This document shows positions 1 through 64,000 of a stretch of DNA of 64,000 bases, piece by piece. The DNA is taken from sequence record PZ452581.1. One strand, 5' to 3'. Source of the stretch: a phage. The notes beneath the pieces were generated by a model that saw only the letters and a list, made by a program, of their open reading frames with translations, ran no database searches and was not told the origin of the DNA. Position 1 is the stretch's first letter; each line of letters begins with the position of its first letter. The position numbers were made by a program, and so were the translations under genes.

Positions 1-747
1 ATATGGATTATATGGATGTGTATAATATGGATTATACGGATTAAATCCAGGAGTTCTCCAGGTAGTGTTCCAACGAAAAGAATCGTTTTTAACCATCTTC
101 TCAATTACATCTTTTATAGCTTTTTCACTATCAAAACTTTCTTTATTTTCCTTCGGTGAAAAAAGCTTATTTTCTACATCATTCCATGTATAAACTCGCT
201 GAGCGGTTTTTGGAATATTGTCACGCTCTCCTCGCGCCATCCAATAAACAGGAACATTTAATATTTCACTCGCATGATCGCAATGGTGAGCGAGATCGTC
301 AATGTAACAAATTACGTTATATTTCTCTTTTGCCTTTTTGAACAACTCTTCTTTTGAAGAATCATGACCACACATCATTACTTCTGAGAAGGCACCAGGA
401 AAAAGAGCATTCAAATTAAATTGACGATTCAACAGAGCGTCAATAGAATCACCCAATGCTGTAACAGCTACAAAATTATAATCTTCTTTTAATTTGTTAA
501 TTACACACAGTGCATCTTTATATGGAGACAAATAACGAATAAAATCTGATCGATTATATTTTTCAATTAACTTGACACCAAGTTCTTCATCACAATTAAA
601 GAGTTTACCCGGAGAAATAAATTTCTCATCTTGGATCATTTTTAAAATATGTTCTAACGGAAGATTATATTTCTGAGCAAAATAAGGAAGGCCTGATTGC
701 CAGCTTAAACATACTCCATCAATATCAGTCAAAATAGTAGGCTTCAT
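1..747 (-). CDS. HAD-like hydrolase/phosphatase-family protein; C-terminal part lies outside window
   Basis: ATG at 745-747 (minus) overlaps stop of upstream ORF (ATGA). I translated the frame by hand: open for 249 codons to the window edge. N-terminal ILTDIDGV resembles HAD motif I, later VICYIDD; Asn-Pro-Tyr repeats encoded at 1-60. Absent from ORF track because no stop in window. Confidence 0.6.
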   Translation of the reverse strand, partial: MKPTILTDIDGVCLSWQSGLPYFAQKYNLPLEHILKMIQDEKFISPGKLFNCDEELGVKLIEKYNRSDFIRYLSPYKDALCVINKLKEDYNFVAVTALGDSIDALLNRQFNLNALFPGAFSEVMMCGHDSSKEELFKKAKEKYNVICYIDDLAHHCDHASEILNVPVYWMARGERDNIPKTAQRVYTWNDVENKLFSPKENKESFDSEKAIKDVIEKMVKNDSFRWNTTWRTPGFNPYNPYYTHPYNPY

Positions 748-1208
748 AGAGAGTCTCTTAATAGGTTTAACACATCAATAAATTCAGCTTCGGTTAGTAT
801 TGTATCATCTTTTGTTAGACCACTAGCCATGCTGTGCTTCAAAACTTTTCCTTTCGAGGCTTGTAATGCATCACGAAAGCCCCTGTTTTGGATCGCTGCT
901 TCAAAATATGCATTTGTGTATAATTCTTTCCACGCCGGGGAGTATCTTGAAAACGGAACTCCAAGCCAGAACAACGTGCCACGATCCTGAGCTCTAGCAT
1001 AAGACCTTCCAGCTTGTTGAGCGGCAAGCCCGGATAACCCAAATATACGTCTTTGCTGTTCAACATTTTTCACCTTACACCCTTGGAGGAATCCTTCGAG
1101 ACCTCCAAATTGAATACCATCCATAACGAAAGGCCATTGGGCGAAATTACTTAATGCACATGATGGCCATTTAAAATTGCTTCTTATCTCTAGCTCAGAC
1201 ATTTTCAA
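744..1208 (-). CDS. NADAR (YbiA/DUF1768)-like protein
   Basis: 154-aa ORF; segment LSNFAQWPFVMDGIQFGGLEGFLQGCK resembles the E. coli YbiA core FSNFAAWPIKVDGKTWPTSEHYFQAQK (recalled from memory); co-oriented and overlapping neighbours. Confidence 0.55.
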   Translation of the reverse strand: MKMSELEIRSNFKWPSCALSNFAQWPFVMDGIQFGGLEGFLQGCKVKNVEQQRRIFGLSGLAAQQAGRSYARAQDRGTLFWLGVPFSRYSPAWKELYTNAYFEAAIQNRGFRDALQASKGKVLKHSMASGLTKDDTILTEAEFIDVLNLLRDSL

Positions 1209-1401
1209 TACTTATAATTTCAACATCAGCCCAATGACCATAGCAAGGAAGACGAAATTCAACTGGCCAGTTAGGGTCCTTTTCTAATATAATAGACTGA
1301 ACTTGTGGCTCTTCATATTCATCGGTATACGGACCTTTATACGTTACTTTATATGTGACCTTAATGTACTGAATTCCAAAAATCTTATTAATTATATTCA
1401 T
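1195..1401 (-). CDS. hypothetical early protein
   Basis: 68-aa ORF, overlaps neighbours by a few nt in a co-oriented array. Confidence 0.5.
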   Translation of the reverse strand: MNIINKIFGIQYIKVTYKVTYKGPYTDEYEEPQVQSIILEKDPNWPVEFRLPCYGHWADVEIISIENV

Positions 1402-1595
1402 ACTAATTCCTTTAATCCGTAAATAGGAGATAATTCATCACCCATACGAAGGTCTTCATTTCCATCTACCCAGGAAACAATATAAGCCTCTTTTATTTGA
1501 ATACCACTCCATTTAAATGGAGGTAGAACCTTAGAAATTAATCCAGGTATACCAACTCCCTTTAATTCAACAGTTTGACCTAAAAAGAATTTCAT
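1398..1595 (-). CDS. hypothetical early protein
   Basis: 65-aa ORF, 4-nt overlap with downstream ORF. Confidence 0.5.
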   Translation of the reverse strand: MKFFLGQTVELKGVGIPGLISKVLPPFKWSGIQIKEAYIVSWVDGNEDLRMGDELSPIYGLKELV

Positions 1596-1882
1596 TAGAA
1601 CCTCATCTGAAAACCATGCGATTTAACATTACCGCCGCCAATATCAGAAATGTTAATTTCACGCGCAATTGAAGGGTCAATGTCAATTTCACGATTAAGT
1701 TTAGTGATAGCTAAAGTATCGCGGCCATTTACAGTACGGAACTCTAAAGGGCAGACTACATTAACATAGTTTTTAATCGATTCACTAGTAGGCTGCAAAT
1801 GAGCAGGAAGGTCTTTAGGTGCCTTAGAGAAAACCACTTCACAGAAATTTTTGCGGGTATCAAAATAAGTAGTCATAAACAT
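1595..1882 (-). CDS. hypothetical early protein
   Basis: 95-aa ORF; GAGGAAAA Shine-Dalgarno before ATG; UUCG-loop hairpin just upstream on the transcript. Confidence 0.55.
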   Translation of the reverse strand: MFMTTYFDTRKNFCEVVFSKAPKDLPAHLQPTSESIKNYVNVVCPLEFRTVNGRDTLAITKLNREIDIDPSIAREINISDIGGGNVKSHGFQMRF

Positions 1883-1923
1883 AGTATTTTCCTCAGTAAG
1901 GGGCCGAAGCCCCTCATTTTATT

Positions 1924-2289
1924 TTAAATATCAAATTCGTTAAGAACTACATCAAAGATTGCTTCCAGATGCTCAGGTTTAGCTCTGTTACTCAGAATAT
2001 GACGAATCCAAGTTTTAACCAGAAGCTTGCGATTAACGCCATTCCAGCAAGGATGAGTCCCTAAATCGCGTTGACGAAAATCATCATCCAATGCGATTTT
2101 AAAAGAAGAACCTTCTTTCGTGATTGAAACCGTGATGCCATTTTCAAATCGCATATAAACGTAGTTAGGAGTCATATACTGTTCAATTTCGCATACTGAT
2201 CCATTTTGATGTTTCCAAAGGCAGATAGTATCAATAGAACCTGCAATACCGTTAGAAACATATTTACGTTCAAAGTTGATGTAATTCAT
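1924..2289 (-). CDS. hypothetical early protein
   Basis: 121-aa ORF; early-promoter-like motif (GTTTAC on minus) at 2350-2355 upstream. Confidence 0.55.
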   Translation of the reverse strand: MNYINFERKYVSNGIAGSIDTICLWKHQNGSVCEIEQYMTPNYVYMRFENGITVSITKEGSSFKIALDDDFRQRDLGTHPCWNGVNRKLLVKTWIRHILSNRAKPEHLEAIFDVVLNEFDI

Positions 2290-2359
2290 TTTTATTCTCC
2301 GAGATGTTTAATTGCGGTACAAGTATATAATATCATATCCTGTACCAAAGTAAACTATT

Positions 2360-2728
2360 TTATGCAACTTTAATCCAATTATCTAAATTTAATTCACCTT
2401 TGGCTTTCATTTTTTCAATCAAGAGGTCAGCGGTAATACGACCATTTTGATACCACGTAACATCTTCAGAGTAACCAGTTTCTTTATCTTCATAAGTCTC
2501 GCAGCGAATTTTACCAAGAATCAAAGTTTTTAATTCGTATGTATCTCCAGTAAAAAAGTTAGTTAACATTATTTTCCAAGAGAAATCATCAGAAGGACCT
2601 TCAGGAGTCATACAATCTACGAATTCAAATTGTTCTTTGTATAAGTGCCACTGAAGTTCTTTAGTTTCGATAGCTTTATAGCCGTCGTGATCTTTACCTT
2701 TGATGTATGAGTTAAGATTGATTTTCAT
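2360..2728 (-). CDS. hypothetical early protein
   Basis: 122-aa ORF; early-promoter-like motif at 2780-2785 upstream. Confidence 0.55.
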   Translation of the reverse strand: MKINLNSYIKGKDHDGYKAIETKELQWHLYKEQFEFVDCMTPEGPSDDFSWKIMLTNFFTGDTYELKTLILGKIRCETYEDKETGYSEDVTWYQNGRITADLLIEKMKAKGELNLDNWIKVA

Positions 2729-2805
2729 TTTATTCTCCTTTGTTTGTGTAAGATAATACTATCACAAAGGAACCATACTGTAAACAACTTTGTGCAATCT
2801 TTGGA

Positions 2806-2833
2806 AAATAAAAAAGGACTCCCGAAGGAGTCC
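2806..2833 (-). terminator. intrinsic terminator (GGACTCC-UUCG-GGAGTCC stem-loop plus U-run)
   Basis: Perfect 7-bp stem with tetraloop at 2816-2833, A-run on plus strand 2806-2815 (U-run on minus transcript), 5 nt after stop of basic-protein ORF. Confidence 0.7.
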
Positions 2834-2838
2834 TCAAC

Positions 2839-3015
2839 TTATGCTTTCTGCTTACCAAAACGAGAAGCATCATCTCGAAGAACCGCACGTGCTCGGCGCA
2901 TGATCTTCTCAACAGTTTGATTGATACGAGAGTTCGACCCACGCTTGTAACCAGCGCGTTTAGAATCACCAACTTTCTTTTCAACTGCTTTCTTTGCTTT
3001 AGCTTGTTTTGCCAT
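2839..3015 (-). CDS. small lysine/arginine-rich basic protein (about 58 aa; alternative start at 3057)
   Basis: Track ORF 2839-3057; internal ATG at 3015 gives MAKQAKAKKAVEKK...; followed by intrinsic terminator. Confidence 0.5.
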   Translation of the reverse strand: MAKQAKAKKAVEKKVGDSKRAGYKRGSNSRINQTVEKIMRRARAVLRDDASRFGKQKA

Positions 3016-3134
3016 TATAAATTCTCTTTTAAATGAAAATGCAGGACTTATTGGCATTGCCTGCGAAAGCCCTCAAGGGGTACTTAGGTTTTGAATATTT
3101 ACCGACAGGATAACCATAAACCTCGTCAACATAA

Positions 3135-3383
3135 TTACTTCAGTGTTACCACAAAGTGACGAACTGCTTTTCGTGCAGCAGAAGCCAGAGGCTTAGCATA
3201 TTTAAGTTCATCTTTTTCCTGAAGCTCAGCAGCTAGTGCAGTTTGAGCAGGATTCAGATGTTTGAAATAACGCAGGATTTCAAGAGCTTCGGCTTCAACA
3301 TCAATAGATGCGCCATAGTTTTCGTGACCATTATTCCATGCGTTTCGTTGCAGTTCAAGAGCGTGTTGTAATTGTTTAATCAT
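3135..3383 (-). CDS. rIII: rIII lysis-inhibition accessory protein
   Basis: 82 aa, position between 30.x block and gene 31 as in T4. Confidence 0.75.
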   Translation of the reverse strand: MIKQLQHALELQRNAWNNGHENYGASIDVEAEALEILRYFKHLNPAQTALAAELQEKDELKYAKPLASAARKAVRHFVVTLK

Positions 3384-3522
3384 TTAAAAATTCTCGTTAG
3401 AGATTAAAACTCGGTAGTCACGTTCTTCTGAATTTCATCTTCTTTCGACAGATCTCTCAGTTGTAGACTACCACATAGAATTGTTCGGTTAACTTATTAT
3501 TCCGACACCCAATTCATATTAT

Positions 3523-3530
3523 TATTTATA
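3523..3530 (-). promoter_or_regulatory. late promoter-like TATAAATA
   Basis: Exact TATAAATA on minus strand immediately downstream of gene 31 stop. Confidence 0.4.
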
Positions 3531-3866
3531 TCACTTATAAAGACACGGAATAGCTTTATAGTGACAGGTAACAAATTTTTGTTTAATTTCTTTTGGCTTC
3601 TTAAGACCCAGAGCTACAAAAGGATGTGGAACGTTTCGAATTTGACCAACTGGAAGAGAAGTCAAATCACCAACTTCACAGAAACCTTCAGGAACATCAG
3701 GACCAACAGAGTGAACTACACACAGTTCAGGAACTTCACCTTGGACACGTTTACCAATAATAAGTCCTGATTCTGTAACTTCTTCATCACCGGCTTGTGC
3801 AGGTTCAGAAACTAAAATAACATATTCACCGACAGCACGAATTGGTAGCTGTTGTACTTCAGACAT
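3531..3866 (-). CDS. 31: gp31 co-chaperonin (GroES analogue for capsid folding)
   Basis: 111 aa; sequence [30 protein letters not shown]... recognised as T4 gp31. Confidence 0.9.
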
Positions 3867-3922
3867 CGTTTTTCCTTTTTGTTAACAGATGAATTAATAA
3901 TAACAAATAATTCTTAAAGCAT

Positions 3923-4231
3923 TTATTTACCAATAAATTGAAGCAAATGCTCAACTTTCATGCCATTAACGGAAATCAATTTGTCAATAGAAAAACCTCG
4001 CCATGCACCGAGTTCAACATCAAATATCGGAATCATATCAGTAGATTCTTTCCGAGTAGATTCAGTCAATTTACCGGTTTGCATGGTTGGCATAAAGTCT
4101 GCATCACGAGTACCTTTCATAGTACGAATAGTACCATCAGACTTTTCAAAAACCACGTTTGAAATACCCATGGACAATTTAGTTTTCAAAATTTCACGAA
4201 TTGCTACTTTCTGTTCAGTTGTCAGTTTCAT
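3923..4231 (-). CDS. hypothetical protein (31.1-like position)
   Basis: 102-aa ORF between cd and 31. Confidence 0.55.
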   Translation of the reverse strand: MKLTTEQKVAIREILKTKLSMGISNVVFEKSDGTIRTMKGTRDADFMPTMQTGKLTESTRKESTDMIPIFDVELGAWRGFSIDKLISVNGMKVEHLLQFIGK

Positions 4232-4468
4232 TTATTTACCTATTACAGTTTTAATATGAGTTGTTCCACGTTCTTTAAGAGTGGAAAGCAACTTTTGGCA
4301 TTTTTCTAAATCAGATTTCCAACTATACGGCCTATCAATACAAACCCATTCTGACTTATAATACTGTTTCCATTTAGAGAAAAAATATTTCTTATACTCT
4401 ACAGCAAATGAAATGTTCTCGTTAGAATAAGAACTAATTGCTGTGAGCTGTACCAAACGAAATTTCAT
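4232..4468 (-). CDS. hypothetical protein (31.2-like position)
   Basis: 78-aa ORF abutting cd stop. Confidence 0.5.
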   Translation of the reverse strand: MKFRLVQLTAISSYSNENISFAVEYKKYFFSKWKQYYKSEWVCIDRPYSWKSDLEKCQKLLSTLKERGTTHIKTVIGK

Positions 4469-5049
4469 TATTCACCACAGAATTCGTTGATATTTTCCCA
4501 ATTTAACTTATTTAAGTTTTTCTTAGGAACATTAAACACTTCAATACCCGCATTTCGCAGAATATCATCCCAGCCAGGTTTATTTTTATCGTATGTTTCG
4601 CAATAAACCAGCTTTTTAATTCCAGATTGAGCTATCGCTTTTGCACAATCTGGGCAAGGAGAAAGTGTTACATACATAGTAGCACCTTCAATTGAAGAAC
4701 CATTTCGCGCAGCAAACAAAATCGCATTTAGTTCAGCATGAATTTCATTTTTAGACGACCACTCAGAGTGAGCACTACGATGTTCTTTCGCCAAGACAAA
4801 ACGATCAGTTGAACCAAATGATACACATTCAGGCTTATGACCTTGAATGATAGTATGTTTAGGCTTATTCAGCAACCAACCTTGCTCAGCAGCATAATCG
4901 CAGCAATTCACACCCCCGGCAGGTGAACCATTATATCCGGTAGAAATAATACGTCCATTCTTTTCAATTACCGCTCCTACCTTCCAGGAGCAACATTTTG
5001 ATTCTTGTGATACTAAATATGCAATTTGAAGTACTGTACTCGCTTTCAT
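4468..5049 (-). CDS. cd: dCMP deaminase
   Basis: 193 aa; cytidine/dCMP deaminase zinc motifs (HAE...PCxxC: HAELNAILF, SPCPDCAKAI). Confidence 0.9.
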   Translation of the reverse strand: MKASTVLQIAYLVSQESKCCSWKVGAVIEKNGRIISTGYNGSPAGGVNCCDYAAEQGWLLNKPKHTIIQGHKPECVSFGSTDRFVLAKEHRSAHSEWSSKNEIHAELNAILFAARNGSSIEGATMYVTLSPCPDCAKAIAQSGIKKLVYCETYDKNKPGWDDILRNAGIEVFNVPKKNLNKLNWENINEFCGE

Positions 5050-5384
5050 TTCATAATCACCAGATAAGCAGATTTAGCAGTTTCAACACGATAAATTTCG
5101 TGACGAAGTTTAGTTATACTTTTAATAACAGAACTAATTATATTCTGCCCATCTTTAAAGCGGTTTTTCTTATCAATAAAAATTGCACCAACCATCTTTT
5201 TGTGAAGCTCAACCGGATACTTCGTCACAATAATAGCATCATACACAGAAGGATGAATACTATTCACTAGAGTATCATTCATTAAAGTTATTCTAATGAA
5301 CTGTGCTGTTTCAGAGTCAAGCGCTCTATGATCACCAGTATCATTTTCAAGACAATTATCAATTATATCAGTTAAATTCATCAT
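5046..5384 (-). CDS. hypothetical protein (cd.x block)
   Basis: 112-aa ORF, ATGA-type overlap with cd. Confidence 0.55.
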   Translation of the reverse strand: MMNLTDIIDNCLENDTGDHRALDSETAQFIRITLMNDTLVNSIHPSVYDAIIVTKYPVELHKKMVGAIFIDKKNRFKDGQNIISSVIKSITKLRHEIYRVETAKSAYLVIMK

Positions 5385-5617
5385 AGTACGCCATACACCC
5401 TTTGTGCTTCAACTAATCCATCAAAATCCAGTTTAAGATGTGTTATTTGATCACCATCACCTGGATTCACAATTACTAATACTGAACGAGGAGTTTCGGT
5501 AATAACACGAACCGATGTTTCAGGAAATCGTTCAGAAACCTTATTTACCAATTCCTGAGCAAATAGTTTAACTTTTTCTTGGAATTCTTTAACAGTAATT
5601 GGTTTTTCACTTAGCAT
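5381..5617 (-). CDS. hypothetical protein (cd.x block)
   Basis: 78-aa ORF, overlaps neighbours. Confidence 0.55.
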   Translation of the reverse strand: MLSEKPITVKEFQEKVKLFAQELVNKVSERFPETSVRVITETPRSVLVIVNPGDGDQITHLKLDFDGLVEAQRVYGVL

Positions 5618-6138
5618 GTTGATCCCAGCTCCTTACTTTCAACGTTTTTAACTAATTTGACAGAAACTAATTCGGCATCTTGGGTAATCATTACCGGGCC
5701 TTCTTCATACTCTTCAAGATATTCTAGAGCTTTCTTTTTAGCTTCTTCCTTCGTATCAGTTTGAGCATAGATATAGAACATACAACCAGTAATACCTACT
5801 ACTTTCCACTTAATTTCTTTATCAGTTTTAATTTCAAATTTACTGATAGAGTCATCTTTTTGAACTTCTTCGAAAAAATAATATTCTGACATATAAGTAA
5901 TTGAAAATAACGGGCTATCTTTATAAGATTCGCCCATTACATCAACAGCTTTATACCAGCAGTCATCAATTTCACGTTTAATGCTAATAACATTTTTCGC
6001 AGAATCTATTTTTACTTTAAATGAATTTTCCCCAATAAACTTGGCAATTCGTTTATTAGCCCCGCAAGTTTCATTAAAAATATCTTTATATCCAGCTTTA
6101 AAGCGATAAACCTTATCTTCTTCAAACCATTTGCTCAT
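5611..6138 (-). CDS. hypothetical protein (cd.x block)
   Basis: 175-aa ORF; early-promoter motif at 6163-6198 upstream. Confidence 0.6.
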   Translation of the reverse strand: MSKWFEEDKVYRFKAGYKDIFNETCGANKRIAKFIGENSFKVKIDSAKNVISIKREIDDCWYKAVDVMGESYKDSPLFSITYMSEYYFFEEVQKDDSISKFEIKTDKEIKWKVVGITGCMFYIYAQTDTKEEAKKKALEYLEEYEEGPVMITQDAELVSVKLVKNVESKELGSTC

Positions 6139-6200
6139 TTCAATTTCCTCATTTGTTTTGGTAGAGCTATAATATCACAACTCTACCGTAAAGTAAACTG

Positions 6201-6476
6201 TTAAATTGCCTTGAATTCTGATGTCTGTGATTCAAAACGAATATCGCCTTTGATGACTAGCTCAGCATCAAGACCGAATACGACAATGATATGTGCGGAA
6301 CCTGGATACAGCGTAATGGCAATAGAATCAACCTGGTCTGGAAGCAAAGTATTCAATACATGAGTCACTTGAGCATGAATTCGAAGCTCGGCTGCGTTAT
6401 CAAGCTTTTCAAACATATTATTAGCGATAATTTGGCTAAACACTACTTCTACGATTTTAGAATAAGTCGGAAACAT
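6201..6476 (-). CDS. hypothetical protein (cd.x block)
   Basis: 91-aa ORF. Confidence 0.55.
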   Translation of the reverse strand: MFPTYSKIVEVVFSQIIANNMFEKLDNAAELRIHAQVTHVLNTLLPDQVDSIAITLYPGSAHIIVVFGLDAELVIKGDIRFESQTSEFKAI

Positions 6477-6478
6477 AT

Positions 6479-6679
6479 TTACCTCACATAATTTTCTTCA
6501 AGCCAATCAATAACATCCAACGCATTATCAAAAGTTGAACCATCTACTTTATCTTCTGTTTCATAATCAAGAACATCTAAGCCTACTCTTCCATCAACAA
6601 TAGGCCATAAACAAAATAGATATTTCTTTTCTTTTTCAATTTTATCACAAAGACGATAAATCTTTTCTATATTATTCAT
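6479..6679 (-). CDS. hypothetical protein (cd.x block)
   Basis: 66-aa ORF. Confidence 0.5.
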   Translation of the reverse strand: MNNIEKIYRLCDKIEKEKKYLFCLWPIVDGRVGLDVLDYETEDKVDGSTFDNALDVIDWLEENYVR

Positions 6680-6868
6680 AAGTTTTCCATGGTAAAGGCA
6701 GTTTAGTTTTCTTTACTGTTAGTTCAATATCAGGATTCTTTTCTCTTAATTTAAGGCATTCCTCCCAAGCTCTGATTTCACTAGTGAATACACAAAATTG
6801 CCCATTACTAGTACCAACTAAACCACTATTTACAATAACAATAGACCAAGTTTCATGATGCCACGCCA

Positions 6869-6869
<1 letters not shown>
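6672..6869 (-). CDS. hypothetical protein (cd.x block)
   Basis: 65-aa ORF abutting pseT stop. Confidence 0.5.
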
Positions 6870-8094
<1,225 letters not shown>

Positions 8095-8097
8095 TTA

Positions 8098-8328
8098 TTA
8101 TTTCTCAACCAATGATTGAATATAATCATGCAGGTCTTTAGATGCTTTACCCCACTTATTTTGGTATTCATTTTTAAGATTAGCCCGAGATTGAGCTAAT
8201 AAAACATCATTAGTTGGAGGTAAAGATTCTAATCGTTGAATCTGGCGTCCATAAATCATTGCAGCCATCTCGGATTCATAAATCAATCCTTTGAGATGTT
8301 CAAATTGATGCCATGAAATCATTTGCAT
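8098..8328 (-). CDS. hypothetical protein (pseT.x block)
   Basis: 76-aa ORF. Confidence 0.5.
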   Translation of the reverse strand: MQMISWHQFEHLKGLIYESEMAAMIYGRQIQRLESLPPTNDVLLAQSRANLKNEYQNKWGKASKDLHDYIQSLVEK

Positions 8329-8618
8329 TTATCCTCTTTTAACTCTTGGCGATAATAACATATCATAGTTTTCTGATCATGTACATATCGTTTTACATCA
8401 TTAAGCCAAATACGAAATTCCTGAGAATCTTCAAATGGCATACCGACCCAAGCTTTACCGTCAATAACTTTAACCTGCCAAGATAGTTTAGCTTCATCAT
8501 ATGACTTTATTTGCACAGGCCAATTAGGATGAACTGTTTCTTTCTTTACTTCTAGAGGCTTTGTCGAACAACCAACTAGAAGACCAATAGATAATATTAC
8601 TGCTGATAGTTTAATCAT
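8319..8618 (-). CDS. putative lipoprotein
   Basis: 99 aa; N-terminal signal peptide with lipobox LLVGCS. Confidence 0.55.
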   Translation of the reverse strand: MIKLSAVILSIGLLVGCSTKPLEVKKETVHPNWPVQIKSYDEAKLSWQVKVIDGKAWVGMPFEDSQEFRIWLNDVKRYVHDQKTMICYYRQELKEDKCK

Positions 8619-8968
8619 TTAGAAAGGTCCTGGATGTCTTCTGCGAACTTGTTGAAGGAGTTGTTGATTTGTTTTTCAACCAATCCTGGCTTATGAGCCA
8701 CCACATCCGCCTTCTTTGCGTCTTTGCGCAGTTTTTCATTTTCACGCTCAATAGCAGCAATTGCCTCACGATTTTTATTATTCATCGCATCAATATAATT
8801 ATACTGAATTCGCAAATTATTTAATGCTAAAGCGTTTTCATTGGCCGTTTTTGTAATTTCTACAACAGACGTTTCTAATCTTTCAATTTTATTTTTTAAA
8901 ATTAAAGAAGTTCCGCCTAATGCAATTACAATTAATAGCAAGCCTGCTGTCGTATTACTTAATTGCAT
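8615..8968 (-). CDS. putative membrane-anchored coiled-coil protein
   Basis: 117 aa; N-terminal hydrophobic segment AGLLLIVIALGGTSLIL. Confidence 0.5.
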   Translation of the reverse strand: MQLSNTTAGLLLIVIALGGTSLILKNKIERLETSVVEITKTANENALALNNLRIQYNYIDAMNNKNREAIAAIERENEKLRKDAKKADVVAHKPGLVEKQINNSFNKFAEDIQDLSK

Positions 8969-9465
8969 AAAGTTTTAATAACCTCTATAATATCGTCTTG
9001 AGAAAGACCGTTAATTAAAATATGATGTTCAGCCGGAGATTTAGAAATTTTAAAGCATGCCTCAACATCTTCTGCCATATCCGATGCACTACGATTTGGA
9101 TTACTAATTCCAAGACGATGCTTTCCAGTCAAAGGATTAACGATGATATAGCATTTGCAGCTATTGATATGAACATTAGGCTGAGTCTGATTAATGAATA
9201 CTTCGCACTCATACTTAGCGAGTTGATTTTCTAAAAAGACTTTCATCTCCTCAACCGCATCAGGAAGCATATCACGGGCTTGCTCAAGACGACGATTTCG
9301 ATATTCTTTAATGGTCGTTTTCCGCTTGACTTGCTTAGCTAAATCTTTCTTAAGATCGGTGATATATCCAACTCGACGATTTCCTTTGAATACAGAAATC
9401 CCATCTGTAGTATCACCGTATGCTTCAACGACCATTTCAGTAGTAATAAGCTGCAAATCCATCAT
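8959..9465 (-). CDS. alc: Alc-like transcription terminator of cytosine-containing DNA (assignment by size and synteny)
   Basis: 168 aa between pseT block and rnlA, as T4 alc (167 aa); early promoter motif upstream at 9487-9523. Confidence 0.6.
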   Translation of the reverse strand: MMDLQLITTEMVVEAYGDTTDGISVFKGNRRVGYITDLKKDLAKQVKRKTTIKEYRNRRLEQARDMLPDAVEEMKVFLENQLAKYECEVFINQTQPNVHINSCKCYIIVNPLTGKHRLGISNPNRSASDMAEDVEACFKISKSPAEHHILINGLSQDDIIEVIKTLCN

Positions 9466-9526
9466 AAAGTCCTCATGTTATGTCAGTAAGACTACTGTAA
9501 CACAACACGAGGGACTTGTAAACAGC

Positions 9527-11114
<1,588 letters not shown>

Positions 11115-11141
11115 AATAAAATGGGCCTTGCGGCCCACTCC

Positions 11142-12320
11142 TTAAAAATATTTTTTAAAACTCATCATAACTTTATCATCAACATCATTATCAATCTGTG
11201 CTACAAGGTAAGATGACAGTTCTACTTCTTGCGGCGCGGATTGAACATTATCAGAATTAAGGTATTCACGAATCCAAGGATATGGATGTTTAACCGGAGC
11301 ATCGGTAATTGGACATGGAAGACCACACTGTTTCATACGAGATACAGTTAAGTAATCAATAAAGCTCCACATGCTATTTGTATTTAATCCAGGAACATCG
11401 CCATCTTTAAATAAATGAACTGCCCAATCTTTTTCTTGGCGGTTAACTTCCATGAAAATATCAACTGCTTCTTGTTCACACTCTTGAGCAATTTTAACCC
11501 ATTCATCGCCATCAGTACCAGATTGAAGTTGACGAATAATATATTGGGTGCCTTTAAGGTGAAGCTGTTCATCGCGTGCAATGAACTTCATAATCTTGGC
11601 ATTACCTTCCATGATTTCCATGTTCTTATGGAAGTTAAAGGTACATGCGAAAGATACATAAAAACGAATAGCTTCCAATGCATTGATTACATGCAAACAG
11701 AGGTAAAGAGATTTCATTAGCTCACGCTTCCAATATGTCTCATGCTCAATAGCATCTTCAATAACGTCTTCGTCTGCATTAATTTCTTTTTGGTATTCGA
11801 TATCAGCTTTAGCGTTTTCCCAATAACGAGTTTTAATCAGAACATCATCATAATAACGTCCAATGGATTCAGCACGTTTCATAATAGCTTCATCTAATAC
11901 AATTTCATCAAATACCTTCGATGGATCAGTATAAAGATTTCGCATGATATGAGTATATGAACGACTGTGAATAGTTTCACTAAAAGTCCATGTAGCAACC
12001 CATGTATCAAGGCTTGGGTCTGAAATTAATGACATAAGTACAGCAGATGGCGCGCGACCCTGAATGCTATCTAAAAGTGATTGATACTTCAAGTTGTTAG
12101 TAAAAATATTTTGCTGATACTGAGGAAGCTTATTAAACTGTGCAGCATCCATCATCAAGTTTACTTCTTCAGGACGCCAGAAAAATGATAATTGCTTTTC
12201 GGTTAAATCTTCAAAAACTTTATGACGTTGAATATCATAACGCGCAATACCAAGACCTGAACCAAAAAACATAGGTTCTTTTAAAACATCAACTGGATTT
12301 GTATTAAAAACTGTGCTCAT
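11142..12320 (-). CDS. nrdB: ribonucleotide reductase small subunit (class Ia R2)
   Basis: 392-aa uninterrupted ORF; di-iron ligand region ARDEQLH; no intron. Confidence 0.9.
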   Translation of the reverse strand: MSTVFNTNPVDVLKEPMFFGSGLGIARYDIQRHKVFEDLTEKQLSFFWRPEEVNLMMDAAQFNKLPQYQQNIFTNNLKYQSLLDSIQGRAPSAVLMSLISDPSLDTWVATWTFSETIHSRSYTHIMRNLYTDPSKVFDEIVLDEAIMKRAESIGRYYDDVLIKTRYWENAKADIEYQKEINADEDVIEDAIEHETYWKRELMKSLYLCLHVINALEAIRFYVSFACTFNFHKNMEIMEGNAKIMKFIARDEQLHLKGTQYIIRQLQSGTDGDEWVKIAQECEQEAVDIFMEVNRQEKDWAVHLFKDGDVPGLNTNSMWSFIDYLTVSRMKQCGLPCPITDAPVKHPYPWIREYLNSDNVQSAPQEVELSSYLVAQIDNDVDDKVMMSFKKYF

Positions 12321-12371
12321 AAATTTTCCGCTTAGTTAATAGATAGTGACTCGTCCATGAGTCAAATTATA

Positions 12372-14636
12372 TCATAATTTACAGGATGAACAATCTTCAG
12401 CTTTTGGAGTTTCTATTTCATAATCATCAGTACCAGAACCATCGCGAGTATTATGATAATAGAAATTTTTTCCGCCAAAATACCAAAAATACAAAAGGTC
12501 ATCAATCATTATTGACATTGGAACCTTTCCTTTTGGAAAAATCTGCGGGTCATAATATGTATTCGCTGAAGCTGATTGACATACCCATTTAAGCATAATA
12601 GCTACCTGCGTAAGATAAGGTTTATTACCTTTCTTAGCTAATTTCCACGTATAATCATAGAGGTCTATGTTATGCTCAATATTGGGCACGACTTGATTAA
12701 AGGAACCCTCTTTTGATTCTTTAACAGAGACTGGTCCACGTGGAGGCTCGATACCGTTTGTACTGTTAGAAACTTGGGAAGATGACTCACATGGCATAAG
12801 TGCTGATAATGTGCTATTACGGATGCCAAAGAGCTTAAGGTCTTCCCGCAGCGACGACCAGTCACAAACGTATTTTGGAGCTGCGATTTGGTCAATCTTT
12901 TTATTGTACCAGTCGATAGGTAATTCGCCTCGAGACCAACGAGTGTCTGAATAATATTCGCAAGGTCCTTTTTCTTTGGCGAGTTTAATGGATGCTTTAA
13001 TGAGTCCATACTGTAATCTCTCAAATAGTTCATGTGTTAAATCGTTAGCATCTTCATAAGAAGCAAAATTACTTGCCAGCCAAGCTGCATAGTTAGTAAC
13101 ACCTACACCGAGATTTCGACGCTTTTTAGCTTTTTCTGCTTCAGGAACTGGATATCCTTGGTAATCCAAAAGATTATCAAGAGCACGAACTTGAACTTCT
13201 GCCAATTCATTAATTTTATCTTGGTCTTGCCAATCGAAGTTATCTAACACAAATGCAGATAACGTACACAGTCCAATTTCGGCATCAGGACTATTCACGT
13301 CATTTGTTGGAATAGCAATTTCACAACACAAGTTGCTCTGACGAATAGGTGCCTTTTCACGAATAAATGGAGTATAGTTATTCGTATTATCAATGAACTG
13401 CACATAAATCCTTGCTGTTCCTGAGCGTTCAGTCATGAGTAATTCAAACAGTTCACGGGCTTTAATACGCTTTTTACGAATATTAGGGTCTTTTTCTGCG
13501 GCTTCATATAATTCACGGAAACGGTCTTGGTCTTTAAAATAAGAATAATAAAGCTCACCACCCATTTCATGCGGACTGAACAAAGTAATGTAATCATTCC
13601 TTCCGAATCGTTCCATCATTAGGTCATTCAGTTGAACGCCATAATCCATATGACGGATACGGTTTTCTTCTACACCTTTGTTATTTTTCAAAACGAGAAG
13701 ATTTTCAACTTCCAAATGCCAAATAGGATAATAAGCAGTAGCAGCGCCGCCACGAATTCCACCCTGTGAGCATGATTTAACAGCAGTCTGAAAATGTTTC
13801 CAAAAAGGAATAACACCAGTATGACGTACTTCACCTGTGCCAATCTTAGAACCTTCAGCACGAATCATACCAACGTTAATACCAATTCCAGCGCGTTTGG
13901 AGATATATTCAACAATTGAAGCGGAAGCCTTATTGATAGACTTCAGCGAATCACCTGCCTCAATAACAACACATGAACTAAACTGTCGAGTCGGAGTACG
14001 ACAGCCAGCCATAATAGGAGTTGGCAATGAAATCTGTCGAGTAGATACTGCTTCATAAAAACGAATAACATGTTTTAATCTATCAACAGGTTCATCTTGA
14101 TGTAATGCCATTCCAATAGTCATAAATGCAAACTGTGGAGTTTCATAAATTTGACCAGTGGTTTTATCTTTAACTAAATATTTTTCTTTTAATTGCATCG
14201 CCCCGGAATAAGTAAATTCCATATCCCGCTCATGCTTAATTTTTGATTCTAAAAATGTAATTTCTTCGGCAGAATATTTTGACAACAATTCAGGGTCGTA
14301 TTTACCTTCATTTACACAGTAAGAAATATGGTCAATAAATGAGCATGGTTCATACTGACCATAAACATGCTTACGAAGAGCGAACATTAAACAGCGTGCA
14401 GCTACGTATTGATAATCAGGCTCTTCAACCGAAATAGAATTCGCAGCAGCCTTAATTACAATGGTTTGAATGTCATCAGTGGTCATTCCATCACGGAGAT
14501 ATGATTTAATATTTTCATATAATTCATAAGGATCTACAGATGTTCCTTCAGCTGCCCAAGATAAAACTTTAATAATTTTTTGCGGGTCAAAGCTCTGAGA
14601 AACACCACTACTTTTGATAATATTAATTAATTGCAT
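12372..14636 (-). CDS. nrdA: ribonucleotide reductase large subunit (class Ia R1)
   Basis: 754 aa; N-terminal ATP-cone, active-site SNLCCEI. Confidence 0.9.
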   Translation of the reverse strand: MQLINIIKSSGVSQSFDPQKIIKVLSWAAEGTSVDPYELYENIKSYLRDGMTTDDIQTIVIKAAANSISVEEPDYQYVAARCLMFALRKHVYGQYEPCSFIDHISYCVNEGKYDPELLSKYSAEEITFLESKIKHERDMEFTYSGAMQLKEKYLVKDKTTGQIYETPQFAFMTIGMALHQDEPVDRLKHVIRFYEAVSTRQISLPTPIMAGCRTPTRQFSSCVVIEAGDSLKSINKASASIVEYISKRAGIGINVGMIRAEGSKIGTGEVRHTGVIPFWKHFQTAVKSCSQGGIRGGAATAYYPIWHLEVENLLVLKNNKGVEENRIRHMDYGVQLNDLMMERFGRNDYITLFSPHEMGGELYYSYFKDQDRFRELYEAAEKDPNIRKKRIKARELFELLMTERSGTARIYVQFIDNTNNYTPFIREKAPIRQSNLCCEIAIPTNDVNSPDAEIGLCTLSAFVLDNFDWQDQDKINELAEVQVRALDNLLDYQGYPVPEAEKAKKRRNLGVGVTNYAAWLASNFASYEDANDLTHELFERLQYGLIKASIKLAKEKGPCEYYSDTRWSRGELPIDWYNKKIDQIAAPKYVCDWSSLREDLKLFGIRNSTLSALMPCESSSQVSNSTNGIEPPRGPVSVKESKEGSFNQVVPNIEHNIDLYDYTWKLAKKGNKPYLTQVAIMLKWVCQSASANTYYDPQIFPKGKVPMSIMIDDLLYFWYFGGKNFYYHNTRDGSGTDDYEIETPKAEDCSSCKL

Positions 14637-14953
14637 AAGTCCTCAACTTGAAAATCGTCTTTAAACAATCGGTTAACTATATGAGCTATTATATCACCAT
14701 GACACGGCTTTGGTTTACATGTGCATCCTAGCCTCATTCCACGTAAAGGCTCTAAATGTGCTTTAGTTATTTCTCCGGATTTAATTCGACGTATAAAATC
14801 TTTTTTGAATAATTCAATGGCAGCCTCCCGGCTGCCAGCATCTTTACCGACGTAATTTCCCCAAAATGTACCACGGTGAATATTAACATCAAAGTCGGAT
14901 TTATATTTATTCACTACCCGGCATAGACGGCCCGCGTGGTAATAATTCGTCAT
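14627..14953 (-). CDS. hypothetical Cys/His-motif protein (nrdA.1-like position)
   Basis: 108-aa ORF; [11 protein letters not shown] motif. Confidence 0.55.
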
Positions 14954-15182
14954 ATTGTTTTTCCGTTAAAACAGTAATATCATAATAACAATCAGAAGAA
15001 GTTTTAACTGTAGAAATTTTATTATCAAAATACTCACGAGTCATTTTATGAGTATAATATTTTTTACCATAAATTATAATAGGCTGTTCTGGTCCTGGAA
15101 CTTCTAACTCGCTTGGATTAGGAAGTGTAAAAAGAACAACACCAGAAGTATCCTTAAATCGTAAAATCATATATCCTCTCAA
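14907..15182 (-). CDS. hypothetical protein (nrdA.2-like position)
   Basis: 91-aa ORF overlapping neighbour. Confidence 0.5.
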
Positions 15183-15193
15183 TTAAATTAAAA

Positions 15194-16054
15194 TTACACC
15201 GCCATCTTTCCTTTCAAGACACCATGGGACTGATAATCTTTGAGAACGAAATCTCGTGCTGTCATATATTCAGTTAACCAATACATTTGAGTTTCAGTAT
15301 CGCATTGACTGAATCCATTAGGCCAATTAATACTGAGTTTGCATAGATCCATAGGAGTTCTATTTAATATCTCTTTGCATTGCTCAATATGGTTAGAATA
15401 AATGTGTGTATTACCACCCGAGAATACCAAATCGCCCGGAACTAGTTCACACATGTCAGCAACAATATGCAAAAGAGCAGCATAACTCGCGATGTTAAAT
15501 GGAAGACCGAGGAAAACATCTACCGAACGTTGATACCATTGGAGGTCAAGGTATCCGTTACGCACATTAAACTGATAGAACATATGACAAGGAGGTAATG
15601 CCATCTGCTTGAGTTCAGCTGGATTCCATGCCGACACAATTTGACGCCTATCGTTGGGAAATGTTTTAATACGATTAACAACTTCTACAATTTGATCTAC
15701 ACCACCAAAATCACGCCACTGTTTTCCGTAAATTGGACCAAGTTCACCGCTATGATAACCTAAGTCTTTGGCCTGGTTTTCGTAGTTTTCATCCCAAATT
15801 GTTTTTCCTGCAATTAAAGATCCATGAGTACGTTGACGTAAATCATTTACGTTAGTACTTCCTGATAAGAACCACAATAACTCAGAAATACATGCATTCC
15901 AGGCGAGCTTCTTAGTCGTTACTGCAGGAAAACCTTTAGTTAAATCCCAGCGTAATTTAGTACCGAACAAAGCAATTGTTCCTGTGCCTGTTCGGTCATC
16001 AGTTTCATAGCCATTTTCAAAAATGTCTTTAATTAAATCTTGGTATTGTTTCAT
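15194..16054 (-). CDS. td: thymidylate synthase
   Basis: 286 aa uninterrupted; ThyA active-site LPPCH; no group I intron. Confidence 0.95.
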   Translation of the reverse strand: MKQYQDLIKDIFENGYETDDRTGTGTIALFGTKLRWDLTKGFPAVTTKKLAWNACISELLWFLSGSTNVNDLRQRTHGSLIAGKTIWDENYENQAKDLGYHSGELGPIYGKQWRDFGGVDQIVEVVNRIKTFPNDRRQIVSAWNPAELKQMALPPCHMFYQFNVRNGYLDLQWYQRSVDVFLGLPFNIASYAALLHIVADMCELVPGDLVFSGGNTHIYSNHIEQCKEILNRTPMDLCKLSINWPNGFSQCDTETQMYWLTEYMTARDFVLKDYQSHGVLKGKMAV

Positions 16055-16098
16055 TTAGTACCTTATATAAATTATAATACATTTTATGAAGCTAATAA

Positions 16099-16446
16099 TC
16101 AATACGGTTTAGCATCAAATTTTCTTTCAATTTCAGGCGTAAAATACAATTCTTTACCACGCTTGGAAAAGCGACCAATAATATGATAATTATTCTCATC
16201 AAACGTGATATTGCCGATATCCATAGCTTTCAACCAAATATCGATATTTCTGTCAAGCTTTATATCAAAATTCCAATACGGAGAACTATTACCGAAAATA
16301 CTACAAGCGGATTCAGTGAAACAACTGCTATAAATCTTGTCTTTAGGAACTACTAATTGATAGACGCCTTTAATAAACTGAGGACCCTGCCATTTTGGTT
16401 GTTTCGCGTCTTTTTCTAATAGAATAGGGTAATAATTAAAATTCAT
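16099..16446 (-). CDS. hypothetical protein inserted between frd and td
   Basis: 115-aa ORF occupying the frd-td junction. Confidence 0.5.
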   Translation of the reverse strand: MNFNYYPILLEKDAKQPKWQGPQFIKGVYQLVVPKDKIYSSCFTESACSIFGNSSPYWNFDIKLDRNIDIWLKAMDIGNITFDENNYHIIGRFSKRGKELYFTPEIERKFDAKPY

Positions 16447-16465
16447 ATTTTCCGCCAGCGTTATT

Positions 16466-17292
<827 letters not shown>

Positions 17293-17303
17293 ATTATCTC
17301 CTA

Positions 17304-17636
17304 TTAAAAAGGATCAGGAACATATCCGCTAGCTTTAATCATTTTAATTAACGTTAACATTCCTTTGTTAACTGCTCGTGAGATTTCATCAAAAACTTCA
17401 TCACTAAAAAGTTCTAACACGCCCTTCTGAACTTTTAATTTACAGCCAATAATTTCTTCATCGCCTATAGTAAATTCATTACCACCAATTCCACCGAAAA
17501 ACTTAATTACGCCAGTTAACTGTCTTCCACGAGAATATGGATCATGTGATAAAGTAATATGAGTCACCCCAGGTACAGTTTTAAATTGACAGCGAATGTT
17601 TACTTGAGCAATTCCAGTTACATGAATGTCAGACAT
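17304..17636 (-). CDS. hypothetical protein (frd.2-like)
   Basis: 110-aa ORF. Confidence 0.55.
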   Translation of the reverse strand: MSDIHVTGIAQVNIRCQFKTVPGVTHITLSHDPYSRGRQLTGVIKFFGGIGGNEFTIGDEEIIGCKLKVQKGVLELFSDEVFDEISRAVNKGMLTLIKMIKASGYVPDPF

Positions 17637-17646
17637 AATATTTTCC

Positions 17647-17889
17647 TCAAACAGACTTTTTCACAGTTTTCCAATCAGCTTTAAACTGATCAACATCAGA
17701 ATGGTAAATCCAGAATCCTGCGCTTTCTCCATCTTCATAAAGAGGACATCCATCGCATTCATCTTCCCATCCCATATCACGCAAAAGACGTTCAGCTTTT
17801 TCAACAAGTTCAGAATCTTTACCGATGATATTAAAATACCATTTACCTCTAACTTCTGAATCTTTGATGCTTTGGCGTTGTAATCTCAT
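17647..17889 (-). CDS. hypothetical protein (frd.3-like)
   Basis: 80-aa ORF; early promoter motif at 17905-17947 upstream. Confidence 0.55.
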   Translation of the reverse strand: MRLQRQSIKDSEVRGKWYFNIIGKDSELVEKAERLLRDMGWEDECDGCPLYEDGESAGFWIYHSDVDQFKADWKTVKKSV

Positions 17890-17904
17890 TTTATTCTCCT
17901 CAGT

Positions 17905-17947
17905 AGTTGATAGGGTAATAGTATCACACTACTACCCTGTTGTAAAC
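17905..17947 (-). promoter_or_regulatory. early promoter-like element (GTTTAC, spacer, TG-extended -10)
   Basis: Minus strand reads GTTTACAACAGGGTAGTAGTGTGATACTATTACC. Confidence 0.5.
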
Positions 17948-17949
17948 AA

Positions 17950-18252
17950 TTATTTTTGAATTTTATCGAGCCACTTACCAAGCTTAATCATTTCTTTAGT
18001 AGCCTTTTCCATACTTCTGAACTTAACCAATAGAGGATAGGTATCGACACCCATAACTAAACTGGTTACAAGACTGTGTTCACCCACAAGCCATAATGAA
18101 TACGTTTGAATATCGAGTCCGTAATTTCTGTCTTTATGGACCCGTACACCCATCACTTCAAATTTCTCACTAGCTTTTTCTACCGCATCCAGGAAATCAT
18201 CTTTAGTCATATTAGGCCTTAAAAGTTTTTCGCAAAAGTTCAATGATTTCAT
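17950..18252 (-). CDS. hypothetical protein
   Basis: 100-aa ORF (start may be the internal Met). Confidence 0.5.
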   Translation of the reverse strand: MKSLNFCEKLLRPNMTKDDFLDAVEKASEKFEVMGVRVHKDRNYGLDIQTYSLWLVGEHSLVTSLVMGVDTYPLLVKFRSMEKATKEMIKLGKWLDKIQK

Positions 18253-18613
18253 CTACATTGTTTTCATCAACAATGCAGTGAATTTTTGTTACGTCAGAAA
18301 CCTTGTCTTCGACTTTATCTTCTTCAGAAGTTGGTTCTTTATATTCGCGGAAACAATAAAACTCTTCTTCACTAAGTTCAAAATAATCATCACCCATACC
18401 ATCATCATTATAGATTTCACCGTTAGCACAAATGATTTCGGTTACATAATCAAAGCCATCTAAACTTAATATTGATTTAACTTCAAACCAACCACCATTT
18501 TCTTGAATGATGCCGACCATATTAGCATTTGATGAACTAATATCAATGAAAGATTTAATACGGTGTGGATTTAACTCATATTTTTTGCCGATTTCCATTT
18601 TGATTTTCCTCAT
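18212..18613 (-). CDS. hypothetical acidic protein
   Basis: 133-aa ORF. Confidence 0.55.
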   Translation of the reverse strand: MRKIKMEIGKKYELNPHRIKSFIDISSSNANMVGIIQENGGWFEVKSILSLDGFDYVTEIICANGEIYNDDGMGDDYFELSEEEFYCFREYKEPTSEEDKVEDKVSDVTKIHCIVDENNVDEIIELLRKTFKA

Positions 18614-18643
18614 TTTAATAGGGGCTTGATAGCCCCTTGATAA

Positions 18644-18895
18644 TTATTGTTCAATCAGTCCCATGTAGAATTCTGCGTCTTCAGAATCCATGCCATCACA
18701 ATATTCATTAGCCATAAAGCGGGTGAGGTCTTCAAGAGGACCTTCAATGACAATAGAAAAATTGCAATAATTGGGATCATCATGAATACTTGTGATACTA
18801 AGTTCAGGATAACGATTACGAATAATCTCTTCAATATATTCAAAATCAACGATGTCAATATCAACTTTAGCCATATTATTTTCCTCTTTAATCAT
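18644..18895 (-). CDS. hypothetical acidic protein
   Basis: 83-aa ORF; promoter motif upstream at 18914-18947. Confidence 0.55.
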
Positions 18896-18913
18896 CAGCA
18901 GTATTGCCGATAG

Positions 18914-18947
18914 TTGTATAGTACCATAAAGCTTTATGCTTGTAAAC
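18914..18947 (-). promoter_or_regulatory. early promoter-like element
   Basis: Minus strand GTTTACAAGCATAAAGCTTTATGGTACTATACAACTATC; part of a 75-bp module repeated at 36065-36145. Confidence 0.55.
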
Positions 18948-18970
18948 CGTTTTGTGAAAAAATTTTTGAA

Positions 18971-18997
18971 ATAAAAAAGGGGACCTCTAGGGTCCCC
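18971..18997 (-). terminator. intrinsic terminator downstream of gene 32
   Basis: GGGGACC-loop-GGTCCCC hairpin at 18979-18997 followed on minus transcript by U-run (plus A-run 18973-18978). Confidence 0.7.
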
Positions 18998-19019
18998 AAT
19001 TAATTAGTAATATAATCTA

Positions 19020-19928
19020 TTAAAGGTCATTCAAAAGGTCATCCAGGTCCGTGTCATCAGCACTAGATGAACTGCCAGAGCTTGAGCTCATAAAATCATC
19101 TTCAGTTTTTGTGTTAAAATCATCAACATTGAATGCATCCAAATCATCAGCAACTTTATCAGCTTTCTTAGCAGCAGTTGCAGCGGCACCGCCCATCACA
19201 GCAGTTCCCATAACTTGACCGAATTTAGTATTCAGTTCTTCAAACGATTTGAATTTATCTTTAGAAGTCATTTCAGAAAGGTCAACCATTTGTTCGAACA
19301 GTTCTTTCTGGAAAGATTCATCGTCAATGTTTGGAATCGCAGATTGATTCAGGAATTTAGATTCGTCGTAGTTACTAAATCCAGAAACTTGTTTAACTTT
19401 CAGTACAAAGTTAGCACCTTCCCACGGACAAGTTACATCAACCGGAGTTTCACCCATTTCAACATCAACTGCAATCATTGCGTTGATTTTATCCCAGATT
19501 TTCTTACCGAAACGGTATTTAAATACTTTACCTTCATTTTCTGGAGCAGCTGGGTCTTTTACTACAAGAATGTTAGCCCAGTAAGAAGTTTTACGTTTAA
19601 CAAGACTGTACTCTTTATTGTCAGTGTTGTACAAATCATTTTTACTGATGTACTGACATACTGGACAAGAATCGTAATCACCGTGGGTAGATGAGCAATT
19701 TTCGATATACCATTTACCGTTTTTCTTGAAACCGTGATTTACAAGAATTGCGAATGGTGCTTGTTCATCATTTTTAGACGGAAGAAAACGAATTACTGCT
19801 TGACCGTTACCCGCATTGTCGAGTTTCAGTTTCCACTCGCCTTTATCTTCAGAAGAAAAACCACCTTTATTTCCAGCCAATTTAGCCATTTGTGCAGCGA
19901 GTTCAGCAGTAGATTTACGTTTAAACAT
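19020..19928 (-). CDS. 32: single-stranded DNA-binding protein
   Basis: 302 aa; [17 protein letters not shown]..., acidic Ser/Asp-rich C-terminus; recognised as T4 gp32. Confidence 0.95.
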
Positions 19929-20000
19929 TTTTATTTCCTTTTTAATTTAATTAACAGTTGGTGCTATGACGATGTATGACCTCATAGCTGGTCAGTGAGA
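19929..20000 (-). promoter_or_regulatory. gene 32 translational operator leader (pseudoknot region plus unstructured UUAAAUUAAA tract)
   Basis: Minus strand reads ...GCTATGAGGTCATACATCGTCATAGCACCAACTGTTAATTAAATTAAAAAGGAAATAAAAATG, matching the T4 gene 32 autoregulatory leader as I recall it. Confidence 0.6.
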
Positions 20001-20012
20001 TAATTATAATCT

Positions 20013-20020
20013 ATTTATAA
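20013..20020 (-). promoter_or_regulatory. late promoter TATAAATA upstream of gene 32
   Basis: Exact TATAAATA on minus strand. Confidence 0.5.
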
Positions 20021-20027
20021 TAAGCAA

Positions 20028-20681
20028 TTAATACTTACAAGATTTCACAGTTTCAATAAAAACTTTTTTAGCTTCCTGTGAATCAATATTTAAAATTTTT
20101 CTATAAGCCTTTAATTTTATAGAATAATTATTCCAGACTAAATTATCAGTCTGTTCATCATGTTTATCAATTATATTTAAAAACGAATCAAGCAAGATAA
20201 ACGTCTCAAACGAAATTATATTTGATTGAAGTAGTTTAAAAATATAACTTGATTGAACTTTTGGATTATACTCAAAAATTTCTTTAAAAGCAGAAACTTC
20301 AACTTTTTTACTAAAATAATAAATGTTGCGAATATCTTCTTCAAACTTAAATTTAATTTGCTTTAAGCGTCCGATATATTCACGATAAAACACAAGTGCA
20401 TCAGCGTCAGAGATGTCACCAATCCAAGCATCTTGGTTAGCAACCAAATTACTTATAAAGATTAAAGCAAGTTCCTTTAATTTATATTTTTCTGATAACT
20501 TCTGGAAAAAATACTTATCCCTTCGCTTTTGATAAGCGGCATCAGACACCCGCATGCACCAATTATACTTAATAACATCATACTTTCCATTCATATGTTG
20601 TTTTATCATTAAGTATAATTTATAAACTGATTTACCATCAATATATCTTTCACCACCAGCAGGCATGCGGAGTTTAATCAT
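20028..20681 (-). CDS. 59: gp59 helicase loader
   Basis: 217 aa; sequence recognised as T4 gp59. Confidence 0.9.
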   Translation of the reverse strand: MIKLRMPAGGERYIDGKSVYKLYLMIKQHMNGKYDVIKYNWCMRVSDAAYQKRRDKYFFQKLSEKYKLKELALIFISNLVANQDAWIGDISDADALVFYREYIGRLKQIKFKFEEDIRNIYYFSKKVEVSAFKEIFEYNPKVQSSYIFKLLQSNIISFETFILLDSFLNIIDKHDEQTDNLVWNNYSIKLKAYRKILNIDSQEAKKVFIETVKSCKY

Positions 20682-21025
20682 AGTAGAAAATCTAATGTAT
20701 TAGTTTTTTCACAACGAACAACAGAAGGACGTAAAAGATTTTCGTCAATGGCTTCTGACTGAATTTTTTCAATTATACCCGAAGGAATAAATTTAGCAAA
20801 TTGAGTTTCAGGAATAGAATTTTCTTCCAAGAATGCTGTCGTAGCTTCAAGATAACTCATTCCAAACTCTTCTACCATTTTTTCAATAATAAATCCATTT
20901 TCTTGACGATCAAGAAGCTTTGCGATTTCATCTTTTTCCTTTTTAAGGGAAAGTTCTTTTTCTGAAAGCCCGGCCTCATCGACCGGGCGAATATCATTTA
21001 GAGAAAACTGTGTCATAAAGTTCAA
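20678..21025 (-). CDS. 33: gp33 late transcription co-activator
   Basis: 115 aa, ATGA overlap with 59; position as in T4. Confidence 0.8.
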   Translation of the reverse strand: MNFMTQFSLNDIRPVDEAGLSEKELSLKKEKDEIAKLLDRQENGFIIEKMVEEFGMSYLEATTAFLEENSIPETQFAKFIPSGIIEKIQSEAIDENLLRPSVVRCEKTNTLDFLL

Positions 21026-21263
21026 CTACCTCTTCAGTTTCAGCTTCAAACACATCACGGTTATCTTTATGATACAAAGCTAATAGACGATTAAACATCT
21101 TACCATCAACGCCAAGTTCATCTTTAGCACGAATTCGAATATCTTTAATCAGTTCATTATAACCGGAAATTTTCAGTTTATGATCAGATGCTTCTTTAAT
21201 AAATTTAGCCAAGTCTTCGCCGTGGATAGCTTCATCAAATTCAACCATTTCTTTTTTAGCCAT
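20994..21263 (-). CDS. dsbA: double-stranded DNA-binding protein
   Basis: 89 aa, overlaps gene 33 start by 32 nt as expected from T4 synteny. Confidence 0.75.
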   Translation of the reverse strand: MAKKEMVEFDEAIHGEDLAKFIKEASDHKLKISGYNELIKDIRIRAKDELGVDGKMFNRLLALYHKDNRDVFEAETEEVVELYDTVFSK

Positions 21264-21271
21264 TATTCACC

Positions 21272-22189
21272 TCAAAATTCATTAATGCTATTAGTTAATT
21301 TAGAAAGACCCGCTTTTACAAAATATGAATAAATTTTGCCACGCGGTGGTAATTTATATGAATTATAGTAATTCACAATGTTTGAAGCAATATTATCAGG
21401 AATATAATCAAAATCAATTAGAACTAAATTTTCTTTATAACGATTATATTCAGATTCTGTGAGAAGCACCTTAGCTTGCTCACGGTCATTAGCAATAGCT
21501 TCAACGATTGAAGTTTTCATTGAAGGAGTTCGTTCACCTTCAACTTTGGTAAACCAAAAGTCAGATCGTACTTTAACTGAAGCAACGTTATCCTTTTTAT
21601 CGCCTTTAAGGATTTTAGTCATACAGTCAATTTCAGCAGAACCGCTTTTAATTTTAACCCATTTCTTATGCATCGGTGACCATTGCTTAACATTTGGATA
21701 TTTGTGAAGTTGAGTAAAGTCACCATCCGATGAAATGATTAAAATCTTGTGTCCTTCTAAAGAGAACTTTTTAACAAGAACAGCAATGTGGTCATCTGCT
21801 TCATACTTATCAATATCCATAACAATGTATGGCATATAAGCTTTCAATTCATCTATAACTTTGTGGCTGGATTCAAAATAACCTTCCCAGTCCCAAGTCG
21901 ATTCTTCTCGTGCTTTTCCACGGTTTTTCTTATAATAATACGCGAAATCACGACGCCAGTATCCAGATTTCGCGTTATCAATACACAGTACAATTTTAGT
22001 GTATCCAAGCGTTTTTGCTTTTTTGACATTAAACTTAATTGAGTTCAATATCAAATGACGAACCATTGATAAATTAATTTTTTCTTTATCTGGGAAGTTT
22101 ACTAAAGCAGTTGAAAGCGCAATTTGACTAAAGTCAATTAAGCAGATTCCTTCTTTGTAATCTTCATCCAGCATCATTTCTAAATCCAT
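21272..22189 (-). CDS. rnh: RNase H (5'-3' exonuclease, FEN family)
   Basis: Internal ATG at 22189 gives 305 aa starting MDLEMMLDEDYKEG; track start at 22204 is a TTG. Confidence 0.9.
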   Translation of the reverse strand: MDLEMMLDEDYKEGICLIDFSQIALSTALVNFPDKEKINLSMVRHLILNSIKFNVKKAKTLGYTKIVLCIDNAKSGYWRRDFAYYYKKNRGKAREESTWDWEGYFESSHKVIDELKAYMPYIVMDIDKYEADDHIAVLVKKFSLEGHKILIISSDGDFTQLHKYPNVKQWSPMHKKWVKIKSGSAEIDCMTKILKGDKKDNVASVKVRSDFWFTKVEGERTPSMKTSIVEAIANDREQAKVLLTESEYNRYKENLVLIDFDYIPDNIASNIVNYYNSYKLPPRGKIYSYFVKAGLSKLTNSINEF

Positions 22190-22213
22190 ATGAACCTCGT
22201 TCAATTAGTGAGA

Positions 22214-22248
22214 TTTCTATTATATACCATCCGAATCTTAAAGTAAAC
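22214..22248 (-). promoter_or_regulatory. early promoter for rnh (GTTTAC ... TGGTATATAAT)
   Basis: Minus strand GTTTACTTTAAGATTCGGATGGTATATAATAG. Confidence 0.6.
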
Positions 22249-22251
22249 AAG

Positions 22252-22259
22252 TATAAATA
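22252..22259 (+). promoter_or_regulatory. late promoter TATAAATA for gene 34
   Basis: Exact TATAAATA 34 nt before the ATG at 22294; divergent from rnh promoter. Confidence 0.7.
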
Positions 22260-22293
22260 CTTATTATTGAAAACACAATAGGAGCCCGGGAGA

Positions 22294-25200
22294 ATGGCCG
22301 AGATTAAAAGAAAGTTCAGAGCAGAAGATGGTCTGGACGCAGGTGGTGATAAAATAATCAACGTAGCTTTAGCTGATCGTACCGTAGGAACTGACGGTGT
22401 TAACGTTGATTACCTAATTCAAGAAAACACAGTTCAACAATACGATCCAACTCGTGGATATTTAAAAGATTTTGTAATCATTTATGATAACCGCTTTTGG
22501 GCTGCTATAAATGATATTCCAAAACCGGCAGGAGCTTTTAATAGCGGGCGCTGGAGAGCATTACGTACTGATGCTAACTGGATTACAGTTTCATCTGGTT
22601 CATATCAATTAAAATCCGGTGAAGCTATTTCGGTTAACACTGCAGCTGGTAATGATATTACATTTACTTTACCATCTACTCCAATTGACGGTGATACTAT
22701 CGTTCTCCAAGACATTGGAGGAAAACCTGGAGTTAACCAAGTTTTAATTGTAGCTCCAGTACAAAGTATTGTAAACTTTAGAGGCGAACAAGTACGTTCA
22801 GTACTAATGACTCATCCAAAGTCACAGTTAGTTTTAATTTTTAGTAATCGTCTGTGGCAAATGTATGTAGCTGATTATAGTAGAGAAGCTGTAGTTGTAA
22901 CACCAGCGAATACTTATCAAGCGCAATCCAACGATTTTATCGTACGTAGATTTACTTCTGCTGCACCGATAAATATTAAACTTCCGAGATTTGCTAATCA
23001 TGGCGATATTATTAATTTCGTCGATTTGGATAAATTAAATCCGCTTTATCATACAATTGTTACAACATATGATGAAACCACTTCAGTACAAGAAGTTGGA
23101 ACTCATTCTATTGAAGGCCGTACATCTATTGACGGTTTCTTGATGTATGACGATAATGAGAAATTATGGAGATTATTTGACGGGGACAGTAAAGCACGTT
23201 TACGTATCATAACAACTAATTCAAACATTCGTCCAAATGAAGAAGTTATGGTATTTGGTGCGAATAATGGAACAACTCAAACAATTGAGCTTCAGCTTCC
23301 AACTAATATTTCTGTTGGTGATACTGTTAAAATTTCCATGAATTACATGAGAAAAGGACAAACAGTTAAAATCAAAGCTGCCGGTGAAGATAAAATTGCT
23401 TCTTCAGTTCAATTGCTGCAATTCCCAAAACGTTCAGAATATCCGCCTGAAACTAAATGGGTAACTGTTCAAGAATTAGTTTTTAACGGTGAAACTAATT
23501 ATGTTCCAGTTTTACAGCTTGCTTATATAGAAGATTCTGATGGAAAATACTGGGTTGTACAACAAAACGTTCCAACCGTAGAAAGAGTTGATTCTTTAAA
23601 TGATTCTACTAGAGCAAGATTAGGCGTAATTGCTTTAGCTACACAGGCTCAAGCTAACGTCGATTTAGAAAATTCTCCACAAAAAGAATTAGCAATTACT
23701 CCAGAAACATTAGCTAACCGTACTGCTACAGAAACTCGTAGAGGTATCGCAAGAATAGCAACTACTGCTCAAGTGAATCAGAACACCACATTCTCTTTTG
23801 CTGATGATATTATCATCACTCCTAAAAAGCTGAATGAAAGAACTGCTACAGAAACTCGCAGAGGTGTTGCAGAAATTGCTACTCAGCAAGAAACAAACGC
23901 AGGAACAGATGATACAACCATCATTACTCCTAAAAAGCTTCAAGCTCGTCAAGGTTCTGAATCATTATCTGGTATTGTAACTTTTGTATCTACTGCAGGT
24001 GCTACTCCAGCTTCTAGCCGTGAATTAAATGGTACGAATGTTTATAATAAAAACACTAATAATTTAGTTGTTTCGCCAAAAGCTTTGGATCAATATAAAG
24101 CTACTCCAACGCAACAAGGTGCAGTAATTTTAGCAGTTGAAAGTGAAGTAATTGCTGGACAAAGCCAAGAAGGATGGGCAAATGCGGTTGTAACGCCAGA
24201 AACGTTACATAAAAAGACATCAACTGATGCAAGAATTGGTTTAATTGAAATTGCTACGCAAAGTGAAGTTAATACAGGAACTGATTATACTCGTGCAGTC
24301 ACTCCTAAAACTTTAAATGACCGTAGAGCAACTGAAAGTTTAAGTGGTATAGCTGAAATTGCTACACAAGTTGAATTCGACGCAGGCGTCGACGATACTC
24401 GTATCTCTACACCATTAAAAATTAAAACCAGATTTAATAGTACTGATCGTACTTCTGTTGTTGCTCTATCTGGATTAGTTGAATCAGGAACTCTCTGGGA
24501 CCATTATACCCTTAATATTCTTGAAGCAAATGAGACGCAACGTGGTACACTTCGTGTAGCTACACAAGTTGAAGCTGCTGCAGGAACATTAGATAATGTT
24601 TTAATAACTCCTAAAAAGCTTTTAGGTACTAAATCTACCGAATCGCAAGAAGGTGTTATTAAAGTTGCAACTCAAGCTGAAACCGTAGCTGGAACATCAG
24701 CAAATACTGCTGTATCTCCAAAAAATTTAAAATGGATTGTGCAGAGTGAACCTACTTGGGCAGCTACTACTGCAATAAGAGGTTTTGTTAAAACTTCATC
24801 TGGTTCAATTACATTCGTTGGTAATGATACAGTCGGTTCTACCCAAGATTTAGAACTGTATGAGAAAAATAGCTATGCGGTATCACCATATGAATTAAAC
24901 CGTGTATTAGCAAATTATTTGCCATTAAAAGCAAAAGCTGCTGATACAAATTTATTGGATGGTCTAGATTCATCTCAGTTCATTCGTAGGGATATCGCAC
25001 AGACGGTTAATGGTTCACTAACCTTAACCCAACAAACGAATCTGAGTGCCCCTCTTGTATCATCTAGTACTGCTACGTTTGGTGGATCAGTTTCGGCAAA
25101 TAGTACATTAACTATTTCTAATACTGGAACGGCAACTCGTCTGATTTTTGAGAAAGGACCTCAAACTGGAACTAACCCAGCACAGACGATGACTATCAGA

Positions 25201-26163
25201 GTTTGGGGAAATCAGTTTGGTGGCGGATCAGATACAACGCGTTCTACTGTATTTGAAGTTGGTGATGAAACATCTAATCACTTTTATTCTCAACGTAATA
25301 AAGATGGGAATATAACGTTTAGCATTAATGGTACTGTGATGCCAATAAATGTTAACGCTTCAGGCACGTTAAATGCGAATGGCGTTGCAACATTCGGTCG
25401 TTCAGTTACAGCCAACGGTGAATTCATTAGCAAGTCTGCAAATGCTTTCAGAGCAATTAGTGGTGATTACGGATTCTTTATTCGCAATGATGCTGCTAAT
25501 ACCTATTTTATGCTCACTGCATCCGGTGATCAGACTGGCGGATTTAATGGATTACGTCCTTTGTCTATTAATAATGCATCTGGCCAAGTAACGATTGGTG
25601 AAAGCTTAATAATTGCCAAAGGTGCTACTATAAATTCAGGTGGTTTGACTGTTAACTCGAGAATTCGTTCTCAGGGTACTAAAACATCTGATTTATACAC
25701 CCGTGCACCAACATCTGATACTGTAGGATTCTGGTCAATTGATATTAACGATTCAGCCACTTATAACCAGTTCCCGGGTTATTTTAAAATGGTTGAAAAA
25801 ACTAATGAAGTGACTGGGCTTCCATACTTAGAACGTGGCGAAGAAGTTAAATCTCCTGGTACACTGACTCAGTTTGGTAACACACTTGATTCGCTTTACC
25901 AAGATTGGATTACTTATCCAACGACGCCGGAAGCGCGTACCACTCGCTGGACACGTACATGGCAGAAAACCAAAAACTCTTGGTCAAGTTTTGTTCAGGT
26001 ATTTGACGGAGGTAACCCTCCTCAGCCGTCTGATATCGGTGCTTTACCGTCTGATAATGCTACAATGGGAAATCTTACTATTCGTGATTTCTTACGAATT
26101 GGTAATGTTCGCATTATTCCTGACCCAGCGAATAAAACGGTTAAATTTGAATGGGTTGAATAA
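22294..26163 (+). CDS. 34: long tail fibre proximal subunit
   Basis: 1289 aa; internal repeats of TETxRGxxxIATQxE...TPKKL type; GGAG Shine-Dalgarno. Confidence 0.95.
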   Translation: MAEIKRKFRAEDGLDAGGDKIINVALADRTVGTDGVNVDYLIQENTVQQYDPTRGYLKDFVIIYDNRFWAAINDIPKPAGAFNSGRWRALRTDANWITVSSGSYQLKSGEAISVNTAAGNDITFTLPSTPIDGDTIVLQDIGGKPGVNQVLIVAPVQSIVNFRGEQVRSVLMTHPKSQLVLIFSNRLWQMYVADYSREAVVVTPANTYQAQSNDFIVRRFTSAAPINIKLPRFANHGDIINFVDLDKLNPLYHTIVTTYDETTSVQEVGTHSIEGRTSIDGFLMYDDNEKLWRLFDGDSKARLRIITTNSNIRPNEEVMVFGANNGTTQTIELQLPTNISVGDTVKISMNYMRKGQTVKIKAAGEDKIASSVQLLQFPKRSEYPPETKWVTVQELVFNGETNYVPVLQLAYIEDSDGKYWVVQQNVPTVERVDSLNDSTRARLGVIALATQAQANVDLENSPQKELAITPETLANRTATETRRGIARIATTAQVNQNTTFSFADDIIITPKKLNERTATETRRGVAEIATQQETNAGTDDTTIITPKKLQARQGSESLSGIVTFVSTAGATPASSRELNGTNVYNKNTNNLVVSPKALDQYKATPTQQGAVILAVESEVIAGQSQEGWANAVVTPETLHKKTSTDARIGLIEIATQSEVNTGTDYTRAVTPKTLNDRRATESLSGIAEIATQVEFDAGVDDTRISTPLKIKTRFNSTDRTSVVALSGLVESGTLWDHYTLNILEANETQRGTLRVATQVEAAAGTLDNVLITPKKLLGTKSTESQEGVIKVATQAETVAGTSANTAVSPKNLKWIVQSEPTWAATTAIRGFVKTSSGSITFVGNDTVGSTQDLELYEKNSYAVSPYELNRVLANYLPLKAKAADTNLLDGLDSSQFIRRDIAQTVNGSLTLTQQTNLSAPLVSSSTATFGGSVSANSTLTISNTGTATRLIFEKGPQTGTNPAQTMTIRVWGNQFGGGSDTTRSTVFEVGDETSNHFYSQRNKDGNITFSINGTVMPINVNASGTLNANGVATFGRSVTANGEFISKSANAFRAISGDYGFFIRNDAANTYFMLTASGDQTGGFNGLRPLSINNASGQVTIGESLIIAKGATINSGGLTVNSRIRSQGTKTSDLYTRAPTSDTVGFWSIDINDSATYNQFPGYFKMVEKTNEVTGLPYLERGEEVKSPGTLTQFGNTLDSLYQDWITYPTTPEARTTRWTRTWQKTKNSWSSFVQVFDGGNPPQPSDIGALPSDNATMGNLTIRDFLRIGNVRIIPDPANKTVKFEWVE

Positions 26164-26171
26164 GAGGTATT

Positions 26172-27287
26172 ATGGAAAAATTTATGGCAGAGTTTGGACA
26201 AGGATATGTCCAAACGCCATTTTTATCGGAAAGTAATTCAGTAAGATACAAAATAAGTATAGCGGGTTCTTGCCCGCTTTCTACTGCAGGACCATATGTT
26301 AAATTTCAAGATAATCCCGTAGGAAGTCAAACATTTAGCGCAGGCCTTCATTTAAGAGTTTTTGACCCTTCCACCGGAGCATTAGTTGATAGTAAGTCAT
26401 ATGCTTTTTCGACTTCAAATGATACTACATCAGCTGCTTTTGTTAGTTTCATGAATTCTTTGGCAAATAATAGAATTGTTGCTATATTAACTAGTGGAAA
26501 GGTTAATTTTCCTCCTGAAGTAGTATCTTGGTTAAGAACCGCAGGAACGTCTGCTTTTCCATCTGATTCTATATTGTCAAGATTCGACGTATCATATGCT
26601 GCTTTTTATACTTCTTCTAAAAGAGCTATCGCATTAGAGCATGTTAAACTGAGTAATAGAAAAAGCACAGATGATTATCAAACTATTTTAGATGTTGTAT
26701 TTGACAGTTTAGAAGATGTAGGAGCTACCGGGTTTCCAAGAAGAACGTATGAAAGCGTTGAGCAATTCATGTCAGCGGTTGGTGGAACTAATAACGAAAT
26801 TGCGCGTCTACCAACTTCAGCTGCTATAAGTAAATTATCTGATTATAATTTAATTCCCGGAGATGTTCTTTATCTTAAAGCTCAGTTATATGCTGATGCT
26901 GATTTACTTGCGCTTGGAACTACAAATATATCTATCCGTTTTTATAATGCATCTAATGGATATATTTCCTCGACACAAGCTGAGTTTACTGGACAGGCTG
27001 GGTCTTGGGAATTAAAGGAAGACTATGTAGTTGTTCCAGAAAATGCAGTTGGATTTACGATATATGCACAAAGAACTGCTCAAGCGGGACAAGGCGGTAT
27101 GCGAAATTTAAGCTTTTCTGAAGTATCAAGAAATGGCGGAATTTCAAAACCCGCTGAATTTGGCGTCAACGGCATTCGTGTTAATTATATCTGTGAATCT
27201 GCTTCACCTCCGGATATAATGGTACTTCCTACACAAGCATCGTCTAAAACTGGTAAAGTGTTTGGGCAAGAATTTAGAGAAGTATAA
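26172..27287 (+). CDS. 35: long tail fibre hinge connector
   Basis: 371 aa, directly downstream of 34 with AAGAGG Shine-Dalgarno. Confidence 0.9.
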   Translation: MEKFMAEFGQGYVQTPFLSESNSVRYKISIAGSCPLSTAGPYVKFQDNPVGSQTFSAGLHLRVFDPSTGALVDSKSYAFSTSNDTTSAAFVSFMNSLANNRIVAILTSGKVNFPPEVVSWLRTAGTSAFPSDSILSRFDVSYAAFYTSSKRAIALEHVKLSNRKSTDDYQTILDVVFDSLEDVGATGFPRRTYESVEQFMSAVGGTNNEIARLPTSAAISKLSDYNLIPGDVLYLKAQLYADADLLALGTTNISIRFYNASNGYISSTQAEFTGQAGSWELKEDYVVVPENAVGFTIYAQRTAQAGQGGMRNLSFSEVSRNGGISKPAEFGVNGIRVNYICESASPPDIMVLPTQASSKTGKVFGQEFREV

Positions 27288-27292
27288 ATTGA

Positions 27293-27315
27293 GGGAGCCT
27301 TCGGGTTCCCTTTTT
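27293..27315 (+). terminator. intrinsic terminator after gene 35
   Basis: GGGAGCC-UUCG-GGUUCCC hairpin followed by TTTTT. Confidence 0.65.
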
Positions 27316-27318
27316 CTT

Positions 27319-27326
27319 TATAAATA
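27319..27326 (+). promoter_or_regulatory. late promoter TATAAATA for gene 36
   Basis: Exact TATAAATA about 24 nt before the ATG at 27350. Confidence 0.7.
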
Positions 27327-27349
27327 CTATTAAAATAAAGGGGCATACA

Positions 27350-28015
27350 ATGGCTGATTTAAAAGTAGGTTCAACAACTGGAGGCTCTGTCATTTGGCAT
27401 CAAGGAAATTTTCCATTGAATCCGGCCGGTGACGATGTACTCTATAAATCATTTAAAATATATTCAGAATATAACAAACCACAAGCTGCAGATAACGATT
27501 TCGTTTCTAAAGCTAACGGTGGTACTTATGCATCAAAGGTAACATTTAATGCTGGTGTTCAAGTACCATATGCTATAAACAATACAAACCAAAGTGGTAT
27601 TTATCCTGGTAATGGAGATGCAGCTACTTTTGTTACAGCAAATATTGATATTGTTTCATGGTATGGCGTAGGATTTAAATCATCACAAGGATCTGCCGGT
27701 AGAACTGTAGTAATTAATACACGCAATGGTGATATTAGCACAAAAGGTGTTGTGTCGGCAGCTGGTCAAGTAAGAAGTGATGCGGCTGCTCCTATAGCAG
27801 CGAATGACCTTACTAGAAAGGACTATGTTGATGGAGCAATAAATACTGTTACAGCAAATGCAAACTCTAGAGTGTTACGATCTGGTGACACTATGACGGG
27901 AAACTTAACCGCACCAAACTTTTTCTCGCAGAATCCTGCATCTCAACCTTCACATGTTCCACGATTTGACCAAATCGTAATTAAGGATTCTGTTCAAGAT
28001 TTCGGCTATTATTAA
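27350..28015 (+). CDS. 36: long tail fibre distal connector
   Basis: 221 aa. Confidence 0.9.
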   Translation: MADLKVGSTTGGSVIWHQGNFPLNPAGDDVLYKSFKIYSEYNKPQAADNDFVSKANGGTYASKVTFNAGVQVPYAINNTNQSGIYPGNGDAATFVTANIDIVSWYGVGFKSSQGSAGRTVVINTRNGDISTKGVVSAAGQVRSDAAAPIAANDLTRKDYVDGAINTVTANANSRVLRSGDTMTGNLTAPNFFSQNPASQPSHVPRFDQIVIKDSVQDFGYY

Positions 28016-28023
28016 GAGGACTT

Positions 28024-31000
28024 ATGGCTACTTTAAAACAAATACAATTTAAAAGAAGCAAAACCGCAGGTGCACGTCCTGCTGCTTCAGTATTAGCCGA
28101 AGGTGAATTGGCTATAAATTTAAAAGATAGAACAATTTTTACTAAAGACGATTCAGGAAATATCATTGACTTAAGCATTTCCGCTGGCGGTAATATCAGT
28201 GGTAATATCACTCAAACTGGTGATTATACACAGACTGGAAAATTTAATTTAATTGGCCCGCAGATTATAGCAAGTGGTGGATATATTGAGTTTAATTATC
28301 GTACTACTGGAAGTGGGGCTTGGTCCGGTCAACACACTGCAAAGGCTCCAATTTTTGTAGATTTAAGCTCAGCTACTTCCACATCTGAATATAATCCTAT
28401 AATTAAACAGCGCTTTAAAGATGGAACTTTTTCATTAGGTACTTTAGTTTCTGAAGGTTCGTTGAAGATTCATTATATTGATGAAACTGGTCAATCTAAA
28501 TATTGGACATTTGCGCGCTCAGGTAATTTTCAAGTTGATTCTGGTAATTTATTAGTATCTGGTGGGTATTTAGTCGCTCAGAGTAATATTGAAACAAGAA
28601 CAGGTTCTTTGATTGGTCCATCTGTTGTAACTAAAAATATTTCATTTGATACGAAAGCGTTTGGACAATACGATTCGCAGTCATTAGTTCAATATGTTTA
28701 TCCTGGAACTGGTGAAACAAACGGAATTAATTACCTTCGTAAATTCCGTGCAAAATCTGGTGGTACGATTTATCATGAATTAGCTTCTGCACAAACCGGA
28801 AAAAGTGATGAACTGTCTTGGTGGACCGGTAATACAGCCGTTAATAAACAAATGGGCCTTCGCAATGATGGGTCTTTAGTGTTGCGACGCTCACTCGCAA
28901 TTGGTACAATTACAACAGATGAAAACATTAATAATTACGGCTCCACTGGAGCAATGGGTGAATGCTATATAGTCATTGGAGATGCCGCAACTGGTGTATC
29001 ATATAAAAGATCTGGTGTATATGATTTAGTTGCTAATGGTCTTTCTATCGCGTCTATTACTCCTGACAGTTTCCGTAGTACTCGTAAAGCATTATTTGGA
29101 CGTTCAGAAGACCAAGGCGGAACATGGAATATGCCTGGAACGAACGCCGCGTTTTTATCGGTTCAAACACAGGCTGATGAAAACACTGCTGGAGACGGTC
29201 AAACCCATATTGGATATAATTCTGGCGGAAAAATGAACCACTATTTCCGTGGTAAAGGAAAAACTAATATTAATACTCAAGAAGGCATGGAAGTTAACCC
29301 GGGTATTTTGAAATTGGTAACTGGCTCTAATAATGTAATGTTTTATGCTGATGGCGGTATTACATCTGTTAAGCAGCTTTCAATATATAACGGCATATAT
29401 TTAGCAGCTAATAATTCTACTGCTGGGCTAACATTCGCTCCAACTACTACAATTGATGGCACTAAGCAAATTTTGTGGGAAGGCGGTACTCGTGCTGGTC
29501 AGAATAAAAGCTATGTAACTGTTAAAGCATGGGGTAATTCATTTAACGCATCTGGCGATCGTAATCGTGAAACGGTTTTTGAAGTAGCTGATGGACAAGG
29601 ATATTATTTTTATTCACAGCGTGTGGCTCCAAGTGGCTCTGAAACTACTGGGCCTGTTGTAACCCAGTTCAATGGACAAGTTAATGCTAGAGGAAGTATT
29701 ATTACTGACGGAAGTTTTAAAGTTAATGGATTAAGCACTTTAGTCGGTAATGTTACCATGTCTAATGGTTTGTTTGTCCAAGGTGGTTCTTCTATTACTG
29801 GACAGGTAAAAATTGGTGGAACGGCTGATGCATTAAGAATTTGGAATGCTGAATACGGTGCTATTTTCCGTCGCTCAGAAAGTAATCTTTATATTATACC
29901 GACTCCTAAAGATGCTGGAGAATCGGGCGGTATAAGTAATCTTAGACCATTGATAATAGAACTGAACACTGGCACAGTTAAAATGTCGCATGATGTTCAT
30001 TTAGGAGATTCTGGATCTGGTACAGGACTTTTACAAGTAAGTAATAGTCTTAAAACTATTAAAATGATATGTCCAGTAACTATTAATGAACGCAATGCAG
30101 CGCTTACCCTGGATTCTCCTTCATCTTCTTCTGCTAATTATTTACAGGGTTCTAAAGCTGGAACTAGATCATGGTACGTTGGTCTTGGCGGCGCTGGAAA
30201 TGATTTATCTCTTTATAGCCAATCTTATGGACATGGTCTTGTTATAAGCGATAATTTCGTGTCAATCAGTAAACCTCTTAAAGTTGGAAATGCCCAACTA
30301 GGAACTGATGGTAATATTACTAGCGGTTCAGGAAACTTTGCCAACTTGAACACCACACTAAACCGTAAAGTTAATTCTGGATTTATTACTTATGGAGCAA
30401 CCGCTGGATGGTATAAGTTTGCAACAGTAACAATGCCACAATCCACTTCGACGGTCTTCTTTAAAATAGTTGGAGGTTCTGGATTTAATAGCGGATTATT
30501 CACACAATGTAATATTGCTGAAATTGTTTTACGTACTAGTAATGAAAGACCTGCTGACTTAAATGCTGCATTATACACAAGAACAATTGGAGCTGCATTT
30601 AAAGATATTGCAGTTAATAACGTCTCTGGAGATACATATGACATTTATGTTTCTGCTGGAACATATTGTAATCAATTAGCTTGTGAGTGGTCATGTACCG
30701 AAAATGCTACTGTTAGTGTTATTGGTATTAACTCATCTACACAATCACCTGTAGATGCTCTTCCAGATACAGCAGTTAATGGTCAAGTTGCTAATGTTCT
30801 TAATAACTTGGTTGATCGCGGTAAAGTTAAGCGTTATGAAGCCGATTCTGAACTAGCTATTAATAGCCCAACCGGTATTCGTATCAGAAGCAATGCCGAT
30901 AAAACTGGTTCTGTGGCTACAATGTTACGAAATGATGGCGGTAGTTTTTATATTCTGTTTACAGATAAAAATGCCACCGATGGCGCAGCAACTGTTAATG

Positions 31001-31806
31001 GTGATTGGAATAGTAAACGTCCTTTCGCAATTAACTTAACAACCGGCGAAGTGATGATGAATAACGGCATAGCTGTTCGCAGCGCTGCTTTATTCTATAA
31101 TAGCATAAACGTCAAAGATAATGGTTCTATTAACTTTGATAAATCAGGCGCTAACCCGAGAAATATGAGAATATTTCATGCTGGCGATGCTTCTCGCGGT
31201 AACCGTATTGAAATTGCCGATGAAACTAACTATATTGCTTACTTTGAAAAAACACCAGGTGGAGCTAATCGCTTTGTAGTAAATAATGCTACTGTAGCTG
31301 GTGTTAATCAAATGAATTCATTTGGTATTAACATCAATAACGCACTTGGTGGAAATAGTATAGCGTTTGGCGATAATGACACTGGTATTAAGCAAAATGG
31401 CGATGGATTATTAGACATATATGCGAATGGTGTACAGACTTTCCGTTTCCAAAACGGTGATTTGTACTCATACAAAAATATAAATGCTCCAAACGTTTAT
31501 ATTCGTTCTGATATTCGTTTAAAATCTAACTTCAAACCTATCGAAAATGCACTTGATAAAGTTGAAAAACTTAACGGTGTCATTTACGATAAAGCTGAAT
31601 ATATCGGTGGAGAGGCAATTGAAACTGAAGCGGGTATTGTGGCTCAAACGTTACAAGACGTTTTACCAGAAGCTGTCCGTGAAACAGAAGACAGTAAGGG
31701 TAATAAAATACTCACTGTTTCTTCTCAAGCCCAGATTGCTCTTCTGGTTGAAGCTGTGAAAACACTTTCTGCTCGTGTAAAAGAACTTGAATCTAAACTT
31801 ATGTAA
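28024..31806 (+). CDS. 37: long tail fibre distal subunit with C-terminal intramolecular-chaperone-like domain
   Basis: 1260 aa; C-terminus ...IRSDIRLKSNFKPIENALDKVEKLNGVIYD... resembles self-cleaving chaperone domains of fibre/endosialidase proteins. Confidence 0.9.
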   Translation: MATLKQIQFKRSKTAGARPAASVLAEGELAINLKDRTIFTKDDSGNIIDLSISAGGNISGNITQTGDYTQTGKFNLIGPQIIASGGYIEFNYRTTGSGAWSGQHTAKAPIFVDLSSATSTSEYNPIIKQRFKDGTFSLGTLVSEGSLKIHYIDETGQSKYWTFARSGNFQVDSGNLLVSGGYLVAQSNIETRTGSLIGPSVVTKNISFDTKAFGQYDSQSLVQYVYPGTGETNGINYLRKFRAKSGGTIYHELASAQTGKSDELSWWTGNTAVNKQMGLRNDGSLVLRRSLAIGTITTDENINNYGSTGAMGECYIVIGDAATGVSYKRSGVYDLVANGLSIASITPDSFRSTRKALFGRSEDQGGTWNMPGTNAAFLSVQTQADENTAGDGQTHIGYNSGGKMNHYFRGKGKTNINTQEGMEVNPGILKLVTGSNNVMFYADGGITSVKQLSIYNGIYLAANNSTAGLTFAPTTTIDGTKQILWEGGTRAGQNKSYVTVKAWGNSFNASGDRNRETVFEVADGQGYYFYSQRVAPSGSETTGPVVTQFNGQVNARGSIITDGSFKVNGLSTLVGNVTMSNGLFVQGGSSITGQVKIGGTADALRIWNAEYGAIFRRSESNLYIIPTPKDAGESGGISNLRPLIIELNTGTVKMSHDVHLGDSGSGTGLLQVSNSLKTIKMICPVTINERNAALTLDSPSSSSANYLQGSKAGTRSWYVGLGGAGNDLSLYSQSYGHGLVISDNFVSISKPLKVGNAQLGTDGNITSGSGNFANLNTTLNRKVNSGFITYGATAGWYKFATVTMPQSTSTVFFKIVGGSGFNSGLFTQCNIAEIVLRTSNERPADLNAALYTRTIGAAFKDIAVNNVSGDTYDIYVSAGTYCNQLACEWSCTENATVSVIGINSSTQSPVDALPDTAVNGQVANVLNNLVDRGKVKRYEADSELAINSPTGIRIRSNADKTGSVATMLRNDGGSFYILFTDKNATDGAATVNGDWNSKRPFAINLTTGEVMMNNGIAVRSAALFYNSINVKDNGSINFDKSGANPRNMRIFHAGDASRGNRIEIADETNYIAYFEKTPGGANRFVVNNATVAGVNQMNSFGININNALGGNSIAFGDNDTGIKQNGDGLLDIYANGVQTFRFQNGDLYSYKNINAPNVYIRSDIRLKSNFKPIENALDKVEKLNGVIYDKAEYIGGEAIETEAGIVAQTLQDVLPEAVRETEDSKGNKILTVSSQAQIALLVEAVKTLSARVKELESKLM

Positions 31807-31807
31807 A

Positions 31808-31835
31808 AGAGGGCTTCGGCCCTCTAAGGATTTTT
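31808..31835 (+). terminator. UUCG-loop hairpin with short U-run between genes 37 and 38 (weak terminator or attenuator)
   Basis: AGAGGGC-UUCG-GCCCUCU then AAGGAUUUUU immediately before the gene 38 ATG. Confidence 0.5.
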
Positions 31836-31836
31836 A

Positions 31837-32622
31837 ATGGCAATTGTAGGTGTTCCTGGCTGGATTGGTGAATCTGCCGTGAATGAAACTGGACAACGCT
31901 GGATGGATGCTGCAATGAAAGCAGTTCGTGTTTCAGTTCCCGGTTGGATGAGCTCAATGGCCGGACAATCTAAAGAAGTATATTATAGCATTGGTGCTAG
32001 TAATTCTTATAATAAAGATACATTAATAAACTGGATAAAAGCACAAGGGTCCACGCCTGTTGTTATTACTATTACAGGAAATATTGTTTCTCAATCTACT
32101 GGTGTTCCATGCTTAGATTTTCCTAGCTCATTAACTAATGCATACGTGACACTTAATATCAATTCAGGCGTGCATGTTTGGGGCCGTGGCGGGAATGGCG
32201 GAAATAACTCTGCCGGTGGAGCAGGAGGAACTGCAATAAATAATGGAATTGGAACTAGATTGCGTATTAACAACAATGGTGTTATCGCAGGAGGCGGTGG
32301 CGGCGGTGGAGGTGGATATTATTCTCCTTTTTCACAAATGAAATTGACTTTTGGCGGTGGCGGCGGTCGTCCATTTGGTGCTGCTGGCGGGTCTGCTAAT
32401 ATGGAACAGGGCGCTACTGCTGGTACTATTTCTGCACCTGGTAAAGGGTCTGTCAATGGTATCTATAATGGCGGGAATGGCGGTGATGCTGGTGCCGCAG
32501 GTGGTAAATGTAATATTCGTGGGCAAGGATCAGAATATAACGGCGGTGCGGCTGGTAAAGCTGTTACTGGTAATGCTCCAACTTGGACTAAAGTTGGTAC
32601 AATATACGGTTCAAGAGTATAA
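31837..32622 (+). CDS. 38: tail fibre adhesin, glycine-rich T2/T6-type gp38
   Basis: 261 aa; conserved N-terminus MAIVGVPGWIG and poly-Gly blocks (GGGGGGGGG) separating variable segments. Confidence 0.85.
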   Translation: MAIVGVPGWIGESAVNETGQRWMDAAMKAVRVSVPGWMSSMAGQSKEVYYSIGASNSYNKDTLINWIKAQGSTPVVITITGNIVSQSTGVPCLDFPSSLTNAYVTLNINSGVHVWGRGGNGGNNSAGGAGGTAINNGIGTRLRINNNGVIAGGGGGGGGGYYSPFSQMKLTFGGGGGRPFGAAGGSANMEQGATAGTISAPGKGSVNGIYNGGNGGDAGAAGGKCNIRGQGSEYNGGAAGKAVTGNAPTWTKVGTIYGSRV

Positions 32623-32653
32623 TTTTGAATAAATATCCTTAAAAGGAGGGTCT

Positions 32654-33310
32654 ATGGCAGCACCTAGAATATCATTTTCGCCCTCTGATATTCTATTTGG
32701 TGTTCTAGATCGCTTGTTCAAAGATAATGCTACCGGGAAGGTTCTTGCTTCCCGAGTAGCTGTCGTAATTCTTTTGTTTATGATGGCGATTGTTTGGTAT
32801 AGGGGAGATAGTTTCTTTGAGTACTATAAGCAATCAAAGTATGAAACATACAGTGAAATTATTGAAAAGGAAAGAAATGCACGCTTTGAATCTGTCGCCC
32901 TGGAACAACTCCAGATAGTTCATATATCATCTGAGGCAGACTTTAGTGCGGTGTATTCTTTCCGCCCTAAAAACTTAAACTATTTTGTTGATATTATAGC
33001 ATACGAAGGAAGATTACCTTCAACAATAACTGAAAAATCACTTGGAGGATATCCTGTTGATAAAACTATGGATGAATATACAGTTCATTTAAATGGACGT
33101 CATTATTATTCCAACTCAAAATTTGCTTTTTTACCAACTAAAAAGCCTACTCCCGAAATAAACTACATGTACAGTTGTCCATATTTTAATTTGGATAATA
33201 TCTATGCTGGAACGATAACCATGTACTGGTATAGAAATGATCATATAAGTAATGACCGCCTTGAATCAATATGTGCTCAGGCGGCCAGAATATTAGGAAG
33301 GGCTAAATAA
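32654..33310 (+). CDS. t: holin / lysis-inhibition sensor
   Basis: 218 aa; N-terminal TM segment; recognised as T4 T holin. Confidence 0.9.
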   Translation: MAAPRISFSPSDILFGVLDRLFKDNATGKVLASRVAVVILLFMMAIVWYRGDSFFEYYKQSKYETYSEIIEKERNARFESVALEQLQIVHISSEADFSAVYSFRPKNLNYFVDIIAYEGRLPSTITEKSLGGYPVDKTMDEYTVHLNGRHYYSNSKFAFLPTKKPTPEINYMYSCPYFNLDNIYAGTITMYWYRNDHISNDRLESICAQAARILGRAK

Positions 33311-33583
33311 TTATTTGTTTGTATACATCTCTAGATATCGATATACACTCTCAAAACCCTCATTGAATTCGTCGATGAGGGTTTTCTTATCTTCTTGAGT
33401 TAATTCAGAAACAATTTTACGGAATGAATTCTGATTTAATTTTCTACCTTCATGCGTTACTCCAATCTCATTCAGAAATGCAATAAAATTAGCACGATTC
33501 TCAACAATATCTTCTCTGGAAAATTTAATCAAAATAGACGCAACAGTAATAATTTCACGAACTGTATCAATATTTTTATTCAT
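33311..33583 (-). CDS. asiA: anti-sigma70 factor
   Basis: 90 aa MNKNIDTVREIITVASILIKF...; recognised as T4 AsiA; stop codon directly abuts t stop (convergent). Confidence 0.9.
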   Translation of the reverse strand: MNKNIDTVREIITVASILIKFSREDIVENRANFIAFLNEIGVTHEGRKLNQNSFRKIVSELTQEDKKTLIDEFNEGFESVYRYLEMYTNK

Positions 33584-33595
33584 TAACTATACCAC

Positions 33596-33748
33596 TCAAT
33601 TAGTTGACTTTGTTATAATATCATCAGACGCTTGATTTGTAAACCGGTCTGTGTTATTTTCTTCAAAAATTTTTTCTACGAATTCCTTGAACGACTCACG
33701 TTCCTGAGCTACATTATGCTCGATTACCTTTTCAAGATTATGACTCAT
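33596..33748 (-). CDS. small hypothetical protein (50 aa)
   Basis: ATG overlaps arn stop (ATGA); below ORF-track cutoff; contains the asiA promoter-like motif (33610-33644). Confidence 0.35.
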   Translation of the reverse strand: MSHNLEKVIEHNVAQERESFKEFVEKIFEENNTDRFTNQASDDIITKSTN

Positions 33749-34023
33749 TCGAAATAATCTTCAATTTCATAATCATGGACATAAATCATTATAGTTTTTA
33801 ATACATCATCAATACTTTTTCCTGGAGCTGGAATTACGTAAAAATATCCTGCTTTTGAGAGGTCTTTATAAGTTCCAATCAAGAAATCATTATTCTCAAG
33901 ATGTAGTTCTTCAACTAATTCATTAACAATTGAGTGGTATAAATTTGGTAGAAACTTATATAGCTTTTCTAGAATATCAATTTTGATTGTATATTGAACC
34001 ACGGACTGAGAATCAATAATCAT
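33745..34023 (-). CDS. arn: Arn-like anti-restriction (McrBC inhibitor); assignment by size and synteny
   Basis: 92 aa, immediately upstream of asiA as in T4. Confidence 0.65.
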   Translation of the reverse strand: MIIDSQSVVQYTIKIDILEKLYKFLPNLYHSIVNELVEELHLENNDFLIGTYKDLSKAGYFYVIPAPGKSIDDVLKTIMIYVHDYEIEDYFE

Positions 34024-34106
34024 AGACCTTCCCCTTATGTTTCTGTTTGCGATTAGATTCTTTAAACGCTTTCTTCTTATCCTTATGAACAGAAGCTTTA
34101 TTAAAA

Positions 34107-34325
34107 TTATGTTTTGCGACTAAATTGTTCATAGTGCTGAATTACCTCTCTTAAACATTTGCATGTGAATGAAAACTTTTTAGCTACACCACATTCAAAT
34201 ATATGTTCTCTTAAATCGCGTGTATCGGTATATCCCATCTCAACAATAAAGTGCCTTATCAGATTTTTATCTTTATCATTGAGAGAATTAAAATAGTCAG
34301 ATTTTGAATTAATTTCCCTGGCCAA
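34107..34325 (-). CDS. hypothetical Cys-containing protein (arn.x block)
   Basis: 72-aa ORF. Confidence 0.5.
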   Translation of the reverse strand: MAREINSKSDYFNSLNDKDKNLIRHFIVEMGYTDTRDLREHIFECGVAKKFSFTCKCLREVIQHYEQFSRKT

Positions 34326-34605
34326 ATTGAATCACCTTCAGTTGACGTTTTAACTCTGTTATCATTTCTTCGTTCATCGCAATATAAAGATCGCGTAAAG
34401 CAGGTTTTAGCATGTCATTTATTATAGAACTAAATGGGCATACATATTCTTTTCCTACAAGCTTTTTGGTGAATTCCATATCACAGAACTTAAATCCCGG
34501 CTCATTGGTATAAATTCCCCAATTAGTTGACATCATTTTATTGGCATATTCTAGTGCCTGGATTTGATTCATAATTCCATCAATTTGAAACTTTTTAATA
34601 TTCAT
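34309..34605 (-). CDS. hypothetical protein (arn.x block)
   Basis: 98-aa ORF. Confidence 0.55.
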   Translation of the reverse strand: MNIKKFQIDGIMNQIQALEYANKMMSTNWGIYTNEPGFKFCDMEFTKKLVGKEYVCPFSSIINDMLKPALRDLYIAMNEEMITELKRQLKVIQFGQGN

Positions 34606-35066
34606 TAGTAAAGGTCCTCAGAGTAAAGTTCTTTTTCACTACCACCACGTTCAATACGTACTTGTCCAGCGTAAGTTGCAATAATCATTGCTTCTTCGCG
34701 AGTCCAATAATTACTATATTGGTCAATAAATCCTTGGTCATCATCACAAACTTGTTGAGTAACTAATTGAGGTTTAACTACATCTAAAACTTCTGCCATA
34801 TCTTTAGAATAATGACGAGCACCTGGAATAATAAGAGTTCGTCCATCTTTTAATTTAAAACGATTAGCTGCGCAAACAATTCGTCGTTGATACTTTTGGT
34901 TTTCATCCCAATACGCAGTCTGCCAACAGATTTCAGGAACTTCATCTAAAACATTTTGTTCTGTATATTCACCACCGTAAGAAGCTAATTTAGCAGCCAG
35001 ACTTTCCGGAGTCTCACGAGATAAAGCTTTATCTAACAGAGCTAAACGTTCTTTAAAAGTTTTCAT
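34605..35066 (-). CDS. hypothetical protein (arn.x block)
   Basis: 153-aa ORF, ATGA overlaps. Confidence 0.55.
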
Positions 35067-35392
35067 TTAAACCATCCTTTAATACGTTGCCACAAAGTTT
35101 TCTGCTGAGCTCTGTTAACACCAATTGAACGAATAACCGGTTGAGATTCCTGGAATTCTTTATAATCAGCAAGGTAAATTTCGTAAGCTGCATCCGTAAA
35201 TGAACTTATCGCTGCCATAAAATTATTACGAATACCTACTGGAGCATCTTTACTTTCACGAATAATCATGTATTTACCAGTCTTAATCTTTACGATAGTT
35301 CCAAGATAAGCTCCATGATACCAGATGTCCCACCCCTCTTGAGTGGGTTCTGCGCAACGACGAAGTTCATTGACAATTTCTAACTTGTTCAT
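35063..35392 (-). CDS. hypothetical protein (motA.1-like)
   Basis: 109-aa ORF. Confidence 0.55.
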
Positions 35393-35402
35393 TATTTATT
35401 CC

Positions 35403-36038
35403 TCACAGTTCAGATGCTACAGTGATTACAGCTTCAATGTTTTCTGCCGAGCGTTTAATGTCAAGATACACATTACCGTTTTTAGCGATTTTACAAGACA
35501 TTCCGATATCAGTAAATTTCTGAATATGATGTTCCATCATTTTGTATCCAAAAATTCGCATGTTTCCATTGTTGTTAATTTCAAAATTGCGAATTCCGTG
35601 AGTGCGTTTTTCTAAAATAGCAAGATAATTACTACGATAAGTTTCAACCTTTTTAAGAACAAATCCATTTTCATCTAAAAGTTTTAACATGAAGTCTTTA
35701 TCTTCTTCCATATCAGAAGTAATCTCACGAGCTTTACGAGTAGCACGTTTTTTCAGCAGTTCCGGAGCGTTTTCCTGTGCGTATAAAGTTGCTGCGTTTG
35801 AAATAATATCTTGCGCTTCGCCTGTGATGATTAATCCATCACCTGATTTCTCTACCAGGCCTTTTTTAATCAATACCCCAATATTACTATTAACTACTGC
35901 GTTACCTAAATCTGGATGCACCTCACGAACTTCTGCAGCTGTAATGAAATCTTTCTTAGCAATGGTAATTAAAATCGCAGCAGTTTTTTCATTCAGAACA
36001 TCGTTAGAAGCTTTGATGATGTAAGTTACTTTAGACAT
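35403..36038 (-). CDS. motA: middle-transcription activator
   Basis: 211 aa; recognised as T4 MotA. Confidence 0.9.
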   Translation of the reverse strand: MSKVTYIIKASNDVLNEKTAAILITIAKKDFITAAEVREVHPDLGNAVVNSNIGVLIKKGLVEKSGDGLIITGEAQDIISNAATLYAQENAPELLKKRATRKAREITSDMEEDKDFMLKLLDENGFVLKKVETYRSNYLAILEKRTHGIRNFEINNNGNMRIFGYKMMEHHIQKFTDIGMSCKIAKNGNVYLDIKRSAENIEAVITVASEL

Positions 36039-36075
36039 TTTCTAATCTCCGTAATTCTGTATCAGTAGTTGATAG

Positions 36076-36109
36076 TTGTATAGTACCACAGTATGCTTTG
36101 GTTGTAAAC
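36076..36109 (-). promoter_or_regulatory. early promoter-like element upstream of motA
   Basis: Minus strand GTTTACAACCAAAGCATACTGTGGTACTATACAACTATC. Confidence 0.55.
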
Positions 36110-36130
36110 CGTTTTGTGAAAAAAATTTTT

Positions 36131-36162
36131 GAAATAAAAAAGGGAGAGCCGAGGCTCTCCCT
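36131..36162 (-). terminator. intrinsic terminator
   Basis: GGGAGAGCC-GAG-GGCTCTCCC hairpin followed by U-run on minus transcript. Confidence 0.7.
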
Positions 36163-36167
36163 AAAAA

Positions 36168-36317
36168 TTACTGCATGACTGTGATAACTGTCATGATAAC
36201 ACGTTGAATTCCGAACGCAAGAAGACCTCCTGCTACGGCTGGAACAACACCTAAACCCGCCAGTAAAATGCTACCGGATACTAATGCAGCGCTTGTAATA
36301 CCTATGAATGGACTCAT
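36168..36317 (-). CDS. small hydrophobic membrane peptide (49 aa)
   Basis: ATG overlaps gene 52 stop; sequence MSPFIGITSALVSGSILLAGLGVVPAVAGGLL...; below track cutoff. Confidence 0.4.
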   Translation of the reverse strand: MSPFIGITSAALVSGSILLAGLGVVPAVAGGLLAFGIQRVIMTVITVMQ

Positions 36318-37642
36318 TTGATTTCCTCTAAATCTTTAGTGTATTCGGTAACTACATCAGTAGTTTTCCAATATTCGTTTTCTTCTTTCTTAGCTTTAGC
36401 TTCTTCAGCAAGTTTCTTTGCTTCGTCGGAAGTCATATGAAAAATATTCATTCCGACTAGTTTATCAACATAAGAAGAATACATCTCAATTTTAGAAAGT
36501 TCTTCGGTCAGTTCTTTACGAGTTTTACCTTGAACAACAATTTCACCTGAAATTACTTTCTTAATGAAATGTGCCTTGGCAAAGGCTAAACGAAAAGCTG
36601 ACTCAGTTTCTTTGATTTTGTTATCAATTCGTTTTTGGACATAAGTTTTACGAACTTCAACAAAGTCTTTAATTAAATCAACTACGTTATCGTAAACTTG
36701 CAGTTTTCCTTTCTCATTAATGACGGTAATATTCTGAGAACGACGCTCAATCAACCCGAAGTCTTTCATAATTTTTGCATGGCGTTCTTCTTCATTATCG
36801 CTCAAAGAATATTCTTTACGGAATTTAACTTTGAATCCAAAACCATGCTCACCACAAGCATCATCCCATGTAATGAAGCCTTTATCTTCAAGTGGGTCTA
36901 AGATTTTACTCACATAAGTTTCACGATCATACTTATACGGAATCTCAGTGATATGCATTTGAGTTCGTGAAGTAAACTTATATGTTCCACGAATTTCATA
37001 TTGCCCATCAATTTCAACGACTTCACCACGAAATTCTGGGAATTCTACCTTCGGTTTAGTTACTTTCTTTCCTTGAAGAGCTTGCAGTACAGCTTTCTTA
37101 ACAGAAGAAACACTATGAGGAAGAATGTAAGTTGCATAACCAGTTGCAATACCGGAAACGCCATTAAGAAGAACAGTAGGAATAATAGGCAAATAGAAAG
37201 CAGGCGGAATGTGTTCTTTATCTTGATGTACCGGAGCATATTCAGTATCTTTATATACGTTATAGAAATTTTTACTTACACGAGCAAAAATATAACGACT
37301 TGCTGCTGCTTTTTGGACGGTACGAGAACCAAAGTTTCCTTGACCATCTAACAGAGGAAAGTTATTATTCCAAGTGTTAGCCATCAAAGCACCTGCGTCT
37401 TGCGCAGAGTTTTCACCATGATGATATCCAAGGTCCGCTACACCACCTGCAATAGAAGCAAGTTTGTGAAACTTATCTTTATTTCCTCGTGCCAAATCAA
37501 GAGCTCGAGCAATAACAAATCGTTGGACTGGCTTAAATCCGTCAATCATATTTGGGATAGCACGATTTTCAACCGTGTACATAGCATAAGCCAATGCTTC
37601 ATTATCAATGATACTTTTTAAATCGCGATTATTCAGTTGCAT
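36314..37642 (-). CDS. 52: DNA topoisomerase II medium subunit (GyrA-like)
   Basis: 442 aa; recognised as T4 gp52. Confidence 0.9.
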   Translation of the reverse strand: MQLNNRDLKSIIDNEALAYAMYTVENRAIPNMIDGFKPVQRFVIARALDLARGNKDKFHKLASIAGGVADLGYHHGENSAQDAGALMANTWNNNFPLLDGQGNFGSRTVQKAAASRYIFARVSKNFYNVYKDTEYAPVHQDKEHIPPAFYLPIIPTVLLNGVSGIATGYATYILPHSVSSVKKAVLQALQGKKVTKPKVEFPEFRGEVVEIDGQYEIRGTYKFTSRTQMHITEIPYKYDRETYVSKILDPLEDKGFITWDDACGEHGFGFKVKFRKEYSLSDNEEERHAKIMKDFGLIERRSQNITVINEKGKLQVYDNVVDLIKDFVEVRKTYVQKRIDNKIKETESAFRLAFAKAHFIKKVISGEIVVQGKTRKELTEELSKIEMYSSYVDKLVGMNIFHMTSDEAKKLAEEAKAKKEENEYWKTTDVVTEYTKDLEEIK

Positions 37643-37646
37643 AAAT

Positions 37647-37787
37647 TTACCATACTAGTGAATGTAGTGCCATAATAACATCAGAAATGAAAAGCACGAC
37701 TTGAATTAATCCGAACATTACTCCATAATATAGTGCTACCAATAAAGTAGCAAGGGCTAGTGAATAGCCCAAGATTTTCTTAATCAT
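37647..37787 (-). CDS. small membrane peptide (46 aa)
   Basis: Hydrophobic ORF, ATG overlaps stop of next ORF; below track cutoff. Confidence 0.4.
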   Translation of the reverse strand: MIKKILGYSLALATLLVALYYGVMFGLIQVVLFISDVIMALHSLVW

Positions 37788-37938
37788 TAGTAGATAACAA
37801 CACAAATGTTAAATATGCACACATACCCTGGGCTAAAGCTTGTGAAAACACACTGCTAGCATCGATACAGATAGTTAAAACACATGCTACTATCCAACAA
37901 ATAAATGAAATAACTCCTAATAATTTTGCGATATTCAT
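37781..37938 (-). CDS. small membrane protein, ac-like (52 aa)
   Basis: Hydrophobic ORF MNIAKLLGVISFICWIVACVL...; position of T4 ac. Confidence 0.4.
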
Positions 37939-37945
37939 ATTTTCC

Positions 37946-38026
37946 TCACTGGCGTCCGAAGACGCCTTTAGTTTTAAGATTGTTACGATAAAACTGCATC
38001 ACATGTTCGTTGTGGAAATTACTCAT
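37946..38026 (-). CDS. stp: Stp peptide (activator of host PrrC anticodon nuclease)
   Basis: 26-aa [29 protein letters not shown] matches T4 Stp as recalled; start overlaps ndd stop. Confidence 0.75.
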
Positions 38027-38484
38027 TAATATGCCTGCAAAACGAATTTAAAGTTATCAGCCAACATACGGTTCATTTCTTCAAGTGTTTGATACTCAGA
38101 ATGATGATTACGAGTAAACGCCAAAGCTAACTGACCTTTACCAAATCCTGTCGTCAGAGGTTTCATCTTAGAAGCAGGCAGATAAAATACTGTGTATGGA
38201 ACATTGTTATTTGCAATAGTACGCGCAAGTTGAGACCGGCGTTGACGAATATGACTTAGAACTGCGCTGAATCCTTGCTTAGAACGCTGATTACCTACAT
38301 AAAATCGTGCAGACACACATGGATTACTAAATGGACGACCATCTAATTTACTCACTAAAAAGTAAAATCCAGGTTTAGATAAAATATCTTTATGCGGAGT
38401 TCCTAAAAACCATTCACCACCCTTAATTGTACCAATAACAGTAGCGCCTGCGTTGTTCAGATCGGTAACAGTCATATATTTCAT
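38026..38484 (-). CDS. ndd: nucleoid disruption protein
   Basis: Internal ATG at 38484 (GAGGAAA Shine-Dalgarno) gives about 152 aa starting [18 protein letters not shown]; recognised as T4 Ndd. Confidence 0.85.
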
Positions 38485-38544
38485 ATTAATTTCCTCTAAA
38501 TTATTTTCTACTCCAAGGCCGTATGAATACACACGGCCATTAAA

Positions 38545-38760
38545 TTAATCGTCGCAGTCGACGCTCAATTCCCAAAACTCTTCTACAGTATAAGTTTCAG
38601 TATCATTTTCAATACAGAAACGTTCATTACTATTATTTGCTAAAGTAGCATTAACTGTCGGTTTCTCGCTAGTGCTCTTAAGAGGTGAAATACGAATTAA
38701 CTGATCACCATTATCTAAACAGAAAATTTCACCAACTTTTACATCTTTAAAACTTTTCAT
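38545..38760 (-). CDS. hypothetical acidic protein
   Basis: 71-aa ORF. Confidence 0.5.
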   Translation of the reverse strand: MKSFKDVKVGEIFCLDNGDQLIRISPLKSTSEKPTVNATLANNSNERFCIENDTETYTVEEFWELSVDCDD

Positions 38761-38875
38761 AATTCACCTCAAGGAGTATAAAATCCAAATGCAGTTGTTG
38801 ACCATCCCATCCAATATGGGAAATTTGCGCCAATGTAAAACATAAGAATATAAAACCAAATGTTTAGTAAATTCA

Positions 38876-39073
38876 TCATTTTACACCATTCCAAATTGTT
38901 TCAACTACGGATTTTAAACCATTTTGATGAATATCCATTCCGACTACCGCCATCAAATAGATTCCAACTACAACTGAACCTAAGGCAAAAATCAGCATGA
39001 AAATGAATAAAGCCGGAAAAATATTATCGAAAAACCATTCAATAAATGTAAAAGCACTACGTTTACGCTTCAT
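38876..39073 (-). CDS. small membrane protein
   Basis: Internal ATG at 39073 with GAGGAAAA Shine-Dalgarno; two hydrophobic segments. Confidence 0.5.
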   Translation of the reverse strand: MKRKRSAFTFIEWFFDNIFPALFIFMLIFALGSVVVGIYLMAVVGMDIHQNGLKSVVETIWNGVK

Positions 39074-39080
39074 ATTTTCC

Positions 39081-39194
39081 TCACATAAATTCAAAGTAAG
39101 CGTTTAATACATCAATCATTAAAACGATTGGGAATATACTCAAAACTATTAGTATTATAACTACATTCCATATAGCTTTAATAATCTTTTTCAT
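39081..39194 (-). CDS. small membrane peptide (37 aa)
   Basis: ATG at 39194 with GGAGGA Shine-Dalgarno; hydrophobic; early promoter upstream. Confidence 0.45.
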   Translation of the reverse strand: MKKIIKAIWNVVIILIVLSIFPIVLMIDVLNAYFEFM

Positions 39195-39216
39195 TTTTGT
39201 TCCTCCGTAGTTGATA

Positions 39217-39251
39217 GTTGTATAGTACCACGGAAGAACAGTCTTGTAAAC
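39217..39251 (-). promoter_or_regulatory. early promoter-like element
   Basis: Minus strand GTTTACAAGACTGTTCTTCCGTGGTACTATACAACTATC. Confidence 0.55.
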
Positions 39252-39436
39252 AACTTTTTTAAAAATATTCGTAATAAATGTGAATACCAACTACTACCGC
39301 TGAAACCTGTGCAACCCACCACGCACAAGCAATAAGTACAGAATTCAAAATTTTCATAATAACCTCATTACAAAAGTAAATGTTAAACAAATTACTGGAA
39401 TACTAATTAACCAAACAAAACACCACCACAGTGAAC

Positions 39437-39700
39437 TCATAACTCAATCTCAGCGATTTTCATTTCATTACTATTAATAGCCGCTTTAAGACTATCTGAA
39501 AGAATTACATCCCAGTGGTCATTCATATGACCATTAATTAAGCGTGTAATTTCTTCGGGAGTTGAAAAATAAGGCGTATCAGACTCCCAATGCGATAATC
39601 CTAAGCGAGTATAAATCATACCTTCATCATCGCTAGAATATTCAACTGACACAAACTCATCAGTTATTTTATGTTTAGCGTAATAAAATTTAAATTTCAT
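39437..39700 (-). CDS. hypothetical protein
   Basis: Internal ATG at 39700 (87 aa) downstream of promoter motif 39730-39764; track ORF extends to 39802. Confidence 0.5.
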   Translation of the reverse strand: MKFKFYYAKHKITDEFVSVEYSSDDEGMIYTRLGLSHWESDTPYFSTPEEITRLINGHMNDHWDVILSDSLKAAINSNEMKIAEIEL

Positions 39701-39729
39701 TTTCCGCTCCAAATCCGTATCAGTTGATA

Positions 39730-39764
39730 GTTGTATAGTACCACGGTCCTTGTGGTATGTAAAC
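39730..39764 (-). promoter_or_regulatory. early promoter-like element
   Basis: GTTTAC then TGGTACTATACAACTATC on minus strand. Confidence 0.55.
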
Positions 39765-39783
39765 TGTTTTGTGAAATTTTTTT

Positions 39784-40341
39784 TTAAATGGAAAGATACC
39801 ATCCGTTGTAGTTGCTTTTTCTTACAACCTTACGAAGGTCTTCTCTGTCACCGATGAACTTCGGAGTGTACTGGATGACACCTGGATGAATTTCTTTAGT
39901 GTTGAATATAATTATACAGTCAGCGACTTGATGATTTAGAATGGGCCCTAAATTTATTCCAGAACCATATGGATACTCTCCGCTGCATCCCGTTGTTACC
40001 GAAATCCAACGCGAGTCAGTTTGATGTGTCTTAACTTCTACACGAAGCCCACAGTATTTTGGATGTGCTAAAACATCCCATGCATATGTGTACGGATCAT
40101 CGACATCTTCTTGGCCTTTATTGACATATCCGCTTAGCCAATCTGCCACAAAAAACTCTGCGTACACAGCGATACGGCATCTTTCGATAACTTCTGCCTT
40201 ATCCTGATTTGGATTTTGTTTTAAAGAGTATCTTGCTGTATCAGCAATTTTGACCTTCATTTCACTAGTCAAGTCACTGTTCGATAGGGTAAATGTCGGA
40301 ATCTGAAATAGTCTCTGTAAACCCGGATTCGTTTTCTGCAT
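39784..40341 (-). CDS. denB: endonuclease IV-like (assignment by size and synteny)
   Basis: 185 aa between rIIB and ndd block, as T4 denB. Confidence 0.65.
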   Translation of the reverse strand: MQKTNPGLQRLFQIPTFTLSNSDLTSEMKVKIADTARYSLKQNPNQDKAEVIERCRIAVYAEFFVADWLSGYVNKGQEDVDDPYTYAWDVLAHPKYCGLRVEVKTHQTDSRWISVTTGCSGEYPYGSGINLGPILNHQVADCIIIFNTKEIHPGVIQYTPKFIGDREDLRKVVRKSNYNGWYLSI

Positions 40342-40397
40342 TAAACTTTCCTTTTACGTCGGAATCACTGATATTCATACAATAAATCATAGTTTCC

Positions 40398-40424
40398 CTT
40401 AAAACAAAAGGGCCGAAGCCCCTT
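40398..40424 (-). terminator. UUCG-loop hairpin plus U-rich tail
   Basis: GGGC-UUCG-GCCC core followed by UUUUGUUUU on minus transcript. Confidence 0.5.
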
Positions 40425-40427
40425 ATT

Positions 40428-40622
40428 TTATTTGAATTGTGCAATTCTTTTCTCTAGACACTCAGCATAAGATTTCATTGAGATGAACTGTGAAAGCAGC
40501 AGTTCTTGCTCAACTGCACTAACCGTTAGAAACTTTGTGCTTTCTAAAAATTTGCTCAGTGCATTAATTTTGAGCATTAATTGATCGTATTCTTCTTTTA
40601 CTCGTGCTTGATAACCTAACAT
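40428..40622 (-). CDS. hypothetical coiled-coil protein
   Basis: 64-aa ORF bracketed by two UUCG-loop hairpins. Confidence 0.5.
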   Translation of the reverse strand: MLGYQARVKEEYDQLMLKINALSKFLESTKFLTVSAVEQELLLSQFISMKSYAECLEKRIAQFK

Positions 40623-40654
40623 AATTTTCCTTAATATGATAAGGGCCGAAGCCC

Positions 40655-41593
40655 TTATTTAAATTGTTCAGTAACGTCTTCAACTACTTCGTATTGGCAG
40701 GTACGCATTTTAGCATCGTTGTAATCAATCGGAATTGATACTACATCACGTGGATGTACTTTAACTTTTACAACTCGGCTGGTTGAACTGCCAAAGTGAC
40801 GAATATAAGATTTAGAACACACATGCAGACCACGAGAACAAGTTTGTGTATCATCGTCATTCACACGAGTACGCGGCATTTTAACTACTTTACCAGGACT
40901 GTTATCAAAGGTGTTTGAGTGACAGTCAAAGTAGTTGTCACGAACTACTTTCCAAGCATAGAAGTAACCATCTTCTGTAATTTCAATATCGTTTGCTACC
41001 AAGAAATCAAAGAGTCGAGATACCGCTTTCTGGCTTGGGTTTTCCAGCAGATTTTCCAAGAACGGAAAATAAAATTCAAAGTTTTCACCTTTTTCCATCG
41101 AATCGAGAATACGATCAACTAAACCAGACCGTAATTCGATATTTTGATAGAACAAGCTTCCGCCTTCAATTCGAACATCGCCGGAAATATATTTTTCAAC
41201 AGCGCGACGAACATTAATTTTTTGTGCCGCTTCTTCCAACTTATCTGCTACAAGCAGATTAAGAATTTCCTGGAAGTTTGAATGAGTATTAGGAGTTGCG
41301 TTATAAGTTACACCGTCAACAGTAATTGAAATGAATTTTTTAGATGCATTCCAAATAATGTCAGATTTAGCAACTGGAGCAATAACTGCATCGCTATTAA
41401 CTTTAACTGTAATATCACCGCTAATAGTAACTTTAGAGCGTTTAGCTTCTTCAGCATTTTTCAAAACACGACGGATTGTGTCAACCGATACACCTTGCCA
41501 ATCAGCTAATTCCTGTTGGGTGTAATTACCACTTGAATACAATTTAACAATTTCAGCTTGTTCGTTTTTGGTCAGGCATTTAATATTGTACAT
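40655..41593 (-). CDS. rIIB: rIIB membrane-associated protein
   Basis: 312 aa, directly downstream of rIIA; length and synteny match T4. Confidence 0.85.
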   Translation of the reverse strand: MYNIKCLTKNEQAEIVKLYSSGNYTQQELADWQGVSVDTIRRVLKNAEEAKRSKVTISGDITVKVNSDAVIAPVAKSDIIWNASKKFISITVDGVTYNATPNTHSNFQEILNLLVADKLEEAAQKINVRRAVEKYISGDVRIEGGSLFYQNIELRSGLVDRILDSMEKGENFEFYFPFLENLLENPSQKAVSRLFDFLVANDIEITEDGYFYAWKVVRDNYFDCHSNTFDNSPGKVVKMPRTRVNDDDTQTCSRGLHVCSKSYIRHFGSSTSRVVKVKVHPRDVVSIPIDYNDAKMRTCQYEVVEDVTEQFK

Positions 41594-41604
41594 AATTTTC
41601 CTTA

Positions 41605-43782
41605 TTAGGCCGCAAGGGCCTTCATAGTTTTAGCGATTTGGGAAACTTCATCATCGCTTAAAGAATTGCGATAACCGATGAAGTCGGAAACAATACGGAA
41701 TTTCTTGGTAAACTCAGCAACCATTTTATCACTATTTTTTGAAGCATTACGTGATAATTCATCAAAGAGATTAGTTACTGTCCAGATATCATGACCGATG
41801 GTATCTTTTCCACCATTGAAATACACACCGCGTAATGAACTAACCATATTACCAAGTCGTGTATATTCTTCAGAAACTTCATCTGTACTGAAGTACTTCA
41901 TCATAAAATCTAGTTCAGGATACTTGATAATTTTATCAATATATCGTTGAGCTGAACTTGAATAACCTACATACTTATCATAATCTACATCATCAAAAGC
42001 ATCTACATATAAATCACGCAAAGCTTCAAAAATACATTGGCACTGACCGAGTTCTTTTACCTTTTTCTGTAAAAGCGGACGAATAACATAAAATTCATTA
42101 ATGCCAATAAGATTAGCCATACGAATCAAAATATTCATAGATGGATGACAAAGTGATGTAGTACCATCCATAGAGAAAATATCAGAACGATGCATATACG
42201 CTACATAACCAGTAATTTCATCTGCTTCTGACGTAAGTGTAAATAATTCCTCTTTTTCCCAACGCCCATCTTTAATTTCAAACTTAAATGCTGTAGCAGC
42301 TTTAGGACGAGGAGCTTTACTTTTAACTACCTTTGGAATATAGCTTTTAACTAAAGCTTCAATTTCTGACAAATAATGAATGTTAACTTCATCACTTTCA
42401 AACATTGCCATAATATCAGGTAGTAAATCAATCTGCGATTCTACTTCCGGATTAATAAACAGAAGACGCTCATTGTGATGAATATTTAAAGTGTTATTAA
42501 ATTCACTATCATCTAGCGCATGTGCTAATCCACGGACAATATTAACACGATTTTTAATATTATCAATAACGATATTAATTTTTGTTGTATTAATACCAAA
42601 CAGACGATAACTTGACGCAACGGCTGATGTTTCATGACTTTGCTTAATGCGCTTCAGTCGAGGGTCAAGATTTACTTCATATACAACTCCTGCATTACAT
42701 AACTTACTGTCAGGTTCAAACATGCTCTGCATTTTCTTATATGACAGATTTTTAGTCGTGAATTTGACTGAATTACTAATCATATAATCTCGAGCAGAAT
42801 ACCCCATCTTCATCAATTCACGATATGTGTGACGAGGAGATGTAGATTCTTTAAATCGTTTTACATCTTCATTAAATGCTTTCTCACTAAGCTCTTTAAC
42901 TCGTTCAATAATATTTTTACGAGTGCGATCATCTAATGAAAGAGCTTCACGTGATGGAGCAATATCAAGTGAACCCATTGGAAATTTAATGTAATTCACT
43001 TCATTACGAATGCTTAGCCAGTTACGGTCTCTAATAACACCATCGATAGGATAAACAATACCACCATAGATAGCATATAATCCACCACGATCAGGCCAGT
43101 ATCTTTCTGGATTTACACCGTAATAGTCATCAAAATCCGGAAAATAATCAATTTCGCGGTCAAGACCATTAATGATAGCCAAATCTTTGAACGGTCGCAT
43201 GATATAAGAAACTTCATAAGCAAAGTTTCTAAAGTCTTTTTCTTCAACTGGAACTACGATTTCAATACCAGTTTTATCATCTGGACCCATTTCTTTCACG
43301 AATGTAGGTTTAATTTGTGGACCATCGCCATCCATGTAAGCTACATAACCACGAATTTCACCTTTATGATACGAAGTAATACTAAATGTATCAGTATAAC
43401 TAAACGGAGATTTAGAACCTAAACCAAATCCGCCAATGAAATCGTTAGATTCAGCCTTAGATGAACTGAAGTATGAATTATACAAACCAGGAGAATTATC
43501 ATCACCCTGAATATCAAAATCACTCATACCCGGACCAAAATCTCGGCAAACAAATCGTGGATCTAAACGTCCAGGAACTTGAATGATAAATTTTTCAGGA
43601 TTTCCATTGAGAGCATGGGCATCAATCATGTTGGTAATCAATTCACGGACTACTGCGCGAATTTTGTTTGTATACAAATCAGATGACAGAATTTTAAATA
43701 CTTTAGGAGATGCTGTGATGCTAAATGCTTTTGATTTAGAACCATTACCAAGAATTGTTTCTTTTTCAGTGGTGATAATCAT
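41605..43782 (-). CDS. rIIA: rIIA protein (GHKL ATPase-like N-terminus)
   Basis: 725 aa; length and synteny match T4. Confidence 0.9.
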
Positions 43783-43792
43783 AATTTCCTCA

Positions 43793-43996
43793 TTAATTCA
43801 TATTACGCTTAATAACTTCAGCAACTTCTAGTAGTTCATCTTTAGTTGCAGTGTCGGATTGAATTTTATCTCTAATATCTTTAAAGCGGTTTTTAAATTC
43901 TTCGGCTTCTCCCATATCGAAAAAGCGTTGAATGATTCTATATTCTCGATGAACTGCTTTATCAAAAAGTTCTAAATTTACTCTATATGATTTCAT
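43793..43996 (-). CDS. hypothetical protein (rIIA.1-like)
   Basis: 67-aa ORF; promoter GTTTAC ... TGGTATAAT upstream at 44019-44050. Confidence 0.6.
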
Positions 43997-44018
43997 TTCA
44001 ATATCCTCATTTGCCCAA

Positions 44019-44050
44019 TTAATTATACCACATCCTTGTGGTAAAGTAAA
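44019..44050 (-). promoter_or_regulatory. early promoter (GTTTAC and TGGTATAAT)
   Basis: Minus strand GTTTACTTTACCACAAGGATGTGGTATAATTAAT. Confidence 0.6.
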
Positions 44051-45871
44051 CTACTGGCTCATCCATTCTTTACGAAGGTCAGCATTATCTCCCATGAGCA
44101 TTTCAAAAAGCTCTTTCCAGTTCTCAGGAAGTTTAACAACATCATATACTGGATTTTGAATCATCTCACGATATTCAGATTTTTCCAAAGAGCCAAGTCC
44201 TTTAATATAACGGATGCTATGTTTAGGTAGAGCATCTTTGGCACTCTCATATTCAGCGACTGTATAAAACCATTCTTGTTTTTTACCGACCTGAGCGATG
44301 ATTACAGGAGTTTTGACAAAGCGAATTCGTCCTTGCTCAAACAGTTCTGGCCAATTACTAAAAAATCCAAGAAGAGAAGGATAAATGCTTCCTAGACCAT
44401 CATGGTCAGCATCAGTCATAATAGCAATATTATGATAATTCAAGTTTTCAGCCTTTTCACCAAGAACTAATCCAGTGATTGCGCAAATGTCAAACAGTTC
44501 TTTGTTTTTAAGCATATCGGCATATGACATACCCCAGCTATTAAGAACTTTACCACGTAATGGATAACCGCCATGAAGTTCTTTATCACGAACATCAATA
44601 AGATATCCGATAGCAGAATCACCCTCAGTCAAGAAAAGAGTAGTGTCAGCGTCTTTACCGCAAAGATTCGCTTTAATGTGTTTATGAACCTTAGCTTTAG
44701 AAGCCTTTTTAGCTGCTTTAGTTTCTGCTGCTTTTTCTGCCGCCAATTTACGAGCCAAGGCAGCTTCAATAATTGGCATTAAAATTGCTTCATTGTTTAA
44801 AATAGCGCGTGAAATCTTTTTAGCATCAAGCTGAATATGACTACGAATTTCACCAAATGGAGAAGTCAAACGCTCTTTAGTCTGAGAATCAAATCGCATG
44901 TTTTTCATATCACGAACGAACATAACGATAGTCAAACATTCTTTAACGCGTGCTTTAGTTACATCAATTTTGAACTTACGTTTGATTTGTGGAATAAGGT
45001 CTTCACAAATATCATCCATAACACAGTCAATGTGATGGCCACCATTCTTAGTGTGAATGTTATTCACATAAGTTAATTGGCGAAATCCATCCGGTGAACG
45101 ACCAACCGCAATAGAACAATTTTCTTGTTCTTGAACAATAGCATGTTCATCATACTGTCGTGCATATTTCTTAAAATTGCCCTGAACCTTTTTACCATTA
45201 AAGGTAAATTGAATATCAGGATAAACAACAGCAAGTGTCTGGAGACGATCTAGTGTAATGTCAAGATAAACTTGGGACAGCTCATTAGTTTCAAATGACA
45301 TAAAATCTGGAATGAAAGTAACACGAGTTCCTTTCCATTTTCCAGGAATAGTTTCCCAGGATTTATTTTCCATGCCATTTGAACAACGAACTACAATATT
45401 ATTTTGACCATCGCCAGTTTCACCGACAAACATCACAGAAAAAATGTTAGTTAAACTAGAACCAACACCGTTCATACCGCCAGTGACGCGTTCTTTATCA
45501 TCACCGAAGTTACCACCTGCTTTTGGAATAGTCCAAGCAGCAACAGGACCAGGAATTTCTTCACCAGTAGGTGTTTTAACCATCGCTTGTGGAATACCGC
45601 GACCGTTATCTTCAACTGTTACTTGATTGTTTTTAATAGTAACATTAATTTTATTTGCGAATTTAAACTTAGTACGAATACCTTCATCTACTGAGTTATC
45701 GATAATTTCATCAATAAGCTTAACAAGACCAGGTACATACTGAACACTTTCCCATTTACCAAACAGAAAGCGCTCATGCATTTCATTAGCAGAAGAACCA
45801 ATGTACATGCCGCTACGCTTTTTGATATGTTCAATATCGCTCAGAATTTTAATTTCATTCTTAATCATCAC
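44051..45871 (-). CDS. 39: DNA topoisomerase II large subunit, unsplit (GyrB-like ATPase)
   Basis: 606-aa continuous ORF; GHKL motifs (VEDNGRGIP, GGxxGxG); no separate gene 60. Confidence 0.9.
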   Translation of the reverse strand: MMIKNEIKILSDIEHIKKRSGMYIGSSANEMHERFLFGKWESVQYVPGLVKLIDEIIDNSVDEGIRTKFKFANKINVTIKNNQVTVEDNGRGIPQAMVKTPTGEEIPGPVAAWTIPKAGGNFGDDKERVTGGMNGVGSSLTNIFSVMFVGETGDGQNNIVVRCSNGMENKSWETIPGKWKGTRVTFIPDFMSFETNELSQVYLDITLDRLQTLAVVYPDIQFTFNGKKVQGNFKKYARQYDEHAIVQEQENCSIAVGRSPDGFRQLTYVNNIHTKNGGHHIDCVMDDICEDLIPQIKRKFKIDVTKARVKECLTIVMFVRDMKNMRFDSQTKERLTSPFGEIRSHIQLDAKKISRAILNNEAILMPIIEAALARKLAAEKAAETKAAKKASKAKVHKHIKANLCGKDADTTLFLTEGDSAIGYLIDVRDKELHGGYPLRGKVLNSWGMSYADMLKNKELFDICAITGLVLGEKAENLNYHNIAIMTDADHDGLGSIYPSLLGFFSNWPELFEQGRIRFVKTPVIIAQVGKKQEWFYTVAEYESAKDALPKHSIRYIKGLGSLEKSEYREMIQNPVYDVVKLPENWKELFEMLMGDNADLRKEWMSQ

Positions 45872-45937
45872 TTATCCTCGTTTGGTTTCGGGAATATTAT
45901 ACTCCGGTAATCATAAAGCTAAAGGCCCGAAGGCCTT

Positions 45938-46210
45938 TTATTTAAAACGGATAGTCGAATCCTTGAAGAATAGACCAGAACATACTGTTCCTTCTACTTT
46001 CTGCCCGGTAGGTCCAATAGCACGAAATCCAGTATGTTGGAAATCATTTTCAGAGCAACCGAACCAATTATATCCAGTGATTTCAATATTAGTAAAACCG
46101 CTTGAAGACAAAATTTTGGTTGCATTATCAGCATCAGTACATCCTACTAAAGATACTGCTAATACTAATGCTGCGATAGAACGATTAACATATTTCATAA
46201 TTTCACTCAA
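45938..46210 (-). CDS. putative lipoprotein
   Basis: 90 aa; signal peptide with lipobox SLVGCT. Confidence 0.55.
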   Translation of the reverse strand: MSEIMKYVNRSIAALVLAVSLVGCTDADNATKILSSSGFTNIEITGYNWFGCSENDFQHTGFRAIGPTGQKVEGTVCSGLFFKDSTIRFK

Positions 46211-46574
46211 ATTTAATGGCTTGAAGAAGACTAATAATTCTCAAGCGACTTCTTTCATCTTTAACTGTAAAAGAAAGAGGGTCACCAGATTTCATAGTGA
46301 TGGTGCATCCAAAATCAAAATCTTCTGTAACTTCTTCGAAGAAGTCAAATTCTTCATCATAAATTAGAACATTACTCTGAAAGCTGTGAAGAATTTTTCC
46401 ATCATTTCCAGATGCTGTACTAATCATTGTAACATTATGACCTTTCATATCTTCAACGATAAATTCGCTTGTAGATATTACTGCATTAATAGAACCGTTC
46501 CTATGAATAGCAGAAAATAGATATTTCTTTTCTTCACCTTCGCGAACACGATATTTCTTACCGATTTTAAACAT
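46203..46574 (-). CDS. hypothetical protein
   Basis: 123-aa ORF. Confidence 0.55.
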   Translation of the reverse strand: MFKIGKKYRVREGEEKKYLFSAIHRNGSINAVISTSEFIVEDMKGHNVTMISTASGNDGKILHSFQSNVLIYDEEFDFFEEVTEDFDFGCTITMKSGDPLSFTVKDERSRLRIISLLQAIKFE

Positions 46575-46576
46575 AA

Positions 46577-46753
46577 TTACCCTTTAAGTAAGTCGTAAAA
46601 TCCACCATTCACATGCTTAGGAGCAGAAGGCCGACGAGTAGACAAACGATGACATTTAGGGCAAACATCATTTTCTCGTTCAGAAATCTTTTTAATTTTT
46701 TCATATTCATGCCCGCAATCTTCGGATTGGCATTTATAATCATACATTGGCAT
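46577..46753 (-). CDS. zinc-ribbon protein (FmdB-like, CxxC...CxxC)
   Basis: 58-aa ORF MPMYDYKCQSEDCGHEYE...CPKCH; below track cutoff. Confidence 0.45.
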   Translation of the reverse strand: MPMYDYKCQSEDCGHEYEKIKKISERENDVCPKCHRLSTRRPSAPKHVNGGFYDLLKG

Positions 46754-46755
46754 AA

Positions 46756-47175
46756 TTATTCCTTAAAGTGTGCTTTCAACATCTGATACAAGGACCATGC
46801 CTGTTCATTATTTTCAATAGTAACTTTCATGACAGGAAATTCTGTGAAATCTTCTATTTGTTCTTGCTCTTCCTGCTCTTGCTCTTCAGATGCCTGATAT
46901 GGATTTTCAACTTCATCGAAGAACTCAGCTTCGTTAGTAGAAAGCCAGATAAAGTTTTCATCAAGGATATCACCATGTTTTGCATATCCAATTGTGCCAG
47001 TAGATGACATAATTTTAGTAGGACGCCCAAGATAATCAGCATCTAAAATTTTAAAAGGTTCCATACCTAAACGGCGCGCATAGATTCCGTTATCAGTATG
47101 GTCTTTAATAAAATTTTCTTGAGCTTGTTTATTTTTAAATTGATACCATTTATTAACTTCAAATCTAATAGCCAT
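46756..47175 (-). CDS. hypothetical protein with acidic [10 protein letters not shown] tract
   Basis: 139-aa ORF. Confidence 0.55.
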
Positions 47176-47390
47176 TAATAAATTTCCTTCCAGTAAGTTG
47201 TACCGTCTTCAGTGATTTCACGGAATACACCATAAATCGGTTGTTTATCACCAACCTTTTCATACACATAAACCGAAGTCAAGTGAGTAAACTTAACGGT
47301 ATGTTCCTTTTGAACTACTACCAAATCTGGATCGAATAATACATCTTCAAATTCATCATTAGTGCAATTCTGAACAATTTTACGTTTCAT
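47175..47390 (-). CDS. hypothetical protein (cef-like size and position)
   Basis: 71-aa ORF. Confidence 0.5.
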
Positions 47391-47403
47391 TACAATTTCC
47401 TCA

Positions 47404-47685
47404 TTAATTGAACAGTGGAGCGATGCGTTTCAGAAGAGTAGCAGCACCTTTAGCGAATTTTACATCATGAAAAACAGTTTCTTCTTCTGTAACAACTCGA
47501 ACTTTAATATTTTCGCAATCCCAATTTTTGCGAACAATCTTCAAAAGCTGCAGTAAATCTTTACATTCAGCAATATCGATAACACATCCACGAGAATCTT
47601 CCATTATCGCACGATAACCGTAAGCCATACCATAATCATTAAAAGATTGCTCGATGATAATTAAGTTTTCCATTTTATTCTCCAA
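47404..47685 (-). CDS. hypothetical protein
   Basis: 93-aa ORF. Confidence 0.5.
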   Translation of the reverse strand: MENKMENLIIIEQSFNDYGMAYGYRAIMEDSRGCVIDIAECKDLLQLLKIVRKNWDCENIKVRVVTEEETVFHDVKFAKGAATLLKRIAPLFN

Positions 47686-47770
47686 GTTGTTTTCTGTATC
47701 AGTAGTTGATATTGATATAGTACCATAATCAACTACTGATGTATATAGTTTTATGAAAAAATTTTAAACT

Positions 47771-48262
47771 TTATGCATAGCGAGCTTTGCTGTAGTGTTT
47801 AATCCAACTTTCAGGAATGACTTTGTATGTTCCTAAAAATACCGCGTTGTATAACTTAACGCCATCTTCTACCCATTGATCAGTAATGTATGCACACATA
47901 GCGCGAGTACGGTTAACAACACCTTCCTCACCTTCAGTAAATTCAAACTCATAAGGAGCAACGAACTTGATAGCTTGACCGAGTTTCCACTTAAAGTCTA
48001 CACCTACATGCGAAGTATCAATCGTTTCAATTCCTTTAGCGGGAACAGCTTTCAAAAACGCAGGCTCAAGAAATTTCCATCGAACATAACCAAACTGAGG
48101 TTTAGACATTCCATCTTTAGGAATGATACGCACTTTTACTTCAGAATCTTCATCTTTAACACCATGTTTAAGCTGAATGCTTACGACTTCAACCAATTTT
48201 CCTGCTGCCTTAGAACGGGATTTATCAGATACACGAGCAATTTCACCGATATTAATATTCAT
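47771..48262 (-). CDS. MotB-like protein (assignment by size and synteny)
   Basis: 163 aa; C-terminal segment paralogous to the next ORF. Confidence 0.55.
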   Translation of the reverse strand: MNINIGEIARVSDKSRSKAAGKLVEVVSIQLKHGVKDEDSEVKVRIIPKDGMSKPQFGYVRWKFLEPAFLKAVPAKGIETIDTSHVGVDFKWKLGQAIKFVAPYEFEFTEGEEGVVNRTRAMCAYITDQWVEDGVKLYNAVFLGTYKVIPESWIKHYSKARYA

Positions 48263-48299
48263 AATTATCTCTCACTTGTTAAAAAGATTTTATACTCCA

Positions 48300-48336
48300 C
48301 AGGACCATTATACTCTGGTCCCAAGAGTTTGTAAAC
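48300..48336 (-). promoter_or_regulatory. early promoter (GTTTAC ... TATAAT)
   Basis: Minus strand GTTTACAAACTCTTGGGACCAGAGTATAATGG. Confidence 0.55.
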
Positions 48337-48773
48337 TAGCTTACACGAACATTAATCACTGCGCTACGAGGAACTACAGAGTATTCTCCAGCATGAACTA
48401 CGTTCAGAAGTTCAACACCATCTTCAATCCACTGATCAGTCACCCATCCACCCACAGGATTCGCGAATGGACGACGAATATAAACTGCCTTACACAGCAG
48501 ATCAGTTGGATCTTCAGGTTTTTCAATTTCTGTCAATAGACTAAAATCTTTTTCATAAATAATAAGCGGTGATACCATTCCATAATAGTTTCTAATTTCA
48601 ATATACATCATACCGATAAGAATTCCGCTATTAACACTAATAACAGTAAAAGGATATCCGCCAGTTAAACCAAGAAGTTCACAAAACTTATTATGAGCTG
48701 TATTAGACAGTACCGAAAAATTCTTAATTTCATCAAATTTTTTCAATTGATAAACAGCATTATTTTTAATCAT
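48336..48773 (-). CDS. paralogue of MotB-like protein
   Basis: 145 aa; C-terminus VTDQWIEDGVELLNVVHAGEYSVVP aligns with ITDQWVEDGVKLYNAVFLGTYKVIP of the upstream neighbour. Confidence 0.55.
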   Translation of the reverse strand: MIKNNAVYQLKKFDEIKNFSVLSNTAHNKFCELLGLTGGYPFTVISVNSGILIGMMYIEIRNYYGMVSPLIIYEKDFSLLTEIEKPEDPTDLLCKAVYIRRPFANPVGGWVTDQWIEDGVELLNVVHAGEYSVVPRSAVINVRVS

Positions 48774-48783
48774 GATTTTCTCT

Positions 48784-49287
48784 TTAATTTAAAGTAATAA
48801 AGCCTTTTAATTCGGCATGTGATTTGCGGAACATTACTTGGTGCCCGCCAATGATAACTTGATCATCTGGAACTTCGTATACAGCGAGATAAAATCCTTT
48901 AGAAGATAATTCTTCACGCTCTTCTCGTGTGAACCATCTCATCATATCATATTCGCTAGCGAAAGCAAAATGATAAAGAGCTATAAACCATCCTGGAATA
49001 TAGTGATCTACGCCTACATATTCTTCTTTCTCAAAATTAGTATTAATTGCTATATTAGCATTTTTAACTAATAATTTGTCTTCGTGTGGAAGAGGAATTC
49101 TTTTATTATCATTACTATGATGCATAAAATTAGGTCTGTCATAACCTACGTGTAATAACCACTCTTCGCTCCATGAATCTATTATACTCCTGTATGGCGT
49201 TATTTGAACACAAAGATCTCGACGTATTGTTATAGCATCTTCATAATTAAGAATACTAAACGATGATTCAACACGATAAATTTTCAT
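48784..49287 (-). CDS. hypothetical protein
   Basis: Internal ATG at 49287 with GAGGATAAT Shine-Dalgarno, promoter motif 49308-49344; track ORF extends to 49326. Confidence 0.55.
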   Translation of the reverse strand: MKIYRVESSFSILNYEDAITIRRDLCVQITPYRSIIDSWSEEWLLHVGYDRPNFMHHSNDNKRIPLPHEDKLLVKNANIAINTNFEKEEYVGVDHYIPGWFIALYHFAFASEYDMMRWFTREEREELSSKGFYLAVYEVPDDQVIIGGHQVMFRKSHAELKGFITLN

Positions 49288-49307
49288 TTTATTATCCTCA
49301 GTAGCTA

Positions 49308-49344
49308 TGGTGTTATAGTACCACAACTAACCGAGGAAGTAAAC
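49308..49344 (-). promoter_or_regulatory. early promoter-like element
   Basis: Minus strand GTTTACTTCCTCGGTTAGTTGTGGTACTATAACACC. Confidence 0.55.
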
Positions 49345-49350
49345 AACTTT

Positions 49351-50034
49351 TTATCGTTTTGTTGGAAGAGATAGAGGATCGCAATCTTCCTCTGATGGAG
49401 CATCTTCAAGACCCATAGCATATCGCAAAGCGTACTTCATCATCAGGATGTCTTTCGCACAGTCATGAATAGAATCATGTGCAACGAATCCATCTAAAGT
49501 TCCCTTTGGAAGAGGACATGTGGTCATATCACGAACAAGCAGAAGTGCTTCAATTCTGGTACGAATATCACGCTGATTCCAGAATTTACATGGTTCTAAC
49601 TTAAATGTGTCAAGCTCATTCTCAGATACACCATTAAGGCGTTGAATATCACGAATGAGATCGACTAAAATTGGAAAATCAAACGACATTCCACGGCACC
49701 AGCCTTGAGATTTCCAAGGATCGATATTATGTGCATTGATGTAATCATTAAATTTCGCAATACCGTCGATAGTGCTTACATCTTCATCGGACGGTGCAAT
49801 ATTTTTTCGAGCTTCAGGAGATTGATTCTTCCACCATTCGATAGTACTTTTAGTAAAAAGACGATGTCCTTTTTGGCTTTTTAAATCAAATTTGATTTTA
49901 ATGCCACGTGAAACTAATTCATCGAATGTTTCAACCACTTCTGGATTAGGGTCAAAAGCAATTACAGCTAAATCAATAACCGCTGCTTTTTCACCACTTC
50001 CCATTGTTTCAAAATCTATAATAAAATCAAACAT
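49351..50034 (-). CDS. dexA: exonuclease A (DEDD 3'-5' exonuclease)
   Basis: 227 aa; Exo I motif IDFET. Confidence 0.8.
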   Translation of the reverse strand: MFDFIIDFETMGSGEKAAVIDLAVIAFDPNPEVVETFDELVSRGIKIKFDLKSQKGHRLFTKSTIEWWKNQSPEARKNIAPSDEDVSTIDGIAKFNDYINAHNIDPWKSQGWCRGMSFDFPILVDLIRDIQRLNGVSENELDTFKLEPCKFWNQRDIRTRIEALLLVRDMTTCPLPKGTLDGFVAHDSIHDCAKDILMMKYALRYAMGLEDAPSEEDCDPLSLPTKR

Positions 50035-50291
50035 TAAATTTTCCTTGCTAAATCGCGAATTTGACCTACAGTATAGTCTTGAATATAAACTTTATTAATA
50101 GGCTCATCAATAAATTTTGCCATAGATTCAATATCTTTTTGTATCTCTTTAAGACTGTATACTATCTTTGAAGCTTTTTCGCGAATAGTAATATTTTCAG
50201 GACCTGGATTTTCTTCAATGACAGCTTTAACATTTGTCATAAGAGATTTAAACTGGTACCAACTCAACTCAATCATTAATAATCGCCTCAT
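50034..50291 (-). CDS. hypothetical protein (dexA.x paralogue family)
   Basis: 85 aa; paralogous to the next ORF. Confidence 0.55.
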   Translation of the reverse strand: MRRLLMIELSWYQFKSLMTNVKAVIEENPGPENITIREKASKIVYSLKEIQKDIESMAKFIDEPINKVYIQDYTVGQIRDLARKI

Positions 50292-50529
50292 AAAGATAGC
50301 TAATTTCGCCTAAAACGTAATCATTGATTGTAACAGTTTTCACTTCACCACAAAAGAATTCTAACGCAATTAAATCTCGTTCAATTTCTTCTAATTGAAG
50401 CATCAACTTACTAGATTCAATTTTTACAGTTTCACGATTTTTACCATGAGCAATTTCATAAATTTCGCTAACTTTATCCTGAAGAAGATAAAACTGATCT
50501 TTAGTTATTTCCACGAATAGCTTCCTCAA
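50269..50529 (-). CDS. hypothetical protein (dexA.x paralogue family)
   Basis: 86 aa. Confidence 0.55.
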   Translation of the reverse strand: MRKLFVEITKDQFYLLQDKVSEIYEIAHGKNRETVKIESSKLMLQLEEIERDLIALEFFCGEVKTVTINDYVLGEISYLYEAIIND

Positions 50530-50761
50530 ATTTAATTAGTAATTTACAGACACTTTCATCTAGTGTAATTACCGTATCTGTATTACTGTGATATGATTGT
50601 TTTTCAATTCGTTTAATTGCTAATATAGTATCACTTATAAGATAAAGCTTATGAAGGAGCTCAGCTCCTGTTATCATAACATTAAGATTATCTTGCTTAT
50701 TAGTATGCTTCCTTATACCATCTATTAGACGATTTAAATATTTTGAATTGATGTTAATCAT
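50501..50761 (-). CDS. hypothetical protein
   Basis: 86 aa. Confidence 0.5.
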   Translation of the reverse strand: MININSKYLNRLIDGIRKHTNKQDNLNVMITGAELLHKLYLISDTILAIKRIEKQSYHSNTDTVITLDESVCKLLIKFEEAIRGNN

Positions 50762-50767
50762 ATATCC

Positions 50768-52087
50768 TCACACATAAAATACGTCATAACGACCACGGGT
50801 AACACCAACATAAAGAAGTTGTTGAGCCAATTCAGCATCTGCATAATGAATACAAGGCGTATAAATGAAAGCACGGTCTACAGACATACCCTGAGCTTTA
50901 TGGAATGTTGATGCAGGAAGTGCTTTCACTTTACTAAACTGTGATTTAGCATCCCAAAAATCACTCCACGGAGCTTTTCCGCCTTTGTTCCAATTTTTAT
51001 AAGTTTCTGCCGTTTTACCTAAAAATAGGTTAAACTTATATAGCTCTTCATCAGATGAAATTATTTTAATCTTTTCACGATAATATTCATCATCGCCGTA
51101 AGTTTCTACTGTTAAATCCCAATGACGAATTAAGTATTCTCCAGGAACACCACGAGCTTTAACAAACGTCGATGTATACTCTGCTTCTATAATACGAACT
51201 AATTGTCCATTATTAAAAATAATTTCTGACACAGGCTTTCCATCAATTTTATATGTTTTAATTAATGGTTCCTGCATTACAATAATTTCACCGACAATAA
51301 AATCTTTATCAGTTTCAAAAATCTTTTTACGAATAATGCTATTTAACTTGTCAACAGATTTATTCGTAAATGCCATTACGCGATTTTCAAACAAATCATC
51401 TAATGATTTTACGATTGAAAAATAATTTACCATAAAATCGCGTAAAGCGGTATCACCAGTAAATCCACGTACTCCATGCCCGTCAACAACTTTATCATAA
51501 ATCCACTTACCGTTACGAACATCAGTAGCTACATCAATAATAGGAGCATTACTGCGTTTAACTTCAGTAAGTTCACACTGATAAAAATCTTTGTGTGTAA
51601 AGAATGGACTGATATAAGCAGTATTTTCTCCTGGGTCAACAGGTCTAATTTGCTTATTATCACCTATTCCAATTATAGTACACCAAGGTGGAATAGTTGA
51701 AAGCAAAATTTTAAATAGCTTTCTATCATACATTGACACTTCGTCGCAGATTAATACCTTGCATTTAGCTAAATCTGGTACTTCCTTCTGTTCAAAAAGA
51801 ACGTTTTCTTCATACGTAACTGGGTTAATTTTAAGAATACTGTGAATAGTACTCGCTTCTTTCCCCGACAGTTTTGAAAGAATCTTTTTAGCTGCATGAG
51901 TAGGAGCTGCTAAAATAATACCAGTTTCACCCGTAGATATTAAAGCTTCAATGATGAACTTAGTAAGAGTAGTCTTACCAGTACCAGCAGGTCCATTAAT
52001 AGTTACATGATGTTTCTTTTCTTTAATAGCCCTCATAACGATGTTAAAGGCATTTTTCTGGCCTTCTGTCAAATCATCAAATGTCAT
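50768..52087 (-). CDS. dda: Dda DNA helicase (SF1)
   Basis: 439 aa; Walker A GPAGTGKTT. Confidence 0.9.
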   Translation of the reverse strand: MTFDDLTEGQKNAFNIVMRAIKEKKHHVTINGPAGTGKTTLTKFIIEALISTGETGIILAAPTHAAKKILSKLSGKEASTIHSILKINPVTYEENVLFEQKEVPDLAKCKVLICDEVSMYDRKLFKILLSTIPPWCTIIGIGDNKQIRPVDPGENTAYISPFFTHKDFYQCELTEVKRSNAPIIDVATDVRNGKWIYDKVVDGHGVRGFTGDTALRDFMVNYFSIVKSLDDLFENRVMAFTNKSVDKLNSIIRKKIFETDKDFIVGEIIVMQEPLIKTYKIDGKPVSEIIFNNGQLVRIIEAEYTSTFVKARGVPGEYLIRHWDLTVETYGDDEYYREKIKIISSDEELYKFNLFLGKTAETYKNWNKGGKAPWSDFWDAKSQFSKVKALPASTFHKAQGMSVDRAFIYTPCIHYADAELAQQLLYVGVTRGRYDVFYV

Positions 52088-52395
52088 CGGAAAGTCCCTG
52101 CAATTGGAATACTAACAATACGCCCAGTATCTAGAATTCGTTGATATAATCTTTGTGTATCTACATCAGGCTTAACATGTTTAACTTCTATTTTATTAAA
52201 CCAAAACTTGCGTGGAGTCTCAACTAGTCTTGGAATTCCCATACCTAAAGCTAGTTTATATTGGTCTTTGAGAGTAGTAAAAACTCTATCAGCAATCTCT
52301 CTTTCAAAAAACACAGCAGGACGATGTTCATCAAGTGGAACTGGCGCCGTAAATCCGTCTTTGTCTCGGTAAACTATCGCATATACATAAACCAT
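52084..52395 (-). CDS. hypothetical protein (dda.1-like)
   Basis: 103 aa; ATGA overlap. Confidence 0.55.
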   Translation of the reverse strand: MVYVYAIVYRDKDGFTAPVPLDEHRPAVFFEREIADRVFTTLKDQYKLALGMGIPRLVETPRKFWFNKIEVKHVKPDVDTQRLYQRILDTGRIVSIPIAGTFR

Positions 52396-52396
52396 A

Positions 52397-53143
52397 TTAT
52401 CCTCGGATAAGTTTAAAAATTGAACAATTTAGCGGGTATCCTCTTTTCAGTTTAAGTTTATCAATAAAAGACAAGTTTTGATACCGCTCTACACCTTGAA
52501 TAATTTTATCACACATGTCATATTGCATTTCTGCTTCTGACAACTTTTTCACAATTTTCCAATCCGAGCCTTTAAGAAGAACGTTCAGTTTAACAACTTC
52601 AGCGCCTTCTGCTATGCGAGAACCATCAATACGAGCTTTAAGTGCTATAATCCTTAGCTTAATGTCAGAGGTCTGTTTTGATTTAGAAAGCTGAGAAATG
52701 TGTTCAATTCGATTTTCACGCTTTTTCTGTATAGCTTTAATTTGATTATAAGTCTTTTTGATTTTAGCCCATTTCTTTTCATCTAAATTTAGTTTATGAA
52801 CTTTTTTCGCAGATGAACGACCAATTCGCAAAGCAAATAAATCACGCTTTTCAATCAACTCTTCTAAAGTATAATCAGAACGAAATGTATTATACTTTTT
52901 CTTTACTGCAATAACGTTCCCTTTAATGTATCCAATGTTATTATCAAAACGTTCTAATGATAATTTCTCTCCTTCAATACGATTATCAAAAGGTTCTCCC
53001 GAGTAAGCGCAAACTTTCTGATCTAAAATGTTCTTAATGTAATTGAAGTCTAAGTTAAAATCTTTAGAACGTCTTTTAGCAGATGCCTGAGTGTGCTCTA
53101 AACGACGTTTAATTTTACGAATTTGATTATTAGACAGTTTCAT
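52397..53143 (-). CDS. srd: Srd-like lysine-rich protein (assignment by size and synteny)
   Basis: 248 aa, highly basic; promoter motif 53172-53208 upstream. Confidence 0.55.
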   Translation of the reverse strand: MKLSNNQIRKIKRRLEHTQASAKRRSKDFNLDFNYIKNILDQKVCAYSGEPFDNRIEGEKLSLERFDNNIGYIKGNVIAVKKKYNTFRSDYTLEELIEKRDLFALRIGRSSAKKVHKLNLDEKKWAKIKKTYNQIKAIQKKRENRIEHISQLSKSKQTSDIKLRIIALKARIDGSRIAEGAEVVKLNVLLKGSDWKIVKKLSEAEMQYDMCDKIIQGVERYQNLSFIDKLKLKRGYPLNCSIFKLIRG

Positions 53144-53171
53144 ATTTTTCTCACATCTTACGGACGATTGA

Positions 53172-53208
53172 CTACTATACTATAACATTTTTACCTTGGC
53201 TTGTAAAC
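53172..53208 (-). promoter_or_regulatory. early promoter-like element
   Basis: Minus strand GTTTACAAGCCAAGGTAAAAATGTTATAGTATAGTAG. Confidence 0.5.
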
Positions 53209-53264
53209 AATTTTATGAAAAATGCTTCAAAAATTTCATGGTATAATGAATCTAAGTCCTTCCA

Positions 53265-53867
53265 TTATAGATTAAATCCTTCAAAATCAAGAGTATAGAT
53301 AGTGTATGTTGAATACTTTTTATACTCATATCTATCTGCAATTCTAAATACACTTCCAGCTGGTATCATTACTTCTTGTTCATCTGAAACTAATTCCATA
53401 TTACGATAACGATGGCTATCCGGAAACTTAAAGTTTGGATTGTATTCTTTACAGCGTAGAGCTTTTATAGCATACTCCTGGAAATTGAATACCATAGGAG
53501 CTTTGAATTCAAAAATAACCTGTGTGTTATACTCTAAACCGGAAGCAAAATGTAGAGCTATATTTTTATCATATGAAGCTGATACGACTTTATCAAATGT
53601 AATAATATCAATTCCTTGATTTAACACCTGCTTAGTCTCGACTGGAACACCTCTCCAAAGAGGTTTATCGTTTGGAACCAAACGAGATTTGATTATTTCA
53701 TTTAACCAAGTATGGTCATCTGGCTTATTGGTAATACAATGAATTAAAAGTTCAATTTCAGATAAATTAAACCCTTCAGAAAGTAATTCTTCACGAATAG
53801 AAGCACGCACCGATGCATCCATTGATTTTATTTTAAAATCTTTTAGTTGCATTACTGAGTATTTCAT
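53265..53867 (-). CDS. modA: ADP-ribosyltransferase ModA-like
   Basis: 200 aa; paralogous to adjacent ORF; size and synteny match T4 modA. Confidence 0.65.
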   Translation of the reverse strand: MKYSVMQLKDFKIKSMDASVRASIREELLSEGFNLSEIELLIHCITNKPDDHTWLNEIIKSRLVPNDKPLWRGVPVETKQVLNQGIDIITFDKVVSASYDKNIALHFASGLEYNTQVIFEFKAPMVFNFQEYAIKALRCKEYNPNFKFPDSHRYRNMELVSDEQEVMIPAGSVFRIADRYEYKKYSTYTIYTLDFEGFNL

Positions 53868-54487
53868 TCAACTACCTCAATATCATAAACTTTAAATGTT
53901 CCAAATGAATCGTGTAATTTTTCTTTTGAAATAGAAGTTATTCTATACTTTCCAATTGGAATCATCCATTCTTGTTCATGCACAATCATCATTAAGTTAT
54001 CAGTACGCTCTGAATCTAACCCATCAGTATCTTCATATGTATACTTAAACTCAGTATTAGGAGAAGAAAGTATAATATCGCTGATATGGTCAGAGTAATT
54101 AAAAGCTTTATCAGTTTTTAAACGAAGTATTGTTTCAGTGAAATATTCAGCATAAGAAAAAGAACACGCTGTATGCAAACTAGTAGTAAATGAATCTACC
54201 CTGTTCGTTGAAAACACTTCTCCAACTTGTAAATCTTTAATAAGTTCTTTTGTCGATTTTGATATACCACGATATAATTGATAAGGTGATTTAGTTAAAT
54301 GCTTTTTAACGATTTTATTCAACTGCCGATGAAGAGCTTCATTCTTTTTTGCTTCCATACATTGCCAAAGAACAGACTGCTCAAAATCAGTAAATTTTTC
54401 ACAGACCTTTTTATACATATCATATTGAAAATCAACGCTTTCAGCTTTTATAGATAACTGTTCAACATCTGCAGGATTAATAATCAT
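53864..54487 (-). CDS. modB: ADP-ribosyltransferase ModB-like
   Basis: 207 aa; ATGA overlap with modA; size and synteny match T4 modB. Confidence 0.65.
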   Translation of the reverse strand: MIINPADVEQLSIKAESVDFQYDMYKKVCEKFTDFEQSVLWQCMEAKKNEALHRQLNKIVKKHLTKSPYQLYRGISKSTKELIKDLQVGEVFSTNRVDSFTTSLHTACSFSYAEYFTETILRLKTDKAFNYSDHISDIILSSPNTEFKYTYEDTDGLDSERTDNLMMIVHEQEWMIPIGKYRITSISKEKLHDSFGTFKVYDIEVVE

Positions 54488-54504
54488 GATAGCCTCCGTA
54501 TACT

Positions 54505-54543
54505 TCAGAAGCTATCATATCATCGTTAGAAAGGAAAGTAAAC
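54505..54543 (-). promoter_or_regulatory. early promoter-like element
   Basis: GTTTAC and downstream TATGATAGC on minus strand. Confidence 0.45.
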
Positions 54544-54554
54544 AACTTTTTGAA

Positions 54555-54737
54555 TTATTTTGCCCAGGGAGCCCAAGGCGGAGGGTCAAGATGGTATGAA
54601 GCTAGTTCTTCTAGAAGAGCATCTGGGGCTTCAATTCCATAATTCTGTAATACTATACGGTATTCTTTCTTATAATCACTAGAATCATTCTGGATATTCG
54701 TAGAATGATTATCTTCTAACATCTCAAATAAATCCAT
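54555..54737 (-). CDS. hypothetical protein
   Basis: 60 aa. Confidence 0.5.
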   Translation of the reverse strand: MDLFEMLEDNHSTNIQNDSSDYKKEYRIVLQNYGIEAPDALLEELASYHLDPPPWAPWAK

Positions 54738-54745
54738 ACTAATTC

Positions 54746-55216
54746 CTAGCGATAAAAACCAAATTGACGATTAGCTTCAATAATCTTTCTTTCTTCTTCG
54801 GACATTCTCCAGCGTAGTCCAACATCAAAATGAGCCCAGACCATCCTAACAAATGCATTTATATCTTTAATATCTTCAATAATGAATGTTTTACTTTTAG
54901 AAGGTTGACTCGCTAATTTAACTTTATCGTCTTCAAACATGTCAAAAAGACCATATTCATGAGCTCTTTTATAGCCTTTAATAGTTAAAGCTTCAGAAGA
55001 AGAAAATGGTGAATCTGTATTCTGCAAAATATCTTCAGTATGCTTTATAATTAGAATAACATTTTCTGGATATTTTCTTTCTTTTATATCTTTAATTAAA
55101 ATATCTGGATTTTCTGCTAAAGGAATAATTAATGAGCACTTTTTATCAAGTGTATTTACTGATTTACCTTCTTTAGACATAAATTCTATTGAATATAATT
55201 TTGCTACTTCAATCAT
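54746..55216 (-). CDS. hypothetical protein
   Basis: 156 aa. Confidence 0.55.
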
Positions 55217-55369
55217 GTGATTTCCTTTTGCCTACTAATGGACCGTCAGGAATTTTATTTTCCTGGATATACTTCTCATTTTCTTCCATCATTTTACTGC
55301 CAATTTTAAGAAGCAAATCCAATGCTTCATTTGCTTTAGCCTTTGCCTCTTCTAACGTCATATCTTTGG

Positions 55370-55573
55370 TCATGATTTATCACCATAGATGTCTCTCATC
55401 AATTTAAGCGCTGAGCGTTCTAATTTCTTTTCTTTCTCAGCACTAATCATTGATTTCATCCATTCTTCTGACTCGTTCTGTATTTCTTTATTTGCCTGTT
55501 CAACCCAACCATCATCAATATACATTGAGTTTGGTCTATTGAACCATTCAAGCATTTTCTTCAGAACTTTCAT
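55370..55573 (-). CDS. hypothetical protein
   Basis: 67 aa. Confidence 0.5.
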
Positions 55574-56045
55574 TTGTTTTACCTAAAACGATAGTATGGA
55601 CACCGTCAAATTCATGAATTTTTAGCAAATTTGGATTTAAATTATTCCATAAAGAGGTAATAAAATATGATAGCGCACTTTCGTCCGTAATTATAAATTT
55701 ATTTCCCTTATCAATTTTCCAGTCATATATTGAATCATATGAATAGAAGGATAACGGTTTATTATTATAGTATGCTTCAGCAACATCAATATAGTTAGAT
55801 TTAGTAAATGCTTGAATTGCCATAAATGGAGAATTTTGTACAGTTTCAATAATTCCGATCTTTTTAAGTTTTATTTCAACATCTTCTGGAACTGGCATTG
55901 AAATAAAATCTTCTACTAGATACATGTCATTGTCATATCTTTTATCAATCATTACTGCTACTGTAATTGGAACATCCTTGACAAACGCCATACTAATACT
56001 ATTGATAGACATTTCAAATAAAATCGCTTCCATAATTTTCCTCAA
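55548..56045 (-). CDS. hypothetical protein
   Basis: 165 aa. Confidence 0.55.
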
Positions 56046-56383
56046 TCACAAGATGTAGATGAACAACTAGAATCACAAGAACTTTCACATGAATCACCCG
56101 TCCACACATGAACAGGAACATTAGTATCATATGAATCAGAACTAGACTGTGTATTCTGCGTATTAGATGATGTAGTAGGTGTTGACCAGCGCCAAGGATT
56201 TTTATAATATTCCTGGGCTTCTTCATAAGTCATAGTAACTGCTTCTACTGTTCCATCTCCCATATAAACATATTCAACTACAGTTAAAGGGAGGTAGTCG
56301 TTTGAAATAGGAACTACACCTTCTCCGGGAGTTGTAGAGAAAAAATCCGTAAAGAAACTTTTAAACCAATTAAAGATAAACAT
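56042..56383 (-). CDS. hypothetical protein with hydrophobic N-terminus and Cys/Ser-rich C-terminal tail
   Basis: 113 aa; C-terminal [16 protein letters not shown]. Confidence 0.55.
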
Positions 56384-56589
56384 TACAAAAAGCCTCTCTT
56401 GAATTCGACTTGCTTTTCGCCATAATCATATCGAATCTCTGCATTAAATTCGACAGAACCATCTGCGTACATCATAAATGAATGCACAACAACTTCTGTA
56501 GACCATGGCTGCAGTTCATATTTCTTCATTACATGCCGTGAAATGATAATATCTAAATCTTCATTTGGTTTAATCCAGCGATTTAACAT
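56383..56589 (-). CDS. hypothetical protein
   Basis: 68 aa. Confidence 0.5.
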   Translation of the reverse strand: MLNRWIKPNEDLDIIISRHVMKKYELQPWSTEVVVHSFMMYADGSVEFNAEIRYDYGEKQVEFKRGFL

Positions 56590-56649
56590 AGTGCTCTCCT
56601 CTATAAGATAATTCTATTATACCATACTCATTTTGATATGTAAACTGCA

Positions 56650-56680
56650 AAAACGAAAAAAGGAACCCCGAAGGATTCCT
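56650..56680 (-). terminator. intrinsic terminator downstream of soc
   Basis: Hairpin AGGAACC-CCGAA-GGAUUCCU followed by U-run on minus transcript. Confidence 0.6.
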
Positions 56681-56686
56681 TAAATT

Positions 56687-56944
56687 TTAACCACCAATAC
56701 CTGGAGTTGGCGTAACAGTCCAAAGACCTTCATTAGCAGTGATCCATTCAGTACGCTGATTTTCTTCATATACTGTAGAATATGCTGCTTTTTCAGAAGG
56801 GAATGTCTGATAATGAGCACCAGAAATTTTGTGAACATCAGAATAAAGAGGGAAAGCTACAGAAATTTCTTTACCCTGAATTGTACCACCATCAACTGCT
56901 TGGTCAAATGTTTTGATATTAACATAACCGCGAGTACTAGCCAT
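56687..56944 (-). CDS. soc: small outer capsid protein
   Basis: 85 aa; MASTRGYVNIKTF...ISVAFPLYSDVHKISGAHYQTFPSEKAAYSTVYEENQRTEW recognised as Soc (diverged from T4 at both ends). Confidence 0.9.
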   Translation of the reverse strand: MASTRGYVNIKTFDQAVDGGTIQGKEISVAFPLYSDVHKISGAHYQTFPSEKAAYSTVYEENQRTEWITANEGLWTVTPTPGIGG

Positions 56945-56960
56945 GTAATTCTCCTTTTAT

Positions 56961-57170
56961 TTAAATTACATGATTATTTATAATAAATTCTCGCGGAACG
57001 TTAAAATATCCGATTTTAGTTAATATAACAACATCACCATTAATAATTACCGGAGAATAATCTTCTGAAGCATTAAATTTCCAATGGGCTCTAATATTAT
57101 ATCCATCAGAACCAAATGCTCGACTAGCCGGTCTCCCGGCTTTTTGCCATGCATAAAAATCAAATTTCAT
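56961..57170 (-). CDS. hypothetical protein (soc.1-like)
   Basis: 69 aa. Confidence 0.5.
   Translation of the reverse strand: MKFDFYAWQKAGRPASRAFGSDGYNIRAHWKFNASEDYSPVIINGDVVILTKIGYFNVPREFIINNHVI
56975..56982 (-). promoter_or_regulatory. late promoter TATAAATA for soc
   Basis: Exact TATAAATA on minus strand about 30 nt upstream of soc ATG. Confidence 0.6.
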
Positions 57171-57370
57171 TTTGAATGCTCTATAATTAATTTTAAGGCT
57201 TCTTCACGCACCAACTTGTCTAATGGTATATGCCCAGTTTTAATTGTGTAAGCTTTGTGGAGCTGATTAGATAAGAGCTCGTATGTGAGCTCTTTGTCAT
57301 AATCTTTAAATAGCTGGTCAATACGTTTCTTGCGGGCTTTCTTAAGCTGGCGTTTATTTAAACGAGCCAT
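57167..57370 (-). CDS. hypothetical basic protein (soc.2-like)
   Basis: 67 aa. Confidence 0.5.
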   Translation of the reverse strand: MARLNKRQLKKARKKRIDQLFKDYDKELTYELLSNQLHKAYTIKTGHIPLDKLVREEALKLIIEHSK

Positions 57371-57888
57371 TAATAGCCTCTGTCTTGACGAGCGAAGTTT
57401 TCAGCATTTTTCAGATAATAAAGTTTAAATATTTCTTCAGCTGACATTCCAAGAGCAATAAATTTATTCATGAAAAAGTGAAATTGGTCAATCAGTTCAA
57501 ATTTAATTTCAAGCTGATCTTCAGGAGATAAGTCTTGAATTTTCTTGGATTGCATTTCAGAATAACGTTTCTTCCAAGGTTTCCATACAGCAGAAGCTTC
57601 TTTTTCACCATTACTCATACCACCAAGAGAAGTATATAGCTCGCGAGTTTCGTCTGCGATATAATCGTCTTGGTTTCGCAGCCAAGCAAGAACTTCTCCT
57701 GCAGTTTCAAGTGAATCAGGATGACGATTTGTTTCTGGTTTATCATTAGCCAAACGAATCTGTAAATGCCGCTGCATGTCAAGCATAACCTGCAATGGGT
57801 CAATACTGTGCATAATATACTCAGCATATGCACGATTTGCTTTATCAACACCTTCGATCAAATGAGCACATTCATTAAAGTGAGCCAT
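57370..57888 (-). CDS. 56: dCTPase/dUTPase (MazG-like dCTP pyrophosphatase)
   Basis: Internal ATG at 57888 with AAAGGAAA Shine-Dalgarno gives 172 aa starting MAHFNECAHLIEG; track ORF extends to 57981. Confidence 0.9.
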   Translation of the reverse strand: MAHFNECAHLIEGVDKANRAYAEYIMHSIDPLQVMLDMQRHLQIRLANDKPETNRHPDSLETAGEVLAWLRNQDDYIADETRELYTSLGGMSNGEKEASAVWKPWKKRYSEMQSKKIQDLSPEDQLEIKFELIDQFHFFMNKFIALGMSAEEIFKLYYLKNAENFARQDRGY

Positions 57889-57959
57889 TATTTTTCCTTT
57901 CAATTCATGGGTTAGTAGATTAATTATACAATAAATATATAAAGCAATAAGGAGGACAT

Positions 57960-58160
57960 ATGGTACAAAAATTAATGGCACTTGTTAATGCCATAAAAGG
58001 TAATAAAAAACGTATAGCTTTTACTATTTCTGCTATGGTAGGAATTTTACTCTGGAACTTTATTTTATCACCAATTGCAATTGCGCATGGTGTTAATATT
58101 CCAGTAGTTACTCTTGATACATTCGTAGATCTAGCATTTGCTTTAGTTGGGTTAATTTAA
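57960..58160 (+). CDS. antisense small membrane protein (66 aa)
   Basis: Strong AAGGAGG Shine-Dalgarno 5 nt before ATG; two hydrophobic segments; fills the 56-61 gap; stop overlaps gene 61 stop. Confidence 0.5.
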   Translation: MVQKLMALVNAIKGNKKRIAFTISAMVGILLWNFILSPIAIAHGVNIPVVTLDTFVDLAFALVGLI

Positions 58161-59185
58161 ATCTTAGCATATTTAGATAGCCGCATTTTAGCCATCAACC
58201 CCTGGGCAATATTATTTTTCATATATTCCATAATTTGTTCAGGGGTTGCACCTTCCTTTCTAATCATATCATTGACATCTTTTGATTTCCAGGGAGATTT
58301 ATCCCAAAACATAACCCTTTCTCCTGCATCAACTAATTTAGTCATTCGCTTAATAGTGTCAGGATGACGAGGTTCATTATCTAAAACCCACACACGTCTA
58401 TCTTTAAATGGAACAACTTCTAGGTCTAATTGACCACCCGTAATAGCTATACCATTTTCAATAAAAAGTGAATCTATAGGTCCTTCTAGAACATATACAT
58501 CACCATCTTTAACTCGTTCGACTCCATAGATTTTTGTTGCTTCAGGATAAGCTTTGATGGTGATATATTTTTGGGGAGCATCTTTCTTTAATGCACGTCC
58601 TTGAAAAGACTCAGCTTTTCCATTAGCATTATAAATTGGAATAACAAGACGAGGCTCAGGTATTTCCTTTTTATATGTTCCCGGTGCTATGCTATTAACT
58701 AATTTAGGCCATTCAGTTGTAAACCAAAGATATTTCCATTTATCCTTTGGAATACAACGAGCTTTTACATATTTTATAATTGCATGGTCTTCCGCCAGTT
58801 TATCTAATCGAACACATGACGGAAGAGATTTAATTATTTTCTTCTCAGGTTGTTTAGGAAGTTCTTTAGGTTTTTCTACTGGACGACTTTTACCTTTTTC
58901 TTTTCTTATTTCAAAGATATACTCACGATATAAATCAGGTTCAAACTCCTTTAAATATATTCCGATTGGTGCATGATAGTTACAGTTATAACAATGAATA
59001 TTTCCTTCATTATTATCACCATAATACCATCCACGAGCTTTATTCTGGTCGGTTTTTGAATCTCCACAAACAGGACATCTAAACCGTAATTTAAAAGTTG
59101 AACTATTATTTACTTGTGTGAATTTAGGTAAATGAGCTAATGCACGGTATGCAAACTCATTATCAATCCAAGGTATTGATGACAT
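58157..59185 (-). CDS. 61: DNA primase
   Basis: 342 aa; zinc ribbon CPVCGDS...HCYNC and TOPRIM motif EGPIDSLF. Confidence 0.9.
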   Translation of the reverse strand: MSSIPWIDNEFAYRALAHLPKFTQVNNSSTFKLRFRCPVCGDSKTDQNKARGWYYGDNNEGNIHCYNCNYHAPIGIYLKEFEPDLYREYIFEIRKEKGKSRPVEKPKELPKQPEKKIIKSLPSCVRLDKLAEDHAIIKYVKARCIPKDKWKYLWFTTEWPKLVNSIAPGTYKKEIPEPRLVIPIYNANGKAESFQGRALKKDAPQKYITIKAYPEATKIYGVERVKDGDVYVLEGPIDSLFIENGIAITGGQLDLEVVPFKDRRVWVLDNEPRHPDTIKRMTKLVDAGERVMFWDKSPWKSKDVNDMIRKEGATPEQIMEYMKNNIAQGLMAKMRLSKYAKI

Positions 59186-59187
59186 TT

Positions 59188-59352
59188 TTACTCTTCTTTT
59201 TCTTTAGATTCCTCTTTTTTCTTTTTAGGAATCTGTTCAGGGCCTTTATTTACTACAGCGCCTGACGTTGTTCCAGTAGAGATATTTTCAGGATTACCAC
59301 CTGAATCTCCAGCGACCATATCTTCTTTGATAAATTCTTTATATGTTTTCAT
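59188..59352 (-). CDS. small hydrophilic Lys/Glu-rich protein (54 aa)
   Basis: ATG overlaps stop of upstream ORF (TAATATG); below track cutoff. Confidence 0.35.
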   Translation of the reverse strand: MKTYKEFIKEDMVAGDSGGNPENISTGTTSGAVVNKGPEQIPKKKKEESKEKEE

Positions 59353-59398
59353 ATTAACCTCTATTCATAAAAGCATTAAAAATTTGGTCATCAATAGA
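59350..59398 (-). repeat. 49-bp junction-cassette direct repeat, copy 1
   Basis: CATATTAACCTCTATTCATAAAAGCATTAAAAATTTGGTCATCAATAGA; second copy at 59708-59756 with 1 mismatch. Confidence 0.8.
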
Positions 59399-59710
59399 TG
59401 GAATAGCAACCTTTTCGGCATCATTTAGCAAATCATTAATTTCATCAGATAGCATAACACATGTGCCTTTATTTCCTGTAATTGTTACTGCACAATTACG
59501 AACGTTTTCTTTATCAAAATTTAGGTTAATATTTTCGTAGTGAAAATCCTTTAATGCCGAATATATCTTTAAAATGAAATTGTCTTTTACTACAATAAAC
59601 CCAACTTCACTATTAAAACGTGGTTCATGGAAACTATAATAAACCTTTTCATCTATAAAATCGTATGAAATTTTTTCCATTTTTAAATATGAAAATTCAG
59701 AACTATACAT
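59354..59710 (-). CDS. hypothetical protein (61.x family, shared C-terminal tail)
   Basis: 118 aa ending SIDDQIFNAFMNRG. Confidence 0.55.
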   Translation of the reverse strand: MYSSEFSYLKMEKISYDFIDEKVYYSFHEPRFNSEVGFIVVKDNFILKIYSALKDFHYENINLNFDKENVRNCAVTITGNKGTCVMLSDEINDLLNDAEKVAIPSIDDQIFNAFMNRG

Positions 59711-59756
59711 ATTAACCTTTATTCATAAAAGCATTAAAAATTTGGTCATCAATAGA
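59708..59756 (-). repeat. 49-bp junction-cassette direct repeat, copy 2
   Basis: See copy 1. Confidence 0.8.
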
Positions 59757-60338
59757 AACATTTACTTTAGACTGTTTTTCTGATGGTAATTCATATCCAC
59801 ATATTACAATTTTGTAATCAATATCAAAATACACAGAAGCAATATGATTAATGATGTTTTCAGTAAAGTCTAAATCAACGTCAATATCTTTTTGACCACA
59901 GCCCAAAGGATAAATAATGCGAGTAATTCGATTATCTTTAACAAATATTCCACCGACATACTCTGTGCTGCGTTTAAAGTCTACACGCCGACGAAATGAA
60001 AAATATTCAGGCTCTCTATGAGCTCGGCTCATAGGACACAACGAGTAACTAGAATAAGAGATGTCAAATCCTACGCCTTCGATATGAGCCATAGTGTCAT
60101 GATTAAACCAATTATAATCGTACGCCAAATCCATTAGATTATAATATGTAAAAGACACCGGATTAACATCATTAGTCACAAGCATGTAATTAGCAACTGC
60201 TATAATTTCATTGTTTTTAACGAATACAAACCGTGATTGATGCGAATGACCTGGACCCGCGTTTTCACGATTAATGATATAACACTGGGCACTTTTATAT
60301 TTGTATGTATCTTTGCACTTGTGCATTTGATAGAGCAT
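59712..60338 (-). CDS. hypothetical protein (61.x family, two-module paralogue)
   Basis: 208 aa ending SIDDQIFNAFMNKG; internal FVKDN/IVVKDN modules. Confidence 0.55.
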   Translation of the reverse strand: MLYQMHKCKDTYKYKSAQCYIINRENAGPGHSHQSRFVFVKNNEIIAVANYMLVTNDVNPVSFTYYNLMDLAYDYNWFNHDTMAHIEGVGFDISYSSYSLCPMSRAHREPEYFSFRRRVDFKRSTEYVGGIFVKDNRITRIIYPLGCGQKDIDVDLDFTENIINHIASVYFDIDYKIVICGYELPSEKQSKVNVSIDDQIFNAFMNKG

Positions 60339-60631
60339 TATTCACCTACCACTTCAGCGATGATATTTTTGTTATTAAAGTTTTTATCGCAATACAGAAC
60401 ATAATTATACTGCATTACACCACCAGACTTAAGCTGTTTTTGCACTTCAGCTTTCATTTCAGGACGATCGCGCTCAACAATATTCATAATATCCGCTTCA
60501 ATTTGAGTTTCAACCTCAGTCTGATTAGCAGTCATAGACCATTCGCACAAATCTTTATCATATCCTGCCATAGCAGGCTGAGCAGCACAAGAAGCCAAAG
60601 TAAAAATTGTAGCAAAAATAAATTTTTTCAT
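60338..60631 (-). CDS. sp: periplasmic Spackle-like protein (assignment by size and signal peptide)
   Basis: 97 aa with N-terminal signal peptide ...ASCAAQPAMA. Confidence 0.55.
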   Translation of the reverse strand: MKKFIFATIFTLASCAAQPAMAGYDKDLCEWSMTANQTEVETQIEADIMNIVERDRPEMKAEVQKQLKSGGVMQYNYVLYCDKNFNNKNIIAEVVGE

Positions 60632-60649
60632 GATAATCTCCTCAGTAGT

Positions 60650-60689
60650 TTATGTTTATATAGTATCTCAATTTCCAACAAAAGTAAAC
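60650..60689 (-). promoter_or_regulatory. early promoter-like element
   Basis: GTTTAC at 60684-60689 (minus) with TACTATATAAAC downstream. Confidence 0.45.
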
Positions 60690-60691
60690 AG

Positions 60692-60991
60692 CTATTTTAA
60701 AACTTCTGCGTAATCACATGTTACAAACTGTTTCTCTAGCTTAACGATTTTACGAAAATACCTTTTATACTGACGAATCTGCCTCTTCGTAGGACGTACA
60801 GCAAACTTAATAAATTCCACTCGACCAAATGGAGGACTTTCTTCTGCTGGAATATCTAACACCAATTCCCACGTATCTGCAATAAGTGCTTTGAATTGAG
60901 TATTTTTCCTGACGTTATACGGAGTAGGTTTAAATAAAACAATATGCATATTATCCTCGGCAATCCACTTCGCACACTTTCTTGTCATCAA
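60692..60991 (-). CDS. hypothetical protein (61.4-like)
   Basis: 99 aa. Confidence 0.55.
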   Translation of the reverse strand: MMTRKCAKWIAEDNMHIVLFKPTPYNVRKNTQFKALIADTWELVLDIPAEESPPFGRVEFIKFAVRPTKRQIRQYKRYFRKIVKLEKQFVTCDYAEVLK

Positions 60992-61133
60992 TGAAAGCTT
61001 TAACTAATGCTTTATTAACTTCAGCATATTGAGTAGTAGCCCATTGAACGTCATCTTTCATCATTGTGATTTCTTTAGTAAACATGCTTTCATTCTTAAA
61101 CCACCCCATAAAAACTACCTTTACCAATTCCAT
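60951..61133 (-). CDS. dmd: Dmd antitoxin-like (inhibitor of host RnlA/LsoA)
   Basis: 60 aa MELVKVVFMGWFKNESMF..., recognised as T4 Dmd (61.5). Confidence 0.7.
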   Translation of the reverse strand: MELVKVVFMGWFKNESMFTKEITMMKDDVQWATTQYAEVNKALVKAFIDDKKVCEVDCRG

Positions 61134-61157
61134 AACAATCTCCTCATTTAACCAACA

Positions 61158-61193
61158 AGACTACTATACCATAGTCTTGTCAGTTTGTAAACT
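61158..61193 (-). promoter_or_regulatory. early promoter-like element
   Basis: Minus strand GTTTACAAACTGACAAGACTATGGTATAGTAGTC. Confidence 0.55.
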
Positions 61194-62619
61194 AAAATTT
61201 TAATTCATTTGCCAAAGCATCTAACTGAGCTCGAGTGGATTCATTTCTTTGATAGCGATTCTGTTCAGCCTGAATCTGTTGTGAACCTGCTACTTCACTC
61301 ACTTCGGTTGGAGTAGAATCTTGTTCAATTTCTACCCATTTTTGATTTCCTTTTTGAACACCCATCAAAAACTTATTCCACTTATTCTTATCACCATATC
61401 GTGATTTGATTTGCTTAATAAGTTGTTGTTCAGCAGCTGCCAACTCCTCGGTTTCAATGACCGCAAGCATAAAATCAGCTGTTGCTGGAAGACCAGCAGA
61501 TTCTGCGATATCACTCATGTTAACATCGGAAGAGTCCCAAGCTTGTTTACCAACCTGTGCTGCAGTCCAAAGAACAGTTTCGGTTTCAACAGCCAGAGCA
61601 CGCAATTCCTCTGCGATAGCTTTAACAGTTGTGTAACTATTTTCTGAATAAACTCTAATGCGGCAAGATTTACAAATACCTAGATAGTCGACAATAATGA
61701 TTGTTGGAACAAAATTCTTTTTGAGCTTCAATTCATTCAAGAGAGACCTGAATGTATTAGCGTCTGCTCCACCAGTAGGATACTGTTTAACGATTAAACG
61801 ACCGAGAGTAGATTTCTCACGCCATTTTTCCATTTTTCCTTTATACTCGGCGTAAGAAATATGTCCATCATCAATATCGTCAAGAGAAACATCGAGCATA
61901 TTAGCATCAATACGTTTAGCGCAGACTTCTTCTGCCATTTCCATGGAGATATAAAGAACGTTATGACCAAGCTGCAAATAATCTGCTGCCAATGAACACA
62001 ATCCTAATGACTTACCAACGTTAACACCAGCCATTAAAACGTTCAGTGTTCCAGTTTCAGCTCCGCCTTTAGTAATTTTATTTAGAATTTTGAGTCTAAA
62101 TGGAACCTTACGAGCTTTATTCATATAAGATAGCCAACGTGCTTCGTAGTCATCCATCCAATCATGACCAACGTAACTATCAAATGAAATTGATAATGCT
62201 TGGCGCATGATGTCAGGAATAGCACCAACATCCGGCATTTTCTTATTTCGTTTTTCCGGAGGAAGCTCAGCATTAGTTTGAATTTCGATTATTTTAGATG
62301 TGGCGTTAAACATCGCCCTTTGCTGAACATATTTTTCTGTTTCTTTTATTAACCAACTATGGTCTTCTGGAGAATCAGCCAGTTTTGAAATAAGTGTTTT
62401 TACACCAGAATATTCTGTTTCAGTAAATGAACTATTTTCTAATGCAACATTTAACGCATTAATAGATGGAACGCTATGGTACTCGTTGACATGAGATTTA
62501 ATTAATTTGAATGTATTTTTAGCTGGACCACTTTCAAAATATTCTGAATCCATATATGGCCAAACTTTTGAAAAATAAGCTTGATCAAATATAAGATGAG
62601 AAAGAATAATTTCTACCAC
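61192..62619 (-). CDS. 41: replicative DNA helicase (DnaB-like)
   Basis: 475 aa; Walker A GVNVGKS. Confidence 0.9.
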   Translation of the reverse strand: MVEIILSHLIFDQAYFSKVWPYMDSEYFESGPAKNTFKLIKSHVNEYHSVPSINALNVALENSSFTETEYSGVKTLISKLADSPEDHSWLIKETEKYVQQRAMFNATSKIIEIQTNAELPPEKRNKKMPDVGAIPDIMRQALSISFDSYVGHDWMDDYEARWLSYMNKARKVPFRLKILNKITKGGAETGTLNVLMAGVNVGKSLGLCSLAADYLQLGHNVLYISMEMAEEVCAKRIDANMLDVSLDDIDDGHISYAEYKGKMEKWREKSTLGRLIVKQYPTGGADANTFRSLLNELKLKKNFVPTIIIVDYLGICKSCRIRVYSENSYTTVKAIAEELRALAVETETVLWTAAQVGKQAWDSSDVNMSDIAESAGLPATADFMLAVIETEELAAAEQQLIKQIKSRYGDKNKWNKFLMGVQKGNQKWVEIEQDSTPTEVSEVAGSQQIQAEQNRYQRNESTRAQLDALANELKF

Positions 62620-62628
62620 ACTTACTCC

Positions 62629-62991
62629 TTAAAAGAATTTAAACTTTTTCTTTGACCTTTTATTAAATGCATCTTGTAGTTGCATTGTAATACATTTTTC
62701 TACATGAGGAGCTAACTCAGCTTTTCTTTCTTGGTCAAGAACAGCAAAGTCCATTACAACCTTTCCATCAACCCAATCCAGTTTAGTTACATACACAATG
62801 TGTGTAGAACCATCTTCTAGTTTAATGACAATCTCCTGGATAACATTTTCCATGGCAGATTTAATTATCTTAAGAGATTCATTAAAAAGACGTTCTTTTC
62901 TTTCTTCTTCCCCCTCCGAAGAGGGGGATTCATCGATAATTTCTAGATCTAAGTCTAAATCATCTTTATTCATTAAATTCTTCCATATCAC
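62629..62991 (-). CDS. 40: gp40 head-vertex assembly chaperone-like
   Basis: 120 aa between uvsX and 41. Confidence 0.7.
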   Translation of the reverse strand: MIWKNLMNKDDLDLDLEIIDESPSSEGEEERKERLFNESLKIIKSAMENVIQEIVIKLEDGSTHIVYVTKLDWVDGKVVMDFAVLDQERKAELAPHVEKCITMQLQDAFNKRSKKKFKFF

Positions 62992-64000
62992 TTAACTGTT
63001 CGAGGTCAGTTTCTAAATCAGCTGCTGATTTACTTTTACTTTCTGGGGATTTAAATTTTTCAACTTTTGAGTTAATTAATTCATCAACTTCAGCTTCAAC
63101 AATTTCATTACTATCAATAGCACCTAACTGATAAGCACGTTTAATAGCATCTCGGAATGGTTGATGCTTAAATAAAGGACCCCAGAATGTAGTGCAGTTA
63201 GTATCTTTTGCACGCCAAGATTTTTCTTCGCGAATCATCTCGCCGGTTTCTTCATCAAGAAATTCACGAGCATACCAACCATTTTTAGGTTTTACTACAA
63301 ATCCTAATTCAAGAGCCATATCTAACAATCCAGAATAAGGATCGATGCCACCGTCAAATTTAACATCAATAAAGAATTTACTTTTTTCTTTAACGGTACG
63401 AGATTTTTCTACATTTAGAACAAATTGATACCCCTGAAGATCAGAACCATCTTTAATCTGGCGCTTACCGATAATGAATACAGTATCAGCCGAATACATT
63501 ACGCCTGTACCACCTGTCATCACGGTTTTACTAAACATTTCAATTGTTTCAATTGTGTGGTTAACCGCAACACATGGAATGTTTTTAATACTAAAATAAG
63601 GAGTAACAATACGGAATAATGACTTCAGTGATTTAGCACGAGTCATATCTGCCACAGATTTTTCATTCAAGGCATCTTCCGTTTCTTTCTTAGAAGCCAT
63701 ATTACCAATTGAGTCGATGAATACAATAACCTTTTCACCACGCTCAATAGCTTCAAGCTGATTCACCATATCAATTTTCAGCTGTTCAACTGACTGGATT
63801 GGTGTATGAATTACACGTTCCGGATCAACTCCCATGGATCGCAAATAAGCTGGAGTAATACCAAATTCGCTATCATAGAATAAACAAACCGCATCAGGAT
63901 ATTTGTTCAAATACGCCGCAACCATAGTCAAAGACATATTTGATTTAAAGTGTTTAGAAGGACCTGCAAAAATGGTTAAACCAGACTGCATTCCACCATC
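62966..64000 (-). CDS. uvsX: UvsX recombinase (RecA-like); N-terminus outside window
   Basis: Frame open to window end; RecA-like core; acidic C-terminus. Confidence 0.9.
   Translation of the reverse strand, partial: DGGMQSGLTIFAGPSKHFKSNMSLTMVAAYLNKYPDAVCLFYDSEFGITPAYLRSMGVDPERVIHTPIQSVEQLKIDMVNQLEAIERGEKVIVFIDSIGNMASKKETEDALNEKSVADMTRAKSLKSLFRIVTPYFSIKNIPCVAVNHTIETIEMFSKTVMTGGTGVMYSADTVFIIGKRQIKDGSDLQGYQFVLNVEKSRTVKEKSKFFIDVKFDGGIDPYSGLLDMALELGFVVKPKNGWYAREFLDEETGEMIREEKSWRAKDTNCTTFWGPLFKHQPFRDAIKRAYQLGAIDSNEIVEAEVDELINSKVEKFKSPESKSKSAADLETDLEQLSDMEEFNE

Follow-up and report, generated by a model that had tools for sequence, protein, structure and literature searches.

We analyzed a 64,000-nt stretch of phage DNA (PZ452581.1; the window), focusing on the two genes at the distal end of the long tail fibre. 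The window belongs to Tequatrovirus, with DNA approximately 96.5% identical to phages teqhal and FriedrichMiescher; the phage collection contained no identical record, and the top match was 96.5% over 24 kb. Gene 37 (28024–31806; 1260 aa plus stop) encodes the distal subunit of the long tail fibre, and gene 38 (31837–32622; 261 aa plus stop) encodes the monomeric adhesin of the tail-fibre tip. These and all features below lie on the plus strand. An exact T4-type late promoter box, TATAAATA (27319–27326), was found upstream of gene 36. Exact matches occurred only in front of genes 34 and 36, and between the 27319 box and gene 38 only one-mismatch variants were detected. From what is known of T4, this box is the likely start of a late transcript 36-37-38(-t), and genes 36, 37 and 38 would be read from it as a single message.

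gp37 matched PHROG 1699 ('long tail fiber protein distal subunit') over its full length (E = 0). Its aa 508–645 (29545–29958) are homologous to the C-terminal trimerisation region of gp34 (Pfam Gp34_trimer, E = 7e-10), and aa 467–658 matched the T4 gp34 structures PDB 4uxe/5nxf (E about 1e-13). A gp37_trimer domain (PF20744, E = 5e-11) covers aa 694–766 (30103–30321), with PDB 4a0t/4a0u ('tail fiber protein') as the structural match for this segment (E about 5e-6). The protein is a mosaic, in which aa 1–60 are conserved across all relatives, aa 661–1080 are K3-like (90–98%), and other parts are T2-like.

The C-terminal part of gp37, described in the first-pass annotation as chaperone-like, is a true S74 intramolecular chaperone (aa 1162–1260; 31507–31803). 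The full Pfam Peptidase_S74 model (1–58 of 58) aligned to aa 1162–1219 with E = 3.5e-15 and 56.5 bits, the Pfam cut-off being 22 bits. The domain aligned to S16 gp37 (6f45_A; 'vsSDrriKk', E = 3.7e-13) and also to the MYRF autoprocessing domain 7dc3. Ser1162 and Lys1167 are in register with the cleavage site of phage S16. The reported sites are DLNVS^SDRRIKK in S16 and DVYIR^SDGRLKI in fPS (PMC7917993), and autocleavage of gp37 is predicted at NVYIR^SDIRLK, between R1161 and S1162, with Ser1162 as the nucleophile and Lys1167 as the base. T2 and K3 share the last 120 residues (aa 1141–1260), and with them the whole chaperone domain, at 100% identity. According to PMC3157838, which cites a 1986 report (Drexler 1986), gp37 of T2 and T6 is cleaved at the C-terminus. 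By homology, gp37 would fold as a trimer nucleated by the S74 chaperone, which would then remove itself by Ser1162/Lys1167 autoproteolysis at R1161/S1162; C-terminal processing as such was shown for T2, whose domain is the identical one. A single-sequence AlphaFold model of the chaperone region had a pLDDT of 51, too poor to confirm a fold.

Genes 37 and 38 are separated by a 30-nt spacer (31807–31836). Past the stop codon of gene 37 and ahead of the ribosome-binding site of gene 38, it carries the UUCG hairpin noted at first pass (31808–31825), with the 7-bp stem AGAGGGC/GCCCUCU and its loop at 31815–31818. The Shine-Dalgarno sequence AAGGA (31826–31830) adjoins the 3′ arm of the stem, 6 nt before the ATG; the GenBank record of phage K3 (X04747) marks the equivalent position as 'alternative pot. 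rRNA binding site (gene 38)'. The 27-nt hairpin element folded at −13.4 kcal/mol (z = −2.8), with 2 of 200 shuffles folding as well, and this fold made up 91% of the ensemble. In a 61-nt context the z-score was only −1.1, and the hairpin is therefore local. Of the 22 gp38 loci examined from other phages, 20 also had a hairpin at this position, and when 13 distinct versions were aligned, six pairs were predicted, of which three showed compensatory changes. CTTCGG occurs 30 times in the whole window against 13.5 expected, a count reached by none of 100 shuffles. About 12 C(UUCG)G hairpins lie in the window, the 37-38 one included, and several directly precede a ribosome-binding site. The 37-38 hairpin belongs to the many intercistronic stem-loops of T-even phages. 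Most likely, it is a highly stable RNA structure by which the gene 37 message is stabilised on its 3′ side, and it may also leave the neighbouring gene 38 ribosome-binding site unpaired.

Alternatively, the hairpin could function as a Rho-independent terminator at which the 36-37 transcript ends, with gene 38 expressed by rare read-through or from an unrecognised promoter. In that case, gp38 would be made at a low level relative to gp37 (one gp38 per gp37 trimer). The K3 record, dating from the 1980s, annotates the same stem-loop as 'stem-loop structure; pot. transcription terminator', our consensus scan flagged it as borderline terminator-like, short U-runs follow the stem at related loci (for example T6, GCCCCUUUGG; L011, CCCCCUUUU), and the GEC-3S record annotates a terminator hairpin just upstream of gene 38. 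However, the U5 run begins 5 nt past the stem, with AAGGA in between, which is a non-canonical geometry. Moreover, neither the 3′ end of gene 37 nor the interval from the hairpin to gene 38 contains an exact late promoter, and gp38 is indispensable for adsorption, so any termination would have to be leaky. We therefore regard a working terminator as unlikely and favour the stabilising element; since gene 38 lacks its own late promoter, this element would cause leaky termination at most.

gp38 matched the Pfam families GP38 (E = 3.6e-72) and Gp38_N (E = 7e-18), PHROG 2056 ('tail fiber protein; host specificity', E = 2.6e-105), and the S16 gp38 structure (PDB 6f45_D, E = 2.4e-49). These matches bear out its first-pass identification as a T2/T6-type adhesin; it is not a T4-type chaperone. 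Near-identical genes in teqhal, RB18, T6, SA21RB and other records carry the product name 'distal long tail fiber assembly catalyst', according to which gp38 would be an assembly chaperone and the receptor-binding tip would be part of gp37 itself, as in T4. This name was carried over from T4, whose gp38 is unrelated in sequence (PMC6851490), and the reading has already been refuted for the family. It is also contradicted by the match to the adhesin families PF05268/PF21721 and to the S16 adhesin 6F45, and by the gp37 end, which has an S74 chaperone and no T4 needle tip. We give it practically no credence.

The adhesin begins with an attachment domain (aa 1–42; 31837–31962; the Gp38_N match) containing Trp9, Trp22 and Trp37, residues whose role has been described (PMC6851490). 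All three are invariant in the alignment of relatives, with Tyr in place of Trp37 in Krischvirus GEC-3S. This domain is 96–98% identical to T2 and Bas45 and 67% to T6. By sequence, it is of the K3/T2 subtype and matches the gp37 tip. As in the S16 structure, the exposed tip of the gp37 trimer would bind one gp38 through this three-Trp domain.

The specificity region spans aa 116–240 (32182–32556). Following the scheme of Trojet (PMC3157838), we set approximate boundaries for its glycine-rich motifs (GRM) and hypervariable segments (HVS): GRM1, 32182–32202; HVS1, 32203–32289; GRM2, 32290–32316; HVS2, 32317–32352; GRM3, 32353–32379; HVS3, 32380–32469; GRM4, 32470–32505; HVS4, 32506–32541; and GRM5, 32542–32556. 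Glycine accounts for 23% of the residues in gp38 and for 37% of those in aa 115–240. The poly-Gly blocks, placed at first pass at about 32285–32370, are present as Gly152–160 in GRM2 (Gly9; 32290–32316; GGA GGC GGT GGC GGC GGT GGA GGT GGA) and Gly173–177 (Gly5; 32353–32367). The Gly motifs also contain two exact direct repeats of 15 nt. One, GGCGGTGGCGGCGGT, is at 32293 and 32353, with the YYSPFSQMKLTF loop in between; the other, TGGCGGGAATGGCGG, is at 32187 and 32469. The proposal that the loops between the Gly blocks set receptor specificity agrees with the published model, in which GRMs bracket the HVSs (Trojet 2011, Dunne 2018; PMC3157838, PMC6851490), and the GRMs of gp38 would form a polyglycine-II sandwich presenting these loops.

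HVS2–4 are T6-like, with 80% nucleotide identity and a synonymous-codon identity of 66%, versus 33% for aa 106–151. The block 32257–32556 is the part that differs from RB18. The similarity boundaries of this gp38 allele fall near GRM2 and GRM5, as expected under the published shuffling model. That the Gly-codon runs are recombination-prone, also claimed at first pass, has been proposed in the literature, and the experimental evidence on it is mixed. The boundaries here and an engineered gp38 swap resolved 'from HVS2 onwards' (2026 preprint) speak for it, whereas the 14 selected chimeras of Trojet 2011 included none that had crossed over between GRM1 and GRM5.

The first-pass annotation had staked its view on loops distinct from those of any well-characterised adhesin. 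Instead, gp38 is identical to the Bas39 and JK38 proteins at 260 of 261 residues, and residues 29–261, with all variable loops, are the same (aa 116–240, 100% identical to Bas39). The sole change, K28R, is conservative, lies in the attachment domain, and is common to RB18. Bas39 uses Tsx plus the LPS deep core (BASEL supplementary table), and JK38 was scored as Tsx/Kdo by RB-TnSeq (2026 preprint); both were thus Tsx-dependent in independent genetic screens. Because aa 29–261 are identical to these two adhesins, the predicted primary receptor is Tsx, the outer-membrane nucleoside channel, which the hypervariable loops would bind. The T6-like HVS2–4 fit the single HVS set that Tsx binders have in common (PMC3157838). 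A single HVS substitution can switch the receptor (RB68 Q206L, OmpF to OmpW), so the prediction is safe only because the loops are identical and not merely similar. The locus does predict the primary receptor, but not the whole host range.

A receptor other than or additional to Tsx, such as OmpA as in PST or K3 types, was also considered. The N-terminal half and HVS1 resemble OmpA-binding K3/Bas45-type adhesins: aa 1–105 are 97% identical to gp38 of the OmpA-dependent phage Bas45, and HVS1 is somewhat nearer Bas45 than T6. PST-type adhesins with T6-like loops use several receptors (PMC3157838). However, exchanging gp38 'from HVS2 onwards' by engineering sufficed to turn a Tsx-using phage into an OmpA-using one, HVS2–4 here are of the T6/Tsx type, and the two phages whose gp38 is identical over aa 29–261 were both scored Tsx-dependent. 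Such a receptor is thus very improbable, and Tsx is retained as the prediction.

Taken jointly, the steps proposed above very probably describe a standard T2/K3/T6-type distal long-tail-fibre module of Tequatrovirus. The features of the 37-38 locus are all present and are all already-known T-even biology. On these comparisons, the locus encodes the usual and well-studied end by which a T2/T6-like tail fibre recognises its host, with no new specificity, because gp38 residues 29–261 equal those of Bas39 and JK38.

The closest known systems are FriedrichMiescher (Bas39, MZ501066), teqhal (MN895435) and Shigella phage JK38 (MK962755), which share gene order and lengths (1260 and 261 aa in Bas39). 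Bas39 and teqhal are each 96.8% identical in nucleotides to the present phage over the whole 4.6-kb 37-38 region, and the Bas39 hairpin is identical to the one here. Relative to the three phages, K28 replaces R28 in gp38, and scattered gp37 differences are concentrated in aa 841–1140 (92–95% identity per 60-aa block). T2 and K3 (AP018813, X04747) have an identical intergenic hairpin and ribosome-binding site, but the gp37 shaft is mosaic relative to both, and T2 gp38, which uses FadL/OmpF, has other loops (56% identity in aa 106–261). The C(UUCG)G hairpins of T4 mRNA, as described by Tuerk et al. 1988 (PMC4371310), share the C:G closing pair, the UUCG loop, the intercistronic position and unusual stability. 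At the 37-38 site, in contrast, related phages carry hairpins with other loops (UUU, AUU, GUAAU, UUAAUU), so what is conserved is the position and not the tetraloop. T6 gp38 (MH550421), the classical Tsx-binding adhesin, is also 261 aa long and has closely similar HVS2–4 (for example YYSPFSQMKLTF here, YYSPFPQMRLTF in T6), with 81% amino acid identity in aa 115–240. However, its attachment domain and beta-helix part are of another subtype (45% identity in aa 1–105), matching a different gp37 C-terminus (42% identity), and the T6 hairpin differs in its stem and has UUU as its loop. The gp37-gp38 tip of Salmonella phage S16 (PDB 6F45) has the same architecture: the S74 chaperone is autocleaved in front of a Ser-Asp, the gp37 tip is a trimer, and gp38 is a monomer built of three Trp prongs, a beta-helix and a polyglycine sandwich. 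The S16 tip is a more distant match with different loops, and S16 binds Salmonella OmpC according to Marti 2013.

Genes 37 and 38 and the open reading frames around them belong to the late tail-fibre operon of a T-even-type phage. gp34 (22294–26163), the hinge protein gp35 (26172–27287), gp36 (27350–28015; Pfam Phage_T4_gp36), gp37 (1260 aa; 28024–31806), gp38 (261 aa; 31837–32622; Pfam GP38 and Gp38_N), and the holin t (32654–33310; Pfam Phage_holin_T) are all encoded on the (+) strand. In the order 36-37-38-t, gene 38 lies directly 3' of a gene 37 with a chaperone-encoding end and 5' of t, the arrangement characteristic of GP38-type adhesin genes. Over a 24-kb stretch, the window shared 96.5% identity with Escherichia phage teqhal and 96.1% with Escherichia phage FriedrichMiescher (Bas39; MZ501066), both Tequatrovirus, and the 4.6-kb gene 37-38 locus was 96.8% identical to those of Bas39 and teqhal. 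No record identical to the window was found in the phage collection. The layout described in the first-pass annotation, gp37 followed by a hairpin and a glycine-rich gp38, was confirmed by the open reading frames, the S74 profile of gp37, the fold at 31808–31825, and the glycine runs of gp38. Separately, aa 58–126 of gp35 matched Pfam ILEI (interleukin-like EMT inducer / FAM3-PANDER-like domain; E = 1.1e-8, 35.9 bits, cut-off 27). In Shigella phage JK38 (MK962755, locus L023, 1478–5969), gene 37 is entered as two overlapping coding sequences, the cause being a frameshift or else an artefact of sequencing or annotation.

gp38 matched both Pfam profiles of its adhesin family (PF05268 + PF21721), GP38 at E = 3.6e-72 (243 bits; cut-off 25) and Gp38_N at E = 7e-18 (65 bits; cut-off 25), as well as PHROG 2056 'host specificity' and the adhesin structure of Salmonella phage S16 (6f45_D; E = 2.4e-49). 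The profiles and the 6f45_D match agree with its earlier description as a T2/T6-type adhesin. The GenBank name of the protein is 'assembly catalyst'; a chaperone of the T4 type was ruled out by the GP38 and Gp38_N profiles, the 6f45_D match, and the literature. In S16, three N-terminal tryptophans of gp38 insert into the gp37 tip. W9, W22, and W37 are present in this gp38 and are invariant across the window, Bas39, T6, T2, and Bas45. Glycine accounts for 23% of the whole protein and 37% of aa 115–240, with runs at aa 118–131, 152–160, 173–177, 184–185, 212–223, and 236–237; aa 152–160 is a Gly9 run (32290–32316) and aa 173–177 a Gly5 run (32353–32367). Across alleles, the glycine-rich motifs (GRMs) were invariant and the intervening segments varied, as is typical of these adhesins.

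We compared the gp38 sequence with those of phages whose receptors are assigned. A gp38 identical to that of the window at 260 of 261 residues occurs in at least 16 phage records. In the alignment with gp38 of Bas39 and JK38, the sole difference was K28R in the attachment domain, and aa 29–261 were all identical; the loop comparison had been chosen beforehand to judge novelty, and on this result the adhesin is not new. The primary receptor of Bas39 is Tsx and its secondary receptor is the LPS deep core (BASEL supplementary table), and Tsx/Kdo was assigned to JK38 by RB-TnSeq (2026 preprint). Hypervariable segments (HVS) 2–4 were also similar to those of the classical Tsx phage T6, with 81% identity over aa 115–240. 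This likeness agrees with a published statement that one HVS set is common to nearly all Tsx-binding adhesins. As the loops are identical to those of the Tsx-dependent phages Bas39 and JK38 and HVS2–4 are T6-like, the primary receptor of this phage is predicted to be Tsx. Loop identity, not mere likeness, matters for this prediction, because single HVS substitutions such as RB68 Q206L can change the receptor (2026 preprint), and the PST adhesin recognises more receptors although it is only a few residues apart from that of T6. Thus, the expectation that this locus predicts host range held for the primary receptor, and a receptor call obtained from sequence alone is useful for choosing cocktails and foreseeing resistance routes (tsx loss). 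As a further observation, codon 28 (31918–31920) encodes Lys in the window and RB18 and Arg in Bas39, JK38, T2, and Bas45. Lys28, in the attachment domain, is the only residue setting this gp38 apart from the common Tsx-type allele.

The C-terminus of gp37 was then compared with self-cleaving chaperones of fibre proteins, which it had been said to resemble. PF13884 (Peptidase_S74, 'chaperone of endosialidase') matched aa 1162–1219 over the full model (1–58/58; E = 3.5e-15, 56.5 bits, curated threshold 22 bits). This domain makes up the final 99 aa, at the extreme C-terminus of the trimeric fibre protein, where the family is expected. The S16 gp37 construct in PDB 6F45 aligned with the last 160 residues at E = 3.7e-13, and a weaker alignment was obtained with the MYRF autoprocessing domain (7dc3). 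The catalytic pair in S1162-D-I-R-L-K1167 fell on 'SDRRIK' of S16 ('irSDirlKs' vs 'vsSDrriKk'), with the Lys five residues after the Ser. This placement, together with the full-model match, upheld the proposed resemblance. Cleavage of S16 gp37 occurs at DLNVS^SDRRIKK, and the matching site in phage fPS is DVYIR^SDGRLKI (PMC7917993). Because NVYIR^SDIRLK compares with the S16 and fPS sites, we predict that gp37 is cut between R1161 and S1162 (Ser codon 31507–31509), freeing a 99-residue chaperone. The last 120 residues are 100% identical to T2 and to K3, and T2 gp37 was reported to be processed, according to the passage of PMC3157838 that cites Drexler 1986. We infer that gp37, once trimerised, probably cleaves itself and releases the chaperone. 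Single-sequence modelling of aa 1100–1260 with AlphaFold2 gave helices but a mean pLDDT of 51, too poor for a fold search; the assignment of the C-terminus to the S74 family stands on sequence profiles.

Genes 37 and 38 are separated by 30 nt, reading A-AGAGGGC-UUCG-GCCCUCU-AAGGA-UUUUUA-AUG with the start codon of gene 38, and the UUCG hairpin noted previously lies in this spacer. It is a C(UUCG)G tetraloop on a 7-bp stem (31808–31825), in which UUCG is closed by a C:G pair and five of the seven stem pairs are G-C. The fold had an energy of −13.4 kcal/mol and occupied 91% of the ensemble; 2 of 200 shuffled sequences folded equally well. The ribosome-binding site AAGGA (31826–31830) adjoins the 3' arm and lies 6 nt from the start codon. 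T2, K3, and Bas39 share this element without change, and a hairpin was located at the same position in 20 of 22 folded gp38 loci from other phages. In T6, by contrast, it reads AAGGGGC-UUU-GCCCCUU, and the other loci have AUU, GUAAU, UUAAUU, or UUCG loops and varying stems. As supporting evidence, RNAalifold analysis of 13 distinct 37/38 junctions, a short and gappy alignment, recovered the stem with compensatory changes in three pairs. Since stems and loops differ at a shared position and some base changes are compensatory, the conserved feature is a stem-loop immediately 5' of the ribosome-binding site of gene 38 and not the UUCG loop as such. In an Rfam scan of 27000–33600 at E ≤ 1, no family matched, which places the hairpin outside the curated RNA families.

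It was in T4 mRNA that the UUCG tetraloop was originally observed (PMC4371310). CTTCGG was enriched in the window (30 copies vs 13.5 expected; none of 100 shuffles reached 30), and 12 copies sit in stems of at least 5 bp, several of them directly preceding a sequence resembling a ribosome-binding site. Other examples of the motif on the (−) strand are at 1897–1916, 2814–2835, 37951–37966, 40407–40424, 40639–40658, 45921–45938, 56660–56681, and 62909–62928. The 37/38 hairpin is not special within this genome.

In the K3 record (GenBank X04747), the same element is labelled 'stem-loop structure; pot. transcription terminator'. A loose terminator scan accepts the hairpin, but the U5 run starts 5 nt past the stem. 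The only exact late-promoter boxes of the T4 type (TATAAATA) were those preceding gene 34 (at 22252) and gene 36 (at 27319); none was present from gene 36 to gene 38, leaving gene 38 without an exact late promoter of its own. Boxes with one mismatch were located at 31479, within gene 37, and at 32628, before t. As gp38 is required for adsorption and there is no exact late promoter between genes 36 and 38, transcription must pass the hairpin. Our preferred reading is a stem-loop that stabilises or insulates and would be at most a leaky terminator, because read-through is required and the U-run is separated from the stem by this distance. Two further elements were observed nearby. Just past the gene 35 stop (27291–27326, (+) strand), a second, stronger C(UUCG)G hairpin with a 9-bp stem (GAGGGAGCC/GGUUCCCUU; −15.1 kcal/mol, z = −4.2) leads straight into a U-run, after which comes the exact TATAAATA box (27319–27326) before gene 36, and this junction looks like a canonical terminator and late promoter. 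AATAAATA (32628–32635, (+) strand) differs from the late-promoter box at one position; it is located 3' of gene 38, ahead of the strong AAGGAGG ribosome-binding site of t, and might act as a weak late promoter of that gene.

Both fibre proteins are mosaic. In gp37 outside the chaperone region, aa 1–60 are kept in all relatives, aa 661–1080 are K3-like (90–98% per 60-aa block), and other blocks are nearer T2; aa 467–658 form a gp34-like trimerisation segment and aa 694–766 a gp37_trimer domain. The gp38 allele is also visibly mosaic. Its aa 1–105 were 97% identical to Bas45 (an OmpA-dependent phage), 76% to T2, and 45% to T6, a pattern matching the K3/T2-type gp37 tip. In comparison with T6, identical residues had identical codons in 33% of cases in aa 106–151 and 66% in aa 161–261, and DNA identity climbed at about 32300, which is GRM2. 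Up to about 32256, most 30-nt windows were 93–100% identical in DNA to RB18, except for patches of 70–90% at 32017–32076 and 32137–32196. Identity dropped to 39–83% over 32257–32556 and was back at 100% at 32557, just past GRM5 (approximately 32542–32556). These similarity boundaries lie at or beside conserved motifs, as the Tetart/Trojet model proposes. In a phage of another genus, Krischvirus GEC-3S (HE978309, locus L025, 286–1065), gp38 aa 48–261 are almost identical, loops included, with a different N-terminal attachment domain. Its 5' neighbour is a small hypothetical-protein gene, not gene 37, and a hairpin and ribosome-binding site precede gp38 there too. Krischvirus gp38 is reported to lie about 55 kb away from gp37 (2026 preprint).

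That the glycine runs are recombination-prone, as the first-pass annotation held, is a published idea that is plausible and only partly supported. The boundaries near GRM2 and GRM5 agree with it, as does an engineered gp38 swap that resolved 'from HVS2 onwards' (2026 preprint). However, crossover between GRM1 and GRM5 occurred in 0 of 14 selected chimeras of Trojet et al., and the third codon positions of the Gly motifs differ among alleles. The runs themselves have mixed GGN codons and include two exact 15-nt direct repeats. Tentatively, and at somewhat under an even chance, the allele may be a natural chimera that arose through exchange in or close to GRM2 and GRM5, both poly-Gly motifs, with T6/Tsx-type HVS2–4 in a K3/T2-type gp38 backbone, and with the conserved junction of hairpin and ribosome-binding site also tuning gp38 output to the 1:3 gp38:gp37 stoichiometry. 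If true, the chimera would lend support from natural sequence to loop shuffling guided by the motifs, for which the experimental support is mixed.

The locus adds no new biology, and the receptors of near-identical alleles have already been assigned experimentally. Chaperone-cleaved gp37, the polyglycine adhesin gp38, GRM/HVS modularity, and the intercistronic UUCG hairpin are all in the literature. The locus is a textbook host-recognition module of the T2/K3/T6 type, with a near-identical, experimentally characterised counterpart in public phage genomes.

Follow-up and report, generated by a model that had tools for sequence, protein, structure and literature searches.

The intergenic region ahead of motA raises the question why a regulatory module found there recurs elsewhere in the same phage genome, and what this module does for the gene that follows it. 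We address this question for a T4-like phage of the genus Tequatrovirus, of which a stretch of 64,000 nucleotides (the window) was analysed. The original prediction described positions 36065-36162, here copy 2, as the second copy of a promoter-terminator module at 18905-18997, here copy 1. Around copy 2, the identity to Enterobacteria phage Aplg8 is 98.7%, and matches at 95-99% are found in about 500 Tequatrovirus records. Early genes of the window are encoded on the minus strand, and the ORFs around copy 2 are those of T4, all on this strand. Gene 52, a small membrane ORF downstream of it and motA had been named as neighbours, and the ORF list together with the T4 and Aplg8 annotation supports these identifications. 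The small ORF, annotated MotA.1 in T4 and Aplg8, belongs to phrog_3487, whose function is not known, and closes the transcription unit of gene 52 that lies upstream. Both copies are intergenic on the minus strand. Copy 2 is flanked by the stop of motA.1 (36168) and the ATG of motA (36038), copy 1 by the stop of gene 32 (19020) and the ATG of frd.3 (18874). The features discussed below are collected in Table 1.

Table 1. Elements of the module, its gene neighbourhood and its dispersed relatives. Positions refer to the window unless T4 is named.
Feature	Position	Strand	Description or basis
Gene 52	36314-37642	-	ORF list, T4/Aplg8 annotation
motA.1	36168-36317	-	49 aa, predicted membrane/periplasmic peptide; stop codon 36168-36170
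Copy 2, terminator hairpin	36141-36162	-	A-GGGAGAGC-CUCG-GCUCUCCC-U; 9 pairs (6 GC), 4-nt loop; terminator scan and folds
Copy 2, T6 (U6) tract of terminator	36136-36141	-	Sequence, terminator scan
Copy 2, UP element	36113-36129	-	AAAATTTTTTTCACAAA; ends 4 nt ahead of the -35 hexamer, roughly -56 to -40
Copy 2, -35 element	36103-36109	-	GTTTACA; hexamer TTTACA 36103-36108; promoter and consensus scans
Copy 2, spacer	36102-36086	-	17 nt; final three bases TGG
Copy 2, variable part of spacer	36089-36102	-	ACCAAAGCATACTG, 14 nt; alignments
Copy 2, extended -10	36080-36088	-	TGG + TACTAT; TACTAT 36080-36085; promoter scan reports TG
Copy 2, start box	36071-36079	-	ACAACTATC; conserved
motA 5' leader	36039-36070	-	About 32-35 nt, starts just outside the end of 36065-36162; GGAG Shine-Dalgarno 36047-36050
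motA	35403-36038	-	211 aa, activator of middle-mode transcription; ATG 36036-36038; gene driven by copy 2
arn.4, arn.3 and further genes	Next to motA	-	ORF list
Gene 32	19020-19928	-	Upstream of copy 1; stop at 19020
Copy 1 module	18905-18997	-	Gene 32 terminator, T6, promoter, start box, frd.3 leader
Copy 1, hairpin	18979-18997	-	GGGGACC-CTAGA-GGTCCCC; gene 32 terminator
Copy 1, T6	18973-18978	-	Sequence
Copy 1, -35 hexamer	18941-18946	-	Consensus scan
Copy 1, -10 hexamer	18918-18923	-	Consensus scan
frd.3 homologue	ATG at 18874	-	Downstream of copy 1
Promoter-only paralog	39711-39794	-	79% over 90 nt; UP element, GTTTACA, TGGTACTATACAACTATC, same leader type; corresponds to T4 denB>ndd.6
Promoter-only paralog	39204-39278	-	73% over 77 nt; corresponds to T4 ndd.5>ndd.4
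Partial (promoter-only) copy	47692-47765		BLAST within window
T4 composite copy	T4 163.7 kb		motA.1>motA
T4 composite copy	T4 146.9 kb		32>frd.3
T4 composite copy	T4 55.4 kb		nrdC.11>nrdC.10; outside the region covered by the window
T4 promoter-only paralog	T4 27.1 kb		Upstream of imm.1
T4 promoter-only paralog	T4 70.7 kb		Upstream of e.8
T4 promoter-only paralog	T4 167.1 kb		Upstream of ndd.6

Read in the direction of transcription, copy 2 opens with a hairpin that starts 6 nt past the motA.1 stop codon and ends 32 nt ahead of the -35 hexamer. Its predicted stability is -18.6 kcal/mol, and the surrounding 171 nt fold with a z-score of -4.9. The terminator scan finds 4 terminator-like sites in 2 kb where 1.0 is expected. 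With a GC-rich hairpin, a U-run directly behind it and a position past a stop codon on the transcribed strand, the element has the sequence features of an intrinsic terminator. It shares with intrinsic terminators, including that of T4 gene 32, the perfect GC-rich stem, the short loop, the U-run of 6, the location few nucleotides past a stop and the unidirectional layout. At this hairpin no plus-strand terminator is listed by the scan, and TAAAAATT takes the place of a T-run. Termination thus seems to be confined to minus-strand transcripts. A rho-independent terminator is also annotated here in Aplg8 (three terminator calls) and in Yersinia phage fPS-90. Hairpin and T-run very probably constitute the intrinsic terminator of the gene 52/motA.1 message, a reading that we hold with high confidence jointly with that of the motA early promoter and the cassette class described below. 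The T6 tract runs on into ATTTC and an A/T tract, so that the terminator tail abuts the UP element of the promoter. Unlike in ordinary intrinsic terminators, the U-run thus continues into the UP element, and one A/T tract may serve both functions.

The promoter that follows is complete in all its elements. Its UP element matches 14/14 specified positions of the consensus AAAWWTWTTTTNNNAAA, and a score of at least 13 is reached by just 0.14% of random 35-mers drawn from the window. This consensus is reportedly the one of Estrem et al. 1998. The entire interval 36113-36141 is A/T-rich. Judging from the spacing, transcription would start near A36073, 7 nt past the -10 element. The start box ACAACTATC recurs unchanged in copy 1 and in five other promoters of T4 (7/28 listed T4 promoters in all). 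Throughout the window, TTTACW-N16-18-TAYWAT is matched 16 times where 1.07 matches are expected, and 16/16 lie on the minus strand. UP element, GTTTAC at -35, TGn and -10 on the early-gene strand are the sequence features of a T4 early promoter (Pe).

T4 early promoters have been described as 'uber' promoters of the UP/-35/TGn/-10 type, in which further positions are conserved as well (PMC2988021). All four recognition elements of this class (Hinton 2010, PMC2988021; lists by Wilkens and Rueger are cited there) are present in copy 2. For T4 motA, Uzan, Brody and Favre 1990, as cited in PMC2988021 and PMC3014915, reportedly mapped the transcription start and found it to be active when no phage protein is made. 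Copy 2 and this T4 promoter show no substantive difference; each lies on the early-gene strand and serves an early product. Window and T4 are identical from the -35 element through the motA ATG, and further upstream the window departs from T4 by an extra T before the hairpin, TC for GA in the loop, and a T-to-C change plus an extra T in the A5T6 tract. From the T4-identical core and the consensus matches, promoter and terminator activity would be expected in the window phage as well. The predicted content of the module is borne out by the terminator scan, the TTTACW-N17-TAYWAT match, TGn, the UP element and the annotation of Aplg8 and of fPS-90, where terminator and 'predicted early promoter' are given at this locus. 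The name promoter-terminator module has both parts right, but on the minus strand the terminator is transcribed first and the promoter follows. Likewise, the module does come after motA.1 as proposed, but rather than lying upstream of the motA promoter it contains this promoter.

Further information is contained in the motA leader. Here, GGAGATTAGAA agrees at 10/11 positions with GGAGRAYARAA, the consensus of strong RegB sites, in which the cut falls between the two G and AG (GG*AGRAYARAA; PMC3014915). The site combines a GGAG in the initiation region of an early gene with an A-rich RAYARAA-type sequence after it, and the four GGAG bases are unpaired or weakly paired in predicted folds. In T4, MotA is made early, and RegB cleaves its mRNA within the Shine-Dalgarno sequence (PMC2988021); time-resolved transcriptomics detected motA RNA 1 min after infection (PMC9697503). 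The first 16 nt of the leader (AACTACTGATACAGAA) are common to the leader of T4 e.8.

The relation to copy 1 is strongly supported. In a gapped alignment, 44/45 aligned columns are identical, with one 1-nt gap in the T run. This block reaches from CCC-TTTTTT through GGTTTACAA and comprises the last CCC of the hairpin, T6, ATTTCAAAAA, T6-7, CACAAAACGG and TTTACAA. A second block of 18 nt in the -10/start region, TGGTACTATACAACTATC, is identical in the two copies. When the window is searched with copy 2 by local BLAST, copy 1 is returned at E = 3e-19. The longest exact word common to both is 25 nt; in 200 shuffles, this length averaged 12 and never exceeded 17. In the 60-nt stretch that precedes -35, the ungapped identity of copies 1 and 2 is 0.65 versus a mean of 0.33 (sd 0.08), and they are the top pair among the 14 N17-spaced early-promoter matches of the window. 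Copy 2 can be regarded as a true second copy, as had been predicted. Stem and spacer differ. The stems are GGGAGAGCC/GGCTCTCCC in copy 2 and GGGGACC/GGTCCCC in copy 1, both pairing perfectly, and the 14-nt spacer parts are unrelated; ACCAAAGCATACTG is the sole promoter segment in which copy 2 departs from copy 1.

The repeat itself stands, but the number of two copies does not. Besides two full copies, the window holds at least three partial, promoter-only ones, and T4 contains a third composite copy. Scanning T4 with copy 2 over 1-78 kb and 120-169 kb, we find three full composite copies with a common hairpin, T6, UP and -35 junction; the stem sequences of these three paralogous hairpins differ, and each pairs perfectly. 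For the nrdC.11>nrdC.10 copy, the annotation of U76612 gives terminator, -35, -10 and 'early promoter 54.4'. The promoter-only paralogs of T4 agree with these in UP/-35 and in the extended -10/start box, and in many cases in the leader too (AACTACTGATAC...). At 39711-39794 in the window, no GC-rich terminator is found directly upstream. A second composite subfamily, at T4 15.3 kb and 58.8 kb and with a window member at about 56644, is characterized by TCGGGAG[T/A]C, a T-run and CATTT..GGTTTACTTTCC. BLAST with the 106-nt module gives 7-8 places per Tequatrovirus record, and beyond the genus its matches cover the promoter part only. An exact-pattern IMG/VR scan for the UP/-35 junction yielded 6 loci, which were too few, and GenBank phage records were used for the comparisons.

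Traces of exchange between these copies are seen at the gene 32>frd.3 locus. We compared both loci in nine Tequatroviruses (window, T4, LF73P3, BCH953P4, PST, T2, RB27, Ec_O157kw and SHFML-11). Between constant flanks, copy 1 occurs with three versions of its 14-nt spacer. In the window and T4 the spacer is AGCATAAAGCTTTA, which matches the T4 nrdC.10 promoter at 14/14 positions (at most 117 records). Six of the nine phages carry TCCTTGTCCTTCCA (TCCCTGTTCTTCCA in RB27), matching the T4 e.8 promoter at 13/14 (at most 336 records), and LF73P3 carries TACCACAAGGACTG, matching the T4 ndd.6 promoter at 13/14 (at most 48 records). These counts are upper bounds from BLAST coverage and together account for about all of the roughly 500 records. 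Since the spacer alleles match paralogous promoters at 13-14 of 14 positions where variation is free, they point to short-patch ectopic exchange, that is, ectopic gene conversion, and not to convergence.

The same matches bear on the possibility that two unrelated regulatory regions came to look alike through the constraints of RNA polymerase and terminator function. T4 early promoters do have an unusually long common consensus (PMC2988021), and stems and spacers of copies 1 and 2 differ, both of which would favour convergence. However, the 44/45 identity includes positions outside the known contacts, namely ATTTC between T-tail and A tract, CACAAAACGG and ACAACTATC. For the other early promoters of the window, the mean identity over this region is 33-38%. 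Constraint cannot account for the spacer matches either, as the spacer may otherwise vary freely. We consider convergence very improbable. The dispersal of the copies, with 7-8 BLAST places in each Tequatrovirus genome, could instead be ascribed to an autonomous mobile element, MITE-like or associated with a homing endonuclease, that spreads by its own insertion, and not to a regulatory cassette passively moved by general recombination. Homing endonucleases are abundant in T4, and the motA locus is polymorphic for a cassette. Yet the copies lack terminal inverted repeats and target-site duplications, they all sit on the early-gene strand in functional positions, past a stop and before SD + ATG, and the ORF list shows no endonuclease gene adjoining copy 1 or copy 2 in the window. 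Homology breaks are specific to each copy, and this mosaic fits homologous exchange rather than transposition. Lacking defined ends and target duplications and occurring in functional positions only, a self-mobile element was rejected as exceedingly unlikely.

Two further explanations concern what copy 2 does rather than where it comes from. On the plus strand, the spacer reads TGCTT at 36094-36098, and as an inverted MotA box this pentamer could let MotA repress its own promoter. AAGCA is present in the spacer of all three composite copies, the motA spacer is nearly invariant among the phages compared, and early gene expression is up in motA mutants (PMC2988021). Against this, the pentamer is found in 3/28 T4 early promoters, compared to a background of 7.7% per 29-mer, and two of these three promoters have an identical spacer. 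The pentamers of copies 1 and 2 lie at non-homologous positions, and the match is poor outside TGCTT. With a pentamer frequency equal to background, autorepression through this site was discarded and has, in our view, hardly any likelihood. We give the least credence to a small non-coding or structured RNA, with the hairpin as the 3' end of an sRNA or with a plus-strand antisense RNA starting from TTGATA-17-TATGCT (36069-36097). This promoter-like site scores 9/12 and lies upstream of the hairpin on that strand, and weak, sub-threshold matches to Rfam sRNA families overlap the hairpin. In a scan of 35300-36900 at E<=1, however, no Rfam family reaches its gathering score; the matches are driven by the hairpin, and the top overlapping one has 24 bits versus a gathering score of 56. 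The promoter-like sites in the region number 5 versus 6.4 expected, which is chance level, and the plus-strand hairpin is followed by TAAAAATT without a T-run. The antisense RNA was rejected on these two grounds. On the minus strand, the hairpin is located 6 nt past a stop codon, where an mRNA terminator would be expected.

The preferred reading of copy 2 as terminator plus early promoter has a counterpart in the literature, the PeSLs (promoter-early stem-loops; Arbiol 2010, Comeau 2014). By its sequence, copy 2 is a member of this described class combined with a described T4 early promoter, and is as such already known, because it fits both. According to PMC2839356 and PMC4122927, a PeSL begins with an upstream stop codon, which is followed by a stem-loop, by an AT-rich tract and early promoter, and finally by SD and ATG of the downstream gene; PeSLs are repeated in the genome and tied to indels between close relatives. 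For PST/T4, the promoter consensus given in PMC4122927 is TTTACW-N17-TAYWAT. Copy 2 has TTTACA-N17-TACTAT at 36108-36080, with the hairpin just upstream, between the motA.1 stop and the GGAG and ATG of motA. It is repeated, in full and partial copies, in the window, T4 and Tequatrovirus records. Insertions and replacements are represented by a cassette in 138/528 records, by the spacer alleles of copy 1 and by two promoter-only paralogs (39204-39278 and 39711-39794) that bracket the ndd.4/ndd.5 segment. Comeau et al. 2014 (PMC4122927) describe an exchange of this segment between PST and T4 that involved integration of a PeSL mini-circle.

Architecture, intergenic repetition and insertion/replacement polymorphism of copy 2 are thus the same as in PeSLs of the PST/T4 type. 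Unlike PeSLs among ORFans, copy 2 lies beside the well-known genes 52 and motA. Its stem GGGAGAGCC/GGCTCTCCC contrasts with the 'AGNA-loop-TCNT' that the PeSL authors call frequent in PST. Mini-circle formation by recombination between neighbouring copies was demonstrated for PeSLs of RB49/phi1, and not for T4-type cassettes. Taken together, we are highly confident that copy 2 represents a terminator and the motA early promoter with a RegB-cut leader, arranged as a PeSL-type cassette.

How this cassette came to lie ahead of motA may be read from the comparison of related phages. In 138/528 related phage records, an extra ORF-plus-promoter cassette is found behind the motA.1 terminator. It consists of a module promoter (with the AGCATAAAGCTTTA spacer) and a 75-aa ORF of phrog_10955, a family without assigned function. 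Behind these come a weak stem-loop and, before motA, another early promoter as the second of the cassette. The 23-nt leader CTATCAAATAAATGAACTGAAAC is duplicated at both ends. Like morons and integron-like cassettes, in which a gene comes with its own promoter and terminator, this locus of the LF73P3 type holds a single small ORF with its own promoter between transcription signals. In contrast to integrons, there is no integrase and no attC, and insertion apparently occurred via promoter/leader repeat homology (CTATCAAATAAATGAACTGAAAC). The second promoter of the extra cassette (GTTTACTTCTGCT...ATGATACTATAGACCTATCA) has clear orthologues ahead of motA in Mosigvirus ESh15 and Tegunavirus TG1, and its region and ESh15 also have a stem-loop in common. 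The 75-aa ORF was considered as ancestral in Mosigvirus ESh15, but the ESh15 ORF upstream of motA is not homologous to it.

Copy 2 of the window and T4 is not orthologous to the ESh15/TG1 motA promoter; similarity to motA-specific sequence begins about 4 nt before the SD. It groups with the dispersed frd.3/nrdC.10/e.8/imm.1/ndd.6 family. A simple deletion of the LF73P3 type to give the T4/window arrangement is ruled out, as spacer and leader differ, and at least two exchange events are therefore needed. The most economical reading is that a paralogous module has probably replaced the ancestral motA promoter in the T4/window lineage. Exchange at the motA copy is rare, because its spacer is invariant in 8/9 phages. 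As direct repeats, the two full copies of the window are separated by 17 kb that include essential genes, and since a deletion between copies 1 and 2 would be lethal, only events of the conversion type could survive.

The terminators carry a different kind of change. The motA.1 terminator stem is invariant in 9 Tequatroviruses and its loop alternates between TC and GA. It reads CC-TC-GG in the window, Aplg8, PST and RB27, and CC-GA-GG in T4, T2, teqskov, Ec_O157kw, SHFML-11 and LF73P3. In the gene 32 terminator, the loop is either ACC-CTAGA-GGT or ACC-TCTAG-GGT, with all five loop positions changed. Both hairpin loops thus switch to their reverse complement between phages, which single inversions by template switching within the hairpin would explain far better than multiple substitutions. 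We also considered concerted evolution of the two copies via the T/C site in ATTT[T/C]AAAAA, where T4 has T/T and the window C/C. The other 7 phages show no co-variation at this site, and this proposal was dropped.

For the function of copy 2, the following sequence of events is proposed. Hairpin and U6 would stop transcripts arriving through ac, 52.1, 52 and motA.1, and would thereby insulate motA from upstream, later-acting transcription. At the abutting, very strong sigma70 'uber' promoter, unmodified host RNA polymerase would produce a burst of motA mRNA right after infection. RegB would then cut the GGAG Shine-Dalgarno sequence of the leader, so that MotA synthesis is over after the first minutes. 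At the level of DNA, the approximately 45 + 18 bp common to paralogous copies could serve as substrate for phage homologous recombination. This would lead to ectopic gene conversion over short patches and to the insertion or replacement of cassettes, as proposed for PeSLs. Comparative patterns suggest this role in recombination. That recombination of cassette copies is an ongoing process appears to us rather likely, at clearly lower confidence than the assignment of terminator and promoter.

Copy 2 would set the timing of MotA and with it the early-to-middle transcription switch of T4-type phages. Spacer alleles, cassette insertion, the probable promoter replacement and loop inversions are the sole parts of this picture that go beyond the literature found, and they strengthen an existing hypothesis. 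The footprints described here lend sequence-level support, within the T4 group, to cassettes as the proposed 'linkers' of modular gene shuffling. We see about even chances that the T4/window motA promoter is non-ancestral and that the cassettes are actively swapping 'linker' sequences by short-patch ectopic conversion. If this is true, cassettes overwrite each other and, beyond shuffling ORFans, could rewire the control of a master regulator.

Both terminator hairpins of the module, motA.1 and gene 32, carry a loop that occurs in two forms, each the exact reverse complement of the other, with the form varying by Tequatrovirus (the window and loci L009 of T4, L016 of LF73P3, L017 and L019–L023). 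For gene 32, all five loop positions are changed between the two forms, while in the same Tequatrovirus loci the stems of both hairpins remain unchanged. Judged from the sequences, the loop variants at the two terminators are inversions, and intrastrand template switching is the probable route by which they arose.

Coordinates of the features compared in the window and at related loci
Feature	Location	Strand	Remark
motA.1 terminator loop	window 36150-36153		TC/GA among Tequatroviruses
Gene 32 terminator loop	window 18986-18990		CTAGA/TCTAG among Tequatroviruses
frd.3 promoter -35/-10 spacer	window 18927-18940		14 nt
Gene 32/gene 59 gap	window 19929-20027		99 nt only
Inserted cassette, LF73P3 type	L016 18690-19175		corresponds to window 36039-36135
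motA upstream region, Klebsiella phage KP185 (Jiaodavirus)	L025 277-401
motA upstream region, Mosigvirus ESh15	L027 297-401
Second terminator-plus-early-promoter subfamily, window member	window ~56616-56690	-
Terminator-like hairpin family	window 1884-1923, 40393-40432, 40626-40665, 45907-45946
49-nt direct repeat	window 59350-59398, 59708-59756
Gene 34 (proximal long tail fibre) internal repeats	window 23695-24620	+

A stem-loop immediately 5' of a GTTTAC-type early promoter also lies ahead of motA in KP185 and ESh15, and the GGAG SD of motA is shared by both. Because these stem-loops are followed by A-rich sequence with no T-run, they lack the appearance of a canonical intrinsic terminator. 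In 138 of 528 related records, a cassette is inserted between the motA.1 terminator and motA. It consists of the module promoter, a 75-aa ORF (phrog_10955) and a second early promoter, with a 23-nt leader present once at each end. By sequence comparison, the promoter orthologous to those of motA in Mosigvirus and Tegunavirus is this second one. At the gene 32 locus, T4 and PST carry the homing endonuclease gene segG between genes 32 and 59; segG is absent from the gap of the window, and also from RB27, T2 and SHFML-11.

A further set of cassettes, arranged as a ..TCGGG.. hairpin, a T-run and GGTTTACT/GTTTACA, forms a second subfamily, distinct from the motA/frd.3 module; T4 has two closely similar copies, at 15.3 kb and 58.8 kb. 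The window also holds four near-identical terminator-like hairpins of the GGGCC-GAAG-CCC type, each followed by a T-rich tail and without an attached promoter. The two copies of the 49-nt direct repeat are 98% identical and lie 358 nt apart. Since the - strand of the repeat contains an SD and an ATG as well as a MotA-box-like AATGCTTTTA, a module of middle promoter and translation start may have been duplicated here before two adjacent small genes. Gene 34 contains direct repeats of 69 nt and 29 nt that are 65-83% identical and presumably encode repeated structural motifs.

The spacer of the frd.3 promoter, compared at the loci listed above for the hairpin loops, occurs as three alleles, found in at most 117, 336 and 48 of about 500 phage records. 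One allele is matched at 14/14 positions by the spacer of the T4 nrdC.10 promoter, and the T4 e.8 and ndd.6 spacers each match their own frd.3 allele at 13/14. This correspondence between alleles and paralogous promoters indicates that dispersed promoters have undergone ectopic gene conversion over short patches.

Follow-up and report, generated by a model that had tools for sequence, protein, structure and literature searches.

Knowledge of the two-subunit form of the T-even DNA topoisomerase reportedly goes back to the classical work of Huang and colleagues in 1985, who compared T4 with T6. The type II topoisomerases of T2 and T6 are built from two subunits, gp39 and gp52, while T4 has the only three-subunit type IIA enzyme (PMC11461880). 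The insert that distinguishes T4 has little effect on topoisomerase activity, and relaxation assays have been published for the T6 enzyme (PMC11461880). The two-subunit form is by now covered by reviews (PMC2988022), a dedicated preprint (10.1101/2022.08.31.505936) and solved structures (PMC11461880). As described in bioRxiv 10.1101/2022.08.31.505936, the MobA element has a sharp 5' boundary at residue 473 (A473), and in the T4 clade its 3' boundary lies 9 nt beyond D490/G491; a 64-nt parental segment is deleted, and the 'homR' copy borne by the element shares only 67-81% identity with the parental sequence. Insertions of this element have been repeated, recent and independent within phages that are otherwise 96-99% identical (bioRxiv 10.1101/2022.08.31.505936). 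According to those results of Bonocora et al. (2011) that are relayed in 10.1101/2022.08.31.505936, MobA nicks T2 DNA near the middle of the segment, about 20 nt upstream of the bypass position, and T4 is protected from MobA by the bypass insert rather than by polymorphisms.

The window studied here is the whole 64,000-nucleotide stretch of phage DNA that was analysed. Its program-made ORF list holds a frame of 606 codons on the minus strand (44051..45871), which opens with a GTG (45869..45871) directly followed by an ATG at 45868. Counted from this ATG, the frame runs uninterrupted through 605 codons and a stop (44051..45868, minus strand) and constitutes gene 39, encoding the large, GyrB-like subunit (ATPase and TOPRIM) of a phage type IIA DNA topoisomerase. 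Judging from the ordered Pfam domains and the gapless end-to-end alignment to T2 and T6 gp39 described below, this is not a chance frame. Its annotated start differs between homologues, since the T2 gp39 record uses the ATG while that of JLBYU24 uses the GTG. A GAGGA with a Shine-Dalgarno-like role suggested by its spacing (45875..45879, minus strand, within the 5' sequence ...ACGAGGATAAGTGATGATT) precedes the ATG by 6 nt and the GTG by only 3 nt, and gp39 of T2, T4 and T6 alike begins with MIKNE. Because of this spacing and the N-termini of the homologues, ATG 45868 is almost certainly the start of gene 39 and the product is most likely 605 aa long. The in-frame GTG abutting it on the 5' side, from which the ORF length of '606 aa' derives, is probably not an initiation codon.

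Along the ORF, Pfam reported HATPase_c (1.9e-9), DNA_gyraseB (1.5e-13) and TOPRIM_C (4.2e-7), in this order. The GHKL ATPase domain (45422..45730, minus strand, as are all following features of the gene) carries the N-box EIIDNSVDE (aa 54-62) and the G1 and G2 motifs DNGRGIP (aa 87-93) and GGMNGVGSS (aa 130-138). Within the transducer domain (44717..45121), the motif position gives a QTK loop, DSQTKERL, at aa 327-334 (44867-44890). The TOPRIM motif EGDSA (aa 415-419, 44612..44626) includes the metal-binding Glu E415, and the codons and motif position place DADHDG, with D486, D488, D490 and G491, at aa 486-491 (44396..44413). Both motifs are encoded by the one ORF, which means that a contiguous TOPRIM with its E...DxD residues is present on a single chain; no hit to Pfam's Toprim core model was returned for this ORF at E ≤ 0.001. 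The metal pocket of T6 Topo II is made up of E415, D486 and D488 (PMC11461880). The TOPRIM-associated C-terminal domain (44057..44314) corresponds to the part that is borne by gp60 in T4. Unlike here, T4 has its DADHDG motif encoded in the copy that the element carries, where gene 60 begins; the take-off glycine of T4 is the counterpart of G491 in the window.

For the comparison with T4, gp39 and gp60 queries were translated from the T4 reference DNA (NC_000866), gp60 being joined over the annotated 50-nt gap. Residues 1-473 of T4 gp39 matched aa 2-474 of the ORF (465/473 identical, 98%) and residues 27-160 of gp60 matched aa 473-606 (128/134, 96%), while the 43 C-terminal residues of T4 gp39 and the ~30 N-terminal ones of gp60 had no counterpart in the ORF. 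The gp39 of T2 (LC348380, BBC14618.1; 605 aa) aligned without gaps and was identical at 603 of 605 positions. The best PDB match was the cryo-EM structure of T6 gp39 (8YLU chain C), again gapless and with Q526H as the sole difference over 605 residues (604/605). The second was the artificial T4 gp39-gp60 fusion 8YO3, which aligned in two stretches flanking the T4-specific insert. The preliminary description had read the gene as a single 606-aa ORF covering both T4 parts and had named alignment to T4 gp39 plus gp60 and to T2 gp39 as the check; these alignments bear out that reading, including the homology of the C-terminal part to gp60, with 605 aa as the likely product of the 606 listed codons.

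The gp39 sequences show a difference beside the conserved QTK loop. In the T4 reference (gp39 at 3778-5328 of NC_000866) aa 326-328 read LIR, in the context MRLIRQTKE, versus MRFDSQTKE in the window (44867-44893), in T2, in T6 and in the T4 isolate MT984581. In the DNA, a -1/+1 pair of indels separated by 8 nt accounts for this. LIR is also found in the T4 chain of PDB 8YO3. We considered LIR as a genuine T4 trait and rejected this, since the independent isolate MT984581 has FDS; LIR probably stems from an error in the old T4 reference. The T4 reference also splits mobA into '60.1' and a 37-aa 'mobA', whereas MT984581 has a single 261-aa MobA ORF.

At the DNA level, blastn against T4 returned two colinear blocks, window 46200-44451 with T4 5661-3911 and window 44386-43700 with T4 2793-2107. 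Between these blocks there are 64 nt in the window, an empty MobA homing site (44387..44450, minus strand), compared to 1117 nt in T4, where the interval comprises the gp39 C-terminal extension, mobA, the gp60 N-terminal extension with its homologous region, the 50-nt coding gap and 9 more nt. The codons of the window read ...GGT GAA AAG GCT / GAA AAC TTG AAT TAT CAT AAT ATT GCT ATT ATG ACT GAT GCT GAC CAT GAT GGT CTA GGA AGC / ATT TAT CCT.... T4 departs from this sequence after GAA AAA GCG and enters the gp39 tail; its gene 60 then provides NYANVAIMTDADHDG anew, after which come GGA-TAG, the hairpin, the remainder of the 50-nt gap and TTA GGT TCT. The position equivalent to the T4 coding gap is 44395..44396 (minus strand), where GAT GGT is followed directly by CTA GGA in the window, versus GAT GGA, TAG...50 nt...GGA and TTA GGT in T4. 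This anatomy of the window and T4 sites agrees with the MobA element as described in bioRxiv 10.1101/2022.08.31.505936.

We compared identities at the site for 54 nt, made up of the 45-nt homologous stretch and the 9 nt after it. The window was identical to T2 throughout (54/54) but matched the element-borne copy of T4 at only 37/54 positions (68.5%), in contrast to 1682/1755 (95.8%) in the flanks (Fisher p = 1.6e-10). With its full identity to T2, the site is of the parental type and is not the diverged homR copy. Neither gene 60 nor mobA nor a 50-nt coding gap (take-off GGA plus UAG in the hairpin, landing GGA) is present at the site, and the T4 alignment ends at gp39 residue 473 and resumes at gp60 residue 27 with no remnant of the C- or N-terminal extension (CTE, NTE) or of the gap between aa 473 and 477 of the ORF. 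The T4 take-off/hairpin sequence had no match in the whole 64-kb window with up to 3 mismatches allowed. In tblastn searches of the window, the HNH endonuclease MobA at full length (261 aa, MT984581) gave no match at E ≤ 10, and the mobA and 60.1 fragments of the T4 reference and the gp39 CTE gave none at E up to 1e-3. The claim that gene 60 and the bypass element are absent therefore holds, as the searches for the hairpin, MobA, 60.1 and the CTE all came back empty.

A T2-identical site that matches the T4 copy far less well than its flanks do fits a site that was never invaded. We are close to certain that gene 39 at 44051-45868 has the uninvaded, ancestral Tequatrovirus form, specifying one 605-aa polypeptide without the MobA/bypass cassette, and we found no evidence to the contrary. 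In this form no recoding would be needed, because the cassette with its 50-nt bypass never inserted; the 605-aa chain with its GHKL ATPase, transducer and contiguous TOPRIM would be translated conventionally.

The same DNA could in principle have arisen if an ancestor had carried the MobA/bypass cassette and had it removed without a scar, by recombination or gene conversion with an uninvaded co-infecting phage. T-even phages recombine freely, a rate of element loss that balances its spread has been proposed (bioRxiv 10.1101/2022.08.31.505936), and conversion by a naive donor would give exactly the sequence observed. We nevertheless consider this history very improbable. The site bears no scar, being T2-like at 54/54 positions and free of element-type polymorphisms, extension peptides and MobA remnants, whereas all documented routes of decay retain extension tails (bioRxiv 10.1101/2022.08.31.505936). 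Because documented decay or refusion always leaves such tails and none are found in the window, the never-invaded allele is the simplest reading, the more so as uninvaded is the majority state. If the allele were cured after all, the genome would be one data point for the proposed cycle of element gain and loss.

From the intact, T2-like 64-nt target segment we predict that, in mixed infections, MobA could cleave the DNA of this phage and home into it. Over this segment the window does not differ from T2, and on the secondary account of MobA nicking in T2 the phage should be a naive, cleavable MobA target. We regard this as much likelier than a cured allele.

To place the allele among related phages we used megablast with positions 43700-46300, which returned 756 phage records, ~490 of them at 95-99% identity. 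The matching records were nearly all from Tequatrovirus phages infecting E. coli, Shigella or Yersinia. By its alignments the window belongs to Tequatrovirus as well, and it is identical to none of the records compared, the best reaching ~96% over 25 kb. A 241-nt probe spanning the window junction was contiguous in 470 of the 509 matching phage records, and in the remainder (for example T4, JEP6 and Manna) one side of the junction was matched only. The T4 insertion itself (T4 2780-3930) was present in only 43 phage records. Outside the site, window, T2 and T4 were roughly equidistant in pairwise comparisons (95.2-95.7% in the 5' part and 98.5-99.1% in the 3' part), and carriers of the insertion were as close to the window in their flanks as non-carriers (96.5-96.7%). 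The presence of the cassette therefore defines no lineage.

These comparisons qualify two further statements of the preliminary description. It had called the arrangement T2-type, which is apt in that the ORF is colinear with T2 gp39. We rejected 'T2-type' as a clade marker, since the flanks place window, T2 and T4 at about the same distance from one another; the unsplit gene is the majority form. It had also stated that the mobile insertion is absent from this lineage. The insertion is indeed absent here, but in view of its repeated independent insertions the wording is better restricted to this genome, which carries an uninvaded allele.

The direction of change follows from comparisons beyond the phages. 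Human TOP2A/B and bacterial ParE align over the junction as a single stretch, and the contiguous TOPRIM is ancestral because these homologues pass through the junction unbroken. This leaves hardly any room for the opposite polarity, in which the split T4 arrangement would be ancestral and the ORF of the window would have arisen later, when genes 39 and 60 fused. 'Gene-fusion or gene-separation' have been given as formal alternatives (PMC11461880), and a secondary fusion has been described in one clade of Campylobacter phages (bioRxiv 10.1101/2022.08.31.505936). Known secondary fusions retain tails, however (bioRxiv 10.1101/2022.08.31.505936), whereas the T4-specific tails of 43 aa and ~30 aa are without counterpart in the window, and the T4 interruption harbours a homing endonuclease gene. 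Just as implausible, and without any supporting point that we could find, is the reading of the long ORF as an artefact of assembly or as a pseudogene that has lost its activity and happens to remain open, given the gapless protein identity of 99.7-99.8% to T2 and T6 gp39, the 96.3% DNA identity to T2 with 68 differences in 1818 nt that cause just 2 amino-acid changes and so indicate strong purifying selection, the intact catalytic motifs, and the same structure in hundreds of independent genomes.

The partner subunit is encoded in the window as well. Gene 52 (36314..37642, minus strand; Pfam DNA_topoisoIV, 1e-76) is a 442-aa ORF for the GyrA-like DNA-cleavage subunit, and its product is 99.5% identical to T4 gp52 over 442 aa. 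Together, gp39 and gp52 of the window would form an A2B2 ATP-dependent type IIA topoisomerase from conventionally translated subunits, an activity and stoichiometry that we infer from the near-identity of gp39 to the assayed T6 protein and from the literature.

The downstream neighbour of gene 39 is rIIA.1 (43793..43996, minus strand; Pfam T4_RIIA1, 2.2e-33), which together with rIIA (41605-43782) fixes the synteny with T4 and T2. Directly upstream of gene 39 is a variable region (46203-46574 and 45938-46210, minus strand) with a 90-aa gp39.1-like ORF, a putative lipoprotein by the JLBYU24 annotation, and a 123-aa ORF that has no Pfam match, is absent from T4 and measures 105 aa in T2. Closer to the gene, a TATAAT (45901-45896) is preceded at a distance of 12 nt by AGCTTTA (region 45896-45920, minus strand), an arrangement that presumably resembles a MotA-box middle promoter, at the level of a consensus match only. 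Just past the gene 39 stop, an early-promoter-like TTTACT-17-TGnTATAAT (44022-44050, minus strand; likewise a consensus match only) faces rIIA.1 and rIIA. A consensus scan for promoters and terminators found fewer sites than shuffled sequences did, and thus provided no evidence on expression signals.

Other mobile features of T4 are also missing from the window, namely the nrdB intron with I-TevIII (600 nt), mobE with nrdB.1 (700 nt), the td intron with I-TevI (1017 nt), segG (623 nt) and segF, the corresponding window positions being 11644-11647, 12320-12376, 15505-15506, 19991-20027 and 56982-57370. At the segF position the window instead has two short ORFs (67 and 69 aa). Relocated copies were searched for by tblastn with MobA, the gp39 tail, 60.1, MobE, SegG, SegF, SegA, I-TevI, I-TevIII and Dam, and none matched within the window. 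By these searches, the phage is a mobile-element-poor Tequatrovirus without any T4 homing element in its 64 kb. As the homing elements are missing, it could be a natural recipient in homing experiments.

Several small ORFs of the window are missing at the respective T4 positions (59354-59710 on the minus strand, 5611-6138, 7774-8094, 16099-16446, 17047-17636, 17950-18252 and 39437-39802). The ORF at 59354-59710 has a Pfam hit to the C-terminal portion of AdfA, the anti-DarT factor A (1.5e-8), the ORF at 17304-17636 is a DUF7247 protein, and the other window-specific small ORFs had no Pfam match. We considered whether another homing endonuclease might be hidden among them, but Pfam reported none, only the DUF7247 and the AdfA-like C-terminus.

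Further differences from T4 were found elsewhere in the window. The dam gene (899 nt), which lies between genes 56 and 61 in T4, is missing at 57928-57949, and no Dam match was present anywhere in the window. Such a 56-61 junction without dam is common: 288 of 514 matching phage records, T6 among them, run through it uninterrupted. Gene 56 (57370-57891) is only ~73% identical to that of T4 in DNA. The distal tail-fibre genes (28024-31806 and 31837-32622, plus strand) are not T4-like: in gp37 (1260 aa) the homology to T4 drops to 75% and then vanishes, and gp38, at 261 aa, has the size of a T2/T6-type adhesin, versus the 183-aa assembly chaperone of T4.

For annotation, the locus is best recorded as gene 39, DNA topoisomerase II large subunit, 605 aa, with an ATG start and without gene 60, mobA or recoding. 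Several records already label the unsplit gene 'gp60plus39', equating it with T4 genes 60 and 39 in fused form. Beyond correct annotation, the unsplit gene is of little consequence.

Of the systems described, T6 gp39 (8YLU, 8YO1, 8YO5, 8YO7, 8YOD and 8YON; Nat Commun 2024, PMC11461880) is likewise a 605-aa chain with the same domain order, the same E415, D486 and D488 and a gp52 partner, while the genome around gene 39 in the window is not that of T6, its nearest records reaching only ~96% identity over 25 kb. T2 shares the neighbours rIIA, rIIA.1 and 39.1 and identical DNA over the MobA target segment, and nearly all of the 68 substitutions in its gene 39 are silent; the small ORFs that precede gene 39 in T2 are sized differently from those of the window. 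T4 (NC_000866) has the same enzyme, flanking genes and gp52 partner, with the gene split into gp39 and gp60 by the mobA/50-nt bypass cassette, for which the literature cites Huang et al. (1988) and Bonocora et al. (2011). RB51, ime09, PP01, JLBYU24 and ~470 other Tequatrovirus records have the identical unsplit arrangement at 95-98% DNA identity and differ from the window by ordinary strain-level substitutions only. The unsplit gene 39 is the ancestral majority default, already known and well characterised, and T4 is the exception.

What the first reader, a model, noticed from the sequence alone, without database searches (positions are those of the whole stretch)
47771..48773. Tandem paralogues sharing a C-terminal domain (MotB-like pair)
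The 163-aa and 145-aa ORFs share a conserved C-terminal block ((I/V)TDQW(V/I)EDGV(K/E)L...Y(K/S)V(I/V)P) but have unrelated N-terminal halves, pointing to duplication followed by N-terminal domain swapping.
Basis: seen in the sequence. Interest (0 to 1): 0.35.

Follow-up and report, generated by a model that had tools for sequence, protein, structure and literature searches.

The report
T4-type MotB/MotB.1 shared C-terminal domain
Two neighbouring early genes of a T4-like phage (motB and motB.1) do share a homologous C-terminal domain of about 55-70 residues behind unrelated N-terminal domains, but the T4 literature described this in 2021, so it is a correct but ordinary finding.

Summary
The window is a Tequatrovirus (T4-like) genome. 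The 163-aa ORF is MotB, the T4 "modifier of transcription" (Pfam PF17613, E 1e-96), not the flagellar MotB. The 145-aa ORF is the orthologue of T4 MotB.1.

**Shared C-terminus.** BLASTP gives 16/29 identities (E 7e-10), and 0 of 2000 shuffles reach the Smith-Waterman score. Profile-profile comparison extends the homology to 51 columns (MotB.1 92-143 with MotB 93-157, E 1e-15). AlphaFold2 models show the same five-strand module, with a hairpin insertion in MotB.

**N-termini.** They are unrelated in sequence (profile E 0.68).

**Swapping.** A congeneric phage (ACG-C40) has a different N-terminal cassette at the same locus, with DNA similarity resuming just before the shared domain. Distant relatives, and a Klebsiella phage with one syntenic copy, are all KOW-head + this C-terminal domain, so MotB.1's head is the derived part.

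**Prior description.** PMC7827196 (2021) already reports the shared C-terminal domain, the different N-terminal domains and a likely duplication. PMC12152347 (2025) describes MotB.1's LSm-like N-terminal domain.

**By-product.** The T4 reference sequence carries an extra G that frameshifts motB.1 inside the conserved motif, giving 119 aa instead of 143. Thirteen other T4-type records lack it.

The function of the shared domain remains unknown.

The parts
47771..48262 (-). motB CDS (163 aa + stop): T4 MotB orthologue, 'modifier of transcription'
   Evidence: ORF. Pfam PF17613 at 321.5 bits, E 1e-96, full length. PHROG 1671. Syntenic with T4 motB.
48056..48262 (-). MotB N-terminal domain (residues 1-69): basic five-strand KOW/SH3-like barrel
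   Evidence: AF2 strands at 8-11, 23-30, 41-46, 56-61 and 65-67. pI 9.63. Invariant V11, S12, S15, S17, G21 and near-invariant R16, K18, A20, i.e. the VS..SRSKAAGK loop. Distant homologues P0361 and P0369 pass the Pfam KOW cutoff. KOW prediction published in PMC7827196.
47774..48004 (-). MotB C-terminal domain (residues 87-163): the shared module, with a hairpin insertion of about 13-15 aa
   Evidence: AF2 strands at 97-110, 115-132, 135-142, 145-150 and 154-157. Residues 70-86 are a low-confidence linker. hhalign match covers residues 93-157. Joint alignment A4.
47807..47893 (-). Core conserved block in MotB (residues 124-152, AYITDQWVEDGVKLYNAVFLGTYKVIPES)
   Evidence: BLASTP; tblastn cross-hit.
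48336..48773 (-). motB.1 CDS (145 aa + stop): intact orthologue of T4 MotB.1
   Evidence: ORF. 80% identical to the T4 locus by tblastn. Position between motB.2 and motB as in T4. PHROG 2333 at E 9e-68.
48519..48773 (-). MotB.1 N-terminal domain (residues 1-85): helix + five-strand barrel, reported as LSm-like
   Evidence: AF2 elements E7-10, H24-37, E42-49, E55-61, E67-73, H74-79, E80-83. LSm-like fold related to GoF and Frd.2 according to PMC12152347. Own tests give only weak support: hhalign against GoF E 0.02; Foldseek BFVD hit to GoF E 8e-3.
48339..48518 (-). MotB.1 C-terminal domain (residues 86-145): the shared module in its compact form
   Evidence: AF2 strands at 96-99, 107-117, 120-127, 130-135 and 139-141. 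In family alignment A1, 24 of the 27 invariant columns lie in residues 89-136. pI 4.75.
48363..48449 (-). Core conserved block in MotB.1 (residues 109-137, GWVTDQWIEDGVELLNVVHAGEYSVVPRS)
   Evidence: BLASTP; tblastn cross-hit.
48307..48335 (-). Sigma-70-type promoter-like site (TTTACA-17-TATAAT, 11/12) between the motB.1 stop codon and motB
   Evidence: Consensus scan. Identical in T4. Annotated as host-promoter-like in phage Kha5h. Promoter function is inferred, not shown.
48560..48810 (-). Exchangeable cassette: 3' tip of motB.2 plus MotB.1 residues 1 to about 71. It has no DNA similarity to ACG-C40, which carries another N-terminal domain here.
   Evidence: blastn breakpoints; ACG-C40 annotation.

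Best explanation
These are motB and motB.1, two adjacent early genes in the dispensable 39-dexA region of a T4-type phage.

They descend from one ancestral gene that encoded a KOW-type N-terminal barrel followed by a small five-stranded C-terminal beta module. That gene was duplicated in tandem in the Tequatrovirus/Mosigvirus lineage. The downstream copy (motB) kept the basic KOW head, and its C-terminal module acquired a hairpin insertion. The upstream copy (motB.1) kept a compact, ancestral-looking C-terminal module, but its head was replaced by an LSm-like barrel of the GoF/Frd.2 type. That head is still exchanged as a cassette between related phages.

Homology, domain boundaries, cassette exchange and polarity rest on the analyses here. 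Published experiments show that MotB binds DNA without sequence specificity, copurifies with H-NS and StpA, changes the H-NS footprint, and doubles burst size.

My inference on mechanism has lower confidence, about 0.3. The basic KOW head (pI 9.6) supplies the DNA binding. The shared C-terminal module is the most conserved part and is neutral to acidic (pI 6.8 and 4.75). I propose it is a common partner-binding or self-association module, so the two paralogues would bring different nucleic-acid-binding heads (DNA for MotB, possibly RNA for MotB.1) to the same target.
For: Identity.

Homology of the C-terminal domains. Matching strand order in the two AF2 models, with pLDDT 83 and 80.

Both models retrieve tandem Tudor, Agenet and KOW6-7 structures, i.e. 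two SH3-like barrels. The MotB.1 model retrieves MotB (E 5e-6) and a KOW-domain phage protein (E 4e-5) in BFVD.

Three N-terminal classes sit on one C-terminal domain. Cassette replacement at the same locus.

KOW+CTD is the general architecture, and the Klebsiella phage has a single syntenic copy.

The duplication is old, with no gene conversion. Charge distribution.

Published function of MotB: PMC6070864 and PMC7827196. Published shared CTD and suggested duplication: PMC7827196 section 3.2. MotB.1 LSm-like N-terminal domain, dispensability and dimer band: PMC12152347.
Against: No experiment assigns DNA binding to either MotB domain. The 2021 paper states that either domain could do it and predicts an OB fold for the C-terminal domain by HHpred.

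The Foldseek PDB matches are marginal (E 7e-4 and 2e-3, TM about 0.3) and were made on whole two-domain models, so the SH3-like versus OB question is not settled.

The relation between the MotB.1 N-terminal domain and GoF was not significant in my own profile test (E 0.02, probability 2.4%).

Polarity (KOW ancestral) is argued from distribution, not from a rooted tree, and recombination can blur it.

MotB.1 has no reported phenotype. However, the plasmid-expressed protein was reported at 13.8 kDa, the size of the frameshifted 119-aa product, and the phage-mutagenesis fragments were taken from NC_000866.4. If so, the published MotB.1 lacked the last ~28 residues of the native protein.
Confidence: 0.8

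Rival explanations
1. The shared C-terminal module is itself the nucleic-acid-binding domain, an OB-fold of the cold-shock/eIF5A type as predicted by HHpred in 2021. Both paralogues would then be DNA binders, and the N-terminal heads would serve other roles.
For: HHpred assignment of MotB 69-149 to SCOPe b.40.4.5, reported in PMC7827196. The module is a five-stranded all-beta unit, which is compatible with an OB fold or with an SH3-like barrel.
Against: The module is neutral in MotB (pI 6.8) and acidic in MotB.1 (pI 4.75), and its invariant signature is acidic or aromatic (D, W, E, G). MotB.1 as a whole is acidic (pI 5.35). No OB-fold protein appears in the top 50 Foldseek PDB matches of either model; tandem Tudor, Agenet and KOW structures dominate. 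The basic conserved SRSKAAGK loop lies in the KOW head.
Confidence: 0.2
2. There was no tandem duplication of a whole gene. Instead, the DNA encoding the C-terminal domain is a mobile module that fused independently to two different heads by illegitimate or homologous recombination between phages.
For: The locus is clearly recombinogenic. N-terminal cassettes are exchanged. The 3' tail of motB.1 differs sharply between the window and T4 inside otherwise near-identical DNA. A 43-aa fusion of MotB.2 to the CTD tail exists (P0363). Proteins with two heads in tandem exist.
Against: The two genes are adjacent, in the same orientation, and syntenic with a single KOW+CTD gene in Marfavirus. C-terminal subtypes form a continuum with intermediates, all on KOW heads. 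Duplication followed by head replacement is the simpler path.
Confidence: 0.12
3. The similarity is a chance or compositional short-motif match, or the result of recent gene conversion between otherwise unrelated genes.
For: The pairwise BLAST alignment covers only 29 residues.
Against: 0 of 2000 shuffles reach the score, about 15 sd above the mean. The profile-profile E-value is 1e-15 over 51 columns. Nucleotide identity in the block is only 55%, with a longest exact run of 8 nt, which excludes recent conversion.
Confidence: 0.01

Closest known systems
Bacteriophage T4 MotB (Pfam PF17613, 'Modifier of transcription'; PHROG 1671)
   Same: The 163-aa ORF is a full-length member: 321.5 bits, the same length class as T4 MotB (163 vs 162 aa), the same locus and the same upstream promoter-like site.
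   Different: Nothing substantive; it is an orthologue. 'Transcriptional regulator' is a historical label. The published transcriptome data show almost no effect on T4 transcription (PMC6070864).
Bacteriophage T4 MotB.1 (P39415, 'uncharacterized 13.8 kDa protein'; PHROG 2333)
   Same: Same locus, about 80% identity, and the same domain pair of an LSm-like N-terminal domain plus a MotB-type C-terminal domain.
   Different: The window's protein is intact at 145 aa. The T4 reference entry is cut to 119 aa by a +1 frameshift inside the TDQWIEDG motif. Thirteen other T4-type records lack that extra G.
GoF / Frd.2 / MotB.1 LSm-like N-terminal domain family of Tevenvirinae (PMC12152347)
   Same: The MotB.1 N-terminal domain is predicted as a helix plus a bent five-stranded sheet. 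GoF (46756..47175) and an Frd.2 homologue (about 18218..18604) are both in this window.
   Different: My own sequence-profile test of MotB.1 N-terminal domain against GoF was not significant (E 0.02). The structural hit to GoF was weak (E 8e-3, TM 0.47 on the target). GoF and Frd.2 have different C-terminal domains.
KOW domain (PF00467; NusG/Spt5, ribosomal proteins uL24 and eS4)
   Same: The MotB head is a small basic five-stranded barrel. Distant MotB relatives P0361 and P0369 pass the Pfam KOW cutoff. Spt5 KOW6-7 and eS4 appear among the Foldseek hits.
   Different: The window's MotB does not hit Pfam KOW at E<=1. There is no NGN domain and no evidence of RNA polymerase or ribosome binding.
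Tandem Tudor / Agenet domains (53BP1, UHRF1, AGDP3)
   Same: These are the best PDB fold matches for both models: two SH3-like barrels in tandem.
   Different: The E-values are marginal, TM is about 0.25-0.34, and sequence identity is 9-18%. This is a fold analogy only. No aromatic cage was tested and no homology is claimed.
Flagellar stator MotB (OmpA-like)
   Same: Only the name.
   Different: There is no Pfam OmpA or MotB_plug hit, and no transmembrane helix is expected. PF17613 is an unrelated phage family.

Membership tests
Pfam PF17613 motB (T4 modifier of transcription) | Full-length match to the 162-position model above the gathering score (25 bits) | tested here: met
   163-aa ORF: 321.5 bits, residues 1-163 against model positions 1-162.
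Pfam PF17613 motB (C-terminal part only) | Match of the 145-aa ORF above the gathering score | tested here: met
   32.7 bits (cutoff 25), but only residues 104-139 against model positions 118-153. MotB.1 is therefore a partial, C-terminal-only member.
T4 MotB.1 orthologue group (PHROG 2333) | Full-length similarity and a position between motB.2 and motB | tested here: met
   PHROG 2333 at E 9.3e-68 over residues 1-144. tblastn to T4 gives 80% identity over residues 1-142. Gene order as in NC_000866.
Homologous shared C-terminal domain (paralogy of MotB and MotB.1) | Significant profile-profile match covering the whole module, with the same secondary-structure order | tested here: met
   hhalign E 1.1e-15 and 5.3e-19. 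Five matching strands in the AF2 models. Nine invariant columns in the joint alignment.
Homology of the two N-terminal domains | Any significant sequence or profile similarity | tested here: not met
   Smith-Waterman score 20, below the shuffle mean. hhalign E 0.68, probability 0.07%. Both may still be SH3-like barrels at the fold level.
KOW domain (PF00467) for the MotB N-terminal domain | Pfam KOW match above the cutoff of 22.3 bits | tested here: inconclusive
   The window's MotB gives no KOW hit at E<=1. The distant family members P0361 (24.8 bits) and P0369 (22.9 bits) do pass. HHpred KOW assignment published in PMC7827196.
LSm-like GoF/Frd.2/MotB.1 N-terminal domain family | Detectable relation of the MotB.1 N-terminal domain to the GoF N-terminal domain | tested here: inconclusive
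OB-fold (SCOPe b.40.4.5) for the shared C-terminal domain | Structural match to OB-fold proteins | tested here: inconclusive
   No OB-fold entries appear in the top 50 Foldseek PDB hits of either model. The searches used whole two-domain models, and a domain-level comparison could not be run. The PDB sequence-profile search found nothing.
Flagellar MotB / OmpA-like | OmpA-like or MotB_plug Pfam domains | tested here: not met
   PF17613 is the only family reported for either protein at E<=1.

The most novel reading that the evidence does not exclude
The shared C-terminal module could be a previously unclassified SH3/Tudor-like docking domain. It would tether interchangeable nucleic-acid-binding heads (KOW, one or two LSm-like barrels) to a single host target such as H-NS/StpA-DNA filaments. 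The motB/motB.1 locus would then be a modular, cassette-exchanging counter-silencing toolkit. A related point: published work on T4 MotB.1 may have used a C-terminally truncated 119-aa artefact of the reference sequence. If so, MotB.1's lack of phenotype and its weak activity would need re-examination with the intact 143-145-aa protein.
Probability: 0.15. Interest if true: 0.5.

Novelty: already known. Interest (0 to 1): 0.15.

Why it matters
The core finding matters little as a discovery, because it reproduces a published observation (Viruses 2021;13:84).

It has some value as a clean, DNA-level example of domain-cassette exchange in the hyperplastic early region of T4-like phages.

The by-product is of practical use to T4 researchers. 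The reference genome NC_000866.4 truncates MotB.1 in the middle of its most conserved motif, and 13 other T4-type records do not. Constructs built from the reference sequence would encode a protein that ends in four frameshifted residues and lacks the native C-terminal 28 residues, roughly half of the shared domain.

The function of the shared domain is still open. It is restricted to about 30 protein clusters worldwide.

Tried and rejected
(1) I tested for hidden homology between the two N-terminal domains, since both are SH3-like barrels. The Smith-Waterman score is below the shuffle mean, and hhalign gives E 0.68. I rejected this at the sequence level.

(2) I tested whether the C-terminal domain is an internal repeat of either N-terminal domain. 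hhalign gives E 0.0064 (probability 5.9%) for MotB.1 and E 0.21 for MotB. Neither is convincing.

(3) I tried to confirm independently that the MotB.1 N-terminal domain is related to GoF, using a GoF alignment. The alignment had too little diversity (Neff 1.5), and the result was E 0.02, which is inconclusive.

(4) A regex screen suggested 12 proteins with two copies of the core motif. Inspection showed these were false positives of the 3-mismatch pattern. They revealed tandem duplicated heads, not duplicated C-terminal domains.

(5) The long multi-stretch hits of the C-terminal profile (P0362, P0364, P0366, P0367) are mostly Ig-like or phage-tail repeat proteins. I regard them as spurious.

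(6) Sequence-profile searches of the PDB with the C-terminal profile and the MotB family profile gave no hit at E<=10.

(7) Recent gene conversion between the two C-terminal domains is rejected by the 55% nucleotide identity.

(8) I initially recalled the 145-aa gene as 'dexA.2' from memory. The T4 record shows it is motB.1, and a literature search for 'DexA.2' was useless.

Full report
**Identity of the region**

The window around the finding is 96-98% identical to Tequatrovirus genomes such as Escherichia phage 132, Shigella phage Sf22 and Kha5h. The gene order on the minus strand is that of T4:
- gene 39 (topoisomerase large subunit)
- 39.1
- 39.2
- goF
- cef
- motB
- motB.1
- motB.2
- dexA
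- three small ORFs, where T4 has dexA.1 and dexA.2
- dda

The 163-aa ORF (47771..48262) is MotB, the T4 'modifier of transcription'. It matches Pfam PF17613 at 321.5 bits over its full length and PHROG 1671. The 145-aa ORF (48336..48773) is the orthologue of T4 motB.1. It matches PHROG 2333 at E 9e-68, shows 80% identity to a T4 genome record (OL964745.1) by tblastn, and sits between motB.2 and motB. 'MotB' here has nothing to do with the flagellar stator protein.

**Check of the observation**

The quoted block is present.
- BLASTP aligns MotB 124-152 with MotB.1 109-137: 16/29 identical, E 7e-10.
- The Smith-Waterman score is 98. The mean of 2000 shuffles is 28.1 (sd 4.6), and none reach 98.
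- The N-terminal parts score 20, which is below their shuffle mean.
- Only these two copies occur in the 64-kb window.

The similarity is not confined to the short motif.
- The Pfam motB model hits MotB.1 at 32.7 bits, above its cutoff of 25.
- PHROG 1671 matches MotB.1 79-141 at E 2.7e-15.
- Profile-profile comparison of the two family alignments (A1 and A2) gives one hit, MotB.1 92-143 with MotB 93-157: 51 columns, probability 98.6%, E 1.1e-15.
- With the domains cut out, CTD against CTD gives E 5e-19 and NTD against NTD gives E 0.68.
- A joint alignment of C-terminal domains from both families shows nine invariant columns spread over the whole module (L, F, D, W, E, G, L, N, V). MotB carries a 13-15-residue insertion.

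**Anatomy**

The AlphaFold2 models have mean pLDDT of 83.0 for MotB.1 and 79.8 for MotB.

| Protein | N-terminal part | Linker | C-terminal module |
|---|---|---|---|
| MotB | Five-stranded barrel, residues 8-67 | Low-confidence, residues 70-86 | Strands 97-110, 115-132, 135-142, 145-150, 154-157 |
| MotB.1 | Helix plus five-stranded barrel, residues 7-83 | Not separately resolved | Strands 96-99, 107-117, 120-127, 130-135, 139-141 |

The strand order of the two C-terminal modules corresponds one to one. The insertion in MotB lengthens the first hairpin.

Foldseek against the PDB returns the same class for both models: tandem Tudor domains of 53BP1 and UHRF1, Agenet domains, and Spt5 KOW6-7. 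These are two SH3-like barrels in tandem. The statistics are marginal (E 7e-4 and 2e-3, TM about 0.3), and the search used whole two-domain chains. Against BFVD, the MotB.1 model finds its own relatives, then MotB (E 5e-6), then a 'KOW domain-containing protein' of Serratia phage PS2 (E 4e-5), and weakly GoF (E 8e-3). No solved structure matches by sequence profile.

A sigma-70-type promoter-like site (TTTACA-17-TATAAT, 11/12) lies at 48335..48307, directly after the motB.1 stop codon. It is identical in T4. motB.1 itself starts 10 nt after the end of motB.2, so it is probably co-transcribed with motB.2.

**Evidence for swapping and its direction**

Among 225 homologues, the N-terminal regions fall into three classes on the same C-terminal domain:
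- MotB type: 103 proteins.
- A 180-aa or 250-aa class: 83 proteins. Some have two heads in tandem.
- The window's MotB.1 type: 30 proteins.

In ACG-C40, a member of the same genus, the locus between motB.2 and motB holds a 182-aa protein of the second class. At the DNA level the window and ACG-C40 are collinear at 95% (50100..48811) and 91% (48559..47663). The 251 bp between those blocks (48560..48810), which encode MotB.1 residues 1 to about 71, have no similarity. This is a cassette replacement whose right breakpoint lies just before the shared domain.

An exhaustive profile search of 1.84 billion representative proteins with the C-terminal profile found only 33 clusters at E<=1e-3. Most of the few long hits are Ig-like or phage-tail repeat proteins, and I treat them as spurious.

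All divergent genuine members have a KOW-like head (VYVS..S.SK.AGE). Two of them pass the Pfam KOW cutoff. None has a MotB.1-like head. Their C-terminal domains vary:
- MotB.1 type, 53-78% identical to the window's MotB.1 C-terminal domain.
- MotB type.
- Intermediate.

Klebsiella phages carry a single such gene per genome. In the one examined, Marfavirus P545, it lies in the syntenic dda-dexA locus.

The simplest reading is as follows. The ancestral gene encoded KOW + CTD. It duplicated in tandem in the Tequatrovirus/Mosigvirus lineage. In the upstream copy the head was replaced by an LSm-like barrel. The shared block is only 55% identical at the nucleotide level, with a longest exact run of 8 nt. 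The duplication is therefore old and there has been no recent gene conversion.

**What is already known**

PMC7827196 (Viruses 2021) makes the following statements in section 3.2 and its discussion:
[quoted passage not shown] - Homologues fall into four categories by N-terminal domain.
- HHpred predicts a KOW N-terminal domain and an OB-fold C-terminal domain for MotB.

PMC12152347 (2025) reports that the MotB.1 N-terminal domain (residues 1-82) has an LSm-like fold shared with GoF and Frd.2. It also reports that motB.1 is dispensable and that the protein runs as monomer and dimer. PMC6070864 (2018) shows that MotB is toxic when overexpressed, binds modified and unmodified DNA non-specifically, copurifies with H-NS and StpA, and doubles burst size. 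These are the only two papers in the library that mention motB.1.

**Mechanism**

What is shown is the homology, the domain boundaries, the cassette exchange, and (from the literature) the DNA and H-NS-related activity of MotB.

What follows is inferred. The KOW head of MotB is basic (pI 9.63) and carries the invariant SRSKAAGK-type loop. The shared C-terminal domain is neutral in MotB (pI 6.78) and acidic in MotB.1 (pI 4.75). Its invariant signature, [ST]D[QR]W.E.G, is acidic and aromatic. It is also the most conserved part of the MotB.1 family: 24 of 27 invariant columns lie in residues 89-136.

I therefore think DNA binding more likely resides in the KOW head. The shared module would be a common partner-binding or self-association unit, and the two paralogues would deliver different heads to the same target. 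I put about 0.3 on this functional reading. The main rival is the published suggestion that the C-terminal domain is a DNA-binding OB fold, at about 0.2. The Foldseek results lean towards SH3-like rather than OB but do not settle it.

**By-product: a frameshift in the T4 reference**

Aligning the window with NC_000866.4 shows one extra G in the reference inside the core motif (CAATGGATT[G]GAAGATGG). The annotated 119-aa T4 MotB.1 ends ...TDQWIGRWR*. Removing one G gives a 143-aa protein that matches P0017, a sequence seen on 256 contigs, apart from the residue at the edited codon.

In a 101-nt search, only AF158101.6 and NC_000866.4 match at 100%. Thirteen other T4-type records match with one base fewer: eleven records of T4 or T4T (HM137666, KJ477684-6, MT984581, MZ375356, OL964735, OL964745, OZ035787, OZ209023, OZ209057) plus RB55 and RB59.

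The 2025 paper reports plasmid-expressed MotB.1 at 13.8 kDa, the size of the 119-aa product, and took its phage-mutagenesis fragments from NC_000866.4. It does not mention a frameshift or truncation. The window's MotB.1 is intact.

**Verdict**

Interest is low. The residual open question is what the narrowly distributed shared module does.

Noticed in passing
L002 (NC_000866.4) locus 3292-3651, i.e. T4 7291..7650; corresponds to window 48336..48773: The T4 reference genome has one extra G inside the conserved TDQWIEDG motif of motB.1. This gives a +1 frameshift and a 119-aa product ending ...TDQWIGRWR*. Removing one G gives a 143-aa protein that matches P0017 (seen on 256 contigs) apart from the residue at the edited codon. 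Only AF158101.6 and NC_000866.4 carry the extra G; 13 other T4-type records do not. The extra G is probably a sequencing error or an isolate-specific lesion. The 2025 MotB.1 study appears to have used the 13.8-kDa version.
   Followed up: yes
window 47466..47662, within ORF 47404..47685 (-): A 197-bp segment between cef and motB is present in the window but absent from T4 and ACG-C40. The blastn blocks abut, with an overlap of about 10 nt in the subject. The segment carries most of a 93-aa ORF (PHROG 3720, unknown function) that T4 lacks.
   Followed up: partly
window 47698..47740 (-), between the motB stop codon and the 93-aa ORF: A strong RNA hairpin with a 13-bp outer stem, -20.2 kcal/mol, z -5.1, and 0 of 200 shuffles as stable. 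It lies about 30 nt downstream of the motB stop codon and has no U-tract. It is therefore not a canonical intrinsic terminator and may be a processing or stability element.
   Followed up: partly
proteins P0020, P0025, P0027, P0028, P0030, P0119, P0350, P0353-P0355, P0357, P0359 (alignment A1, columns about 84-100 and 266-290): A short motif, roughly [IVF]D.D[VIL]..MY.TP..P, recurs in three places: in linkers between the KOW head and the C-terminal domain, at the N-termini of the 180-aa class, and as an insertion in 164-169-aa MotB.1 variants. It may be a linear interaction motif or a recombination scar. The window's MotB.1 lacks it.
   Followed up: no
protein P0363 (43 aa); compare window 48784..49326 (motB.2) and 48339..48420: This 43-aa protein joins the MotB.2 N-terminus (MKIYRVESSFSIL.YED) directly to the last 27 residues of the MotB.1 C-terminal domain. 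It looks like a deletion derivative that removed most of motB.2 and motB.1. It resembles the 29-aa 'category 3' peptide that the 2021 paper reported in RB69.
   Followed up: no
window about 18218..18604 (-): An Frd.2 homologue (MRKIKMEIGKKYELNPH...) gives a weak full-length tblastn match to the window's GoF: 27.7% identity over 141 aa, E 0.063. This agrees with the published GoF/Frd.2 relationship. Its IGKKYEL start also resembles the heads of the 180-aa MotB.1-like class.
   Followed up: partly
L002 (NC_000866.4) dexA.2, record 9143..9388; L001 (Kha5h) CDS at 2837-3274 and 3285-3788: Annotation artefacts. RefSeq T4 names the dexA.2 product 'dextranase', apparently derived from the gene name. 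Kha5h labels the MotB.1 and MotB.2 homologues 'transcriptional regulator' and small dexA-adjacent ORFs 'exonuclease' without evidence.
   Followed up: no
window 48339..48362 versus T4 (alignment A3, columns 547-563): The last 6-8 codons of motB.1 differ sharply between the window (..AVINVRVS) and T4 (..AVVAILN), although the flanking DNA is nearly identical. The 'INVRVS' tail also occurs on a protein with a different head (P0030). This suggests a second small recombination hotspot just upstream of the motB promoter-like site.
   Followed up: partly
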